Source of the DNA: Opitutales bacterium
Lineage (GTDB): Bacteria > Verrucomicrobiota > Verrucomicrobiia > Opitutales > PNEW01
Length of the DNA: 64,000 nt
Reading direction: 5' to 3'
Assembly (NCBI GenBank): GCA_965197745.1
Contig: CBDANS010000007.1
Coordinates: 1,984,001-2,048,000 of the forward strand
The notes beneath the pieces were generated by a model, which ran no database searches, had not been told where the DNA came from, and saw nothing but the letters and a program-made list of their open reading frames with translations. Of this stretch, positions 1-64,000 are shown piece after piece. Both the position numbers and the translations under genes were made by a program. Position 1 is the stretch's first letter; each line of letters starts with the position of its first letter.

Positions 1-760
1 AAGTATTAAACGCACAGAGAGCTGTCTCCAGCCCCTCGGCGAACTTGCTATCGGTGGCACCGCGGTGGGTACGGGAATTAATTGTCATTCGGATTTTCCC
101 GGTAAAGTTTGTAAAATTCTCTCAGACTATACGGGGATCAATTTTCGCGAAGCCGAGAACCATTTTGAAGCACAAGGCGGACGTGACGACACCGTCGAGG
201 TTGCAGGTATGCTAAACACCATCGCCGCAAGTTTGACAAAAATAGCCAATGACATTCGTTTGCTCAGCTCTGGTCCAAGATCGGGGCTCGGTGAAATCAC
301 GCTTCCCGTCACACAGCCGGGCTCATCGATCATGCCCGGAAAAGTTAACCCCGTAATGAGTGAGATGCTGGTGCAAGTATGTATTTATGTACAGGGCATG
401 TGCAACGTGGTATCGATGTGTGGACGCGATGGGCATTTTGAGCTCAACGTCACCATTCCTCTCATTGCTTATTCCCTGCACGATTCTATTCGCTGTCTGA
501 GTAACGGCGCCCGCACTTTTGCAGACAGTTGTGTTACGGGTATTGAAGCCAATAGCGAAAGATGCCAGGAGCTCGTCGACCGCTCACTTATGCTCGTCAC
601 CGCCTTGAATCCATATATCGGCTACGACAAAGCGGCAGAAGTGGCAAAAACGGCATTCTCTGAAAATAAGACCTTGCGAGAAGTGGTCCTCGAAAAAGAA
701 CTGCTTGATGAAAAAACTCTCGATAAGGCCCTCAATCCCCTGGATATGACCAAGCCGTAA
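1..760 (+). CDS. fumC: Class II fumarate hydratase (fumarase/aspartase superfamily), 5'-truncated by window edge
   Basis: GGTAVGTGIN and the GSSIMPGKVNP signature; C-terminal LVTALNPYIGYDKAA. Confidence 0.85.
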   Translation, partial: SIKRTESCLQPLGELAIGGTAVGTGINCHSDFPGKVCKILSDYTGINFREAENHFEAQGGRDDTVEVAGMLNTIAASLTKIANDIRLLSSGPRSGLGEITLPVTQPGSSIMPGKVNPVMSEMLVQVCIYVQGMCNVVSMCGRDGHFELNVTIPLIAYSLHDSIRCLSNGARTFADSCVTGIEANSERCQELVDRSLMLVTALNPYIGYDKAAEVAKTAFSENKTLREVVLEKELLDEKTLDKALNPLDMTKP

Positions 761-834
761 TATTCTTATAAACTATATCGTATATGTGATTGCCGAACGG
801 CTGGCTTCGCTGCTTATCGCACATGGCACTTAGC

Positions 835-1257
835 TTAAGCTCCGTTGAAAGCTAAGACAATATTGCGCTTATGCGGAGCGGTGCGGTGCTCCCATAAATA
901 GACCCCCTGCTAGGTGCCGAGACAAAGTCGGCCGTTGATAAAGGGGATGACTTCTGCTGTTCGAGTAAGCGCCATCTTGATATGACTGGGCATGTCGTCG
1001 GGCCCCTCCTGGGTATGAGTAAAGTCCGGATTATTCTCTGGAACGAGCTTATCAAAATACAGTTCCAAATCACTTCGCACCGAGGGGTCGGCATTCTCCA
1101 TGATGATCAGACTGCAACTGGTGTGCTGACAATAAACGGTAACTGCACCTTCCCTTAAGCTACTCCGTATTAAGGTATCACTAATCGCGTCAGTAATCTC
1201 ATAGGTGCCTTTACCTCTGGTCCTCACGGTGATTATTTCATTGTATACCGTCATCAA
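835..1257 (-). pseudogene. yjbQ: YjbQ/UPF0047 family protein interrupted by an in-frame TAG at 910-912
   Basis: HTSCSLIIMENADPSV and GPDDMPSHIK motifs; reading through the TAG gives LGT*QGVYLWEHR (conserved LGTWQ), with TAA at 835-837. Confidence 0.8.
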
Positions 1258-1322
1258 TAAAGAGGCACAGATTTGAAAATGTCAGTTGCCGGCATCAAGC
1301 CACACTCCCTATGGATTCCAGC

Positions 1323-2504
1323 TTAACCTTTGTCACCAGCACCAACGACTCTCGAGTTGGGATTCAATTCCTCTATTTTGGACTCTGGAGTGATTTCTAA
1401 CAATTCACCAGGCGCTTCACTTGATAGCTCGGAAGATTCTTCAGGGGATACTATCTGTACGATTTCCTCTTCGGCAGGTTCCTCAGGGATGAGGGGGTCC
1501 TCCACAAGCTCTTCTATTGGTTTTGCTATGACACGCACATTATATCCCATTTCCTCCCCATCCCGATTAACCTTAACGCTAATAAACTGACCTTCTCGGG
1601 CATAGAAGAAGGCGTTCCGCACATCACTGACTTTAGAAATACTGTTACCATCAATGCTGACAAGCACATCTCCGGGAAACATTCCCGCTCTCTCGGCCGG
1701 CGTATTCGCATGAATTTTTTTGAGAACAATCTGTATACCGTCCTTGATTGTATTTTGCTCTTCAGAGTCAAACCCGATCCAGCCATAAGTAACTTTTCCG
1801 GAAAAGAGAAGGTCATCCCTCACACGCAATGCCGCGCGGGCGGGCAGAATATAGGATGCCTGCAATTCTCTCAATACACCTATCTGCACACCGACCAGTT
1901 TGCCATTGAGATCAAGTAGAGGAGCTCCGTCTTCACCTACCGCCCGAGGGATGGAAGCACGAAGGTATGTACAAGGAAACATACTCTCTCCAAACCCACT
2001 TTCCTGTCCCCCAATAATTCCCAGGTAAGGCGTTGGATCCAATTCAAAAGGGGTGCTTAACCGCACCACCATTGTCCCAATAGGGGGTAATCCGGTAGTA
2101 TCAGTGAGGTGAAGATAATTAAATTTCTCCGGTAGAGTACTGACCTGAAGCAGAGAAAGGTTGTTCGTTATATCATCGCCTGCGGTCTCTGCCAGATATT
2201 CGATCCCACGATGGACGACCCATACACGATCCGCATCTGAAGCGAGCACCGCGTTGGTCAGAATATGACCTTCACGACTGATAAAAAACCCGGTGCCCAT
2301 CCTGACTTCAATATCCGGGTCTCCCATTTCCGTAACACCTTCATAGGCAGCCTTTACATGAACGATGGCATCTTTATTCTCTTCAAAGATACCGACAATT
2401 CGTTTTTGAAGGCTTAAAAAATCCCCATTTTCTATGGCCGATATGGAGAGCGGTAAGGCCAAAAAAAAACAGACAAGCGGCAGGTAATCAAAAAGGCGCC
2501 TCAT
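1323..2504 (-). CDS. HtrA/DegP-like trypsin-fold plus PDZ protein with degenerate catalytic triad
   Basis: Signal peptide, GTGFFIS..G.ILTN, GWIG-type PDZ start, TPAERAG..PGDV; triad motifs altered. Confidence 0.8.
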   Translation of the reverse strand: MRRLFDYLPLVCFFLALPLSISAIENGDFLSLQKRIVGIFEENKDAIVHVKAAYEGVTEMGDPDIEVRMGTGFFISREGHILTNAVLASDADRVWVVHRGIEYLAETAGDDITNNLSLLQVSTLPEKFNYLHLTDTTGLPPIGTMVVRLSTPFELDPTPYLGIIGGQESGFGESMFPCTYLRASIPRAVGEDGAPLLDLNGKLVGVQIGVLRELQASYILPARAALRVRDDLLFSGKVTYGWIGFDSEEQNTIKDGIQIVLKKIHANTPAERAGMFPGDVLVSIDGNSISKVSDVRNAFFYAREGQFISVKVNRDGEEMGYNVRVIAKPIEELVEDPLIPEEPAEEEIVQIVSPEESSELSSEAPGELLEITPESKIEELNPNSRVVGAGDKG

Positions 2505-2514
2505 CTGCTATTTT

Positions 2515-3090
2515 CTAACGGCCGAAGGTTGCAGGGATAACGTGAAGATCAGTTTGGGATTTATTCTCGAATAATTCATTGCCCAGTCTGGAGCTGTAAT
2601 CAGGAGCATGGCTGAATGTTCGAGTGGCCATTACTTTTCTAAATTTATCGCTTTGCTCTTTAGGTTTCGGCGTTATATCGATGACAAAAAATGCGTGAGA
2701 CTGCTTTTTGGGGTCGTTTTTTGCGAGATCGAGAGCGGCTATATCAAGGCTTGTCAGATTTTTTTCAAAATTGGCTGAGGATGACGTTTCTGCGGCAAGA
2801 GTAGTTTGTTCTGTTTCATTTGTCGTAAACCAACCGTAATGATAAATAGCAAAGGTGATGGTAAAAACAGAGGCAACTGCTATGGGGAGAACCATCTGAA
2901 GGTGAGTTTTCAAAAAATGATAGCAATCGGCATACCAGGGCTCGGGATGGACAAGCGCCTGCAGGGTCTTCTGCCGTAACTCACGGTCAAACTTATCCCA
3001 GAATTCCTTGCTCGGTTTTTCTTCCCTTTTCAGAAGCAACAAGGATTCCAGGCTGATTTTTTGAACTGTATTATTATTATCTAATGCCAT
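2515..3090 (-). CDS. Putative membrane-bound anti-sigma factor
   Basis: Directly downstream of an ECF sigma gene; N-terminal P..EFW..F motif, one TM helix, soluble C-terminus. Confidence 0.55.
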   Translation of the reverse strand: MALDNNNTVQKISLESLLLLKREEKPSKEFWDKFDRELRQKTLQALVHPEPWYADCYHFLKTHLQMVLPIAVASVFTITFAIYHYGWFTTNETEQTTLAAETSSSANFEKNLTSLDIAALDLAKNDPKKQSHAFFVIDITPKPKEQSDKFRKVMATRTFSHAPDYSSRLGNELFENKSQTDLHVIPATFGR

Positions 3091-3107
3091 TGATAATCGT
3101 GGATAGC

Positions 3108-3740
3108 TTAATCTAAATAATCATGAAGGTAAGCTTGTAACTGTTGCTTTGCGTAATGCAACCGTGATCGCACTGTGCCGACGGAGCATTTCATGACCTT
3201 GGAGATGTCATGGTGGCTAAGCCCTTCTATTTCATATAAAACCACAACTGTTCTATGTTTATCAGACAGTTTTTGCAGTGCTTCGTTCAATTTTTCCTGC
3301 AGTTCACTCATAAGCGCCGATTTTTCAGATTTAACTTTTACGGACAGCGCTTCTACAATTTCTGAGGAGCTTACTTCTTCATTAATGTTTTCAAAACTAA
3401 AAAAGCGCCGCATGCGGTTACGCTTAAGATGACTGAAGGTGGCGTTTACGGCGATGCGGTAAAGCCAGGTGTAAAAGGAAGATTTTCCTTTAAAACGTTT
3501 AATCGAACTAAAAGCCTTTATGAAGGTCTCTTGCGTAATGTCCGCAGCGTCTTCGCGATTAGAGCATAAATTGTAAATTATGGAATAAAGCCGCTCCCGG
3601 TATTTTAAAATCAGCTGATCAAAGGCAGCGACATCACCAGACTGTACACGGCGCACCGTTGCCAGATCACCATCTGCTTTGCTATGCTCTTTGAGTGCAC
3701 CTGGAGCCAGGGTATCTTCAACTGCATTAGTTAGAGCCAT
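3108..3740 (-). CDS. ECF (RpoE-like) RNA polymerase sigma factor
   Basis: Region 2 DAADITQETFIKA..F.G.SSFYTWLYRIAVN; region 4 GTVRSRLHYA; probable start at ATG 3740. Confidence 0.9.
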   Translation of the reverse strand: MALTNAVEDTLAPGALKEHSKADGDLATVRRVQSGDVAAFDQLILKYRERLYSIIYNLCSNREDAADITQETFIKAFSSIKRFKGKSSFYTWLYRIAVNATFSHLKRNRMRRFFSFENINEEVSSSEIVEALSVKVKSEKSALMSELQEKLNEALQKLSDKHRTVVVLYEIEGLSHHDISKVMKCSVGTVRSRLHYAKQQLQAYLHDYLD

Positions 3741-3845
3741 GACTATATAATAACTTATATTTCTCCCTCGAGAAATCAACTTTATTTCTTTATGCGGTTA
3801 GTAAATTAAGACTTAGAACTCAATCCCACAAAAAGAGGCTAATTT

Positions 3846-4874
3846 TCAATAAACCAATAGTTTATTTATTTGAGCCCTGAAATAGGTACTTAGTTCCTTT
3901 AAAAGTGCAACCGGCGGTTGATCCGCATAGTCTTCAATTGATTCTTCCGCTGCCTGGAGCTCATTTCGAAAGTAATTTTCAACCGCTTCAAACACACCAT
4001 TTTTTGCCATGTGTAAATTTAAACTGTTAATGTCAACCTTGCTGGAATTTTGAATTTCAATAAGGATTTCTTCGCGTTCCTTACCCTTTGCGCGCTCTAA
4101 AAGTAAAATAATTGGAAGTGTATATTTGCGACTATTTATATCGGTGCCCAATGTTTTCCCAATGGCTTCTTCAGAGCCGATAAAATCAGCGAGATCATCG
4201 TATATCTGATAAGCAATGCCCAGGTGGCGTCCAAAAGATCCAGCCGCTTCTACAAAATCATCTTCATAATTGCTTAATTTCGCTCCGAGATGGCATGAGA
4301 CATGAAATAATTCAGCGGTTTTTAAATTAATAACCCGAAAATAATCATTAATACTTACAGTAGGATCACCCTGTTGAAATGTCTGTCTGATCTCACCGGC
4401 ACACACTCTCCGCGTTGATTCGGAGACCAGACGGCAGACGTCAATAACTGGAAAGTCAGAAGCTAACCTTAAAGCTTGAGAAAAGAGTGCATCGCCAAGG
4501 AGAACAGCAATGCTCGAGCCAAATTTCTCGCTCGCCGTAGATTCATTTCGCCGAATTATTGCTTTGTCGAGGACGTCATCGTGCACAAGGGTAGCCATAT
4601 GCACAAATTCAATAACCGCAGCAGCTTTGACGAGCCCCGCGGAAATACTTTCGTCCAACGTCCAGCCGCTGTAAAAAACCAGCAAGGGTCGAAGATGTTT
4701 ACCCCTGTTATTGAGGCAATACTGAACGAGATCTTGTATTTCCAATTCGAATTCCCCACCCTGTTTATCCATAAAAGATTCCAGCGCCTGTAAATGCGGC
4801 AATGCCGGTTTCTCGATATCATTTAACTCTATATAACTGGAATTATTCACATGGTTTTTGGTGGTCAAAAGCAT
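3846..4874 (-). CDS. Polyprenyl diphosphate synthase (IspB/HepT-like)
   Basis: GKHLRP, LVHDDVLD (FARM) and QIYDDLAD (SARM) motifs. Confidence 0.9.
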   Translation of the reverse strand: MLLTTKNHVNNSSYIELNDIEKPALPHLQALESFMDKQGGEFELEIQDLVQYCLNNRGKHLRPLLVFYSGWTLDESISAGLVKAAAVIEFVHMATLVHDDVLDKAIIRRNESTASEKFGSSIAVLLGDALFSQALRLASDFPVIDVCRLVSESTRRVCAGEIRQTFQQGDPTVSINDYFRVINLKTAELFHVSCHLGAKLSNYEDDFVEAAGSFGRHLGIAYQIYDDLADFIGSEEAIGKTLGTDINSRKYTLPIILLLERAKGKEREEILIEIQNSSKVDINSLNLHMAKNGVFEAVENYFRNELQAAEESIEDYADQPPVALLKELSTYFRAQINKLLVY

Positions 4875-4957
4875 GAATTGAACTTAAGTGACCAAACCTT
4901 AAAAGCAAGATTATAGAAAATAAAGATTAGGAATTGTTCACAGATAAAATAAGCTTC

Positions 4958-5578
4958 ATGAATCAAAATCCACTGACCATTCTATTAATAACCGGATTAA
5001 CCGCTTACCTTGCAAAAAGTTGGTGGAATGATTATAAGCTGAATAGGATCGGAAGACCTAACACCAGAACACTTCCTGGCGCGCGTCCGACAACTTTCAA
5101 CATAGTGATAATTGCTATCGCTGGCTCCCTCTTGATTCTCGCTGTTGAAACCAGCGGTGAAATCATCTTGGGAATCGCCCATGAACAGTCTACCGTCAGC
5201 TGGCTATTTCTCCTGGGGATGATCTCGGCGGGCTTTTACGAAGAACTACTCTTTCGTGGTTTCTTTGTCATTAAGGACAAAGGGGGAAAAGTATTGATTG
5301 CCAGCATTGTCGGATTTTCTGCGCTCTTTGCGCTCATTCATTTTCACTGGATTGATTGGACAGGGATGAAAAATGGCTGGTTTGTGCTGAACTTGCAAGT
5401 GGGCCCATGCTTTTGGACGGTTATCCTTTTCATCAATTCCCTGTGGTTTTACACCGTCCGTTTCTTTGCTTTAAATAAAACACAATCGCTTATCCCCTGC
5501 ATCGTCGCTCACGTCATAAGCAATGTTGGGGTATTTATTATCAAGTTAGCTCAAGGCCATGTCTCGGGAGTATATTGA
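4958..5578 (+). CDS. CPBP (CAAX/Abi) family intramembrane metalloprotease
   Basis: EELLFRG, FALIH and AH..SN motifs; multiple TM segments. Confidence 0.8.
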   Translation: MNQNPLTILLITGLTAYLAKSWWNDYKLNRIGRPNTRTLPGARPTTFNIVIIAIAGSLLILAVETSGEIILGIAHEQSTVSWLFLLGMISAGFYEELLFRGFFVIKDKGGKVLIASIVGFSALFALIHFHWIDWTGMKNGWFVLNLQVGPCFWTVILFINSLWFYTVRFFALNKTQSLIPCIVAHVISNVGVFIIKLAQGHVSGVY

Positions 5579-5621
5579 GAATGCCTCCCCCCTCTTAGAG
5601 ACATACCCATCAGCCATTTAT

Positions 5622-7631
5622 TCAGGCTAAAGCGGGTTCGGTGTCGGGGCCAAGCTCCTCACCTTTTTTATCATCTTTGGCCTCTGCCTTTTCCTCATCA
5701 GGGGTCTCTTCAACTGCCGGTTTCGGCGTTTCCAGCTTTTTAAATACAGGAGAGCGAATTTCTCCAAACTCGAGAATTTCATTTACGTGTTTGCCTTCAA
5801 TGGTCTCGTATTCAAGTAGTGCCTGAGCTACTTTTTCCAAGGCTTCGCGCCGCTCTGTAATAATTTCCGTGCACCGTTTGTACTGCCCCTTAATAATTTT
5901 TTGTATCTCTGTGTCTATCTCCTGGGCCGTTTTTTCACTGTAGTTCTGGTCTCTTGTTATTTCCTTGCCAAGAAAGATATGATCCTGATTTTCCCCATAG
6001 GCGATGGGTCCCATATCACTCATCCCCCAATCACAAACCATATGGCGTGAAATCTCTGTTGACATTTTTATATCTTGAGAGGCACCGCTGGTGATATCAT
6101 CAAAGATAATTTCTTCAGCTACGCGTCCGCCCATGAGGGTACAAATTTGATTAATTACGCGTTTCTTTTGCTGATTAAGAATATCTTTCTTCGGAATGAA
6201 CATAGTGCTGCCCAGACTTTGGCCACGAGGGATAATGCTTACTTTATGAACGGGTAAATTATCATCACCGATAATCGCTGCCACCACGGCATGACCAGCT
6301 TCATGGTAAGCTGATAATTTCTTATCTTCGTCGTCCATGAGACGGCGGCGCTCGCGTCCAAATGCTATCTTATCCCGCGCCTCGTCAATATCAGTCATCT
6401 CTACTTCATTCTTTCCATAACGCGCCGCAAGCAGCGCTGCTTCATTAAGCAGATTTTCCAAGTCGGCGCCGCTAAAGCCGGATGTATTGCGTGCAACTAT
6501 ATTGAGATCAATCTCCTTCTGCATCGTGATTTGTTTCGCGTGAACTTTAAGTATTGCTTCACGTCCAACGAGATCAGGCATATCAATAGTAATCTGGCGA
6601 TCAAAACGACCGGGGCGAAGAAGAGCACTGTCGAGCACGTCGGGTCGATTGGTTGCCGCCATGATAATTACGCCTTCATGCGATTCAAATCCGTCCATTT
6701 CTGCGAGTAAAGAATTGAGTGTCTGCTCGCGTTCATCGTTACCACCGCCCAGACCGGCTCCCCGTTGGCGACCCACAGCGTCTATTTCATCGATAAATAT
6801 AATACAAGGGGCATTTTTTCGGCCCTGTTCAAACATATCGCGCACGCGCGCAGCGCCAACGCCAACAAACATCTCCACGAAGTCAGAACCACCAATGCTA
6901 AAGAAAGGCACATCGGCCTCACCGGCTACGGCACGAGCGAGAAGCGTCTTACCAGTTCCGGGTGCACCAACCAGCAACACACCCTTCGGTATGTGACCGC
7001 CAATTTTTTGAAACTTCTTCGGGTCCTTTAGAAATTCGACTATTTCATGGACATCTTCTTTTGCTTCTTCACAGCCGGCCACATCAGCAAATGTTACTTT
7101 TTCACGTTCGCGAGTAAGCATCTTCGCCCTGCTTTTGCCGAAATTCATCGCTCCTCGACCAGCAACGCGCAATTGACGCACAAAGAGAAAATAAAGGATA
7201 CCAATAATGATAATAAAAGGTAAGAGGGTCAGAATCACTTCCGTAAGCAGGGTGCTCGCTGGAACTTCTTTAAAGAGCCCCGTAGCTTGCAGACGCTCCA
7301 GATTTTCGTCCGTCAATCGTCCGCGCGCAATCACTCGCTGACTGCCCTCGGTTTGCATGTCAGCAAGAACCACATGTATTTCCGACCAATTCTGTCCCCC
7401 TGTTGGTTCAGCTTTTATCGTTCCCTCTTTTATGCGCCCCTCATCCACCGCATTCAGGACTTCATTAATCGTCCACTCCTGGCTTTTCTGACCCTGGGGT
7501 TCGCTAAAAAAGTAGAGGCTTAAAATTGCTCCGATAATGACAAACCAGATGATAAGCACTTTTGGTTGAAAGCGCTCGGGAGGAGCATTACGCAAGGGTT
7601 TATTGCGTTGTTCTTTTTCTTCTTCAGACAT
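5622..7631 (-). CDS. ftsH: ATP-dependent zinc metalloprotease FtsH
   Basis: Two TM helices, Walker [22 protein letters not shown] zinc motif. Confidence 0.97.
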
Positions 7632-7659
7632 AGTAAATCAATTGTATTCCAACGTAAGA

Positions 7660-9123
7660 TCACGCGTAAGTCAACCTCAGAGCGTGGTTTGTAAATCTGT
7701 CGATTTTATGGGAATCCGCAGGAGGCAATCCCGGGATCCATAAAATTGTATCATTATCAACGCAGACAACAGGCAATTGATTTCGTTCCTCGGGAGAGAT
7801 TTTTCGATTAGTAAATATATCCTGAAGTTTGCTTGTCCCGGGTGAACCAAGGGGTCGATAGCGATCACCAGGTTGCCACCGGCGAAGATCAAAGCCGAGA
7901 ATGGGATCTTTCTCCTCTTTTCTTAAAAACGCATAGTGGTTTTCATCATAGGCTCCGTTAATTATGGAATCGCGAAGGGCACTATCGATTTGTACCGTTT
8001 CTGCCATGAAGCGTGTACCCTGCGGCAAAAACACCTCGGCATTGATCGGAGCAAACACAGGGGGCCAATCCGGTTCTTCAGCTGTCGATACTACGCTCAA
8101 CCATCCCCCTTTATATTCAATAAAGTTCTTATTACCGGCGCTCATGCGCAGATCCTGATGATTTAAAATACGGCTCAGCAAATTTTCTATCGCTTCACGT
8201 GAAAACACGGGCATTAAGTTTTGCGCATCAAGCCAATGGTATAATGCGCGCCGTATGATAGCAGTAGGTTTTTCAATTATCCGACCAATAGCGTAGGGCT
8301 GACCCGGACCAAAATTCTGTTCTAATTCGGCTAGCCAGGTTTCCAAAGCTTTATCGTCTTCTTCCAGCAAGAGGCGGGCGTGTGCTGCCCCCTCATCTAT
8401 ATTACGATCTTCTGCATTACGCCAGGCGGGTAATACAGAGTTACGCAGTCGGTTGCGCAAAAAGATGTTTTCAGAATTACTTTTATCATCACACCAGGGT
8501 ATATTCTGCTCTTCCAGGCATGCCTTGATTTCAGTTTTGGTAATGTCTAAAAGAGGACGAATGTGGACAATATTATTCTGATGATAATGGACGGGCCGAG
8601 GGGCCGCGAGGCCGGCTGAACCACTTCCCCGTGCCAATCGCATAAGCATCGTTTCCGTTATATCTTCTTTAACATGACCTGAAAATAACGCCCGGCTATC
8701 GATCGTATCCATTATCTCGGTGAAAAAATTATACCGTGCCTCACGCGCTTGAACTTCGTTCACAATTTCCTTTTCCCCTCGATCCATGGTCCCCGAGTGA
8801 CAGAGGAGATCCAATCCATGCGCTAATTTTTTTACAAAATCCGCATCGCTATCCGATGCCTCACCGCGCATGCAATGATTGAAGTGTAAAATGTGCAAGT
8901 CGCCATGACGGTGTGCATAGTGAGCGTAAAGAAGTAACAACAGACAAACAGAATCTGGCCCCCCGGAACAGGCGATCGACCAGGGGCGATCTTCCGTTTG
9001 TTTCTCTATCCAACTAGTCACCTCGGAATTAAAACGATCGTGTGAAAACTTTGCACTCAAGCTCTCAGCTAAAGAAGGCCAATCCAAAGGGCTGTGTGAT
9101 CTGTTTGAGATGTAATCCGACAT
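7660..9123 (-). CDS. tilS: tRNA(Ile)-lysidine synthetase
   Basis: SGGPDS PP-loop, AREARY, RNRLR, TilS C-terminal domain; tilS-ftsH synteny. Confidence 0.93.
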   Translation of the reverse strand: MSDYISNRSHSPLDWPSLAESLSAKFSHDRFNSEVTSWIEKQTEDRPWSIACSGGPDSVCLLLLLYAHYAHRHGDLHILHFNHCMRGEASDSDADFVKKLAHGLDLLCHSGTMDRGEKEIVNEVQAREARYNFFTEIMDTIDSRALFSGHVKEDITETMLMRLARGSGSAGLAAPRPVHYHQNNIVHIRPLLDITKTEIKACLEEQNIPWCDDKSNSENIFLRNRLRNSVLPAWRNAEDRNIDEGAAHARLLLEEDDKALETWLAELEQNFGPGQPYAIGRIIEKPTAIIRRALYHWLDAQNLMPVFSREAIENLLSRILNHQDLRMSAGNKNFIEYKGGWLSVVSTAEEPDWPPVFAPINAEVFLPQGTRFMAETVQIDSALRDSIINGAYDENHYAFLRKEEKDPILGFDLRRWQPGDRYRPLGSPGTSKLQDIFTNRKISPEERNQLPVVCVDNDTILWIPGLPPADSHKIDRFTNHALRLTYA

Positions 9124-9345
9124 AAGATGAAATAGTATGAAGATCTTTTAATTATAAACTGTAACTTTCGGTGGTTCTATAATATTATTCAGAACTTAAT
9201 TATAAAACCCACGCGAAGCTGAATTACATTTTCACCGATATATCCATATCTAATATACTACAGGACAAAGACCGTTAAGGATAATGGGGCGTAATCTGTT
9301 TCCTCTTTATAAATAAAAGATCGAATATATATTCATAACTGATAA

Positions 9346-9756
9346 ATGAAAAAGTCATTAATCATATTGGTCATAATCGTCGTTTTCGTCTGGTTGAAAA
9401 TTAAATCTGATAATATGGATGCGAATGAATTCTGGAATGATGCCATCACCCCGAAGAAAGATAACACTCTTAAGAATGCCAGAGAAAAATCAGTCCGTGA
9501 AGGATATGTAAAAGTCATTTTAAGAAATCATATCGGTATAAGCGCAACTGTAATTTTAAAAGGGAACGGTAAAGAGTATAAAAAGTCACTCGGCCCAACT
9601 GAAATTACCGTAATCGAAATTCCGCAAGGAGATTACACGGGATACTTTTATAATCACGACGATCGTTCAAACCATGTGAAAATATCGGGGCTGGGTAAAA
9701 CCAGTGATTATAAGGAAATGGAAATAAAACTGGTTATGCGCCTTCCGACACCGTAG
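9346..9756 (+). CDS. Hypothetical membrane-anchored or exported protein (AT-rich)
   Basis: 136-aa ORF with N-terminal hydrophobic segment filling the tilS-serS gap. Confidence 0.55.
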   Translation: MKKSLIILVIIVVFVWLKIKSDNMDANEFWNDAITPKKDNTLKNAREKSVREGYVKVILRNHIGISATVILKGNGKEYKKSLGPTEITVIEIPQGDYTGYFYNHDDRSNHVKISGLGKTSDYKEMEIKLVMRLPTP

Positions 9757-9758
9757 CT

Positions 9759-11021
9759 TTAAGGGCCAATAGTATCTATATCTATCCACGACATTAGGGC
9801 GTCCGGGATTTTAATCTTCCCATCTGCGCCAAGATTATTTTCAAGGATGGCCGCGATGACACGCGGGATCGCCAGTCCTGAACCATTGAGAGTGTGCACA
9901 AACCGTGTATCTCCACTTTGATCGCGGAAACGAATAGCAGCACGGCGGGCTTGGAAATCAGTAAAATTACTACAACTGGATACCTCCAGCCACCGTTTCT
10001 GTCCGGGTGCCCAGGCTTCTATGTCATATTGTTTGGTGTGTGGAAATCCTAACTCACCTGTGCACATAAGCAGAATGCGGTAGGGTATCTTTAATTTCGC
10101 GAGTAAGTTCGCTGCATGATCACGCAACTTTTCCAATTCCTCGAAACTGGTTTCCGGATGTGCCCATTTAACGAGTTCTACTTTATCAAACTGGTGAACG
10201 CGATTGAGACCTCTCACTTCCTTACCATAGCTGCCCGCTTCACGACGAAAACAAGGGGTATACGCACAGTGATAAATAGGGAGGCGATCTGAATTGATTA
10301 TTTCATCGCGATAAAAATTTGTTAAGGGGACTTCGGAAGTCGGAATGAGGTAAAATTCACCTCGTTCGGTCTGATACATAAGCCCCTCTTTATCGGGTAA
10401 CTGCCCGGTTGCAGTAGCACTGTCAGCATTGACGAGAAGGGGCGGTATCAACTCGACATAACCGGCTTTGTTCGCCTCATCGAGAAAAAAGCTGACCAGC
10501 GCCCTTGAAAGTTGCGCCATCTCTCCGTAAAAAAAAGGAAACCCGGCACCGGTAACTTTTACCCCACGCGCAAGATCGACATGTTGTTTAAACCAGGGAA
10601 TGTCGTAATGGGGTATGGCATGAGGAACAGTCTCCGATTCTCCCAAGGTTTTTACGACCTCATTGTCACCTTCGTTATCACCCTCAGGAACAGAATCGTG
10701 GGGCAGGTTGGGAATTGTCATCATAGCTTCCTGCCATGAAGATTCCGATTTCTGTTGTTGCGATTGCAGCTCTTTAACCTGGGTTGAAAGAATTTTAAGT
10801 TCTTTTACCTTTTCAATGAATTCAGGCGACCCTTTGTCCAGCTTGGCCATTTCGCTATTCGCTGCTTTTTGGCCGGCGCGCGTAATCTCCGCATCGGCGA
10901 TTATCTTACGACGCTTCTTATCAAGAGAGAGGATATTATCCAGGTCACATTCAAATTTTTTTTTGCGAACACCTTCACGAACTAGATCCGGATTCTCCCT
11001 TAGCAACTTAATATCGATCAT
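9759..11021 (-). CDS. serS: Serine--tRNA ligase
   Basis: N-terminal coiled coil, LIPTSEVP, FRREAGSYG, EVSSCSN, HTLNGSGLA. Confidence 0.97.
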   Translation of the reverse strand: MIDIKLLRENPDLVREGVRKKKFECDLDNILSLDKKRRKIIADAEITRAGQKAANSEMAKLDKGSPEFIEKVKELKILSTQVKELQSQQQKSESSWQEAMMTIPNLPHDSVPEGDNEGDNEVVKTLGESETVPHAIPHYDIPWFKQHVDLARGVKVTGAGFPFFYGEMAQLSRALVSFFLDEANKAGYVELIPPLLVNADSATATGQLPDKEGLMYQTERGEFYLIPTSEVPLTNFYRDEIINSDRLPIYHCAYTPCFRREAGSYGKEVRGLNRVHQFDKVELVKWAHPETSFEELEKLRDHAANLLAKLKIPYRILLMCTGELGFPHTKQYDIEAWAPGQKRWLEVSSCSNFTDFQARRAAIRFRDQSGDTRFVHTLNGSGLAIPRVIAAILENNLGADGKIKIPDALMSWIDIDTIGP

Positions 11022-11101
11022 AGTTTATTCGAATAATAGCGTCTAATGATGAAGTCGAAATTGTATTCTACCCAAGGTCAAGGAAACTATAGAAATGCTC
11101 T

Positions 11102-12046
11102 TTATTGCCTCAGTGCTTTAAGAACGGTTTCACATACAACATTTACCCCTACCTTCTTCAAATTACCTTCAGGGGCTTGAACCAGATGGTGACCAGGATA
11201 GTCAAGGGGATAGGGCCCAAACCGCTCGGGTGGTGTTGGACCGTATAGCCCTACCAGGGGGATACCCAGAGCTGCGGCCAGATGAATAGGCCCGCTGTCA
11301 TTGGCAACGATGAGTGCTGCCTTGGAGATTAATAGAGCCAACTCGTCAATCCTGGTATCACCCCTGATGTTGTAACATCGATCATTTAAAACCGTCGTCG
11401 GTGTATCCCCTTTGGAAGACCCGCAAAATATTATAATCCTATCGTCTTTTTCTTTTAATAATACTTCCGCGAGCGAATTAAACCCGCCCCACTCTTTTTC
11501 GGCTCGTCGGCTTTCAGGAAATAAGAGAATAGGATTTTCTTCGAGCAACTTCTGAGGAATATTTATCATATTAATATTTTTAAATTGTAATTTCCCTTTT
11601 AACTGTGGCTCGCAATTTAGAAGGGGAAGAAATTGCAGAAGAATTTCAATGGCATGGGCGTTTCTACCTCCCACCGGTAAGGAAGCCTTTTTACTATAAG
11701 CAAAATGAGCAAATTCCCTTGCGTCGCTGCGACCGAGCTTATGTTTGGATCGCGAAAAATAAGTCATCAACCCTGACCGCGCTAGACCCTGGAGATCGAT
11801 CACTGCGTCATACTCACGACTCCGAATTTCTTTGAGGAGGCCGATAAATTTCCGCCAACCACCGTGCCGTTGATAAATAATAGTCTCGTCAACAGTACTG
11901 CAAATATTCACTAAAGGAGCGAATATGTCACGCACTACCCAACTTATGCGACACCCTGATACTTGTTCACGCAAACTTTGGACCACCTGTAGTCCATGCA
12001 CTATATCACCCATAGATGAGGGCTTTATGATTAGAATATCTGGCAT
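11102..12046 (-). CDS. GT9 family LPS heptosyltransferase (WaaC-like)
   Basis: IIKPSSMGDIVH, DLQGL, NDSGPIHLAAALG. Confidence 0.88.
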   Translation of the reverse strand: MPDILIIKPSSMGDIVHGLQVVQSLREQVSGCRISWVVRDIFAPLVNICSTVDETIIYQRHGGWRKFIGLLKEIRSREYDAVIDLQGLARSGLMTYFSRSKHKLGRSDAREFAHFAYSKKASLPVGGRNAHAIEILLQFLPLLNCEPQLKGKLQFKNINMINIPQKLLEENPILLFPESRRAEKEWGGFNSLAEVLLKEKDDRIIIFCGSSKGDTPTTVLNDRCYNIRGDTRIDELALLISKAALIVANDSGPIHLAAALGIPLVGLYGPTPPERFGPYPLDYPGHHLVQAPEGNLKKVGVNVVCETVLKALRQ

Positions 12047-12175
12047 CTGGAGTGTTTTCGTGCTAAAGAGCAGCTTTTATTATATGAATTGTGATCCGCG
12101 CTTGATATTATTAAATGACTGCGGAATCTAGAATAAACTCATCTTAACTCAATTGTCTTTTTCGAGTTAATTATA

Positions 12176-14077
12176 GTGTTTCTGCTTATTTTAAAAACTG
12201 TGGGCTGGATCCTGGCCTTCCTTCCGGAAGGTTTTGTCCGGATAATGTGCGCGTTCTTGGGAAACTTCTTTTTTTTTACCGCTTCCGGGAAGCGAAAAAT
12301 AATCCTCTCTAATCTCCACCATGCTTATCCCCATAAACCATCGTCATGGCACCGTAATATCGCCCTTGAGAGTTGCCGCAGGATGATTGAAATGGGGGCA
12401 TTTGCCCTCGCTTCTCCCTGGTTTGATGAAAAACGCGTAGCCAGAATATTAACCGTCCCGGAGGCGTCATTAACGATTTTGAATCAGGCAAAAGGATCTA
12501 TGCCGAGAGGTGTCGGCTATATCCCCCATTTCACATTGACTGAAAGTCTTATTATGATTTCTGTTGTCGTCCCCGGTCTTCCCTCCAGGGGCGCAATATT
12601 TCGGCCACTGGGGAATAAAACATTGGACGATTGGATTAAGAGAACCCGTGAACGGTTTGGTTTTAATTTATATTCACGGAAAAAAGGATTCCATCAGGCT
12701 TTACGATTAATCCGCGAAGGGGGATGGGTTAATGTCCTATTTGACCAGAATGCCGGGCTCAGCGGTGCGGTTATCACCTCATTTCAACGTGTTGCTTCAG
12801 CCACTATACTGCCGGGTCTGATGGCAAAAAAGCTGCAGGTACCCATGGCCGTTTTTTATGCTAAGCGGACCGCATTTTGGCGAGCACAGTTTCACGCTCA
12901 ACTTTTGACCTGCGATAAAGAACCCATAAACGCCACACTGGAAGCTAATGCCTGGCTGGAAAAATATTTAAGTAGCTCCGACGATGCCTGCGCCGACTGG
13001 CTATGGGTTCACGATCGTTGGAAAAATCAGGACATGCCGGCCAGGCGATTTGGCCTCACGCAGAAAAAAAACTGGCTTCAAAATAGCCTCAATTATTATG
13101 GCTGGTCATCCCTCCCACGAAAAACACGTTTCTGGGTACGAATGCCAAACTGGTTGGGGGATGTGATAATGGCATTGCCGCTCATTCGGGCATTAAGGAG
13201 AGGACGCCCAGACGCTGAAATTACCCTCGTTGTAAAAGCGGATTTCATTCCCTTGCTTAAAAAATTTAAAGTGGGAGACAAATTCATTGCCCTTCCTCTC
13301 AGAAAGGATCTCTATTTCTCATATTTCAAGTCACTGCGTAATTTTTACGCGGATACTTATATCCTTTTTACCAATTCTCTAAGGGGAGATCTCGAAGCGT
13401 ACCTGACCGGATGCCCGCAGCGTTTTGGCATGATTCGACGGGGGAAATGGCGCCCTTTTCTTACCCATGCCTGGAATATTCCTCAGGATATTGACGAAAC
13501 CCAACATCATCAGACACGTGTATGGGAAAAGTTTCTGCACAATTTTGGCCTGAATGAACAATTGGATTATACCCCCTTTGACGCAAAGCTAACTAATAGT
13601 GGTGATGATTTTAATGTCGGATTAATCTGCGGGACAGAAAACGAACCACAAAAACGCTGGCCCTTAAAATATTGGCGTGAGCTGGCAGAAAAATTACTTG
13701 GCGATTATCCCAAAGCAAAAATATATCTTTTTGGCACCGATCGCGACCGGCAGTTAACACAACCTTTAGCCGATGGATTATCTACGGACCGGATTACGGG
13801 TCTCGCTGGTAAGACAAATTTAATAGAACTTACGGATAAAATGCGGGAGTGCAGTCTAATCGTCTGTAACGATACCGGAGGCATGCACCTGGCAAATGCT
13901 CTCGGTGTATCGTTAATCGCTCTATTTGGCCCAACCAACCCCTTAAGGACAGGTCCCATTTATGACACGCCTTTTCACATCCAACAACCCCCAAACTGCC
14001 TGCCCACAGGGGGATCTCCGCTTGAAAAAATAGATCCTGCGCGTGTAATTTCTCTCGTTCACAGCACCCTGGATTGA
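12176..14077 (+). CDS. Fusion of lipid A acyltransferase (LpxL/HtrB-like) and GT9 heptosyltransferase (WaaF-like)
   Basis: N-half has H(x4)E, DQ and W.W.H.RWK motifs; C-half has RMPNWLGDVIMA, KRWP and NDTGGMHLANALG. Confidence 0.82.
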   Translation: MFLLILKTVGWILAFLPEGFVRIMCAFLGNFFFFTASGKRKIILSNLHHAYPHKPSSWHRNIALESCRRMIEMGAFALASPWFDEKRVARILTVPEASLTILNQAKGSMPRGVGYIPHFTLTESLIMISVVVPGLPSRGAIFRPLGNKTLDDWIKRTRERFGFNLYSRKKGFHQALRLIREGGWVNVLFDQNAGLSGAVITSFQRVASATILPGLMAKKLQVPMAVFYAKRTAFWRAQFHAQLLTCDKEPINATLEANAWLEKYLSSSDDACADWLWVHDRWKNQDMPARRFGLTQKKNWLQNSLNYYGWSSLPRKTRFWVRMPNWLGDVIMALPLIRALRRGRPDAEITLVVKADFIPLLKKFKVGDKFIALPLRKDLYFSYFKSLRNFYADTYILFTNSLRGDLEAYLTGCPQRFGMIRRGKWRPFLTHAWNIPQDIDETQHHQTRVWEKFLHNFGLNEQLDYTPFDAKLTNSGDDFNVGLICGTENEPQKRWPLKYWRELAEKLLGDYPKAKIYLFGTDRDRQLTQPLADGLSTDRITGLAGKTNLIELTDKMRECSLIVCNDTGGMHLANALGVSLIALFGPTNPLRTGPIYDTPFHIQQPPNCLPTGGSPLEKIDPARVISLVHSTLD

Positions 14078-14135
14078 TATTCCTTACCTTATTTTCATCT
14101 TAATATCTGAGCACCCTTCGAATATGCGTTAACCA

Positions 14136-14966
14136 ATGTCGGAGTCCATAAAAGGTAAAGAAGAAGTCATGATTCGATCATGCTTGCTATGCGGCGCAGA
14201 TAATCATACCTGCGCACCTGGACCTTATTCGCATGATACCTGGATGGTTAAGACCTGTCCGCAGTGCTCATTTACCTACCTTGAAAATGCACCTTTCTAC
14301 CAACTGCTGGATAAACAGTTAGCATGGGAGAGAACCTCCCATATGGAATCAGACCGACGGGTAATAGCCCGCCCCCGCGGAAGACGAATGAGCGAGTATA
14401 TGAAGCAATTTCGCAGACAGGTTTTGAAAAGAGATAAATTAGGCTCCTGGATAAAACAGTATATTCTTCCCGGAAATGTTCTGGATATTGGCTGCGGAAC
14501 CGGACACGTCTTGGAAATGTTGCCTGAATCATACCAACCTTATGGCATTGAAATTTCCGATCACCTTGCCCAAAGCGCCCGGAAAAGGTTAGCGAATCGC
14601 GGTGGTAACATCATTCACGACAACGCTATTGAAGGCGTAAAAATGTTTGCTCATGACTTTTTTACCGGAATTTTAATGAGCGCATTTTTGGAGCATGAAT
14701 CGAATCCCGCAGAGCTCCTTAAGGATTTATATCCTACCTTAAAAATGGGCGGCAGAGTAATCATCAAAGTCCCTAATTTTGCCTGCTGGAACCGCAGGGT
14801 TATGGGTAAACATTGGTGTGGGTTCAGATATCCTGACCATGTTAACTATTTCACCCCGTCGACGCTTAAACGTTTAGTCTTGGATACCGGATATCAAATT
14901 CTACGGTTTTATTTTTTGGATCGGTTTCCATTGAGTGATAATATGTGGATGCTTCTCCAAAAATAA
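14136..14966 (+). CDS. Class I SAM-dependent methyltransferase with N-terminal CxxC pairs
   Basis: VLDIGCGTG motif I, FLEH..NP, CLLC and CPQC. Confidence 0.85.
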   Translation: MSESIKGKEEVMIRSCLLCGADNHTCAPGPYSHDTWMVKTCPQCSFTYLENAPFYQLLDKQLAWERTSHMESDRRVIARPRGRRMSEYMKQFRRQVLKRDKLGSWIKQYILPGNVLDIGCGTGHVLEMLPESYQPYGIEISDHLAQSARKRLANRGGNIIHDNAIEGVKMFAHDFFTGILMSAFLEHESNPAELLKDLYPTLKMGGRVIIKVPNFACWNRRVMGKHWCGFRYPDHVNYFTPSTLKRLVLDTGYQILRFYFLDRFPLSDNMWMLLQK

Positions 14967-15104
14967 GAACCGCGGCCAAATCACAAATTCAAGAGCCCTT
15001 GAATGCCCGCTTAATCGCTCATCTAACAGGGGTTTGTCAGCTTTATAAATGCGTGACAATTAACTGATTCAGCAATTATAGTGTTTGCTTAAATTATTCG
15101 ATCA

Positions 15105-16823
15105 GTGAAAAAACTGCTTCCTTATTTCTCCTTACTTAAACCGGTAAAATGGCATTTTATAGGCGCGCTTATATGCGGGCTCATTTATGGAATATCCAGT
15201 GGTTTTGGCCTGCCATTTATGAGTCATAAAGTTTTTCCCCTTATCTTTGGCGATAATCCTCCCTCTGATAAGATGCTATTTTTCGCGGTTGCTTATCTTC
15301 CTGCTGTTTTCCTCATTCGTAATACGAGCGGATTTTTCAATGCTTACCTCATCGGTTACTGCGGAGTGAGTGTATTAGAAGCTATTCGACTGAAGGTATT
15401 CACCAAACTTCAATCGCTATCTCTGGATTTTTTTGAAAATCATAAACCCGGTGATCTTCTCAGCCGAACAATGATCGATACTAACCAGGTTCAAACAGCT
15501 GTCGTAGGCGTTTCAAACGATCTCATAAAACAACCGGTTACTTTTCTTGGCGCCATGGGTGCGCTTTTTTATCTTTCCATTCAAAACAGTCAACTGATCT
15601 TTATATTTTTCAGTCTAATGATTGTTCCCATTGTTGTTTTCCCCATCCGTTTTATCGGACGAAAACTTTATATGAAAGCATTGGCCATGCAGGAAGAAAT
15701 GGGATCAGTGACTGACCTCGTAAGCGAAAACTTAAGCGCGGTGCGTGAAGTGCGCGCATTTTCACTGGAGAACAGACAGATTGAATCTTTTTTAAAAACT
15801 ATCCGATCTTTGTTTAAAATGCAGCTCAAAGTAATCAAATATGCGAAGTCATTATCGCCTTCCATTGAATTCGTCAGTTCACTCGGTGTCGCCATCGCTA
15901 TTATTTATGCCGCTAAAATGCGCATCTCTTTGGAAGAGGTAATCGCTCTCATTTTCGCTCTCTATTTGTCTTATGATCCCATTAAAAACATTGGGGTAAT
16001 TAACAACGAATTAAAGAAGGGGCTGGCTTCATTAAGACGAATTGAAGATATCATTAATACTCCAGACACCGTTATCGATCGTCCCGGGGCTCAAATGATC
16101 GAAGCCATTACCGGACAGATTTCATTTGAAGTAGTCAATTTCAGCTATAGTGAAGAATTGGTTTTGCGAGACATCAGTTGTCAACTGGAGCCGGGAAAAG
16201 TCCACGCTTTAGTGGGGCCTAGTGGCGCCGGTAAAACAACATTCGCTAACCTTGTGCTCCGTCTTTACGATATAGAAAAAGGTTCTATTACCTTGGACGG
16301 GAAAGACTTGCGCGATATAAAAATAGCCGGTTTACGCAGGAATATCGCCCTGGTTCCGCAAGATCCCGTGTTATTTAATGATACCGTATATAATAATATC
16401 CTTCTTAGCCGACCCGACGCGGAAAAAGAAGAAGTGCATGAAGCGGCGAGAAAAGCTTACGCTCACCTCTTTATTGATTCATTTGAGCGCGGTTATGATA
16501 CCATTGTCGGGAGCCGTGGAACACGTCTGTCGGGAGGACAGAAGCAGCGCGTTGCCCTGGCCAGGGCTTTTCTTAAAGACGCCCCCATCCTTATCCTTGA
16601 TGAAGCGACATCTTCACTGGACACGGAGAGCGAAAATAAAATTCAGCAGGCACTCGAACAACTCGTGCGCGGAAAGACCGTTATTATTATTGCCCATCGA
16701 TTCAGCACAATTCAAATGGCAGACCGCATTCTGGTCTTTGATCAAGGTCAATTGATCGCCACCGGGAGCCACGATATTCTTATAAAAACTAACGATCTTT
16801 ATGCCAATCTATACGCCCGGTAA
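15105..16823 (+). CDS. MsbA-like ABC exporter (fused TMD and NBD)
   Basis: GPSGAGKT, LSGGQKQR, ILDEATSSLD; located beside LPS genes. Confidence 0.88.
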   Translation: MKKLLPYFSLLKPVKWHFIGALICGLIYGISSGFGLPFMSHKVFPLIFGDNPPSDKMLFFAVAYLPAVFLIRNTSGFFNAYLIGYCGVSVLEAIRLKVFTKLQSLSLDFFENHKPGDLLSRTMIDTNQVQTAVVGVSNDLIKQPVTFLGAMGALFYLSIQNSQLIFIFFSLMIVPIVVFPIRFIGRKLYMKALAMQEEMGSVTDLVSENLSAVREVRAFSLENRQIESFLKTIRSLFKMQLKVIKYAKSLSPSIEFVSSLGVAIAIIYAAKMRISLEEVIALIFALYLSYDPIKNIGVINNELKKGLASLRRIEDIINTPDTVIDRPGAQMIEAITGQISFEVVNFSYSEELVLRDISCQLEPGKVHALVGPSGAGKTTFANLVLRLYDIEKGSITLDGKDLRDIKIAGLRRNIALVPQDPVLFNDTVYNNILLSRPDAEKEEVHEAARKAYAHLFIDSFERGYDTIVGSRGTRLSGGQKQRVALARAFLKDAPILILDEATSSLDTESENKIQQALEQLVRGKTVIIIAHRFSTIQMADRILVFDQGQLIATGSHDILIKTNDLYANLYAR

Positions 16824-17243
16824 TATTAGAAAAATGTGCTCGGCAAAAATCAGATTGGGAGAATTATGATAAATAGGTAGGATTTCGATCACTCCCTTCG
16901 GTATAATCTCAATTCATATCGCTGCCGTATCTCAATCTGCTCCGCCTGAAGCCTGGCGCGTAAAGTTTGCCCTCCATATTTCAGATTAGTGTCCGGCAAG
17001 TCACTATTTGATCGGTCTTTGACTCCCATAAACCTTGTAACTTCAGCATCGGGAGTTATTTCCGTTGCGACCATCGAAGAAGAATTCACTCCGATGAAAT
17101 TATTCCAAGAGTGATCGGCCCCGGCGACAGGTTTTCAATAAAAAATAAAGCCATTAAATAATTTATCCAAAAATAAATTTATACTTCATGAAATTTTCTA
17201 TTTTTTTATGCCTCATAAAATAATATTACGCATAAAGTTTATT

Positions 17244-17259
17244 TGACAAGAAATTGTCA
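17244..17259. promoter_or_regulatory. Palindromic operator-like site TGACAA-N4-TTGTCA overlapping a TTGACA -35 box
   Basis: Perfect 6-bp inverted repeat ~40 bp upstream of the 17298 gene; no clean -10 found. Confidence 0.3.
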
Positions 17260-17297
17260 GGATAGTTTTCCAACTAGAATAATTAACCCTTAATAAT

Positions 17298-19279
17298 GTG
17301 AAGATTGTGTCTTTCACAAATTTGTTAGAATTCTTAATTGTCTCAATTTTATTTCCTGCTCTCCTCACTGCCATTCCTCAAGATCTGGAAGTGTTCACAG
17401 ATTTCGAGGACATCAGCGGCGATGGAGATTTTTTTATCGGACAGGAACCCAACAGGGTTAGGCTGGTTGGTTTCACGGTCGAGATCTTAGAGGATTCTGC
17501 ACTACTGCACTCCGGAACCAAAGCGATAACCCTAGGGCCCGGACAAGAAGGGAGGATTATCTCAGAAAGAGGAATTCAATTTATCGAATTCTATGCGGGT
17601 GAGAGCACGGGGGCTGGCAGAATAGAGCTCAGAGGTGTGCTCAATCTCATTGATTTTAATAAAGAATCCAATGTAGGAGAGGGAGCAGACCGTCAAGCGA
17701 TCACCCTCATTGGCGACGAAGGTGTTGTCGAAGGATTGCCAGCAGATATCCACCCCGATGCCAATCCCCCCCTCTATAGCTTTGTTGCCGACAGCGGTAT
17801 TTTTCTTGATGAAGATGATTTTAATTTCCTGGGAGGAATCACAGAAGTGAAGGTCTTGAATGTAACAGGAAAATTCTCCCTCGATGATCTGGGCTTCACC
17901 CTGACTGACTTCCCGTCAAATAACACAGTTTACAGCACGTTTAGCGAATTCGGAGTAGGGGAAGGAATGTCAGAGCCATTTGTTCTTGGGACCTCACCTC
18001 ATACGGCTTCTTTTCAAGGAGGGTTTATCATATTTGTAGGTTCTGGTAACGCCGAATATGTGCGATCGCAACCTCATTCTTATGCCGTATTTAATGGGGG
18101 AGAAGCAACCATCACCTTTGAAACACCCGCTTATGAAATTGATTTTTTTGGAGCCACGGTAGTGGCTGCAGGAAGCACTGATCCCGATGGCTCAATTGAA
18201 GTATATGATACAAACGATACCTTACGCGCAACTTTTAGGAATCTAGAAGGAGATATAAAAGCTGAGTTCAAACCCGACTTCATCACCATAAATGCAGATG
18301 ATATAGGAGCTCCGGGCGGCATCAGCAGGATAGTGATAAAGGACGATCCTAATATCAATCCAAGTTTCAGTCGTACTTCAGTCGACGATTTTGGTTTTAC
18401 TCCTATCGGTTTTCCGGGCACAGGGTCTGAGAGCCCCCTCTCCGTGCCTCTTGTCCTCAATGGATCAGGTCTCATTGCCGGAGAAAACATTCAACATCCT
18501 AACGGAAACATATTCGACCAGGTACTGCTCACAGGAGAATCTATTCAGCTTCAGGCAAAACCGGGGCAGATTACCCGTGTCTCCTTCATGGATGAAAACG
18601 AGGACATAGTGCAGGTAGAGTTTTCGGGTGCCGGCACCTTTACCGTAACCCTTGACCCGGCCACTTTCTTACCCTCGGCTCTCCCCCCGCGTTACAACCA
18701 GGAAGTGATGTATGTGACAGGCAAACCGAGTGTGGTCATCGAAGAAGCGGACTCGAGTACTTTTTTCAGCATCTTCACGGTGGGTAAAATCAACGCCGTA
18801 AACCAGGCACTGTTCCCCGAGGGACAAGTCTACGATGCCAAGGTGGACGCCACCCTGGTGCAGGTAATCAACTCCACAGGTATGGGGGGATGCAACTATC
18901 GAACACCGTCTTTAGCGGAAGCACCGGGGAGATAGGCGTGGATGCACGTGGAGTCGCGATCGCAGTACGACTAACGATAGGAGACATCGATGCCAGTGGC
19001 GATGCAGTACCACACCTTATATTCGAAGAGGGTTCCTTCACCGTACCTGCCGGCAACCCCGGGTTGAGAATCACGGGAGGAGATCTGGAACAATCTAATG
19101 GTGCTTCGATCGTAGTCGCGGAGAGCGGATCGACGACTCCAGGATTCGAGACCATAATTACCCAGAACAACTTCAAATCCGACAACACCCCTCAACCAAC
19201 ACAGATTATTGATGCAACATTCACCAATGAGGATAATGAGGTGATTTTTGTTTCGGTGGATCCAATAACCATCGAGTAA
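17298..19279 (+). pseudogene. Secreted paralogue 1 (variable N-terminal modules plus conserved C-terminal domain), frameshifted in a G6 run at 18884-18889
   Basis: ORFs 17298-18935 and 18890-19279 together align to the paralogues at 49392 and 53213. Confidence 0.8.
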
Positions 19280-19414
19280 TCCTCTAAAGGGTTCCAGGTT
19301 ATACCCTGGCTAATCAAAACCCTCCGCGTTTCAGAGCAATCTATAATACTAAGCTCAACCTGGGTTGGTATTAAAATCTCCTTGCAGAAGAAATTTCCGT
19401 ATTACCCATACAAG

Positions 19415-20677
19415 CTAAATCCCGCTGAGACGCTGGATGATACCTATGATAGGTAAAAAAAGAGCAACTACGATAAACCCGATGACCAGCGCGAGAATGA
19501 TTATCATAAGTGGCTCGAAAATCGCAGTAAGACTAACCACTTTGCGGTCCACATCTTCATCGTAATTGTCAGCTATACGGTTCAACATCGCGGGGAGATC
19601 ACCTGTTTCCTCTCCCACCATTATCATTCCAGATACCACGGGCGGAAAAACGTTTACCTCTTCAAGTGCCACCGCGATGCTCTCGCCATCAAGCACACAG
19701 TCATGAACATAATCGAGAGAGTCTCTGATGAATTGATTCTTAATAACACTGCTGGTAAGAGTAAATGATTCGATAAGCGGGACCCCGCTGGAAAGAAGGG
19801 TTCCCAATGTCCGGGAAAATCGAGCAATAGTAATTTTACACAATAGATCGCCAATATAAGGCACCCTGAGACTGAACATATCGATAAAACGAGCGATAGA
19901 ATGAAACGTGATGATAACCTTTATCGCTATCATCACCGTGGCAATAATTACTGATATCAATACAAAATAATTCTGAAAACAGCTACTCATGTCGATCACG
20001 AATTGAGTGGGCGCCGGTAGTGGCGCGCCGTTTAACAGTTCCTGGTATATACTTCGAAATCTTGGAACAATAAAACCGATGAGCAAAGTCACAATGAGAG
20101 TAGCTATTGTTAATACGATCACAGGGTAGATCATGACGGTAATTGCCGCATGCTTGAATCTTCGACTTTTTTCCATAAAAAGTGAAAGCTGCATGAGGAC
20201 TTTATCCATAGCACCTCCAGCTTCACCTGCTTTTATCATATTAAGAAACAGGTTATCGAATATTTTAGGATAATGCGCCATACTCTCCGCAAGGGTAGAA
20301 CCCGAACGAATGTATTCGGCGAGCTCCCCAATTGTAGTACGCAACGCACCATTACTTTCCTGTTTATATATCAATTCCAAACTGCGTAACAACGGCACCT
20401 TAGCTTGAAGGAGCGTGGCAAGCTGTCTTGTGAAGACACTCATATCTTCACGACATACCGAATTGCCGTAGATCATTCCTCTTTTTTGTCGCTTTTTTAT
20501 TCGTTTGTTGAATTCACATGTCTCTTCTCCATCACTCTTTTTTGCAGGAGTAACACTCGTGGGAATCAGATCCATACTGGAGACTCTGCTTCGAGCTTCA
20601 TTTTGTGAAGATGCTTCTAATCTTCCCGAAAGATACTTCCCCTGCTCGTCTATCGCACTGTAAATATACCTGGTCAT
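19415..20677 (-). CDS. pilC: Type IV pilus/T2SS platform protein (PilC/GspF family)
   Basis: FTRQLATLLQA.VPL, AGEAGG, GEETGDL, two T2SSF domains. Confidence 0.9.
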   Translation of the reverse strand: MTRYIYSAIDEQGKYLSGRLEASSQNEARSRVSSMDLIPTSVTPAKKSDGEETCEFNKRIKKRQKRGMIYGNSVCREDMSVFTRQLATLLQAKVPLLRSLELIYKQESNGALRTTIGELAEYIRSGSTLAESMAHYPKIFDNLFLNMIKAGEAGGAMDKVLMQLSLFMEKSRRFKHAAITVMIYPVIVLTIATLIVTLLIGFIVPRFRSIYQELLNGAPLPAPTQFVIDMSSCFQNYFVLISVIIATVMIAIKVIITFHSIARFIDMFSLRVPYIGDLLCKITIARFSRTLGTLLSSGVPLIESFTLTSSVIKNQFIRDSLDYVHDCVLDGESIAVALEEVNVFPPVVSGMIMVGEETGDLPAMLNRIADNYDEDVDRKVVSLTAIFEPLMIIILALVIGFIVVALFLPIIGIIQRLSGI

Positions 20678-20690
20678 GCGATAGAAGTAT

Positions 20691-21971
20691 TTAAGTAGCT
20701 TTTAATACCTCTTCAACGGTAGTAATGCCATTTATTATCGCACGAATCCCCTCTTCACGAAGTGTTATTAATCCCATTCTTTTAGCATGTTCCCTCAGGT
20801 CCTTGGTCGATTTATTCATACCTGTCATTTCTCGCAGGGAATCATTTAAAACAAGCATTTCAAAAAGTCCCGTGCGACCTCGGTATCCCGTGCTATTACA
20901 TTCTAAACACCCAGCTCCATAAGTAAAATTGCGGTCTATAAACTTATCCCCACCCAACTCGAGCAGACGCATGAGATCCGGACGTGGGGAATAATCCTTT
21001 CTGCATTCCGGGCAGATAGAGCGGATCAATCTTTGAGCGAGAACGGATTCGAGGGAAGCCGCAACGAGATAGGGTTCCAGACCCAAATCGATTAACCGGG
21101 TAATCGCTCCTACCGAGTCTATGGTATGGAGCGTACTGAGAACAAAATGGCCCGTAAACGATGCTTGAACCGCGATACTCGCCGTCTCCAAATCTCGAAT
21201 TTCACCAACCATGATTATATCCGGATCCTGGCGTAAAAATGATCGAAGTGCTCGAGCAAAGGTTAAATCAATGAGTGGATTTATGGTCACCTGCATAAGA
21301 CCTTCAATTTGATACTCGACTGGATCCTCTGCCGTAAGAATCTTCTTTTCCTGTTCATTTACTTCCCGCAAGACACTGTACAAAGTCGTTGTTTTTCCGC
21401 TTCCAGTAGGTCCCGTTATGATGAATATTCCACTGGGACGCACTGCGAGACTCCTGACGTTTCCCAACACTTCTTCGGGCATGCCAAGCTGATTAAGGCT
21501 CAAGTTTACTAAAGATTTATCCAAAACGCGGAGGACCAGGCTTTCTCCAAACTGCGTGGGTAATGTTGATACACGCAAATCCACGGATCGTCCATCAACG
21601 GTCATCATATAATGACCATCCTGTGGTATTCGTTTCTCCGCGATATCGAGGTCAGCGAGTACCTTTATCCGTGAGATTACCGGTAAGGCCAAATGTTTTG
21701 GGGGTGGGGCCATTTCGTAGAGAACGCCATCTATACGAAATCGAATGCGAAATTCATCTTCAAAAGGTTCAAAGTGGATATCGGATGCCTTCTCTTTGAT
21801 CGCCTCTAAGATAACAAGATTTACATAATGAATAATGGGCTCCTCGTTCGCCACCTCGATCAATTCTTCACGGGTCGCTCTCTTCCCTGACCCTTCTTTA
21901 AGCTCAGGAAAGGTTACAGACAATGGCGACTCATTCCTGGAATCCATTGTGCCATCGCTGGCTTCGATCAT
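20691..21971 (-). CDS. PilB/GspE-family ATPase lacking the N-terminal domain
   Basis: [26 protein letters not shown], CxxC-CxxC; only 426 aa. Confidence 0.85.
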
Positions 21972-22046
21972 CTTATATAGATAATCGGGTTAAAGACGAA
22001 ATTATTAATAGCTAAAGAGGGATAAGCTCTGTGTGTAAACAATGAG

Positions 22047-22172
22047 GGTTGAACACGCTACCTGCCTGTCTTCAGTAGTCCCGAAAATACGGGACGAAAG
22101 CTGTTCCCGAGCGGTTCTTTAATTTAGCAGCTACGAGAAAGAAGAAGCGTGCCGGGGAAAGCTCTCTCCTCC
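22047..22172. repeat. Degenerate REPIN-like element with ~40-bp micro-insertion
   Basis: Arms resemble those at 49270-49344 (shared GAAGAAGCGTGC); insert CCTGCCTGTC..GTCCCG..CGGGAC. Confidence 0.5.
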
Positions 22173-22194
22173 ATATCCCTAAACTTGATAACCC

Positions 22195-23283
22195 TTAATA
22201 GGTCGTGACCTCAGCACCAGTCTCCAGAAGCCTTTTTCGCATTTCTTCAGGATCCTGGGCCTTTTCTATAGCTTGGTCAGCGTCAATTTGATCGGTATTG
22301 ACCAGGCTCATCAGATGCGCGTCCATGGTTATCATTCCCAATTGTGAACCGGTTTGAATATCCGAAGTAATACGATAAGTTTTGTTATCACGGATAAGGG
22401 CTCCGATCGAAGTCGTAGCTACCATAATTTCAAACCCGGCAATACGCCCTCCCCCATTCTTTTTGCAAAGGACCTGTGAAATAACGGCACCGATAGACGA
22501 TGCAAGTTGGGTGCGTATCTGGTCCTTTGTATGAGAGGGAAAAGCATCAACGATTCTATCGACAGTACGAGCCGCGCCGGTAGTGTGCAGGGTCCCAAAA
22601 ACAAGGTGATCCGTTTCAGCAGCGGTAACCGCGGCTTCAATCGTTTCCAGGTCGCGCATTTCACCGACCAGGATGATATCCGGATCTTGACGTAAAGCGC
22701 CACGTATAGCATCAGAAAAAGACATCACATCGGTGCCTACTTCGCGCTGAGTAACAATGCATTTCTTGTGCCCGTGATAGTATTCAATAGGGTCTTCAAT
22801 AGTAATAATATGCCCATCGCGATTTTCATTCACCCAGTTAATCATCGAGGCGAGGGTCGTTGATTTTCCTTAACCTGTAGGTCCGGTGACAAGAATAAGT
22901 CCGCGCGGACGAACCAGCAAATCCTTCACCATGTCAGGTAACCCTATTTGTCGTAAGCCAAACATATCGTTGGGAATCTGCCGTAGGACAATCCCGTAAT
23001 TACCTTTTGCTTTCATCACGCTCACGCGAAATCGAGCTTTATCGAGGAAAGCAAACCCAAAATCTGCGCCACCGTCGGTTTTTGCTTTTTCCTGATGAAA
23101 ATCAGAAGCGATGGACTGCATCAGCGCTTCTGTATCCGGTGGCGTAAGATTGGGGCCATCAACCGGTGTCATCCCACCTGACATGCGAAGAGTTGGAGAT
23201 TGTCCCACTTGAATATGAAGATCAGAGGCCCCCTGATCCACCATCAATTCCAAAAGTTCATTCATCTCATAACCATTATCCAT
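22195..23283 (-). pseudogene. pilT: Type IV pilus retraction ATPase PilT with in-frame TAA in Walker A (22870-22872)
   Basis: ASDLH, GPTG*GKST, EDPIE, ALRQDPD, GEMRD; both ORF pieces are in the same frame. Confidence 0.9.
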
Positions 23284-23430
23284 GACTTCAACTCCTCTTT
23301 GATTATTTTATCATCACCAGCTAATAAAGAATCGTTTTAATATAAGCCCCTATTGAAAAAGCGCAAGCTTGGAAATAATGTTGAAACATCCTGGATCAAA
23401 GAGCCACTCCATCGGGTTTATTAAGTTAAA

Positions 23431-25077
23431 TTAAGTGTCGTTAACAACCGTAGCTGAGAGCACTTCTTCAAAGGTGGTTATTCCTGCTCTAACCTTTCCT
23501 TTCCCGTCTTCACGCATGGCGCGCATTCCACAGGCTAGTGCTTTATGTCGAAGATCCGCAATTGTCGCCTGCTCATAGATCATCTGTTGAATGGCTTCAT
23601 CCACTACCATTATTTCGAATATTCCGCTACGGCCATAATAGCCAATGCCATGGCAATGGGTACAACCCGTTCCTTTCATAAAAACAGCCGAAGGAATGCG
23701 TCTCTCCATCAATTCAAGCATGCTTAATTCCGCATCAGTTGGTTGATATTGTGCCTTGCACTCTTCACAGTTTAGACGCACCAGTCGTTGAGCCACAACT
23801 CCATGTAAAGAAGCTGAAACAAGAAATGGTTTTATCCCGAAATCTAAAAGCCGCGATATGGCGCTCGGTGCATCATTTGTATGGAGTGTAGAAAATACCA
23901 AATGCCCGGTAAGCGACGCGTTTATGGCAATTTCCGCAGTTTCCATATCTCGAATTTCTCCTATCATGATGATATCAGGTGACTGTTGCAGGATTGCGCG
24001 TAAGGCTGTGGAAAAGCTTATCCCCGTCTGGGAAGCCACTTGGACCTGGTTGACGCCTTTCAATTGGTATTCGACAGGATCTTCTATTGTAATGATCTTG
24101 CGATCGGGATGATTAATGAAATGGAGACAGGAATAAAGGGTTGTCGTTTTACCCGATCCTGTAGGACCGGTAAGCAGGATTAAACCATCGGACTTAGTAA
24201 TAAGGCCTTCAAGTATTTCCCGGTCATCACTGAATAAACCAAGTTCAGAAAGATCAAGACTTTGTCTTTCTCCATCGAGAACACGCATTACCATACTCTC
24301 TCCGTTTGTGGTAGGAATAGTAGAGACACGCAGATCTATTTTTTTACTACCCCTTTTAAATTGGATACGTCCATCCTGCGGAACTCTTTTTTCCGCAATG
24401 CTGATTTTTGCCATGATTTTCAAATGCGCAATAATCGACAACTGGAGTCGTTTGGGCGGGCTTTCTATTTCCCTTAGCACCCCATCAATTCGTAATCGGA
24501 CGCGGAAACGTTTTTCTAATGGTTCCAGGTGTATGTCAGATACCCGCCGTTTAATAGCCTCTGAAATCAGCCAATCTACATATCTGTTAATCGGTGCCGC
24601 CTCACTCTCGAAGTTATTCCTCTCATCGATGTTAATCCCGGTATCCTTATATTGGTCAATGGCTGCAACTGAGACCTTTGGGGAATAAGATCTGCTATTA
24701 CTTCCCGATTGATAACCCCTATAATATTTTACTATGGCTTCATTGATTGCGTGCCTGGGGGCAAGTACCGGCTCAACGGCAACACCGGACAGGTAACTGA
24801 TACTATCCAGTGTTTCGAAATCTATTGGATCGCTAATTGCTATCTCCAGAACCTGCCCCCGTAATCGCAGGGGGAATACACATAATAATTCCGCGAGGTG
24901 GCGAGAAATTAATTGTAATGTCTCGGGAGATGGATCCCATGCTGAAAGATCGAAAACACTCAAGTCATACGCTTCTGCTAATACTTCATTCGCCGCCTGA
25001 GAATTAATATCGTCATTCTCAAAACATTCCTAAGAGCCCAGCTGATTTATGACTGAAGTTCTTATTTATGACCCCAT
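23431..25077 (-). pseudogene. pilB: PilB/GspE ATPase; open from TTG 24963, with an upstream in-frame extension to ATG 25077 containing two stops
   Basis: [30 protein letters not shown] 25066-25068 and TAG 25030-25032 in frame. Confidence 0.7.
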
Positions 25078-25082
25078 AGCTA

Positions 25083-26933
25083 TTAGCGATTCATCGACAT
25101 CAGAAACTCTGCGTTCGATTTTGTTTTACGCACGCGCTGAATCAGCATTTCAACTGCCTCATCTGAAGGCACCCCTTTCATCGCTCTACGCATGGAGTAA
25201 ATTTTTCCTAATTCATCAGGGTGATAAAGCAGCTCCTCCTTGCGAGTGCCACTTCTCTCCATACTGAGTGAGGGAAATACCCGTTTGTCAACGAGTCCAC
25301 GATCGAGATGCAACTCCATGTTTCCTGTTCCTTTGAATTCTTCAAATATGACTTCATCCATTCTGCTGCCGGTATCGATTAGAGCGGTCGCAATTATTGT
25401 CAAGCTACCCCCTCCCTCTATGTTGCGAGCAGAGCCAAAAAAACGTTTTGGTTTTTGGAGAGCGCTGGCTTCAACCCCACCGGATAGTATTTTTCCGCTG
25501 CTGGGCATGAGTGTATTATAAGCGCGGGCGAGACGTGTTATAGAGTCAAGTAGGATTACCACGTGTTGTCCCACTTCTACCAATCGCCTTGATTTTTCTA
25601 TGACCATCTCAGCCGCATGTACATGACTCCAGGCGGTTTCATCAAAAGTTGAACTGATAACTTCCCCCTTAACCTGGCGCTGAAAATCGGTTACCTCTTC
25701 AGGGCGCTCATCAATAAGAAGAACGATAAGATGAACATCCGGATTATTTTGAGCGATGGAATTAGCAATTCCCTGCAGTAATACGGTCTTTCCGGTGCGG
25801 GGCGGAGCGACAATGAGTCCGCGTTGTCCCAATCCGATAGGGGTAAGCAAATCCACAACGCGCATTGAAATATTGTCCCAGGAGACATCTGGATTTGTTT
25901 CAAGGAAAAATCGTTCCAGCGGATAATAGGGAATAAGATCCTCAAAAGGAGTCACTTTACTATTATCTTCCGGGTCTCGACTCATGATTTTATTGATCCG
26001 TAAAGTAAAGGGGCAAGTTTCGTCCTCACGGTGTGGATGCACCTGGGCTTCAACCATATGCCCGCGCAATAATCCGTAACGTTTGATTATAGAAGGCGGG
26101 ACATAAACATTGTGCTGCCTGATTTGGTAATTCTCGTGCTGATACGTGATCAGGCCGTAACCCTCTTCCATGAGCTCAAAGCATCCATTCACGTAGAGCG
26201 GTATCTTCTTTTCGAATCTGTCTTTGAGAATCTCATCAACAAGGAGGGTTCGGTTTGGTGCAGAATCCTGCTCAATGCCTGATGCGCGAGCCTCATCCAC
26301 TAATTGCAGCAAAGGAATTTCGAATAAATTATTAATGAATATAGGTTCGACTTTGCTTGTGGACTGTTCAGCCAGTGCCTCAAGTTCTGTTAAATCGTTA
26401 AATAACTCATACTCGGGCAGACTCCCCACTTTAGGTCCGGCACCACCGTCATAATCATCAAAACTGCCTATTTTACCCCTTCTCTTTTTATTTTGCTTTT
26501 TCGAATATGTCCTGTGTCTTCTGTGCTGGTTCCTTGAAGAATCTTTTCTCCGATCTGATCGCCCCCCTCGTCCATCACTGCGTTCATCATTTCCTCGGTT
26601 TCCACGCTCTTCTCTTGTATTTAAACCACCGGAACGACGACCATGGCTCGAGTCTTCATCGGTTTCACGATTGTTTGACTGCGATTTCCCATCTTTCATT
26701 GGGGCTTCACCCGCAGTGCTAGCCGAATGATCACGGTTATAATCATTTGCAGAATCCGAATCCCCTTTGCCGTCACCAGGGTGCTTATTAGAATTTTCAG
26801 TACCCTGCCTTTCCTTAGTCCTGCCGGCGACGACTTTTTTACGAACATTCGATGGCCTTATGGATGCTTTCACTTCGCTGGCACCCGGATCGTCGGACTG
26901 AGCGAGAGAATCTTCATCTTCAGTATTGGACAT
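25083..26933 (-). CDS. rho: Transcription termination factor Rho with long low-complexity N-terminal extension
   Basis: [50 protein letters not shown]. Confidence 0.96.
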
Positions 26934-27012
26934 GACAGTGGACTTTGTGAAATACCCCTATTTATCACTAAGAGAAATTAAAGACCTGGTATGGGGTGTA
27001 AGCGAAAATAAC

Positions 27013-27594
27013 TTAGGGATGGTTGAGGTGATGGCAGAGTCTGTTAACCTGCTTATGCAGAAAATCTATGTTTCCGTTATTGGTAAGAACAAAATCAGCG
27101 CGTTCGATTTTATCAACCGTTGGTAATTGATTGGCAATTCGGGCTTTTGCATCGCCCTCATCGAAACCACGCTCCCTTAATCTTTTGACCTGAAGCGGAA
27201 TACTCGCACTTATACAAACAGTAAAATCGAAGCGTTTTTCAAGCTTTTTTTCAAAAAGCAGCGGAATTTCGACCACCCACAAAGAATCGGGTTTTTCATC
27301 CATCAGGGATTGACTGATCGCTCCTACTCTTGGATGGAGCAGTTTTTCCAACCAAGCCAGTTTTTCGGCGTCATTAAAGACAATTTGGGCAAGGCTCTTT
27401 CGATCAATTTCACCCCCATCATTGATCACCCCAGAGCCAAAATGACCACGTATAGCATTTTGCACCTCTTTATCGCTTTTAAGGAGGTCTTTAACCAGGC
27501 TATCGCTATCTATGACTTCGGCGCCGTTTTCTTGAAAAAACTTCAACGCCGTTGATTTGCCACACCCTATAGAACCTGTTAACCCAAGACGCAT
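27013..27594 (-). CDS. coaE: Dephospho-CoA kinase
   Basis: GLTGSIGCGKS, IDRKSLA..VF, EIPLLFE. Confidence 0.93.
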   Translation of the reverse strand: MRLGLTGSIGCGKSTALKFFQENGAEVIDSDSLVKDLLKSDKEVQNAIRGHFGSGVINDGGEIDRKSLAQIVFNDAEKLAWLEKLLHPRVGAISQSLMDEKPDSLWVVEIPLLFEKKLEKRFDFTVCISASIPLQVKRLRERGFDEGDAKARIANQLPTVDKIERADFVLTNNGNIDFLHKQVNRLCHHLNHP

Positions 27595-28014
27595 AATAAA
27601 GGAATCTCTAAAATGGTAATAATTGATCTCATAGAATCACGGGTGGGGAATTGAAAAGGGTATTTATTGTTATCAATAAAAAGAAAAAGCATCGATAGTC
27701 TCTTTACAAAGAGCCACCCGATTAATTATTGCCTCTTAACAATAATTCTCTGAATTTAAGCAATAATTTCGTAAAATATAGCTTAAGTAGCCAGGTATCG
27801 TCAAGGGCTTTCACCCGTTTGCATGGCTCTGGCCAGAGCAAAAAACATAAAGGAAACCTCAAAGAATAGCGGTATTTAAATTAAATTAATTTCGGTCAGT
27901 ATAGATTAATCGACACTAATTGTTTTCTATAAGTAAAAGTTTTCAAATAACGCTATTTCTAAACCCATCATCAAGCAATAACAGCTACATACGGTTGCAT
28001 ATTATAAATTCAAA

Positions 28015-28236
28015 ATGAGTAATCCAAATCCAAAACCCGGTTCATTACGCCAGCTCATTCACGATCTCAACGGTCAATTATTTCTCATTCGCGGCAACCT
28101 GGATTTAATTCATCTACAAATAAAAGACACCCCTCTGATAGGTGATAACTATGAAAAGATTCAGGAGGGTTTAAATGAAGTGGAAGCTATCTCAAAAAAG
28201 ATGCGTGTCCGACAACAGGAGTTGGAACCTTCCTGA
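28015..28236 (+). CDS. Small stand-alone HisKA-like (DHp) protein
   Basis: H-box-like LIHDLNGQLFLIRGNLDL followed by a second amphipathic helix; 73 aa. Confidence 0.5.
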   Translation: MSNPNPKPGSLRQLIHDLNGQLFLIRGNLDLIHLQIKDTPLIGDNYEKIQEGLNEVEAISKKMRVRQQELEPS

Positions 28237-28323
28237 GACATAACCCTCTATCCAGGAAACGCTTCTAACGCATATTTTATAATCGGGTCCCTTGTTCACG
28301 CACAGCCAATAATCGTTTATTGT

Positions 28324-30243
28324 ATGAATAAAAGAAAAAGCAGTTCATTGTCTGAAGCAGAACAATTTGAAAAAATTAAAACAAGGGTATACGCCAGCGC
28401 TAATTTGGCCTGCCGGGGGATTGCTAGAGAAATTGAAACCCTCATTCGTGATAAAACGGAAAAAGGAAAGTCGACCGTCCTGGGGCTGGCCACCGGTTCG
28501 ACACCAGTCTCTCTATACCGGGAGTTGATAAAACTTCATACAGAAGAAGGGTTGAGTTTCAAAAACGTGCATACTTTTAACCTCGATGAATATTATCCCA
28601 TCGAGAAGCATCATCGGGAAAGCTACTTTCGCTATATGCATGAGCAGTTTTTTAAACATCTCGATATACCGGAAAGTAATATTCACATACCTGACGGCAG
28701 CATGACACGCCAGGCGGTCTTCGAAACCTGCCAGGACTACGAAAACACAATTACCTCCGTTGGAGGTATTGATTTGCAGATTCTCGGTATTGGACGCACC
28801 GGCCACATCGGATTTAATGAACCGGGTTCGATGCGCGAATCAGTAACCCGCCTCGTCTCGATCGACCGCATGACCCGTCTCGATGCGGCACGTGATTTTC
28901 TAGGTGAAGAAAGTGTTCCACGCTATAGCATCACTATGGGTATAGGGACTATCCTTAAAGCGCGTAAATTAATCCTCATGGCTTGGGGCGAAGCCAAATC
29001 CAGAATCATTGCCCGGGCAGTGGAAGGACCGGTTACCGAGACTTTGCCCGCTTCATTTATTCAAGAACATCCCAATGCACGATTCATAATCGATGAAGCC
29101 GCTGCTGCAGAATTAACACGGATACAGCATCCATGGTTAGTGGGAAACGTCTCTTGGACACCATCGCTGGCACGCCATGCGGTGGTATGGCTCAGCCATA
29201 AAGTTAAAAAACCTGTTCTCAAGCTGGTTGATGAAGAGTACAGTGAAAATGGAATGGCAGAATTACTCACTGAACAGGGCCCTGCGTATAATCTCAATAT
29301 TCGAATCTTTAATGAGTTGCAGCACACCATTACCGGTTGGCCCGGTGGCAAACCGAATGCCGATGATTCGAGTCGACCGGAACGGGCTCAACCATTCCCC
29401 AAACGAATTGTAATTTTCAGTCCCGAACCACAGGATGATGTATTATTTATGGGCGGCACACTGCACCGCTTAGTGCAACAAGGGCATAAAGTTGAAGTTG
29501 TTTATCAGACCTCAGGAAATCTCGCCGTTCCTGACGAGGAAGCGATTAAATTTGCGGAATTCCTAATCGACAGTGACGCTAAACCCAAATCCAGTGGACA
29601 GGGAAAATTTGCCCACCAGGTTCTTAAGGCATTGGAAGAAAAAGGAGATTTCGGCATAGATCCACCTGATTTGCGGCACATTAAAGCCATGATTAGACGG
29701 GGAGAAGCGCGTGCCGCTTGTCGCGTATGTAACCTGCCGCCGAAAAATATCCATTTTCTTGATATGCCGTTTTACGAACAGGGGCGTTACCGTCAGTTCA
29801 CCCTTAACCAAAAAGACAACGAGAAGGTGTTAAAATTACTCAATAAAATTAAACCGCATCAAATTTATGCAACAGGGGGGCAAGCTGATCCCAATTCCGT
29901 TCAATATCTTTGTTTTGAATCTATTTGTCAGACCTTTAATCACCTTTCTCATTCTGAATGGGTAGACGAATGCTATGTATGGCTTTATCGGGGGCCAGAC
30001 AAAGAATGGTTGATTGATGAAATTGAAATGGCTGTACCCTTAAGTCCTGATGAACTGGCAACGAAAATAAAAGCCATATACCAGCACGAATCACAGAAGA
30101 GCCAATCGCCACACTCTGAGGAAAATCTGAGAGAATTTTGGCAGCAGGCGGAATCCCGCAATCAGGCAACCGCTCATATATACGATAGTTTAGGGTTCGC
30201 GGAATACGAAGCCATCGAAGCTTTTAAACGCTGGCATCCTTGA
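28324..30243 (+). CDS. nagB: Glucosamine-6-phosphate deaminase fused to a PIG-L/LmbE-like domain
   Basis: LGLATGSTP, FNLDEYYP, GIGRTGHIGFNEPGS; C-terminal TITGWPGGKP and deacetylase-like domain. Confidence 0.9.
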   Translation: MNKRKSSSLSEAEQFEKIKTRVYASANLACRGIAREIETLIRDKTEKGKSTVLGLATGSTPVSLYRELIKLHTEEGLSFKNVHTFNLDEYYPIEKHHRESYFRYMHEQFFKHLDIPESNIHIPDGSMTRQAVFETCQDYENTITSVGGIDLQILGIGRTGHIGFNEPGSMRESVTRLVSIDRMTRLDAARDFLGEESVPRYSITMGIGTILKARKLILMAWGEAKSRIIARAVEGPVTETLPASFIQEHPNARFIIDEAAAAELTRIQHPWLVGNVSWTPSLARHAVVWLSHKVKKPVLKLVDEEYSENGMAELLTEQGPAYNLNIRIFNELQHTITGWPGGKPNADDSSRPERAQPFPKRIVIFSPEPQDDVLFMGGTLHRLVQQGHKVEVVYQTSGNLAVPDEEAIKFAEFLIDSDAKPKSSGQGKFAHQVLKALEEKGDFGIDPPDLRHIKAMIRRGEARAACRVCNLPPKNIHFLDMPFYEQGRYRQFTLNQKDNEKVLKLLNKIKPHQIYATGGQADPNSVQYLCFESICQTFNHLSHSEWVDECYVWLYRGPDKEWLIDEIEMAVPLSPDELATKIKAIYQHESQKSQSPHSEENLREFWQQAESRNQATAHIYDSLGFAEYEAIEAFKRWHP

Positions 30244-30293
30244 TATCATCTGTGACGCAACGCGGTATAAGGGACAGCTGGTTCAAAGCATAA

Positions 30294-30402
30294 GGTTGAG
30301 CGCCGGAGCTGGGAATTAAGTGAGTCTGTTTTATGTCGTATCAAATATACAGGAAAATTTAGACTCATGACGCGAAATGTAAGGCACAGGGGCAGCTCAA
30401 CC
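30294..30402. repeat. Inverted-repeat (REPIN-like) element
   Basis: GGTTGAGCGCC/GGCAGCTCAACC outer arms and inner TGAGTCT/AGACTCA arms. Confidence 0.4.
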
Positions 30403-30457
30403 CATTAACCACTATCCGCTTAAAGCTTAGTATATTGCGCTTTGAGCCTATCCATTT

Positions 30458-31180
30458 ATGAGCGAGTCGTACCCCTCTCCGCTGCGGCTGAGAGATATAG
30501 CAGTAAGTGAACGCCCACAGGAACGTTTAGAGAAATATGGCGCAACTTCACTGAGTGATACAGAATTATTAGCGATGATCCTGCGTAGTGGGAGTAAAAA
30601 CAGGAATGTTCTGGCCCTGTCCACCCACATTATTGCAGAGGCAGGATCACTTGCCGGTCTTCTCACCTGGAGGGAATCCGATTTTAGTAAAATGACCGGT
30701 ATCGGCAAAATTAAAGCTTTGCAATGCATGACAGTTATGGAAATTGCGCGTCGAATCCTTTCACATAATCCTAATACAGAGCCAACTTTCAATTCTCCCG
30801 ATGCGGTCTTTGAGCATTTTCGACCTATTACCGCAGGTATAGAAGTCGAGAAATTCTGGGTCCTTTGTCTGAACCGTAAAAACCGCCTTATCAAACGCGT
30901 GGAAACAACTTCAGGCACCGCTAACAGCAGCCTTGTTCACCCGAGGGAAGTCTTTCGTGAAGCCATATATTATAGTGCCTCTGCCATTATTTGTGTGCAC
31001 AATCATCCCAGTGGTGACCCTTCGCCGAGCAGTGCCGATATTCGCATTACCCGCCAACTCAAAGAAGCTTCAAAAGTCCTCTCCATTGACTTGCTTGATC
31101 ATATTGTCGTTGGGCAAGTAGCTGCGGATCCTAACGGAAACGGATTTTATAGCTTTGTTGAAGCAGGTCTTATTTCATAA
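30458..31180 (+). CDS. radC: RadC (JAB domain) protein
   Basis: ERPQERL, VHPREVF, HNHPSGDPSPSSAD, LLDH. Confidence 0.93.
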   Translation: MSESYPSPLRLRDIAVSERPQERLEKYGATSLSDTELLAMILRSGSKNRNVLALSTHIIAEAGSLAGLLTWRESDFSKMTGIGKIKALQCMTVMEIARRILSHNPNTEPTFNSPDAVFEHFRPITAGIEVEKFWVLCLNRKNRLIKRVETTSGTANSSLVHPREVFREAIYYSASAIICVHNHPSGDPSPSSADIRITRQLKEASKVLSIDLLDHIVVGQVAADPNGNGFYSFVEAGLIS

Positions 31181-31251
31181 CCCTCTGCATAATCCTGCAC
31201 CAAATTAAATAAAAAATCTTCGTCTGCCTCTGCCTCTTGTAGGTTACCCCG

Positions 31252-31543
31252 CGATGATAAGACAACCTTTTGAGTCCTTCCGAGAATGGGTCATCGTAAC
31301 ACGTCGGAGGAAGGACTGGAAAAAGCTTTCAACAGTGTCTACGGTTGAGAGTGCCAGGAACTCCCGACTCCTAATAAGAGGAGCCGGGAGCAAATCGGAA
31401 GAGTTCATTCTGCCTCTGGAACCCGCGTTAGCGGAGTTCAAGACGAAGCCTGGGAACTTCCGATCTAACCTGGCTAATCTCAAACAATTGAAAGAGCCCG
31501 GATTATACCCCCGCGAGCTCATCTTGACAAGACCGAGATAGCC
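31252..31543 (+). ncRNA. Putative IS110 bridge RNA with target- and donor-binding loops
   Basis: LTG TCTGCCTCT 31409-31417, RTG GACGAAG 31442-31448, LDG ACAATTG 31484-31490, RDG ACAAG 31527-31531, each in an internal loop closed by stems; 5' end inferred from the junction promoter. Confidence 0.85.
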
Positions 31544-32476
31544 ATGAATGAAAAAAAACACACCCTCATCGCCATAGATATAGCCAAAAACACCTTGCAA
31601 GTGCAAAGTGCAGAGCAAAGTTACGCTCTAAGCAACGACAAGTCGGGACTCAAAGAACTGCTCAAAGCCATAGGAAAGATGGATGCCCCCTTTGTGGTGT
31701 GCGAAGCCACAGGAGGCTACGAGCGCGCCTTGTTGAGCGCTTTGCATGAAGCGCAGATTGTGGTGTGCCTGATTAATCCTGCGCGCGTACGGGCCTTCGC
31801 CACGAGCGATGGCATCCGTGCAAAGACCGATAAGATCGATGCCAAGGTATTGCTGCGCTTTGCTCAGCAAAAGCAGTTGTCCCCAACAGCTCCCCCGACA
31901 CCCGAACAGCAACAGATGACTGCTTTACTGGATCGACGCCATCATCTGAGCGAACAGCTTGGCCGCGAGAAGAACCGCTTGCAGAACAGTCCCAAGAGCA
32001 TCCACCTTTCCATCCAACGCATGATCCGTTTCGTTGAGAACGAAATCGATCGCATCGACAAACAGCTGCGATTGCTCATCAACGAGAATGATCCACTGCG
32101 TGCGAAAGCCGAACTTATCGCTTCAGTCAAAGGAGTCGGTGAAGTGACGACTTGGACCCTCCTGGCTTATATGAGCGAAATGACTCATCTGGGCCGCAAT
32201 CAGTTGGTCGCTCTTGCCGGTCTGGCTCCCTATAATCGTGACAGTGGCAAGACCCATTCTAAGCGATCGATAAAAGGAGGTCGTGCCAAAGTCAGAAAAT
32301 GTCTCTATATGGCTGCTCGCACCGCGGCTCAACATAACCCCGTGATCAAACCTTATGTGCAGAGGTTAGTCGATCGGGGAATACCTTACAAATGTGCTCT
32401 CGTTGCGGCCATGAGAAAACTCCTTATTCATCTGCAGTCCCTTCTTAAAAAACATCAATTAGCTCTTGCTTCATGA
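31544..32476 (+). CDS. IS110 recombinase/transposase (DEDD RuvC-like plus Tnp20 domain)
   Basis: IDIAK, CEATG, KTDKID (DEDD); AGLAP...DSG serine motif; intact 310 aa. Confidence 0.95.
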   Translation: MNEKKHTLIAIDIAKNTLQVQSAEQSYALSNDKSGLKELLKAIGKMDAPFVVCEATGGYERALLSALHEAQIVVCLINPARVRAFATSDGIRAKTDKIDAKVLLRFAQQKQLSPTAPPTPEQQQMTALLDRRHHLSEQLGREKNRLQNSPKSIHLSIQRMIRFVENEIDRIDKQLRLLINENDPLRAKAELIASVKGVGEVTTWTLLAYMSEMTHLGRNQLVALAGLAPYNRDSGKTHSKRSIKGGRAKVRKCLYMAARTAAQHNPVIKPYVQRLVDRGIPYKCALVAAMRKLLIHLQSLLKKHQLALAS

Positions 32477-32674
32477 CACAATTGCTTCGTCCTCCCAGGT
32501 ATTTACAATAATATCAAGGTAGAACACGCTGCCTGACGGCCATAAACTTTGCGACGGCTGTTCCCTAGTGCGTTTATAGATGATAGCGCTACCGAGTCTC
32601 GCCACTTCGAGACAACATCTTCCAAAAGCACAAGAGACACAAAAAAGATCTTTAAGAAGTAGAAATACTCTTAT

Positions 32675-33020
32675 TGTCATTGCGAGCGGAGCGTGGCAAT
32701 CCAGGCAGATTCCGGTGACATATTTAAAACTGGTTAAAGTACAGTAATTAACTTCGGTTACGTCCACTGGATATTTATTTATTAATAAGGTGTGGCGCAC
32801 TGACTCAGGTTGATAGATTCACGAAACAATATGGAGGGACGCGCGGAACCGGTCGGCCATAGTCCACCCGCGACTGCGGGAAGGGACGACGTGGTGATCG
32901 CGTCCGCGCGTATTCATGCTAACCGATCCCCAACGGCCATGACCGAGCATGGCCCTCCAAAAATCTTCGTCTTCGTCAATGTCTCTCGGTAGCCACGTCG
33001 CGCTGCTCCTCGCAATGACA
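32675..33020. repeat. Palindromic element with TGTCATTGCGAG...CTCGCAATGACA ends enclosing a GGAG-footed REPIN (32833-32958)
   Basis: Perfect 12-bp terminal inverted repeats; inner GGAGGGACGCG..CGCGTCC and GGCCATG..CATGGCCCTCC arms. Confidence 0.65.
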
Positions 33021-33089
33021 CTAGGGAGGCAGACGAAGACGAAAATTAGGTGATCAGCCCATGTCTTAGTGTTATCAATCGTTGCTTCG

Positions 33090-33265
33090 GAATATAATTA
33101 ACCCTGCTATTCCGCTAACCAGCCTTTAGCGCGATCTACGGCACGACTCCAACCTTCCCGGTGTATTTTCATATCAGCTTGAATATAATTAACCCTGCTA
33201 TTCCGCTAACCAGCCTTTAGCGCGATCTACGGCACGACTCCAACCTTCCCGGTGTATTTTCATAT
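33090..33265. repeat. 85-bp direct tandem duplication (33090-33174 and 33181-33265) covering the glpK 3' end
   Basis: Identical copies separated by CAGCTT. Confidence 0.9.
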
Positions 33266-34680
33266 GATCGCGCCGTGATGAACCGCTGATTAATACTCCA
33301 GTGAGCAGCTATTTCATTTTGATTTTTCCAGTATCCCACCGCAATACCGGCAAGATAAGCCGCGCCAAGGGCTGTGGTCTCAATAACCCGGGGACGAAGA
33401 ACAGGAACTTGCAATAGATCGCTTTGAAATTGCATAAGTATATCATTGGCACAGGCACCGCCATCAACTCGTAATTCCTGAAGTTCGATTCCCGAATCCA
33501 ACTTCATCGCTTCAAGAACGTCGTAACTCTGATAGGCAATACTTTCAAGAGCAGCGCGTGCAATATGGGAAGCGGTCGTTCCTCTTGTCATGCCAACAAG
33601 GGTGCCGCGGGCGTAGGGATCCCAGTGAGGGGCCCCTAAACCTGAAAACGCGGGGACCAGGTAAACGCCATCAGATTCGGCTACTTTATTCGCCAATGGC
33701 TCAACTTCGGAAGCTTTTTCGATCAGCCCCAGTCCATCCCGCAACCATTGAACTACGGCTCCCCCCATAAAGACACTGCCTTCAAGCGCATACGTTATTT
33801 CATCCCCTATTTTCCAGGCAATGGTGGTTAATAGGTTATTCTTTGATACCACCGGGTCTTTTCCGATGTTTAAAAGAAGAAAACAACCCGTCCCGTATGT
33901 ATTCTTGGCCATTCCCGTTTTAAAACAACTTTGTCCGAAGAGAGCTGCCTGTTGATCACCGGCAATACCGGCAATAGGTGTTCCCTTGAGTTCAGTTAAC
34001 TGTTCGGTCTCCGCATAAACTTCACTGGAGGAGTGGACCTCAGGTAAAAGGGATGGTGGAATATTAAGTATTCCTAAAAGCTCTTCATCCCAGGCACCGG
34101 TATGTATATTAAAGAGAAGCGTACGTGAAGCATTGGTGGCATCCGTGATGTGTGTTTTCCCGTTGGTAAGCTTCCATATAATCCAACTGTCGACAGTTCC
34201 AAAAGCCAGCTTACCGCTTTCCGCTTTTTCCCTGGCGTCAGGAATATTTTCAAGTATCCATTTTATCTTTGTCCCGGAAAAATAGGGGTCTAAAAGTAAT
34301 CCTGTTTTCTTTCTGAATACTTTTTCTAATCCCTCTTCTTTGAGTGAAGCACAAATATCGGAAGTTCGGCGATCTTGCCAGACAATAGCATTGTATAGGG
34401 GGTCACCCGTCCGGCGATCCCACAGTATAGTCGTTTCACGCTGATTGGTTATTCCCATCGCGGCGACATCTTCTTTAAATATTCCCGCTTTTTTTGTCGC
34501 TTCAATGGCCACACTGCACTGCGATTTCCAAATCTCTTCGGGGTCGTGTTCCACCCACCCCGGTTTCGGGAATAGCTGTTTAATTTCTTTTTGAGCCACT
34601 GCCTTTATCAACCCGTCATGGTCAAAAAGAATGGCTCGCGAACTCGTCGTTCCCTGATCCAGCGCTAATATATATTTCAT
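33217..34680 (-). CDS. glpK: Glycerol kinase with frameshifted C-terminal tail
   Basis: [36 protein letters not shown]; the normal tail [11 protein letters not shown] is out of frame. Confidence 0.93.
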
Positions 34681-34956
34681 CGTTTAAATACCTGTTTCAT
34701 CAACATCCACTCCCCTAAGTATAATATATAAATTAGGGTGACGATCAAGTTGTGTCATTTCTCAAGATGAAGGTGATAACGATTGCAGCTATATTAATGA
34801 ATATTTGAGTTCAATAACCGGGCTGCAGATTAATCTTTCTCTTATATTATTAAAGTGTTTTACTTGTAATTACTTCTTATTGCCTGATTTCCGGAAAATT
34901 TATTTATTTTTTTCGTGATTTTTAATACTTAACCAGTAACCTCAGCGTTTTCTCTA

Positions 34957-36720
34957 ATGCTTAACTTTGCTGATCAATGTCTGGACATGGCCCAATCGAT
35001 ACTGGGACACAACCTTGAGGCCATAAATGATGATGGGGCTATTAGTCCAATAGAAGGTGAAAAGACAAGGCCCGAGGAACCGGGCCATGCGGCATTTGCT
35101 ATAGGCGAATACTACCGTGCCACGGGAGAAGTACAGCTGGGTAATTTCGATCTCATTGATCTTGCGGCGCGTTGCATTACGGCCCAGGTATTTACGGAGG
35201 AAGATGATGAGAATGGCCTTGCTTATACCGCGCTGGGCCTGCTCTCCTTTGGACCGGTAAAAGACCGCAATCCTGTCTGGGAACGGTTACTCGACCCAAC
35301 TCGTGAGCGTCTTGATAAAATGCTTCTGGCGAGAAGTGATTATAATAACCATCTCCAGGCTTACAATATTGCTAAATCGGTAGCCCGTTTCAGCATGGGC
35401 TTGTCTAAAAAGGATGAAACGGGAAGGCTCATTGACCGTTTTATCGAACGCATTGAAGAAAACAGCACGGGAGGCTACTGTGACGATGCCCCCGATATTG
35501 GCCTCGGTGGAGCCTATAATATATATGGCATTCTAAGTTTTGTCTTCATCCGACAGGCACTTCAACTGCATGCCAATATGAATATTTGTGAATACAAATT
35601 ACCCAGCCTTCGTACTTTTGCCGAAAAGTATATCCGCATGATGCCAGATATAGTCCGGCAAGACGGTCTTGGATGGATATACGGCAAGGGTATCGGTGCC
35701 AATGGCCAGATGCTTTGTATCAGCGTCATTCTCCAGGCCATGCGTGACGAGTGGATAAGCGAGGATCAAAAACCGCTTTATTTAAATATCCTTCGACGTC
35801 TCTTCCAGTTTTTTTTCATGACCTACCTGGACCAGGAGGAAGGAGTGCTCGTAGTAAGAGATGCTGAACGGACCACTATTGATGAACAGACTTCTCGCAT
35901 GGCCGATTTTGATGGAGCCCGTTTTCTGAGCCAATGGTCACGTCTGGCTCGGGCTATCGGTGGAACCATGAACGCCCAACCCGTAAATACAAAACCCACC
36001 GGTCGTTTCATCATTTTTAACAAGAACAACCGCCGGGAACGCGGCCTTTTCATTTATCAGGATCCCAATAGCGGGTTACATATCAATCTCCCACTCGTCG
36101 GACAGGGTAATCACCGTTTCTCGGATTCACTCGCCTTTCCCCATTGTCCCGGCATTTTCGACTGGCCCGCGAATAACTATATGCCCATTTTAATTCCGGA
36201 ACTGACTTTTGGTGATAATGTCATTATCCCTTCCTTTTACGGTCACCGCTGTGTAACCGGATTGGGTCTTCGTAATTCCTTTTATTTTCGTTTTGAACAA
36301 CCAGACCTGATTACCCGTGATGAAAGGATTATTTCAGGTCTTGGCAGTGTGAAGGTATCATGGACATTTTCTGCAAACAAGGTAATGAGTGATTTCATTT
36401 TCACCGTAAAAAACCAGGTTCAACTGGACCAGATGCGCTATGTCTTTTTGATTGCCACCAGCCACTCAAACTACCGTCTTGGCACGGCTTTTGGCCTCGG
36501 CCGGGAAGGTATAGGTTGCAAAGTCCATAAGGACGATTTTCAAGGTGTCTGGCAGGAGGCGGAGATGGTCACAAACGAGCCCAACTACAAAAACTATTGG
36601 GGTAAGATTCATTACCTGCAAATGCTTATACGCGATCACCCACTTATCATGCGTCCAAGCCAACAGTATAGACTTACGGTATCATATGAACCCGATATTG
36701 TTTTTGCTGAAGAACAATAA
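34957..36720 (+). CDS. Hypothetical protein (587 aa)
   Basis: Long ORF ending 12 bp before hisF; no motif recognised. Confidence 0.75.
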   Translation: MLNFADQCLDMAQSILGHNLEAINDDGAISPIEGEKTRPEEPGHAAFAIGEYYRATGEVQLGNFDLIDLAARCITAQVFTEEDDENGLAYTALGLLSFGPVKDRNPVWERLLDPTRERLDKMLLARSDYNNHLQAYNIAKSVARFSMGLSKKDETGRLIDRFIERIEENSTGGYCDDAPDIGLGGAYNIYGILSFVFIRQALQLHANMNICEYKLPSLRTFAEKYIRMMPDIVRQDGLGWIYGKGIGANGQMLCISVILQAMRDEWISEDQKPLYLNILRRLFQFFFMTYLDQEEGVLVVRDAERTTIDEQTSRMADFDGARFLSQWSRLARAIGGTMNAQPVNTKPTGRFIIFNKNNRRERGLFIYQDPNSGLHINLPLVGQGNHRFSDSLAFPHCPGIFDWPANNYMPILIPELTFGDNVIIPSFYGHRCVTGLGLRNSFYFRFEQPDLITRDERIISGLGSVKVSWTFSANKVMSDFIFTVKNQVQLDQMRYVFLIATSHSNYRLGTAFGLGREGIGCKVHKDDFQGVWQEAEMVTNEPNYKNYWGKIHYLQMLIRDHPLIMRPSQQYRLTVSYEPDIVFAEEQ

Positions 36721-36732
36721 GCTTACTCAATC

Positions 36733-37494
36733 ATGCTTTCGGCAAGAATCATACCCTGCCTTGATGTTAATGCTGGCCGGGTCGTAAAGGGCGTTAAGTT
36801 TAAAAATCTCCAGGACGCGGGTGATCCCGTAGGAGCGGCCAAAGCTTACGAGGAACAGGGAGCAGATGAACTTGTATTCCTCGATATTACCGCATCAAGC
36901 GATGAACGGGAAATAATGCAGCATGTCGTCGAGATGACCGCCTCCCAGTGTTTTATGCCTTTGACCGTAGGCGGCGGCCTGCGCGACCTTAATAATATTC
37001 GACAAATGTTAAATGCAGGGGCCGATAAGGTAAGTCTTAATACCGCTGCCGTTAATAATCCTGATCTTGTAATCCAGTCAGCAGGTAAGTTTGGCAATCA
37101 GTGCATTGTTGTTGCCATCGACGCAAAACGGGAAAAGGGAGAGGATCGCTGGCGGGTTTATACACACGGGGGGCGTAATCCTACCGATCTCGACGCTGTT
37201 GAATGGGCGCAAAAAGTAGTTTCCTACGGAGCTGGAGAAATATTGCTTACCAGTATGGATCAAGACGGCACCCAGGAAGGATATGATATTGAACTCACCC
37301 GCAGAATCAGCGAATCAGTCTCCGTGCCAGTGATCGCTTCGGGAGGAGCCGGGAATCTCGACCACCTTGTCTCAGTCCTGAAGGAAGGTAAGGCGAATGC
37401 CGTACTTGCCGCTTCAATATTTCATTATGGGACCTATACAATTAAAGAGGCAAAGCAAACCTTGTCAAAAGCCGGTATTCCAGTGCGTTTATAA
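36733..37494 (+). CDS. hisF: Imidazole glycerol phosphate synthase subunit HisF
   Basis: [36 protein letters not shown]. Confidence 0.97.
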
Positions 37495-37532
37495 CACGCT
37501 TGGAATTAGCGTTTCCATGTTATTGAAATCCG

Positions 37533-37745
37533 TCAGAGATTATCGGGCCTGCCGCGTAAAAAATCCAGGGCCTTACTGTAACTCCTTCTCTGGAGATAGT
37601 GAATTAAACGTTCATCCATTTCCTCAGCTCGCCCCTGGAGTAACGAATCAAGATCTTTTATGGCCTTGATTATGGACTCACCGCCCGTGTCACTTGCGCG
37701 CTCAACGATAACCGCTAATCGCCTCTCAATTTCATTATTTAACAT
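37533..37745 (-). CDS. Small hypothetical protein
   Basis: 70-aa helical ORF with ATG start (HYLQRRSY.KAL motif) filling the gap between hisF and sucA. Confidence 0.55.
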   Translation of the reverse strand: MLNNEIERRLAVIVERASDTGGESIIKAIKDLDSLLQGRAEEMDERLIHYLQRRSYSKALDFLRGRPDNL

Positions 37746-37864
37746 TCCAGAAATATTTTTCGGCGCAAGAAAAAATCTAATTTAATTAAAGAGCCTAATT
37801 ACTTGAATTTACGGCATCCATGGTTTAATTATTTATTCCCTAAAGGCAACGAGATCAACTAAAA

Positions 37865-40603
37865 ATGAAACAACTAAGATTTGCAAATCGTTGGAATGCC
37901 GACCTCATCGATGAATATTATGATCGTTGGTTGGAAAACCCTGAAGAACTCGATGAAAATTGGATAGCGTTTTTTGAAGGTTTTGAGTTAGCCGCCAATG
38001 GAGACGGACCAACTGTGCCAACGGGGGGTGATACACAGGCACCGTCAGCGTTGAAGCAAGCCCGCTTCACAGGAGCAATATATGCCTATCGTTCTATCGG
38101 CCATACTATGGCAAATTTCAATCCCCTTTTAAAATCGGTCGCATTTAACCCTCGCCTTTCTCTGGAACGCCTTGGGTTTACAGAGGGAGATCTTGATACT
38201 GAGTATCACCCCGGTCAATATCGCGACGGTAAAGCACTGTCGGTCCGCCAGCTTCTAAAAGATTTAATGGCCACCTATTGCGGTCCCATAGGTGTGGAAT
38301 ACCAGCATATTCAGGAGACAGAACCACGCCGCTGGATTCAAAACAAAATTGAACCCTCGTTAAACAAGCCTGATTTTTCGCGCCAGAAAAAATTATTTAT
38401 CCTGGAAGATATCCTCGAAGCGGAAGCTTTTGAAAAATTCCTCCACACGCGCTACGTTGGCCAGAAGCGATTTTCGCTCGAAGGTGGTGAGACCATCGTC
38501 CCCTGCTTGCATGCCGTAGTGGAAAAATGTTCGGAACTGGGAATCCAGGAAATTGTTATGGGCATGGCACATCGCGGGCGCCTTAATATCCTCGCTAACA
38601 TCCTGGGCAAATCTTATGATTTTATTTTCGATGAGTTTTCCGAAAACTATATGCCGGAAACCATTCATGGCGATGGGGATGTTAAGTACCATCTGGGATA
38701 CGAGGCACAGCTTAATACCGCTTCAGGGGAAACCATGAATTTTCATCTGGCGGCCAATCCCAGTCATTTGGAAGCCGTCAATCCGATTGCCGAAGGCCGC
38801 GCCCGCGCGCGCCAGCGTATTCTCGGAGACTTGGATCGCAAAATAGTATTGCCTATCCTCATTCACGGTGATGCCGCCTTTGCCGGGCAGGGAATAGTAT
38901 GCGAAGTTTTAAATCTTTCACAACTTAAAGGCTATACCACGGGCGGCACCCTTCATTTTATCATTAATAATCAAATCGGGTTTACTACCGATCCCTCTGA
39001 AGCCCGTTCCAGCCTGTATTGCACGGATGTCGCAAAAATGGTTGATGCCCCCATATTTCACGTCAATGGAGATGATCCTCTCTCCATGGTATTTGTCACT
39101 GAATTAGCACTCGATTACCGACAGAAATTTGGGCAGGACGTAGTCATCGACATGTATTGCTATCGACGCCATGGACATAACGAAGCCGATGAACCGGCTT
39201 TCACCCAACCCCTCCTCTATGAGCGGATTTCAAAGCATCCATTGATCAGTGAAACTTTCTGCAAACAATTAATCAGCGAAGGCGAGTTGGATGAAACAGA
39301 AGCGGAAAAGATTAAGGAAAGCTATCAAAAGACCCTTGATGCTGCTTTTAATCGCGCCAAGAAAACAGAGACGGATAATATTAATGCTGATAATAAGAAA
39401 TTTATGGGCTCGAGCGCGATTTTTCAGCCACCTTACAATTTTCGTCCGGTAAAGACAAATGTGCGCAAAGAAGCCCTCGATAAAGTCGTCGGAGCCCTCA
39501 CTTCGATCCCCGAAAAAATAAATATAAATCGTAAAATCATTCGCCTGCTCATGAACAGGCGCAAAGGATACGAAGAGGACGTGGGGATTGACTGGTCATT
39601 TGCCGAACAAATCGCCTGGGGAGCGCTTATGCTCGACGGAACTCCGGTGCGTATCTCAGGCCAGGACTGCGCGCGAGGAACCTTCAGTCAAAGGCACGCC
39701 GTCTTTTATGATTCTGAAACACGGGAGAGCTATTTTCCGCTTATGGAAATGAAGGACCGCAGGGCTATTCAGTGCGTGCATAACTCGATGCTTTCAGAAG
39801 CCGCGGTGCTTGGCTTTGATTATGGTTATTCACTGGATTACCCCCAAATGCTTTGTATGTGGGAGGCTCAATTTGGAGACTTTGTCAATGGGGCTCAGGT
39901 CATTATCGATCAGTTTATCACCAGTGCTGAATCAAAGTGGCAACAGGTAAGTGGCATCGTTCTCTTATTGCCCCACGGATACGAGGGACAGGGACCTGAG
40001 CACTCCTCGGCGCGCCTTGAAAGATTTTTACAGGCCTGTGCTGAAGATAATATTCAGGTTTGTAACATGACCACTCCCGCCCAGTATTTTCATGTTTTGC
40101 GGCGCCAGATGAAACGGGATTTTCGTACGCCATTGATTATCATGGCCCCTAAAAGCATATTGCGCCATAAACGGGCCGTATCACGCGTTGAAGATTTCAC
40201 CAAGGGGACGTTTCAAGAAATTATGGACGATCAAAACCCCGGTAAAAAAGTAAAGCGAATTATATTGAGCACCGGTAAAATATTTTACGATTTGGAGGAA
40301 TACAGGCTCAAGAATAAGATAGAAGATGCCGCGTTGATACGTGTCGAACAGCTCTACCCTTTTCATCGTAAATTACTGGAAAAACTCATTGATAAATATG
40401 GCCAGGACAAAAAATTAGTATGGTGTCAGGAAGAGTCGCAGAATATGGGCGCATGGACTTTCATTGCACCGGTTATTGAAGAGATCACTGGCCATAAACC
40501 ACAGTATGCCGGCCGTGATGCCAGCGCTAGCACAGCGGTAGGATCACATGCGCTACACAAAGTGGAACAGGCAGCTTTAATAGAAACCGCATTTCTGGGT
40601 TGA
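37865..40603 (+). CDS. sucA: 2-oxoglutarate dehydrogenase E1
   Basis: [39 protein letters not shown]. Confidence 0.97.
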
Positions 40604-40664
40604 TTGACTCAGCATCTTGAAGGTGTCGCTTGCTATTTCAAGATGATCTCTGCATCCTGAAATC

Positions 40665-41960
40665 ATGGCTACGGAAATTAAAGTGCCCTCAATGGGCGAA
40701 TCTATCACCAGTGGCATAATCGCCGCCTGGCATGTTAATGATGGGGACGTTGTCGAAAACGGCCAAATCCTTTACGAGTTGGAAACGGACAAGATTACCT
40801 CCGAAGCTCAGGCTGAAATCGGAGGTAAAATAAAATTGATTGTAGCAGAAGGAGACGAAGTAGAAATCGGCCAGGTGATTGCTTCTATTGATGAGTCTGT
40901 AAGCTCTGTGGCGAAAGAACCGGCAAAAGTTGAAGATAAAAAACTCCCTGCTCCTGCAAAAGAATCGGAAGGAGCAAAAGAAGATGAAGCGGCCATAGTT
41001 AAGAGCAAAGAAAAAATCGCCCCTCAAGTGGAAACACCGGTATCTCCAGCAGTACGCCGATTGGCCACTGAATCAGGAATTGATCCCGCGACGGTTGAAG
41101 GATCAGGAAAAGGGGGGCGCGTTACCAAAGGTGACTTGATTACTGCGCGTGAAGGTTCCGATGGAAAAGACAAAAGCGCAGTTCCAGATATTCAGGTAAC
41201 GACACCGTCCAAACCCCGCGAAGTCGAAGTCACTTCAGCAGTGACCCCATCGGTGTCTTCAACACGAAGTACAAGAAAAAAAATGTCCCCCATGCGCAAG
41301 CGTATCGCCGAACGCCTCGTTGCGGCCCAAAATACTGCGGCTATCCTCACTACTTTCAATGAGGTTGATATGAGCGCGGTGATGAACCTTCGAAAAAATC
41401 ACCAGGACCGCTTTGTAGAAAAACACGGGGTCAAACTTGGGTTTATGTCATTTTTTGTGAAAGCCGCAGTTAATGCCCTCATTGAAATCCCCGCGCTTAA
41501 TGGTCAAATCGACGGTGAGATGATGATTGAGAATCATTATTATGACATCGGTGTAGCGGTAGGAACAAAAAAAGGACTGCTCGTGCCGGTGGTTCGTGAC
41601 TGCGACCAACTGAGTTTTGCGGGTATTGAGAAGCAGATTATTGCTTATGCCACAAAAGCGCGTGAAGGGAAAATATCGATTGAGGATCTCCAAGGGGGTG
41701 TTTTTACCATTTCCAATGGCGGGATTTTCGGTTCCATGCTTTCTACTCCCATACTCAATATGCCACAAAGCGGTATTCTGGGAATGCATACCATTCAACA
41801 AAGACCCGTCGTCGTTAATAACGAAATTGTCATTCGCCCTATGATGTATCTCGCTCTTTCTTACGACCACCGTATTGTTGACGGACAGGAAGCGGTTACC
41901 TTTCTCGTCAGGGTGAAAGAAGCGATAGAGGACCCGGCGAGACTTATGTTCGACATTTAA
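40665..41960 (+). CDS. sucB: Dihydrolipoamide succinyltransferase E2
   Basis: Lipoyl ETDK, E3-binding domain, DHRIVDG. Confidence 0.96.
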
Positions 41961-41971
41961 GGGAGTGATTT

Positions 41972-43375
41972 ATGCCCGAAGACACATTTGATTTAGGAGT
42001 GATTGGCTCCGGGCCGGGAGGATATGTCGCCGCCATACGCGGAGCCCAGCTCGGTTTGAAAACCGCCCTTATCGAAAAAGATAAAAACCTTGGCGGAACC
42101 TGCCTTAATGTAGGATGCATTCCCAGTAAAGCACTCTTGCATTCAACAGAGATGTATCATTTCGCCGCTCATGAGAGCTCCGCTCACGGAATAAAAATCG
42201 GTGACGTGTCGATGGATATTGCGACCTTAATGAAAAAGAAAAACGGTGTCGTTAATACCTTGCGCAAAGGCGTCGAAACACTTGTCAAAAAGCGAAAGAT
42301 CGCGATCTTCAATGGTCATGGAAAATTGCTTGGTAATGGTAAAATCGAAATTAAAAGCGAAAATGATTCAGAAGAAATAGTTGCGCGCAATATTATCCTC
42401 GCTACCGGCTCCAAAGTCGCTGAACTGCCATTTTTAAAATGTGACGGAAAGCACGTTGTCTCTAGCGATGATGCCATCGCTTTCGATAGTGCACCGGAAA
42501 AACTCATTGTCATCGGGGGTGGAGCAATTGGACTGGAACTGGGTTCTGTTTGGTCGCGATTGGGAAGTGACGTAACGATCGTAGAATTTCTTCCTCGCAT
42601 TGCCGCAACTTATGATCCTGACATTACCCAGCTGGCAGAGTGTATTTTTAAAAAACAGGGTATGAAAATTGAAACTGATGCCAAGGTAACCGGAGTGAAA
42701 ATTAATAGTGAACACTCAATAGTATCTGTTGATAAAAAAGGTAAGACAATGGAGCTCACGGCGGACAAAGTTCTCCTCAGCGTAGGACGTGTTCCTTATA
42801 ATGATGGGCTTGGTCTTGAAGATGTCGGTGTTGATAAAGATGATCGTGGACGGATTATTACCGATGAATCTTATCGCACAAACGTCGAGGGGATCTATGC
42901 TATTGGCGACACCATCGCGGGGCCGATGCTCGCTCATAAAGCGGAAGAAGAAGGTGCCGCTGCCGCGGAAATTATTGCCGGGAAAGCGGGCCACGTAAAT
43001 TATAAAGCCATACCTAACGTCATTTACACTGAACCTGAAATGGCAAGTGTGGGTGTTTCCGAAGAGGAAGCCAAAGAGGAAAAATGTGAAACACGAATCG
43101 GTAAATTCCCACTAGCGGCGAACGGTCGCGCCCTCGCTTCCGGCACCACCGATGGAATGGTAAAAGTCATTGCCGATGCCGTGACTGACCGATTACTCGG
43201 AGTCCAGGTTATCAGTCATAATGCATCAGAACTGATTGCCGCCGCCGTCGTGCACATGGAGTACGGCGGCAGCGCGGAGGACATGGCCAGAACCGTGACC
43301 GCCCACCCCACCCTTTCAGAATCCCTTAAAGAAGCCGCCATGGCCGTTGATAAAGCCTCAATTCACTCCCTCTGA
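41972..43375 (+). CDS. lpdA: Dihydrolipoyl dehydrogenase E3
   Basis: [25 protein letters not shown]. Confidence 0.96.
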
Positions 43376-43477
43376 GTTGAGCTCTTCAAGCAGGGGAAAC
43401 GCGCTGTCTGCCTGACGTGCGTAGTTACGAAGAGCTACGAATAGAGCGGCTAATGATCGAACCAAAAGTCGAAAACT

Positions 43478-43572
43478 GGAGGGACGTGCTCCGTCACGTC
43501 CGTATCAAGTTTTTAAAAAAGTAAATTAAATAATTCTTCCCTCACAGCGGACGCAACGGAGTGCGTCCCCCC
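43478..43572. repeat. REPIN-like doublet of inverted GGAG-footed REP hairpins
   Basis: GGAG-GGACGTG-CTCCGT-CACGTCC and inverted CGGACGCAACGGAGTGCGTCCCCCC. Confidence 0.75.
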
Positions 43573-43611
43573 ATTTATTTATTATAAAATCATAGCAGAA
43601 CATGCATCCCA

Positions 43612-43695
43612 CATCCCTTGGCACGACGAAGCCTTGGCGAAGGCGGCCGCATCCCTCGGCACGACGAAGTCCCGCCATCACGGGACGAAGGCGGC
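43612..43695. repeat. Two tandem micro-palindromic units CATCCCTYGGCACGACGAAG-hairpin-CGAAGGCGGC
   Basis: Shared flanks with different internal hairpins (GCCTTGGC versus GTCCCG..CGGGAC). Confidence 0.6.
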
Positions 43696-43741
43696 TGTAT
43701 ACCATTGACCATTAAGAAAAAATAAATAAATTCCGATAGTT

Positions 43742-43829
43742 GGAGAGATGGCAGAGTGGCCGATCGCGGTAGTCTTGAAAACTATTGAACCGAAAGGTTC
43801 CGGGGGTTCGAATCCCCCTCTCTCCGCCA
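43742..43829 (+). tRNA. tRNA-Ser(TGA)
   Basis: GGAGAGA/TCTCTCC acceptor stem, anticodon loop CTTGAAA, long variable arm, GTTCGAATC T-loop, encoded CCA. Confidence 0.95.
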
Positions 43830-44085
43830 TTTTGTAAGCTATTGTTTACCTGTATCTTATGGATTATAAGGTTCAGGATATAGTCAAAGTTACAATAGAT
43901 TCGCCGATATCCAAGGATAACGCTGACTGAAATTAATTACTTTACCCCTGATAATTTAGGGGGGCGGGGGGAAGTAAAAATACATCTCCCTCTTCAATCG
44001 ATAATCCATTAACCCATATACAGCGGAGGTGAAAAAGGGGAAATCAAAACCAGGGGTTAACCGCAAAGTCGCATCATCATTCTAA

Positions 44086-44967
44086 TTATTCATTACCTTC
44101 TTTCATAGGTTCGATAAAGCCCCACTTCTCCAACCATTTTATCCAGCGCGCTCTCTTGGAGCTGCCTTCAGGATTGGCTAACCACCACGGATGGTAATAT
44201 GGTGAATTTTGCAAATCCATTGCCGGACTGATGGTTTTGGCATCTTCCACCAGAACATGCAGATCCTTTTCTTCTTTAGCAGTCGTTGGATTGCTGTAAA
44301 AGGAAAGGGAACAGTTCCTGCGGTCTTCATAACCACCAAAAGCCGCGTGCCATGTGTTCTGGTTAAAAGTAATGACATCACCCGGTTGCGAACAAAATAT
44401 ATAGCAGGGGATATCTTCACCGCGGAATTCGGAATCTTTGAGAAACTGTGGTTCACTATCATTGGAACTATTCAACCCTATGCGTAGCAATTCATCGAAT
44501 AAAGGACTCTTATGCGAACCTGGTATGAGACGCAATGATCCGTGGTCACTGGTTGTAGGTTGCAGATAGACAAGATTTTTGAGCATACACAAATGTCGCT
44601 GCCTCGAATCCGGATGCCAGGCAGTGTTATGTCTAAAACTGTTGGCATTGGAACGCACAGGAACGGTGTCCTCTCCCAGTAATTGTTCTGTGGATACGTA
44701 AATGCGTGGATCCTCCAATAAACTTGCCATATAAGGTGTCTCCGGAATCAAGTTAGACCATTTACAGCCCCAACGACCCCGGCAGTCCCAGCCCCTGAGA
44801 TCTTTCTTTTGATCAAAATCATCTTTTATGGTGGCAAGATGCTTATCGAATTCCTCATTAATCCTGTCAATTTCCTTTGGGTTAAAAACTTGACGACGGA
44901 TAAGAAAGCCAAAAGTTTCAAAACGTTGGATCTGCTCTTCTGTGAGACTATGATTTTCCTGTATTAT
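44086..44967 (-). CDS. Phytanoyl-CoA dioxygenase (PhyH)-family protein with no canonical start for the full-length frame
   Basis: LTEEQIQRFETFGF N-terminus lies upstream of the called TTG; WHPD, LRLIPGSH and HAA motifs. Confidence 0.75.
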   Translation of the reverse strand: MIQENHSLTEEQIQRFETFGFLIRRQVFNPKEIDRINEEFDKHLATIKDDFDQKKDLRGWDCRGRWGCKWSNLIPETPYMASLLEDPRIYVSTEQLLGEDTVPVRSNANSFRHNTAWHPDSRQRHLCMLKNLVYLQPTTSDHGSLRLIPGSHKSPLFDELLRIGLNSSNDSEPQFLKDSEFRGEDIPCYIFCSQPGDVITFNQNTWHAAFGGYEDRRNCSLSFYSNPTTAKEEKDLHVLVEDAKTISPAMDLQNSPYYHPWWLANPEGSSKRARWIKWLEKWGFIEPMKEGNE

Positions 44968-45020
44968 AATATTAGTTACCTTAGGAGAGTTGGTATCAGA
45001 GATAAAAAGGGGTCAGGCTG

Positions 45021-46590
45021 GAATGGCGTTAAGATAAGGGATAGAATGAGTGCAATAGATGCTTGTACAGGGACCGTTGGAGAGCTACCCTAACGAGCAT
45101 GCAAAAACAAAACTTAACTCGTTATTTTCCAGGATTTAATCAGGTCCTGTTCGGTCGTGCTCCCCGAACAGCCCTTGCACAGATGGAGGGTAAGCTGGTA
45201 GAAATACGGCGGTCAAGTCTTTCCGAGCTATCGGATATCTTCGGGCAGTGGGTGCCGCAAAAGTATTTACACCGGAAGCCTCGAGGGGCTAACAGCCGGC
45301 GGAGATTGTTCAGCCAAAACGTGACCTTCTGGGCATTTTTGTTCCAAGTGCTCTCACCACGGACTGCCTGCCGGGAAGTGGTGCGCAAGCTCCAGAGCTA
45401 TTGCAGCATGAAGGGGCTGAAGTTGGCTAAAGGAACGGCCTCGGCCTACTGTCAGGCGAGGCAACGGCTGTTGGTGCAAGACCTGCACGGGATCCATGAA
45501 GCGATCAGTGAAGAGGTGGCCGGGAGAGTGACCGACGATCAACGGTGGAAAGGTCACGAGGTAAAAGTGGTCGACGGCACGGGTATCGCCACCGCCGATA
45601 CGCCGTGCTTGCAGAGGTGTTACCCACAGCCTTCGCAGCAACGAAGCGGCTGCGGCTTTCCGGTGGTGAAGCTGGTGGGCTGTTTTTCTTTAGCCAGTGG
45701 GGCGCTTTTACACTGGATGGAGTCCTCACTAAGGCATCATGACAGTGTGCTGTTGCGGGGCATGATCGGATTTTTTCAAAAGGGTGATGTGGTCCTTGCC
45801 GACCGGGGATTTTGCTCTTACCTCAATATTGCCCTGCTTAAAGGCCGCGGTGCTGAAGCGGTCATGCGTTTGCATCAGCAACGAAGAAGCGACTTTCGTC
45901 AGGGCAGGTCCTTGGGTAGGTATGACCGGCTGATCATGTGGAAGAAGCCGCAAAATGTCTTCGGCTTCAGTCGCGAGCAGTGGCGGCAAATCCCTGATGA
46001 GATCCCCGTACGGCTGGTGAAGATTTTCATTTTCATCAAAGGTTTCCGCGCCCATAGCGTAGACCTCGTGACTACCTTGAGCGATCCTCACCAATACTCC
46101 CACCACGATCTCGGAGAATTATACTATCGGCGCTGGGCAGTGGAGCTTTACTTTCGCCACATCAAAACCACCATGGGGATGGAGATCCTGCGCTCTCGCT
46201 CGGTCGCTCTCGTGCGCAAAGAGATTGCGATGTTTGCCATCGCCTACAATCTCATCCGCGCTCTTTTGCAGCAAGCTGCCAGTGCCTCCACCGCGACCTC
46301 TCCCGGCTAAGCTTCAAGGGGGCTGTTGACACCCTCCGCCAATATCAAAGTGCGCTCGCGGCCACCCGGTTTAATCCCAGAGCCCAACGATCTGTCATTG
46401 ACGAGATGATACACCTCATTGCCCTCGAATCGGTCCCCCTACGTCCCTTCCGATACGAACCAAGAGTCCTCAAACGTAGACCTATACCTTTCCAACGATT
46501 GACTCATCCACGAGCCATGATGACCGTCTCTGCTTCACGAAAAAACAAAGGCTTTTATCATCCTAAACCACCCTTATCTTAACGCCATTC
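45021..46590 (+). mobile_element. IS4-family insertion sequence, copy 1 (1570 bp)
   Basis: 20-bp TIRs GAATGGCGTTAAGATAAGGG; perfect 11-bp TSD GGGTCAGGCTG (45010-45020 and 46591-46601). Confidence 0.95.
45099..46582 (+). pseudogene. IS4 DDE transposase with 1-nt deletion near 46287
   Basis: VDGT, LADRGF, Y..RW.VE..FR..K (YREK motif); C-terminus continues in another frame to TAA 46580-46582. Confidence 0.88.
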
Positions 46591-46740
46591 GGGTCAGGCT
46601 GTGTATTTATAGATTTTTCAGGATTCTAATTTAAAACGGACCGTTGAACCAACATATATTACTGAAATCGTTAGTATTCAAATACTGGGTGAAAAGTATT
46701 CTAAGTTGTAATCTATAAATAGACAGCCTGACCCCTTTTT
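46591..46740. repeat. ~155-bp inverted-repeat (MITE/REP-like) element, copy 1; left tip at 45004-45020, split by IS4
   Basis: Ends AAAAAGGGGTCAGGCTGTGTATTTATAGATT and AATCTATAAATAGACAGCCTGACCCCTTTTT. Confidence 0.8.
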
Positions 46741-46759
46741 CTTCCCTTCTATATTAAAC

Positions 46760-47743
46760 CTATCGTGACATATAGTAATAAAAACAGCTCACGTAGTCGG
46801 CATTCAGTTCCACCTTTTTACTATTCTCACCCTTATCATTATCACTCATCTTGGCGAACGTCTCGTGCGTATAATTTAGGATTCCCACGCATCCACCGGT
46901 AAATGATATTTTATCCGCTTCCCGACAGCGGAGCATGCCGATGCGGGAACCGCCTGAAGGCAGGTCGTCCAGCCTGATAATTGCACTGAACCGATCCGAC
47001 TGCGTTTCGTGGAATCCATAGGAGTAACCGTAAAAATCCTCGGTTCCCAGATACTCGACCGACGGTGCGTTTTCCCCGTTCAGGTAAAATTCGTCATTGC
47101 CCTCGCAGAGCAGTTCTCCGCGTTTGCAATTCGGATTGTCGCTGGAAATCTGAAACCAGTGAGCCACTATCGTTCCCGTACCGGAAATATTACAGAGCTC
47201 GAGCTTCTCGTGGGGGATGTGCAATTGACCCCGTCGATATTCGGCAAAAAGATAGCCCGATGATTCAGGAATTGTCCCTACCTTATCCCACTGGATATCC
47301 AGATACCCACGGAGATCGACGTCCGATGAATTTTCCAACTCGATTTTTACATGACGAGAAAAAGGCATCGGTAAACGGAAATTGTGGGATTCCTTAACTC
47401 GCGAAAAATAGACCGTATCATAGTAATCACACGATGCTTCGATATCGCCGAGGAAGTCCATTAACGGCATGTGAATAGACGGCGTATCTTCGAAGTCATA
47501 CCACACCTTCATCATGATCACCGATCCGGCCGACTGATCCGCGGAACCGTTTCGCTCATTGTAGTCTGAGGCGTGGATGCACGTAATAACTCCCGGACCA
47601 TCCACATCGAGTACCGTCACCGATGCGCCAGCGTAGAGCTCAGGCATGTCAGGATATTTATCCTTGGACCAGGTTGCGGGAACCACCCTGCTGTCGGCAT
47701 TCCCTATTCTCGTTAAGCTTTCCCAGGATCTTATAGCGTTCAT
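46760..47743 (-). CDS. DUF2961 (GH172-like) protein
   Basis: DGPGVI..IH, P.PF, EGNDEFY..GE, GTEDFY; GGAGG RBS before ATG 47743. Confidence 0.75.
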   Translation of the reverse strand: MNAIRSWESLTRIGNADSRVVPATWSKDKYPDMPELYAGASVTVLDVDGPGVITCIHASDYNERNGSADQSAGSVIMMKVWYDFEDTPSIHMPLMDFLGDIEASCDYYDTVYFSRVKESHNFRLPMPFSRHVKIELENSSDVDLRGYLDIQWDKVGTIPESSGYLFAEYRRGQLHIPHEKLELCNISGTGTIVAHWFQISSDNPNCKRGELLCEGNDEFYLNGENAPSVEYLGTEDFYGYSYGFHETQSDRFSAIIRLDDLPSGGSRIGMLRCREADKISFTGGCVGILNYTHETFAKMSDNDKGENSKKVELNADYVSCFYYYMSR

Positions 47744-47753
47744 GGTGGTCCTC

Positions 47754-49127
47754 CTACGACATAAAATCATCAACTTTGTCACGTAACCTTCTCAGATCGT
47801 CGGCGTGAGCCACGTCATTTATCAGATTTTGATTTTCACCCGGATCAGCGTCTAAATCAAAGAGCTGCTCAGGCCATTCTTTACCCTCGAAACGGAAGTA
47901 TTTCATGTGGTCCTGCTTGACCATCACCGACGGCCCGTTCAATGGATGGTATAATTCGCTATAAACTTCATTCGGCCAATCGTCAGACCTTCCTTCCATG
48001 AGCGGAACGAGAGAGCGCCCATCCAACCCGTGTGGTATCGGCACATGGGCTAACTCGCAGAGGGTCGGGAATAAGTCGACCAGCGAGACATTATCCTGAA
48101 TAATTGCATTTCCTTGATTAAACTTTTGTGGCCTCGAGATGAAGAACGGCACACGTACCGAAGCATCAAAGTACTGCTGTTTTTCCCATAGTCCTTTTTC
48201 GCCAAGCATCTCACCGTGGTCGGACAGAAAAACTACTACGAAATCATCGAGCACATTCAGTGCTTCGAGCTTGGAGATAATACGCCCGAACTGCATATCC
48301 GTCCACTCGATCATTCCATAATATGCAGCAGTCGCTCTATGCGCTTCACGATAGGTGACATCTTCCCCGACCTTTATTTTGAAATAATCGTTGCAGTCGA
48401 AATTCTCAGGGAGGTCTTCGACGCGTGGCTTCACACGTTGCATGTAATAGTTAAATAGCTCTTCGGGACATTGGAATGGATAATGCGGGCAATTCAGGCT
48501 GACCGCGAGTAGTAGCGGACCCTCACCGGGCCTGTCGTAAGTCGCATCGACAAAAAATTCGTCGAGGTACATTAAGGCACCGTCAACGGTGTACTTATCC
48601 TGTTTCATGTAAGTACTCATTCCGACACGTGCGTTGGTGATTTCCTTGGCTTGCGGCCATTTGCCCGTACCTTCTTCGTGAAAGGTCATTGCCTGGTGAA
48701 GGGGATCATCCACCGGTTCGTAGGCGGTACGCCCTCGGATGTCGCGGCCGATTCGCTCGTACCAGCCGTGCATCTGGTCGGGACCGTCGGCAAAGTGCAT
48801 CTTTCCCGCAGCTACGGGGTGGTACCCGTAGCGTGAGAGGTGTCCGGGAATGGTCAGCAGCTCGCTTGGCAATGGGATTCCGTAACCTCTGGTTCCGCAG
48901 TTTTCCAGATAGTTGCCAGCCAGGAAACACTGCCTCGCCGGCACGCATATCGGTGATGGCGTGTAAGCATTGCGAAAATAGTTCCCTTGGTCGATGAATC
49001 TGTCGAGCGTCGGGGTTCGAATCTGCGAATTCCCTTCTATCGGCAAGACATCAGGGCGATGTTCATCATCGATAAACAATAAAATGTGAGGTTTTTTATA
49101 GGACTTTCCATAATTTACCCTTTTCAC
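47754..49127 (-). CDS. Formylglycine-dependent sulfatase (choline-sulfatase-like)
   Basis: DEHR, CVPAR (CxPxR), GKMHF, SDHGEMLG. Confidence 0.9.
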   Translation of the reverse strand: MKRVNYGKSYKKPHILLFIDDEHRPDVLPIEGNSQIRTPTLDRFIDQGNYFRNAYTPSPICVPARQCFLAGNYLENCGTRGYGIPLPSELLTIPGHLSRYGYHPVAAGKMHFADGPDQMHGWYERIGRDIRGRTAYEPVDDPLHQAMTFHEEGTGKWPQAKEITNARVGMSTYMKQDKYTVDGALMYLDEFFVDATYDRPGEGPLLLAVSLNCPHYPFQCPEELFNYYMQRVKPRVEDLPENFDCNDYFKIKVGEDVTYREAHRATAAYYGMIEWTDMQFGRIISKLEALNVLDDFVVVFLSDHGEMLGEKGLWEKQQYFDASVRVPFFISRPQKFNQGNAIIQDNVSLVDLFPTLCELAHVPIPHGLDGRSLVPLMEGRSDDWPNEVYSELYHPLNGPSVMVKQDHMKYFRFEGKEWPEQLFDLDADPGENQNLINDVAHADDLRRLRDKVDDFMS

Positions 49128-49269
49128 TCAGGTAATAAGAAAGGGGGCATGTCGAACTTTTTGCAAAAGAATATTTTAGTAAGCGTACAACCCACCGTCT
49201 CGATTGTGAAGGAGGGTGGCTCCTGCTTGCCTTACTCAACCAGCTAAATATTTTTGAGTGAAGATTAAA

Positions 49270-49344
49270 GGTGGAACGCGCTGTCCCTAGCGCGTTAGAG
49301 ATTGTTGTAAGTGAAGAAGCGTGCTAGGGACAGCCCGCTCCACC
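49270..49344. repeat. REPIN-like doublet of inverted GTGG-footed REP hairpins
   Basis: GGTGGAACGCGCTGTCCCTAGCGCGTT and AAGCGTGCTAGGGACAGCCCGCTCCACC. Confidence 0.75.
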
Positions 49345-49391
49345 TCATTGCTTAACACCTAAAACCTAACACTTAAAACTTCTCGAAGAGA

Positions 49392-51647
49392 TCACTCGAT
49401 AGTGATCTCTTCGGTAACAACATCGATCTCATCCCCATCTTCATTAGCGAAGGTGGCGTCGATGCTCAATGTTGGCTGAGGCGTTTCGTCAGACTTGAAG
49501 TTGTTTTGCGTGATCAATGTGTCAAACCCGGTCGTTGTCGATCCGCTCTCCGCCACAATGATCGATGCGCCGTTGGTTTGAGCGAGGTCGCCACCGGTGA
49601 TACGCATCCCGGGGTTACCTGCAGGTACCGTGAAGGACCCTTCTCCGAACAACAGGTGCGGCACCGCATCACCATCGGCATCGATGTCGCCTACAGTTAG
49701 GCGTACCGCGATCGGCACGCCGCGGGCGTCCACACCGACTTTTCCGGTGCTTCCGCTAAACACAGCGTTCGACAGCTGGACTCCTCCCAGTCCCGTGGAG
49801 TTGACTACTTCCACGAGTGCCACGTCGGCCTGGGCGTCATAGACCTGTCCTTCGGGGAACAGCGCCTGGTTAAAGGCGTTGATCCTGCCCACCGTGAAAA
49901 TGCTGAAGAAGGTATTGGCGTCGGCTCCGTCGATGACCACGCTCGGCTTGCCCGTCACATATTCGACGGCCTGGTTGTAGCGTGGGGGGACGGCCGGAGG
50001 CAGGAAAGTGGCCGGGTCGAGGGATACGGTAAAGGTACCGTTACCTGAGAACTCTACCTGTACAATGTCTTCGTTTTCGTCCATGAAGGAAACGCGGGTG
50101 ATCTGTCCCGGTTTGGCCTGGAGTTGGACGGACTCTCCGGTGAGTAATATCTGGTCGAAGACGTTACCGTTGGCATGCTGAATGTCTTCACCCGCGATAT
50201 CCCCCGAGCCGTCGAGGACGAGAGGGACGGAAGGTGCCGCTACGGTGATGACTGCGGTATTGCTATCAGCGGTACCGCCGGCATTAGTAACCTGCACCCA
50301 GTAGTTCGTGCTCGCAGTGAGCGCACCGGTAGTTAGTGTGCTTCCGGTAGCGTCGGCGACAGGAGCTTCGGTGTCACCGCTGTTGCCAGTATACCACTGG
50401 TAGGTGAGATCGTCGCCGCTGGCAGCGACAGACAAACTCGTCGAAGCGCCGGACTGCACTTCCTGGCTCGCGGGCTGGGTGGTGATGGTGGGTGCATCCG
50501 CGGGTGGGGGACCCTCGGAGCCGCTTCCCGGGGCACCGATCGGGGTGAAACCAAAGTCGTCAATACCGTTACGGGTAAATAGGTTAGCGTTCACATCTTC
50601 ATCGTCAATATAAACAATCTTCCCAATGCCTTCGGGTGCTCCCAATTCATCTGCATTAAAGGTTAGAAAAGTGGGTTTAAATTCCGGATGAACAAACGTC
50701 TCCATGTCTGTTTCGGTCACGAGGAGGTTATCATTAGTATCGTAGACTTCGATAGAGCAATCGATTTCTGTCTGTCCCTGTGCACTTTCACAATTTGCAT
50801 AAAAATCCACCTCATAAGCCGGAGTTTCAAAGGTGATGGTGAATTCCCCATCTCCAGCCTCTACAATAAAAGATTGGTTAAAAGAATGTTGTGATGGGCC
50901 GCCGCTACTAGATCTAATACCACCTCCACTACCACCAGTACTGGTAAAAGTAGCGGTATAAGGAGAAGTCCCAATAGAAAAAGGTTCCAGTCTACCATCA
51001 CCTGGTCCAAATCCATCACTCGCCTCAAACCGGGTAAAGACCGTATTATTGTTGGGCTTATCCGTGGGCGTGTAGCCAAGATCATCAATGGACAACTTAC
51101 CTGTAACATTGAGAATCTTTACTTCTTTTATCCCTTCAATGAATTCCAGATCCGTGGCATCAAGAAAATTGCCGCTGTCAGCAATAAAGCTTTGCAAGGC
51201 AGGGTTGGCTCCCGGGCTGATGTTAGCCGGCAATCCAACAACTTCGCCATTATCTCCTATCACGATTAAAACTTCAGCAACTCCGCCGCTGCCTAATCCT
51301 AACCCGCTGTTTCTATCTCCTCTGACTTCGATTTTGCCACTCCCTGTTGATTCGGCCGCGTAAAATTCTAAGGTATTAATCCCGCGGCTGCTGACAATTA
51401 ACCCTTCCTGACCAGGCCCAAGCGTTAACGCTTTCGTTCCTGAGTGTAAAAGCGCGGGATCTTCTAAAGTCTCTATCGTGAAGCCGACAAACTGGATGGT
51501 ATTCGGTGGTTCACCAAGGGTAAAATCACCAGATCCTTCAACATTTTCAAAATCGAGAAATACTTCCTGATCTTGAGGAAGGGCTTGAATGAATAAGGGA
51601 ATAGTCAGTAATGCCGTCGTTACGATTGTATATTTTATAAGGTTCAT
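49392..51647 (-). CDS. Secreted paralogue 2 (variable modules, Ig-like domain, conserved C-terminal domain)
   Basis: Signal peptide, ALPQD.EVF.DFE, PTITTQP..YQWY Ig domain, C-terminus shared with paralogues. Confidence 0.85.
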   Translation of the reverse strand: MNLIKYTIVTTALLTIPLFIQALPQDQEVFLDFENVEGSGDFTLGEPPNTIQFVGFTIETLEDPALLHSGTKALTLGPGQEGLIVSSRGINTLEFYAAESTGSGKIEVRGDRNSGLGLGSGGVAEVLIVIGDNGEVVGLPANISPGANPALQSFIADSGNFLDATDLEFIEGIKEVKILNVTGKLSIDDLGYTPTDKPNNNTVFTRFEASDGFGPGDGRLEPFSIGTSPYTATFTSTGGSGGGIRSSSGGPSQHSFNQSFIVEAGDGEFTITFETPAYEVDFYANCESAQGQTEIDCSIEVYDTNDNLLVTETDMETFVHPEFKPTFLTFNADELGAPEGIGKIVYIDDEDVNANLFTRNGIDDFGFTPIGAPGSGSEGPPPADAPTITTQPASQEVQSGASTSLSVAASGDDLTYQWYTGNSGDTEAPVADATGSTLTTGALTASTNYWVQVTNAGGTADSNTAVITVAAPSVPLVLDGSGDIAGEDIQHANGNVFDQILLTGESVQLQAKPGQITRVSFMDENEDIVQVEFSGNGTFTVSLDPATFLPPAVPPRYNQAVEYVTGKPSVVIDGADANTFFSIFTVGRINAFNQALFPEGQVYDAQADVALVEVVNSTGLGGVQLSNAVFSGSTGKVGVDARGVPIAVRLTVGDIDADGDAVPHLLFGEGSFTVPAGNPGMRITGGDLAQTNGASIIVAESGSTTTGFDTLITQNNFKSDETPQPTLSIDATFANEDGDEIDVVTEEITIE

Positions 51648-51726
51648 TTAATTTTTTTTGAGTGTCTTATTCTTAAATGATAAAATCCACGTACTTAAAC
51701 TTTATTAAAAATGTCCTTTTCACGAG

Positions 51727-51776
51727 CCATTTCAATTTTCGATTGTCGATATGCGATTTCCGATTGAATGAGATAG
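51727..51776. repeat. 50-bp heptamer-periodic repeat; second copy at 59421-59470
   Basis: CCATTTCAATTTTCGATTGTCGATATGCGATTTCCGATTGAATGAGATAG; 3 mismatches between copies. Confidence 0.8.
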
Positions 51777-51830
51777 AGACAAGAGAATTATAGAAACAAA
51801 ATATAATTTAAACTATGCTGAAATCCCTGC

Positions 51831-52784
51831 TTAAACCCTTACTCCAAAGGCAGCCTCAAAGTCCTGCCACACAATTTCCGGCACCTTCGTTGTGGCGCTT
51901 GTATATACCTCGTAAAATTCCTTCGGGTTGGCCGGTCCGGTCAGGACAATGCCATTGCCTCTAACGGGCGCATTGAGAACGAATTGCATTGCCAGATCTC
52001 GGATGTTCAATCCCTGTTCTTTGCACCACTGCCACATCTGGTGTGCATAAGGTGTCACGGCGGGGTCTGTCGGCCCACCTATGAGCGACGGAGGTACAAT
52101 CCCGTTTCGATCGGGGGTCAGCTTTTTATTACCCTGGGTGTCCGGTTCTGGACCTGCAAGAAGTGAGCCACCCAATGGGCTTCCCAGAATGATTCCTATG
52201 TCATTTTCCAGCGCAAGGGGAATTGTTGTTTTGGCGAGTGATTGAGAAAGCAGGGTGTAGTCCAAGAAAGACAACACAATATCTATTTCACCGGTTTCAA
52301 TCGCCCGCCGATGAAATTCAGGCTGGCGCACACCGATGCCAATGTGACCGATGCGTCCTTTCGATTTCCAATCTACCAACACATCCAAACAGGCCCCTAA
52401 CGGTGCTTCAATGTCGTAGCGCGGGCCGTGAATCAACACTGAATCCACGTACTCTGTCTGAAGCTGCTTAAAGCTGTTCTCCAAGCTCCACGTCGTAGCT
52501 TCTTTTGAAAAATCGCGGAGAAATTGTGGATGAGAGCCCACCTTAGTTTGAAGGTAGACCTTTTCTCGCCATCCGCCAGCCAATGCCAATCCGACACGAT
52601 ACTCGCTGACCTCGTAGAACGGGGACGTATCGACAAAATCGATCCCCCGTTCAATAGCCTCCCGAATCGTTGCCACCGCTTCTTCATCTGGCCGCTGCGG
52701 ATAACCCAGATGCCCGCAACCCAATCCAAGCGCCTTTGTTGTCATCTCTGTGCGTCCTAATCGGCGAACTTCCAGATCTGACAT
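51831..52784 (-). CDS. Aldo/keto reductase
   Basis: LGLGC, DTSPFY, QTKVG, YVDSVLIH. Confidence 0.88.
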   Translation of the reverse strand: MSDLEVRRLGRTEMTTKALGLGCGHLGYPQRPDEEAVATIREAIERGIDFVDTSPFYEVSEYRVGLALAGGWREKVYLQTKVGSHPQFLRDFSKEATTWSLENSFKQLQTEYVDSVLIHGPRYDIEAPLGACLDVLVDWKSKGRIGHIGIGVRQPEFHRRAIETGEIDIVLSFLDYTLLSQSLAKTTIPLALENDIGIILGSPLGGSLLAGPEPDTQGNKKLTPDRNGIVPPSLIGGPTDPAVTPYAHQMWQWCKEQGLNIRDLAMQFVLNAPVRGNGIVLTGPANPKEFYEVYTSATTKVPEIVWQDFEAAFGVRV

Positions 52785-52895
52785 TTTTGAACTCCTTTAC
52801 ACCATTGAAATTGACGATACTCGATCTCTTTCGTGCAAACGGAATCGTCCTGAATCGGACAAACGTTGGCAAGCACTTTCATGAAACAGTATAAG

Positions 52896-53039
52896 CTACT
52901 CCTCTATGCCGGATGGAATAAGCGAAAGCAAGTACGGGAGGTCATCAAAAGCCCTCTGCCGCGCTAAGGTAAAAGCGATAGCCTTGCCAATTCCGCTGTT
53001 ACCGCCCGTGACTAATGCCGCTTTTCCACGCAAGTCCAT
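52896..53039 (-). pseudogene. Short-chain dehydrogenase N-terminal remnant
   Basis: MDLRGKAALVTGGNSGIGKAIA, then unrelated sequence and a stop after 47 aa. Confidence 0.7.
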
Positions 53040-53130
53040 TTACATTCTATTAGTTTGCCTATTAACTACTCACGGAATAGCTCGAATCGCAAGCCAATGG
53101 CATAATTATCGTCATGACAATGAGTACTTA

Positions 53131-53201
53131 GGTAGGCGTTAGGTTTTATGTATTAAGTGTTAAATATTTTTACCTAAAACCTAACACTTAACACCTAAAA
53201 C
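53131..53201. repeat. Inverted heptamer-repeat element (TAAMACY)n; related tract at 49352-49380
   Basis: TAGGCGTTAGGTTTTATGTATTAAGTGTTAA facing ACCTAAAACCTAACACTTAACACCTAAAACT. Confidence 0.65.
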
Positions 53202-53212
53202 TGATCGATAGA

Positions 53213-55420
53213 TCACTCTATCGTTATCTCATCGACTTCGACACTGATCTCATCACCGTCCTCATTGGCGAAAGCTGCACTGACACTTTGCGTCGGCTGA
53301 GGTGTGTTGTCCGACTTGAAATTGTTCTGCGAGATCAGGGTCTCAAACCCGGTAATTGTCGATCCACTTTCCGCGACGACGATCGATGCGCCGTTGGTCT
53401 GCGCGAGGTCACCTCCAGTGATTCGCAATCCGGGGTTACCTGCAGGTATGGTGAAGGATCCTTCACCAAACAAAAGGTGCGGTACGGCATCGCCGTCAGC
53501 ATCGATGTCACCTACGGTTAAGCGTACCGCGATCGGTACCCCTCTGGCATCGACGCCGACCTTGCCGGTGCTTCCACTGAGCAATGTGTTCGACAGCTGC
53601 ATCCCTCCCATTCCCGTTGAGTTGATCACTTCCACCAGAGTCACGTCCGCTTGTGCATCATAAACCTGCCCCTCGGGGAAGAGAGCCTGGTTCACCGCGT
53701 TGATCCTTCCAACCGTAAAGATACTAAAGAAGGTACTGGAATCAGCTCCGTCAATAACCACGTTGGGTTTGCCCGTCACATACTCCACGGCCTGGTTGTA
53801 GCGCGGGGGAGGAGCCGGGGGCAGGAAGGTGGTCGGGTCGAGGGTTACGGTAAAGGTCCCTTCGCCTGAAAATTCAACCTGCACAATGTCCTCAGTTTCG
53901 TCCATGAAGGAAACCCGGGTAATTTGTCCTGGTCTTGCTTGCAGTTGGATGGATTCTCCGGTAAAGAGAATTTGATCAAAGACATTACCGTTAGGATGCT
54001 GAATGTTCTCTCCGGCGATATCGCCCGCGCCATCGAGGACGAGGGGCACGGAGGGAGCCGCTACAGTGATGACTGCTGTATCGCTATCGGCAGTACCTCC
54101 AGCGTTAGTAATCTGTACCCAATAGCTGGTGCTCGCAGTTAGAGCACTCGTCGTTAAAGCACTGCCGGTGGCGCCCGCAACGGGAGCGGCGGTATCACCA
54201 CTGTTACCGGTGTACCACTGGTAGGTGAGATCATCTCCGCTGGCCGCGACGGATAAGACGACTGCAGTGCCGGTCTGCACTTCCAGGTTAGTGGGCTGAA
54301 TGGTGATGGATGGGCCTTGTGCGGTGGTGGTTCCATCGAAACCCGGAGCACCGATCGGGGTAAAACCGAAATCGTCAATGCTCGTCGAACTGATATTAAG
54401 ATTTGCACGTATATTATCGGTATAGGTTATTTTGGCAATGCCGCCCACCGCTCCCAATTCACTGGCTATTAATTTAACCTGAAAAGGAAGGGTATTGGGG
54501 CTAAGGAAAGCTGGCAGATCTTCAATCGTGATGAGCAAGTTATCTTCCGTGTCAAATACCTCAATCGTACCGTCATCTTCGCCAATCGCTTGATCAAAGA
54601 TGGCTGCGGCATAAAATTGAACCCGTGCTGCCGGTGTTTCGAAAGTGATCGTTCCGGTTTCACCTTCAAACACTCTCCAGTAGTCGCAACATGAGCGGCT
54701 AAATCCTGAATGCAGTGCTGTAAGGCCATTAGTAAAGGTGGCGGTAAAAGGAGATGATCCAACCGCAAAATTATCAATTCCTGTGGTGAATTCTTCAAAT
54801 CGGGTATGCACGGTATTATTTCTTGGCACATCTGAAAGGGTAAAACCAAGATCATCGATGACTAATTTTCCCGTGACATTAAAGAACTTAATTTCAGTTA
54901 TACCGTCAAAGTAGTAGTCGATATCATCAAAATTTTGAATACCTTCAGGGATGCTGACGAACCGTTGTACCGGTGGATTGATATCGGCGTTGATACTGGT
55001 CGGTAAGCCAGTTATTGTATATTGCGGTAGTGGTATTAAGATTAATTCAACATACCTCTTTTCCAGGCTAATCTCACCGACATTCCCAGGACCCCCGGCT
55101 TCAATCTTACCCGCGCCCGTGTTCTCGGCCACGTAGAACTCGATTTCAGCAAGCCCCTTTTCAGTGAAGATCTTCCCTTCCTCACCGGGCCCCAGGGTTA
55201 GAGCTTTCATTCCCGAATGCAAGAGCAATGGATCCTCTAAAGTCTCCACCTTAAAGCCAACTAATTTAATCCGGTTTGGCTCTTCGCCGATAAAAATTTC
55301 ACCTTCTCCGTTGATATCCTCAAAATCTGTGAATACCTCGAGGTCCTGCGGAAGAGCTAGGAGAAAAAGTGGAAATAAAAGTGAAATCAATAATTCGGAT
55401 ACGAAATTTCTAAAGTGCAT
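53213..55420 (-). CDS. Secreted paralogue 3 (variable modules, Ig-like domain, conserved C-terminal domain)
   Basis: Same architecture as 49392-51647. Confidence 0.85.
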   Translation of the reverse strand: MHFRNFVSELLISLLFPLFLLALPQDLEVFTDFEDINGEGEIFIGEEPNRIKLVGFKVETLEDPLLLHSGMKALTLGPGEEGKIFTEKGLAEIEFYVAENTGAGKIEAGGPGNVGEISLEKRYVELILIPLPQYTITGLPTSINADINPPVQRFVSIPEGIQNFDDIDYYFDGITEIKFFNVTGKLVIDDLGFTLSDVPRNNTVHTRFEEFTTGIDNFAVGSSPFTATFTNGLTALHSGFSRSCCDYWRVFEGETGTITFETPAARVQFYAAAIFDQAIGEDDGTIEVFDTEDNLLITIEDLPAFLSPNTLPFQVKLIASELGAVGGIAKITYTDNIRANLNISSTSIDDFGFTPIGAPGFDGTTTAQGPSITIQPTNLEVQTGTAVVLSVAASGDDLTYQWYTGNSGDTAAPVAGATGSALTTSALTASTSYWVQITNAGGTADSDTAVITVAAPSVPLVLDGAGDIAGENIQHPNGNVFDQILFTGESIQLQARPGQITRVSFMDETEDIVQVEFSGEGTFTVTLDPTTFLPPAPPPRYNQAVEYVTGKPNVVIDGADSSTFFSIFTVGRINAVNQALFPEGQVYDAQADVTLVEVINSTGMGGMQLSNTLLSGSTGKVGVDARGVPIAVRLTVGDIDADGDAVPHLLFGEGSFTIPAGNPGLRITGGDLAQTNGASIVVAESGSTITGFETLISQNNFKSDNTPQPTQSVSAAFANEDGDEISVEVDEITIE

Positions 55421-55467
55421 TGAAGTAAATGGGTCAAAATATTCATAGCCCTAAACCAATGGCAGGG

Positions 55468-56385
55468 CTACTCATCAAGGAAAAACGGTTGCGTCCAGGC
55501 ATTTCTCTCTCCATCACCCCAACACTCAAAACGCAGATAACCAGACATAGGCGGCCAGTTCTCATCCTTGGATACATCCACTTTTATCGAACCGCTATCA
55601 CTTGAGGCAACGCGTTGTCCATGTCGGGATATTCCTACGATTCTGCTCGCATTTTCACATTCTATGACGATTTCGGGTCCCTCCACTTGAATGGTTTTAA
55701 TGACAACACCTGTAGAACAATAAAAACGCCCATTTTGTAATGATTCCAAAATATTTTCAGAACTACATGAGTCAGCATAAACGACATTCCATCCAACACC
55801 TGTATCTGAAATACCTGGCTTGCGATTTCCCTCACACCAGAAATGAGCATCATCATTGGCAAAACCCCATAGGCGACGTCCTTCAGAGAGAAGCATATCC
55901 CATTTGTTTGTTGCGTAAGGGCTGCCCGCTAACCTTCTTACAATCGTATTAAATATTTCTATGCCCACGTAATCTGTCCATTGTTGCAAAAGCTTAATTG
56001 GACAAAAATTAAAACCAGGCGTGAGGTTAGGATGGGCAACGACGATGAAACCCTGGGTGGCTTTTGCTTCATCGAAAACTAACTGTCGGTTGACATGGGG
56101 TTCGATTAGACGGTCACCATTTACGTGCAATAAATGCGGTCCACCCTTTGAAATTTCATTTCCCGGTATGAGCACGAGGCCCTTGTTGTCGATCTTTTCA
56201 TATTCGGTGCTATCGGTGAATATGTCATGGTCGGATATTGAGAGAAAATCGTAACCGAGGTCTGCGTAGGTATTGATTACCTCCTGCATAGTGTGGGTGC
56301 CATCACTGTTGGTTGTGTGCGTGTGCAAATTTCCCCGAAGCCAGGAGCCGCCCTTTAAGTTTTCGTAAGGATGTGTTATCTCCAT
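55468..56385 (-). CDS. PHP-domain (CehA/McbA-like) metallohydrolase
   Basis: GNLHTHTTNSDG, ISDHD, AHP, DDAH. Confidence 0.85.
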   Translation of the reverse strand: MEITHPYENLKGGSWLRGNLHTHTTNSDGTHTMQEVINTYADLGYDFLSISDHDIFTDSTEYEKIDNKGLVLIPGNEISKGGPHLLHVNGDRLIEPHVNRQLVFDEAKATQGFIVVAHPNLTPGFNFCPIKLLQQWTDYVGIEIFNTIVRRLAGSPYATNKWDMLLSEGRRLWGFANDDAHFWCEGNRKPGISDTGVGWNVVYADSCSSENILESLQNGRFYCSTGVVIKTIQVEGPEIVIECENASRIVGISRHGQRVASSDSGSIKVDVSKDENWPPMSGYLRFECWGDGERNAWTQPFFLDE

Positions 56386-56462
56386 AATAGGTTATCTTCC
56401 ATTAAAATATTAAACTCATAGATATTATTTCATTCAGAGGTGGATATAAAGGGGTCAGACTG

Positions 56463-58035
56463 GAATGGCGTTAAGATAAGGGTGGTTTAGGATGATAAAA
56501 GCCTTTGTTTTTTCGTGAAGCAGAGACGGTCATCATGGCTCGTGGATGAGTCAATCGTTGGAAAGGTATAGGTCTACGTTTGAGGACTCTTGGTTCGTAT
56601 CGGAAGGGACGTAGGGGGACCGATTCGAGGGCAATGAGGTGTATCATCTCGTCAATGACAGATCGTTGGGCTCTGGGATTAAACCGGGTGGCCGCGAGCG
56701 CACTTTGATATTGGCGGAGGGTGTCAACAGCCCCCTTGAAGCTTAGCCGGGAGAGGTCGCGGTGGAAGGCACTGGCAGCTTGCTGCAAAAGAGCGCGGAT
56801 GAGAGATTGTAGGCGATGGCAAACATCGCAATCTCTTTGCGCACGAGAGCGACCGAGCGAGAGCGCAGGATCTCCATCCCCATGGTGGTTTTGATGTGGC
56901 GAAAGTAAAGCTCCACTGCCCAGCGCCGATAGTATAATTCTCCGAGATCGTGGTGGGAGTATTGGTGAGGATCGCTCAAGGTAGTCACGAGGTCTACGCT
57001 ATGGGCGCGGAAACCTTTGATGAAAATGAAAATCTTCACCAGCCGTACGGGGATCTCATCAGGGATTTGCCGCCACTGCTCGCGACTGAAGCCGAAGACA
57101 TTTTGCGGCTTCTTCCACATGATCAGCCGGTCATACCTACCCAAGGACCTGCCCTGACGAAAGTCGCTTCTTCGTTGCTGATGCAAACGCATGACCGCTT
57201 CAGCACCGCGGCCTTTAAGCAGGGCAATATTGAGGTAAGAGCAAAATCCCCGGTCGGCAAGGACCACATCACCCTTTTGAAAAAATCCGATCATGCCCCG
57301 CAACAGCACACTGTCATGATGCCTTAGTGAGGACTCCATCCAGTGTAAAAGCGCCCCACTGGCTAAAGAAAAACAGCCCACCAGCTTCATCACCGGAAAG
57401 CCGCAGCCGCTTCGTTGCTGCGAAGGCTGTGGGTAACACCTCTGCAAGCACGGCGTATCGGCGGTGGCGATACCCGTGCCGTCGACCACTTTTACCTCGT
57501 GACCTTTCCACCGTTGATCGTCGGTCACTCTCCCGGCCACCTCTTCACTGATCGCTTCATGGATCCCGTGCAGGTCTTGCACCAACAGCCGTTGCCTCGC
57601 CTGACAGTAGGCCGAGGCCGTTCCTTTAGCCAACTTCAGCCCCTTCATGCTGCAATAGCTCTGGAGCTTGCGCACCACTTCCCGGCAGGCAGTCCGTGGT
57701 GAGAGCACTTGGAACAAAAATGCCCAGAAGGTCACGTTTTGGCTGAACAATCTCCGCCGGCTGTTAGCCCCTCGAGGCTTCCGGTGTAAATACTTTTGCG
57801 GCACCCACTGCCCGAAGATATCCGATAGCTCGGAAAGACTTGACCGCCGTATTTCTACCAGCTTACCCTCCATCTGTGCAAGGGCTGTTCGGGGAGCACG
57901 ACCGAACAGGACCTGATTAAATCCTGGAAAATAACGAGTTAAGTTTTGTTTTTGCATGCTCGTTAGGGTAGCTCTCCAACGGTCCCTGTACAAGCATCTA
58001 TTGCACTCATTCTATCCCTTATCTTAACGCCATTC
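56463..58035 (-). mobile_element. IS4-family insertion sequence, copy 2 (1573 bp), inverted relative to copy 1
   Basis: Same 20-bp TIRs; flanks GGGTCAGACTG (56452-56462) and GGGTCAAGCTG (58036-58046). Confidence 0.95.
56471..57957 (-). pseudogene. IS4 DDE transposase with 2-nt insertion near 56801-56806
   Basis: Near-identical to copy 1; an extra GA dinucleotide shifts the frame. Confidence 0.88.
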
Positions 58036-58184
58036 GGGTCAAGCTGTATATTTATAGATTTTCAGATTCAAAATTAAAACGGCCAGTTGAATCAACATAA
58101 AATACTGAATCCGTAAGTATTCAAATACCGTGTGAAAACGTATTCTAAGTTGAGATCTATAAATACACAGCCTTACCCCTCTTT
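58036..58184. repeat. ~155-bp inverted-repeat element, copy 2; left tip at 56448-56462
   Basis: Colinear with 46591-46740; ends ATCTATAAATACACAGCCTTACCCCT. Confidence 0.8.
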
Positions 58185-58283
58185 CATCTGTTAAGTATTA
58201 CTTATTGCCATCCTCCTCGCTATAGTCGAGACTCGGTAAAAACCTGTTGGCTAATCTAATGTTAGCCTTCTCAAAGAAGAGGT

Positions 58284-59339
58284 ATGCAAATGAAACCCAG
58301 GATGTCTTTTATTGGAAAGCTACTGTCCATATACACTATATTGGTCCTCACGGGTTGTTCGGACCCAACCCCAGGCCGTTCGACGCTCACGTTCCAGCAT
58401 GGTTTCTCCGCAAAGCCAATGCCGTGGACGCACGAGCGATTTGACGATGATGAGGATAAGTTCACCTTTGCCATATTTTCAGATCTTAACGGTGGCGAAC
58501 GTGAGAGAGTTTTTGAAGTGGCGGTTGCACAGCTCTCCCTCTTGCGTCCTGAACTGATCATCAGTGTGGGTGACCTCATCGATGGGGGGACTGAGGACCG
58601 CACGAAGCTGCGCCAGGAATGGGACTACTTCGATGAAAGGGCCTCGAAAGCGATCGCTCCTGTTTTTTATGTGGGAGGCAATCACGATCTATCGAACCAA
58701 ACCATGCGAAACGTCTGGACCGAGCGGTACGGTGCCCGGTATTACCACTTCGTCTACAAGAATGTGCTGTTCTTGATCCTCGATACAGAGGACTATACAG
58801 ATGAACGCATGCGGGAGATCTATCTGGCTCGTGCCGCTTTCCTCGAGGTGTTGAACAGTGATGAACCGGATCGGGCTCAGGAAATGGAGTACTTAAAAAT
58901 AGCCGAACGTAATACCGGTGAAATCGGATCAGAACAGTCTAATTATTTCCAGAAAGTCATCGCTGATCATCCCAATGTACGATGGACGATGTTGTTTATG
59001 CATAAACCGGTGTGGCAAAGGGATGACGAGCCCGATTTTTCCGCTATTGAATCGATGTTGTCCAACCGTCCCTACACCCTTTTCAATGGCCACTTCCACT
59101 CCTATTCCCACACCATGAGGAACGGCCGGGATTACATTATGTTGGGAACGACTGGGGGAGGACAGCGCGCCAGCGACGACATGTCCTTTGACCACGTCTC
59201 ACTCGTGACGATGACCGAAGATGGGCCCTCCATCGGGAATTTGAAACTGAGTGGCATCTTGGATAAAACGGGCCACATCCCGATTGGCGGAGACAGTTTA
59301 TCCTTCCAGGCGTCAAGGGACAGAGATGATAATGAGTGA
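58284..59339 (+). CDS. Calcineurin-like metallophosphoesterase, probable lipoprotein
   Basis: LTGC lipobox; SD, GDLID, GNHD, MHKP, GHFH motifs. Confidence 0.85.
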   Translation: MQMKPRMSFIGKLLSIYTILVLTGCSDPTPGRSTLTFQHGFSAKPMPWTHERFDDDEDKFTFAIFSDLNGGERERVFEVAVAQLSLLRPELIISVGDLIDGGTEDRTKLRQEWDYFDERASKAIAPVFYVGGNHDLSNQTMRNVWTERYGARYYHFVYKNVLFLILDTEDYTDERMREIYLARAAFLEVLNSDEPDRAQEMEYLKIAERNTGEIGSEQSNYFQKVIADHPNVRWTMLFMHKPVWQRDDEPDFSAIESMLSNRPYTLFNGHFHSYSHTMRNGRDYIMLGTTGGGQRASDDMSFDHVSLVTMTEDGPSIGNLKLSGILDKTGHIPIGGDSLSFQASRDRDDNE

Positions 59340-59507
59340 AGTGTGTACTCCTGGTTTGGATAGGCATTACCATAGAACCTAAAATACACTAAGACCTGTT
59401 GCAGGTGTCCCGCCTCTCCACCATTTCAATTTCCGAATGTCGATATGCGATTGCCGATTGAATGAGATAGCCACATAAAGCACAAAAGAATTGTAGGATT
59501 AAAAATC

Positions 59508-60431
59508 CTAGTTTTTAAACTTACCCTCCACAATCAACAAGTCCTCAATAGATGAGAGAATAACATCCAGCTCTCGATGATCGATTGCGTCCAGGGGTGT
59601 TTGGAAATAATTTCGGATCATCGCGCTTCGAATCACCCCGCGTCGCCTGAGTACTTCCTTATAAAGCTGCAACGGGTAAAGAGATTGTATATTCAGGAGA
59701 GGGAGCAAGTGATTGAATAAGCGTCGTGATTCTTCGGTATCACCGCGCTCATAAGTATTCCAGATGGCGGCATGCACATCCGGAATATCGCAAGCCGGCA
59801 TCGTCCCGCACACACCCCTGGCCATCTCGTTCATCAAGTGCCGGCCGGCCAGTCCACCGAATATCCCATGCAACTTTTCTTTATTCTGAACAATCTCAAA
59901 AAGTTTGGAAACCACATGCGTGCAGGGATCGGATTCCTCCTTGATATAGTGAACATGTTCGATCTCATCGATGATGCGCACCATAATCTCCGGGCCCATC
60001 GGTGAGCCTACAAAGATAGAGTTTTGAACAATAACAGGAACTTCAGTTGCGGCGCTAATGGCTTCAAAATAACGATATATCCCCTCACTGCGCAGGGGTT
60101 TTATGGAAGGTCCCATCGCCATAATGCCATCAGCGCCAAGGCCGTTCATCGCCTTCGTCAATTCTGCGGCGGCTTGCGCAGACACTCCGTTAGCGGTGAG
60201 GACAACCGGGATTCGACCATTCGCCTGTTCGCAAACAATGCGGCTGACAAGGAGACGCTCTTCATCCGAGAGCGCGAAAAATTCACTGACATTGGCAGGA
60301 GTTACCAACCCATGCGCGCCCGCATCAATGCTGAAATCAACAACCGATCGAAGAGACTCCTCGTCAATACTGCCATTCTCAAAAAAGGGCGTGACCAGAA
60401 TAACGTAAACACCGCGAAATTTATTGTCCAT
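59508..60431 (-). CDS. Dihydrodipicolinate synthase/NAL-family aldolase
   Basis: GVY..LVTPF, SEF..LS.EER, YIKEES Schiff-base lysine. Confidence 0.88.
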   Translation of the reverse strand: MDNKFRGVYVILVTPFFENGSIDEESLRSVVDFSIDAGAHGLVTPANVSEFFALSDEERLLVSRIVCEQANGRIPVVLTANGVSAQAAAELTKAMNGLGADGIMAMGPSIKPLRSEGIYRYFEAISAATEVPVIVQNSIFVGSPMGPEIMVRIIDEIEHVHYIKEESDPCTHVVSKLFEIVQNKEKLHGIFGGLAGRHLMNEMARGVCGTMPACDIPDVHAAIWNTYERGDTEESRRLFNHLLPLLNIQSLYPLQLYKEVLRRRGVIRSAMIRNYFQTPLDAIDHRELDVILSSIEDLLIVEGKFKN

Positions 60432-60514
60432 CTTATGGACGAGTCAATAGGTCAAAACTTCAAAAGGTCAAAAAGGAAATGCGATAAGCTCACGCGTGTG
60501 TTCAGTAGGTTAAC

Positions 60515-60660
60515 AGTTCAAGGTTCAGGGTTCAGGGTTCTGAAGTTAGGTGGAATATTGGAAGGATGGAAGTTTGGATGATTGTGGAGTCAACCGAATG
60601 ACCTGTTCTGAGTATTACCTATGGATATTCTCAATCTTCCATTATTCCATCCTTCCACTT
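60515..60660. repeat. Heptamer tract (GGTTCAR)n plus inverted octamer tracts (GGAANNNT)n/(ANNNTTCC)n
   Basis: GTTCAAGGTTCAGGGTTCAGGGTTC; GGAATATTGGAAGGATGGAAGTTTGG facing TCTTCCATTATTCCATCCTTCCA. Confidence 0.6.
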
Positions 60661-60679
60661 ATTCCCCGATCCGCCAGTT

Positions 60680-61280
60680 CGATAACGATCCCGATTTCGA
60701 TTTCGATTGTTTTACGCTCAACAAATAATTCTAAAGTTCTGAATAAATCGCGTATCGGGATAATATTACCAAGGTTAACATCTGAGAGCAAAATAAAAAG
60801 AGGTTGACCTCTTTTGACTATGTTAGCCTACCAGTGCTAAAAGTGAGGCACGCCGTTAAGCGTTGCCCCCACTGTCTGGGTAAGATTTTGTTTCATCGGG
60901 ATCGAAATCGCTATCGCTATCGGGATCGATCTCATTGGTTCTGTAAATTGCCCGCTCATCTTCAACAGAATAGCCCCGTCCGCCAAGTCGGCTTAGCATC
61001 GCGGCCATCCGGTCTAACTCGCTCTTTCGCCCCTCGCTCGTCTTTTCTTCCAAGGCCTTTCGGACGCTTCATAAACCCAAGCGACATAGTCGATGGATAG
61101 ACCGTAAACGTACAGCTTCTCGTGTCCCAATGTCATCTTACTTCGATTCCGATAACGATCCCGATTTCGATTTGGATTGTTTTACTCACAACAAGAAATT
61201 CTTAAGTTCTGAATAATTAGCGTATCGGGATAATGTTACCAAGGTTAACATCTGAGAGCAAAATAAAAAGGAGGTGACGA
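60680..61280. repeat. ~125-bp direct repeats (60680-60805 and 61150-61275) bracketing a four-helix-bundle remnant
   Basis: High identity at offset 470, including the CGATAACGATCCCGATTTCGATT tract and GTTAACATCTGAGAGCAAAATAAAAAG. Confidence 0.85.
60856..61136 (-). pseudogene. Four-helix-bundle (23S rRNA-IVS-like) protein, internally deleted and frameshifted
   Basis: MTLGHEKL.VY.LSI.YVAWVYE start joined out of frame to ELDRMAAMLSRLGG...DPDSDSDFDPD; central SI..NIAEG helix absent. Confidence 0.7.
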
Positions 61281-61283
61281 CTT

Positions 61284-61715
61284 CTAGCTATTCGTGGGAG
61301 CGTTCTTCTTTTGTTGTGATTGCATTACTACGTACCCTCCAAGATAGGAGAAAAAAAGGGCTGAGATCAGCATTCCAATTGGGACCCAAAGTACTGCTGG
61401 AAAAACGATGTAGAATGTATAAAAAGCCCAAAGGGAAAGCACCATACCGATCGCACTAGTTACCCAGATTATTTTTTCTTTGGCAACTCTAGCACCGAAG
61501 ACACCCCCTGAAAATGCACCCAGAGCGAGTCCAAATAGTGTCGTGAGCCAAGTACTTGTTGAGACGGAAGCCACCCGCTGCGCCACAGCTTCTGGGGTTG
61601 CCGGGTCCATCAACTCAGGTGGAGTCGGATTTATGGTATTAGCAATTATCCCGACCATAAAAAAAGTAATGGTGCCGACAACCGCACCTAGTATCACCGC
61701 AAGACTTTTTCGCAT
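61284..61715 (-). CDS. Hypothetical 4-TM membrane protein (cassette-like)
   Basis: Four hydrophobic segments; AAGGA RBS. Confidence 0.75.
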   Translation of the reverse strand: MRKSLAVILGAVVGTITFFMVGIIANTINPTPPELMDPATPEAVAQRVASVSTSTWLTTLFGLALGAFSGGVFGARVAKEKIIWVTSAIGMVLSLWAFYTFYIVFPAVLWVPIGMLISALFFSYLGGYVVMQSQQKKNAPTNS

Positions 61716-61737
61716 ATGTTTTTCCTTTTATAAAACT

Positions 61738-61795
61738 GCATGCCCTCGCGGATCACGGGCGGCTGGAAGCCGTCGCGTGCATTCGGTTATTGTCC
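61738..61795 (-). other. Degenerate attC-like site
   Basis: Minus strand GGACAAT-AACCGA-ATGCACGCGA-CGGC-TTCCA-GCCG-CCCGTGAT-CCGCGAG-GGCATGC; R boxes degenerate. Confidence 0.4.
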
Positions 61796-61805
61796 AATCC
61801 CTGTT

Positions 61806-63038
61806 TTATAGCTGATCGCTCTTCGCGTCGGCATAGGGCAATGGGTACAAAGGCTTCAGTTCGTCGTGTCTGTCTGAGATCGCAGGGATCGCAACGGGTC
61901 TATGTTCCTCCTTCGATGTCCTCACGGCGATCGCACCGGCACACGTCCGCGCTGCCTCGTATACGTTGATCTGGGACATGCGGTCCTCCTCAATGGATGA
62001 CAGTAGGTCGAGCCAACTGAAGAACTCGACGCCGTCATGGCCCACCTTGTCAGCCATTTCCTGCGTCACGCCGGCCGGTAGGGAGATAGGTGGGACTTCG
62101 ATTGATTTCATCTCATAGGATCCATGGTAGGGACTTGCGCCCGCGCCGTCATCCACCAGGCATCCGTAAAGACCGGTGCTGTCCGACGGCGCTGGCAGGT
62201 AGCCGTAAAGACCGGTGCTGTCCGACGGCGCTGGCAGGTAGCCGGTGCATTCGATCGTGCCCTTGGTTCCCCATGCAGACTTGACGAGCTCTTTGTACGG
62301 GCGACGGGCTGCCTTTGAACATTGCACTCTGGCAATCGCACCTGAAGCCGACCTGAAAAGAGCAACGTCATGGTCGTCCACGTTACGCATGGGCAAATTC
62401 ATGCGGTTGCCATAGGCAAACACCTCCGTGAATTGTTCACCGAGGAACCATCGGGCCGTATCCACAGCATATATACCCGCACCTGCGGGGATCGGTTCCT
62501 GTGCCTTGACGCCATAACCCATACGGAAATTCGCTTTGTCCAACAGGTTTCCACCTACCTGCTGACGTATGTCCTGCAGATACTCACAGATTACATAGTA
62601 GATGTCCCCGAGGCTGCCCTCGTCAATGAGTTGCTTCATCCTGACTGATTCCGGTATCCACCTGTCGGGGCAATCCATCTGAACCTTCAGGTTCTTGCGT
62701 TCGGCCATTCGGATAATCTTCCAGAGCCTGTCCATCGACTCGTTCTCCATCGGCACTTCAACCATGACATGTTTGCCTGAATCAAGAGCCGCCAGGACTG
62801 CTGGCCCATGCAAATGACACGGCGTGCACACACAGACAATATCAATATCCGGATTCGATAGAAGATCATCGTAGTCTCTTGTCGCTGTCTTTATTCCTGC
62901 TTCCTGAGACACCTTCTGCAAAACGTCCTCATTGACATCGCAAAGTGCAATGCACTCAGCATGCTCCAGGAACTCGATCGTCCGCAGATGGTCCCTTCCA
63001 TGGCCCAAGCCAGCCAGTCCGATCTTATAGTTTCTCAT
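61806..63038 (-). CDS. Gfo/Idh/MocA family oxidoreductase with in-frame 13-aa duplication
   Basis: GLAGLG.G, CTP..LH, KHVMVEVP; probable start at ATG 63038. Confidence 0.88.
   Translation of the reverse strand: MRNYKIGLAGLGHGRDHLRTIEFLEHAECIALCDVNEDVLQKVSQEAGIKTATRDYDDLLSNPDIDIVCVCTPCHLHGPAVLAALDSGKHVMVEVPMENESMDRLWKIIRMAERKNLKVQMDCPDRWIPESVRMKQLIDEGSLGDIYYVICEYLQDIRQQVGGNLLDKANFRMGYGVKAQEPIPAGAGIYAVDTARWFLGEQFTEVFAYGNRMNLPMRNVDDHDVALFRSASGAIARVQCSKAARRPYKELVKSAWGTKGTIECTGYLPAPSDSTGLYGYLPAPSDSTGLYGCLVDDGAGASPYHGSYEMKSIEVPPISLPAGVTQEMADKVGHDGVEFFSWLDLLSSIEEDRMSQINVYEAARTCAGAIAVRTSKEEHRPVAIPAISDRHDELKPLYPLPYADAKSDQL
62164..62244. repeat. Perfect 39-bp tandem duplication
   Basis: CCGTAAAGACCGGTGCTGTCCGACGGCGCTGGCAGGTAG x2. 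Confidence 0.95.
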
Positions 63039-63087
63039 TTTACGCGATCTCCCTTGCCTGTGAGCACCTGTGTGTTCGTCCTTGTAC

Positions 63088-63142
63088 AACAAGTAATTCT
63101 AAGGTTCTGCATATTGAGTAGGGTATAATATTGTCAAGGTTG
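63088..63142 (-). promoter_or_regulatory. Conserved leader/promoter module (also at 60720-60779, 61190-61249, 63940-63994)
   Basis: Minus-strand consensus CTTG(AC/GT)AA.ATT.T.C.C...TAT.CAGAAC.T.AG.AT...TTGT. Confidence 0.6.
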
Positions 63143-63175
63143 AAACTGTTATGTACATAGCCTGAACCCTTTTAA

Positions 63176-63880
63176 TTATTCTCCTGCGAACTTGATGCGG
63201 ACTTCGTCCAGAATGATGTAGCCCTCTGGAAGTTGCGACTGCCAAACTGGGTAGTCATGACCCGCTCTAAGAATATGGAGGTCACCGCCAGGGGATCCCA
63301 TAGGAACGACATTCAAAGGGAACATCACCAACATAATGTTGACATCGACGTCTCGCAATACCTGTTCCAATGGTTTGACACCGTACGAGTCAGTGCGGTC
63401 ATGACGAGATCCCAGAGCGGTCCATTGCGACGGGTCAGATACGAAGGTCAGCGTTTGCTCGGTCCACTGCTCGGACACCTGAAGGGCTTGGCCGGTCAAG
63501 AGCCAGCCACTGCAAATGCCCTCAACCCCACCCTGCATCAACAGCACAAGTTCTGCATCACGCTTCAGCAGTTCTCCTTTGAGGCGCACGGTCATTTTCG
63601 CATGGGTAAAGTCCGTTGGATAGCCCCCCGCGATAAAGCGACTGGGGCCACCAGCTTCTTTAATCGCTTCTGTTTCCGGACCATATGTGGACAAACAGGC
63701 CAGCATGTGCATATAGCCTGCTCCGGGGGGTGCGTGGTTATAGTCAATCCACCAGGGACTGCGAGCTGAGACTCTGTTATTTCCAAATTCGAGCGGTTTG
63801 GGTCCCTCGAAGTTGCTGATCCACGCATACCAGCCTCCGTGACCATCCTCGAACGTCTCAATGTATTCCGTCTGACTCAT
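63176..63880 (-). CDS. Hypothetical protein
   Basis: ATG 63880 with GGAG RBS; ~234 aa; no motif recognised. Confidence 0.7.
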   Translation of the reverse strand: MSQTEYIETFEDGHGGWYAWISNFEGPKPLEFGNNRVSARSPWWIDYNHAPPGAGYMHMLACLSTYGPETEAIKEAGGPSRFIAGGYPTDFTHAKMTVRLKGELLKRDAELVLLMQGGVEGICSGWLLTGQALQVSEQWTEQTLTFVSDPSQWTALGSRHDRTDSYGVKPLEQVLRDVDVNIMLVMFPLNVVPMGSPGGDLHILRAGHDYPVWQSQLPEGYIILDEVRIKFAGE

Positions 63881-64000
63881 TAGATAAACACTCCCTACTC
63901 TCAACGGTTCTGACTTCCAGCGCTCCGCTCTTTCGACTGACAAATGATCCTAAAGTTCTGCATATTGAGTTGGAGGAAAATGTTGTCAAGATTGCGGTGG

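Follow-up and report, generated by a model that had tools for sequence, protein, structure and literature searches.

An IS110-group insertion sequence from an Opitutales lineage with a predicted bridge RNA that matches its own ends and insertion site

IS621 of Escherichia coli belongs to the IS110 group of insertion sequences and is described with a 177-nt bridge RNA (Durrant et al. 2024, PMC11208160; Hiraizumi et al. 2024, PMC11208158). In these reports, which also underlie the comparisons with IS621 made below, formation of the circle junction restores the promoter from which the RNA is transcribed, the catalytic residues of the recombinase are listed as D11, E60, D102, D105, and S241-G242, and the concept of the handshake guide is set out (the latter two in PMC11208158). 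Predicted bridge RNAs in IS110 elements have already been described by the thousand (PMC11208160). The IS1111 group, whose RNA is termed a seekRNA or bridge RNA, belongs to the same recombinase superfamily and is described with the same two-loop RNA logic, the RNA being carried in a long right end that follows the gene (PMC11208160). ISPpu9 and ISPpu10, IS110-family elements of Pseudomonas putida, are described as multi-copy elements inserted into a conserved intergenic repeat whose copies are identical (PMC12288879; bioRxiv 10.64898/2026.03.19.712850). The sequences they target are REPs or carry a stem-loop, and a target stem-loop adds specificity.

The window, the whole 64,000-nucleotide stretch of DNA that was analyzed, contains what is very probably an intact IS110-group insertion sequence with a two-loop bridge RNA that matches both the ends of the element and its insertion site, a well-supported further example of an IS621-type system. 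All features described here are on the + strand. The element is 1249 bp long (31238–32486), one copy of the CT core (32485–32486) included. It starts with TGTAGG at 31238 and ends with ACAATTG (32478–32484) followed by the CT core. The host DNA to its left is the left target TCTGCCT plus CT core, TCTGCCTCT (31229–31237), and the right target TCGTC (32487–32491), also host DNA, directly follows the element. The CT core is present at both junctions (31236–31237 and 32485–32486), with no longer target duplication. The non-coding left end spans 306 nt (31238–31543) and the right end (32477–32486) comprises 8 nt past the stop codon and the CT core, the long-left/short-right layout of the IS110 group; long left end, short right end, and CT core are all in common with IS621 as described. 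In contrast to the IS1111 group, the RNA lies upstream of the gene, and this placement, together with the 8-nt right end, assigns the element to the IS110 group.

The gene between the two ends (31544–32476) encodes an IS110-family recombinase of 310 aa. The open reading frame matches PF01548 at 2.4e-23 and PF02371 at 2.6e-19, both beyond the curated cut-offs, and scores 206.9 bits against the NCBIfam equivalog NF033542, “IS110 family RNA-guided transposase”, which has a cut-off of 140. As in IS621, the protein combines a RuvC-like DEDD domain with a Tnp domain. In the phmmer alignment with IS621 (8wt6, E = 1.3e-37), D12, E54, D96, and D99 of the RuvC-like domain and S234-G235 align opposite IS621 D11, E60, D102, D105, and S241-G242, such that all five catalytic residues are conserved and the DEDD and serine motifs are intact, as had been read from the window alone. 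The two proteins are nevertheless distant, with 133 bits over residues 9–300. The best sequence match among solved structures is the ISCro4 transposase (PDB 9t56, depositors’ name; E = 5.1e-38, residues 8–300), which has the same domain layout and is likewise distant in sequence.

Four near-identical copies of the element are found in the genome, the one in the window and those at C7:1406281, C5:450297, and C7:658016. They differ by at most 2 positions in 1249 nt, and in all of them the frames are open and the catalytic residues intact. In all four, TCTGCCTCT precedes the element and TCGTC follows it (9+5). The earlier note had held that copies with flanks unlike the loop sequences would speak against a bridge RNA; the three copies outside the window carry matching flanks. 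It had also claimed that removal of the element rebuilds TCTGCCT-CT-TCGTC. The coordinates behind this claim were confirmed, as were all other sequence statements of the note, and the rebuilt arrangement is found in the genome itself: at a paralogous empty site (C5:465599/465598), the flanks of the C5:450297 copy abut exactly, with no gap or overlap. In the sequencing runs, a repeat contig covers 31236–32491 at a depth ~5x that of the flanks.

A genuine IS110 element with bridge-RNA anatomy could have lost its mobility, the four copies being left as a frozen remnant that multiplied when the surrounding repeat units were duplicated rather than by transposition. The 90 nt of right flank that the window copy has in common with the C7:1406281 copy would fit such a history, as would the location of the flanks of the C5:450297 and C7:658016 copies within locally repeated units. 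Neither a circle joint nor an excised form was seen in the contigs of four runs (X1, X3, X4, and X6), although contigs cannot reveal rare forms, and consensus scans recognized no sigma-70-like promoter on the + strand of the integrated element or across the computed RE-LE junction, unlike the promoter described for IS621; the best match, 8/12, lies within the left end. Yet all four copies have left flanks that diverge beyond ~20 nt, three right flanks diverge directly after TCGTC, the copies are nearly identical with their frames and catalytic residues preserved, and the element is missing from the paralogous unit at C5:465599, which places the insertion later than that duplication. An immobile remnant is therefore unlikely.

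The 14-mer target occurs at 16 further exact sites in the genome, all empty, where 0.03 would be expected; another ~44 sites differ from it by one mismatch. The 16 exact sites are intergenic, outside open frames of at least 120 aa, and lie within a dispersed hexamer repeat, a location that offers the element many harmless landing sites. A target within a dispersed intergenic repeat is a further likeness to IS621 as described and to ISPpu9 and ISPpu10; the repeat at the window is a pyrimidine-rich hexamer array rather than a REP palindrome. Most of the 60 target-like sites have no hairpin, unlike the stem-loop-bearing targets reported for ISPpu9 and ISPpu10, and ~10–12 have an upstream inverted repeat as judged by eye. 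A G three bases before the 14-mer is seen at 4/4 occupied and 3/16 empty sites, a small and non-independent sample. In the genomes of the nearest relatives, which are only ~72–73% identical in radC, the hexamer motif is present downstream of radC and the element is absent; the exact 14-mer was not found downstream of radC in these genomes, and they yielded no orthologous empty site. A search of the genome for orphan bridge RNAs with covariance model R2 returned only the four copies.

The left end has a fold z-score of −4.75, and in sister-element alignments its nucleotide sequence is better conserved than that of the recombinase gene, with 36 differences in 306 nt compared with 84% identity in the coding sequence. 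A 95-codon open frame (31254–31541) runs across it and could in principle encode a protein, with the RNA features secondary. The window and locus L012 both have this frame open, 86 of its codons are open in sister copy L022, and just 98/5000 shuffled left ends have a stop-free frame. The mismatches of L012 with the window are, however, spread evenly over codon positions 1, 2, and 3 (10, 12, and 14, compared with 37, 20, and 89 in the recombinase gene), and the changed codons comprise 18 non-synonymous and 9 synonymous cases. The even spread, the truncation of the frame in L022 by a 1-nt insertion, and the lack of a Pfam match ruled it out as coding, and a protein in this region is very improbable.

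The bridge RNA reading, to which we return, places a three-part fold in the second portion of the left end. The 5′ stem-loop (31361–31390) is helix 1 of covariance models R1 and R2, shows compensatory changes, and is present in the minimum-free-energy fold. It is followed by a target-binding loop module (31394–31464), closed by ATCGGAAG-A-GTTC (31394–31406) and GAAC-CTTCCGAT (31453–31464), whose outer stem contains the bulged A31402 and whose inner stem-loop (31419–31439) contains the bulged A31435. The donor-binding loop module (31472–31543) is closed by GGCTA-A-TCTC (31472–31481) and GAGA-TAGCC (31535–31543), has bulged A31477 in the outer stem and bulged A31516 in the inner stem-loop (31494–31520), and ends directly before the ATG. 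The order of 5′ stem-loop, target loop, and donor loop is that described for IS621, as are the single-A bulges in all four stems. Unlike IS621 as described, the window element has an extra 121-nt leader ahead of the RNA model. The leader contains two hairpins: AGTCCTTCC...GGAAGGACT (31273–31317), the stem of which is invariant in three sister lineages, and GCTTTCAAC...GTTGAGAGT (31325–31352), which is a fold prediction.

The structure was drawn by hand and with two covariance models, in place of the RNAalifold result. In the thermodynamic ensemble, 43/49 model pairs have a probability of at least 0.5. Of 65 related loci, 38 have a + strand match to model R2, which lies upstream of the gene. 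In the R2 alignment, 90.2% of cells are paired, compared with 54.9% after shuffling and 35–44% after sliding, and double (compensatory) changes occur in 46/46 helix pairs over 43 rows, counts that are inflated by the fitting of the alignment to the model and by rows from related sequences. Folding the left end and modeling its homologues, as had been suggested from the window sequence, thus yields a three-part structure backed by covariation. RNAalifold on four close relatives returned a partly different long-range pairing with 1 covarying pair, since there is too little variation among these four. In the naked RNA, the two target guides partly pair together, with a mean unpaired probability of ~0.4. 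An Rfam scan of 30500–33500 at E ≤ 1 gave no match.

The guides are located in the two loops. On the 5′ side of the target loop, the left target guide TCTGCCTCT (31409–31417) reproduces left target and core at 9/9 positions; it would therefore pair with the bottom strand. On the 3′ side, the right target guide GACGAAG (31442–31448) is the reverse complement of CT plus TCGTC at 7/7 positions. The 14/14 match to the site that the earlier note had assigned to this loop is confirmed, and target guides of 9 nt (left) and 7 nt (right), overlapping at the core, are in common with IS621 as described. In the donor loop, the left donor guide ACAATTG (31484–31490) is identical to the right end of the element (32478–32484) at 7/7 positions. 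The right donor guide (31521–31531) consists, by inspection, of AUCU (31521–31524), a 2-nt bulge, and ACAAG (31527–31531), and can pair with CTTGTAGGT of the circle junction, one G-U pair included. Core plus 3 nt are matched contiguously, and 9 positions are matched if the bulge and the G-U pair are allowed; a right donor guide interrupted in this way, by 2 bulged nt, is also described for IS621 (PMC11208158). The words ACAATTG and ACAAG had both been placed in this loop before. Their presence stands, and the account is refined in two respects: the right guide is discontiguous, and the left guide is directly followed by AA (31491–31492) instead of the CT core. Both donor arms are matched by guides while the core is matched on one side only, which differs from IS621 as described. 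Handshake positions are again in common with IS621. In the target loop (31449–31450), C31449 is complementary to the G at position 7 of the donor left arm, and in the donor loop (31532–31533), A31532 is complementary to the T at position 7 of the left target. When the 306-nt left end was shuffled 200,000 times, the two target words co-occurred in 5 of the shuffled sequences and the full set of four words in none.

Guides and flanks change together in relatives of the element, the nearest of which are in Opitutales genomes, consistent with the Verrucomicrobiota host guessed in the earlier note. In Opitutales sister elements, the left guide and the left flank are altered jointly: one sister has the guide TCATCGTCT and the flanks TCATCG(C/T)-CT, with 4 of its 10 copies matching exactly and 6 with one mismatch. 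Family-wide, the right side could be anchored in 31/37 rows, and in 15/31 the right target guide agrees at 7/7 positions with core plus flank read as reverse complement. Outside the core, the right side matches at a mean of 3.84 of 5 positions compared with 1.51 ± 0.20 when permuted. The left side matches at 4.83 of 7 positions compared with 3.11 ± 0.21 when permuted. The two handshake positions, both satisfied by the window element, are complementary in 30/36 and 24/36 rows, and 0/5000 permutations are as high. There are exceptions: sister copy L022 mismatches its own guides at 2 positions, and L018 has a deviant right flank. The proposed check on guide and flank covariation thus comes out in favor of guides both in sister lineages and in permutation tests. 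That the internal target and end words act as DNA sites (protein-binding subterminal repeats or decoys) could accommodate leader hairpin stems conserved in sequence without covariation in three sister lineages, but it is very improbable, and against it stand the compensatory changes in all helix pairs, the loss of pairing on a one-column slide, the location of the guide words in loops between covarying helices, and the homology of the protein to IS621, reported to be RNA-guided by experiment (PMC11208160, PMC11208158). The IS621-type bridge-RNA architecture is supported by the protein, the ends, the CT core, the fold, the covarying guides, and the handshake guides.

In the proposed mechanism, the 310-aa DEDD/serine recombinase would be guided by a bridge RNA of ~184 nt (31360–31543). 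The first internal loop would read the 14-bp insertion site TCTGCCT-CT-TCGTC, its 3′ side being complementary to the core and right half of the top strand, and the second loop would read the joined ends of the element, ACAATTG-CT-TGTAGGT. By analogy with IS621, the element would be excised as a circle, the RNA would hold circle junction and target in one tetrameric complex, and strand exchange would take place at the CT core without target duplication. On the same analogy, transcription of the bridge RNA, a circular intermediate, and current activity are presumed, and the element may be active and programmable.

It is conceivable, though unlikely as a whole, that the Opitutales lineage represents a bridge-system variant that has additional parts, namely the two-hairpin 121-nt leader and a donor loop in which the core goes unread on the left side, and that has retargeted sisters. 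The conserved leader could serve as a third module of the RNA, or it could control expression or excision. The sister lineages appear to have been retargeted to neighboring registers of one host hexamer repeat by 1–3 guide changes; if so, they would be natural reprogramming caught in progress. To our knowledge, bridge systems have not been studied in this host group. Knowledge of the mechanism, which is not new, is unchanged by this element. What it adds is a compact (310-aa), apparently intact bridge recombinase with its RNA, donor, and natural 14-bp target fully specified, from a little-sampled host group (Opitutales-like, Verrucomicrobiota). Its sister elements provide a clean natural case of guide and target changing together, useful for orthologue mining and for understanding how such elements pick “safe” repeat targets.

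The element starts with TGTAGGTTACC at 31238 and ends with GACACAATTG-CT, the last base being 32486, and is bordered by the host sequence TCTGCCTCT on the left (last base 31237) and by TCGTC on the right (32487–32491). The earlier note had read this interval as an IS110 recombinase with a bridge RNA that matches its own insertion site, and a reading of 30900–32900 bears out each of its sequence statements on the element, the flanks and the loops. The extent of the insertion is given by the copy at C5:450297 (C5, C6 and C7 are contigs of the genome that holds the window), both flanks of which are joined in a paralogous repeat unit: the left flank aligns with C5:465721–465599 and the right flank with the directly adjacent C5:465598–465400. 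Since the flanks abut in this unit (C5:465721–465400), the insertion measures exactly 1249 bp when one CT is counted with it, and nothing else was duplicated. The element lies between the immediately upstream gene, which encodes a RadC-like JAB-domain protein (30458–31180; PF04002, 5.2e-42), and a convergent minus-strand frame of 487 aa (33217–34680), and thus interrupts no gene.

Four full-length copies of the element and one 40-nt fragment are present in the genome (4.45 Mb, seven contigs). None of the full-length copies departs from the window copy at more than two positions. These are T31458C, within the outer stem of the first loop, and A32383G, which changes I280 to M; the frame is open in all four. 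Every copy directly follows TCTGCCTCT and is followed by TCGTC, and outside these sequences the flanks differ among copies, barring 90 nt of right flank common to two of them (window 32487–32576 and C7:1407530–1407619, 97.8% identity), whose left flanks differ. This common stretch is either a local repeat present at both targets or a flank that was co-duplicated. In the contigs of four public runs, which come from three studies, the element forms a separate repeat contig spanning 31236–32491; in run X1 this contig has a depth of 73 and the contig of the left flank one of 15. The contigs of the four runs, which drop rare forms, contain neither a circle junction nor an excised site. The element is mobile and multi-copy, with exact boundaries.

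The sole long frame of the element, 31544–32476 (+), encodes a 310-aa protein that matches PF01548 (DEDD_Tnp_IS110, 2.4e-23), PF02371 (Transposase_20, 2.6e-19) and the NCBIfam equivalog NF033542, "IS110 family RNA-guided transposase" (206.9 bits, cut-off 140). Among solved structures, the ISCro4 transposase (9t56, 5.1e-38) and the IS621 transposase (8wt6, 1.3e-37) are matched over residues 8/9–300. In the alignment to IS621, D12, E54, D96, D99 and S234-G235 lie opposite IS621 D11, E60, D102, D105, S241 and G242, the residues named essential by Hiraizumi et al. (PMC11208158). The protein's closest relatives are in Opitutales genomes, OY829953.1 (10 copies; 83% and 79% identity) and OFTM35 (74%), and relatives beyond these share at most 41% identity. 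Two weaker PF01548 matches in the genome, at C5:436686–437126 (1.1e-9, in a 449-aa open frame) and C6:564538–564885 (8.1e-6, below cut-off), are unrelated to the four copies, and R2, a covariance model of the predicted bridge RNA, has no match near either.

Folded alone, 31358–31546 adopts three parts, a 5′ stem-loop (31361–31390), a first module (31394–31464) and a second module (31472–31543), with 43 of the 49 drawn pairs at a probability of at least 0.5. In both modules, an outer stem interrupted by one bulged A (31402 and 31477) leads into a 5′ loop strand, followed by an inner stem-loop, likewise with one bulged A (31435 and 31516), and a 3′ loop strand. The first loop is closed by ATCGGAAG-A-GTTC (31394–31406) and GAAC-CTTCCGAT (31453–31464), and the second by GGCTA-A-TCTC (31472–31481) and GAGA-TAGCC (31535–31543). 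The arrangement is the pseudo-symmetric one of IS621 (PMC11208158), "flipped-out A" nucleotides included; the bulged A residues of the window RNA are equivalent to these by position only. A first covariance model, R1, built from three sister sequences and the drawn structure, recovered the left ends of four distant relatives. Of 65 related loci, 38 have a plus-strand match to R2, the second model, ahead of the recombinase gene; five further matches are partial or weak and on the minus strand. In the R2 alignment (43 rows), 90.2% of cells hold standard pairs, compared to 54.9% with partners shuffled and 35–44% with columns slid by one to three, and all 46 pairs have changed on both sides. These pairing figures are generous because the alignment was fitted to the model and its rows are related; the gap to the slid controls is nevertheless large. 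At E ≤ 1, Rfam has no match in 30500–33500.

The first internal loop carries the target guides. Its 5′ strand contains TCTGCCTCT (31409–31417), identical to the left target plus core at 9/9 positions, and its 3′ strand contains GACGAAG (31442–31448), the reverse complement of the core plus right target (7/7), so that the two strands together span all 14 target positions. In the donor loop, ACAATTG (31484–31490) equals the last 7 nt of the element and is followed by AA where the core has CT. The 3′ strand of this loop contains ACAAG (31527–31531); by inspection, with UG bulged out, AUCU-UG-ACAAG would pair with the circle-junction sequence CTTGTAGGT, one of the pairs being G-U. IS621 has two flipped-out U's at this place in its right donor guide (PMC11208158). 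When the 306-nt left end was shuffled 200,000 times, both target words turned up together in five shuffles and all four words in none. At the handshake positions, each 3′ guide is directly followed by a base that complements position 7 of the other DNA: C31449 the donor G, and A31532 the target T.

Guides and flanks vary together among relatives. The sister element in OY829953.1 has the left guide TCATCGTCT and the left flanks TCATCGT-CT (four copies), TCATCGC-CT (five) and TCTTCGT-CT (one), so that, compared with the window element, the flank has changed in concert with three positions of the guide; its right guide and right flank are the same as in the window, TCGTC being present in nine of the ten copies. 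The OFTM35 guides, TCTTCGTCT and GAGGAAG, are two positions off the one observed site, TCTTCCT-CT-TCGTC. Across the family, the right side could be anchored in 31 of 37 rows by locating the left donor guide 3′ of the gene. In 15 of these 31 loci, the right target guide matches the reverse-complemented core plus flank at 7/7 positions, and the five non-core positions have a mean match of 3.84 versus 1.51 ± 0.20 when permuted among loci (maximum 2.26, 2000 permutations). On the left (23 of 36 rows anchored), the seven non-core positions give 4.83 versus 3.11 ± 0.21 (maximum 3.65 in 500), a figure lowered by register slips in the fixed offsets. Handshake complementarity holds in 30/36 and 24/36 rows, compared to permuted means of 17.5 and 12.9, with none of 5000 permutations as high. 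The permutation figures overstate independence because the rows are kin; even so, the lineages cover Babeliales, Chloroflexia, proteobacterial and other genomes, whose targets are quite different. At three OY829953.1 loci, L019–L021, the recombinase match spans 931 nt for 310 residues, implying a frameshift, and L020 has in addition a 14-nt leader insertion and lacks 4 nt of the target loop's inner stem; L019–L021 look like decaying copies.

The reconstructed 14-mer is found uninterrupted at 16 further genome sites (0.03 expected), all outside open frames of at least 120 aa, and 60 sites lie within one mismatch of it. These sites fall within a pyrimidine-rich hexamer array with the consensus AATCTTCGTCTTCG-TCTGCCTCTTCGTC-TTCGTCC, and CTTCGTCTTCGTC occurs 75 times (0.13 expected). 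In the window, this dispersed intergenic array occupies 31217–31237 and 32487–32500, and the motif lies just 3′ of radC, with no element, in two genomes from a different genus within the family. By eye, about 10–12 of the 60 target-like sites are preceded by GACGAAGACGGG, with which the array would form a hairpin. The bases just before the 14-mer are (T/C)GC(C/G) in occupied sites and TTCG in most empty ones, with G three bases before it in 4/4 occupied versus 3/16 empty sites, two of the occupied sites being paralogous; this difference could be an extra determinant or chance. A separate short repeat, TTGTCATTGCGAG (99 genome occurrences, 0.13 expected), has two copies in the window, at 32675 (+) and 33009 (−), as an inverted pair about 330 bp apart. 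Summed contig depth over 32628–32755 is about 6,600–25,000 in four metagenome-like runs, compared to 4–70 elsewhere, so this stretch is a short repeat common to many organisms or copies.

A 121-nt leader (31238–31359) precedes the RNA model and contains two hairpins with stems invariant in three sister lineages. No sigma-70-like promoter was found on the plus strand or at the computed circle junction, the best site (8/12) lying inside the left end. On the minus strand, 31530–31502 is a near-consensus candidate (TTGTCA, 17 nt, TATAAT; 11/12) opposite the donor loop and directed away from the recombinase gene, which may have arisen by chance. A 95-codon frame through the left end was rejected as coding, since it has no family match and its differences are spread over the three codon positions without bias (10, 12 and 14, versus 37, 20 and 89 in the recombinase gene).

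A full-text literature search found, within the collection searched, no paper joining IS110, bridge RNA and Verrucomicrobiota. The finding of the earlier note is correct, and unusually complete for a by-eye reading. According to Durrant et al. (PMC11208160), bridge RNAs are predicted in 85.7% of ISfinder IS110s, with covariation across thousands of orthologues. The window element belongs to this already known kind of system. Judged at the sequence level, it has all the defining features of an IS621-type system, one of them only in part, as the core is not covered by its left donor guide. Similar to IS621, which targets REP elements (PMC11208160), and to ISPpu9/ISPpu10, the window element has an abundant intergenic repeat as its target.
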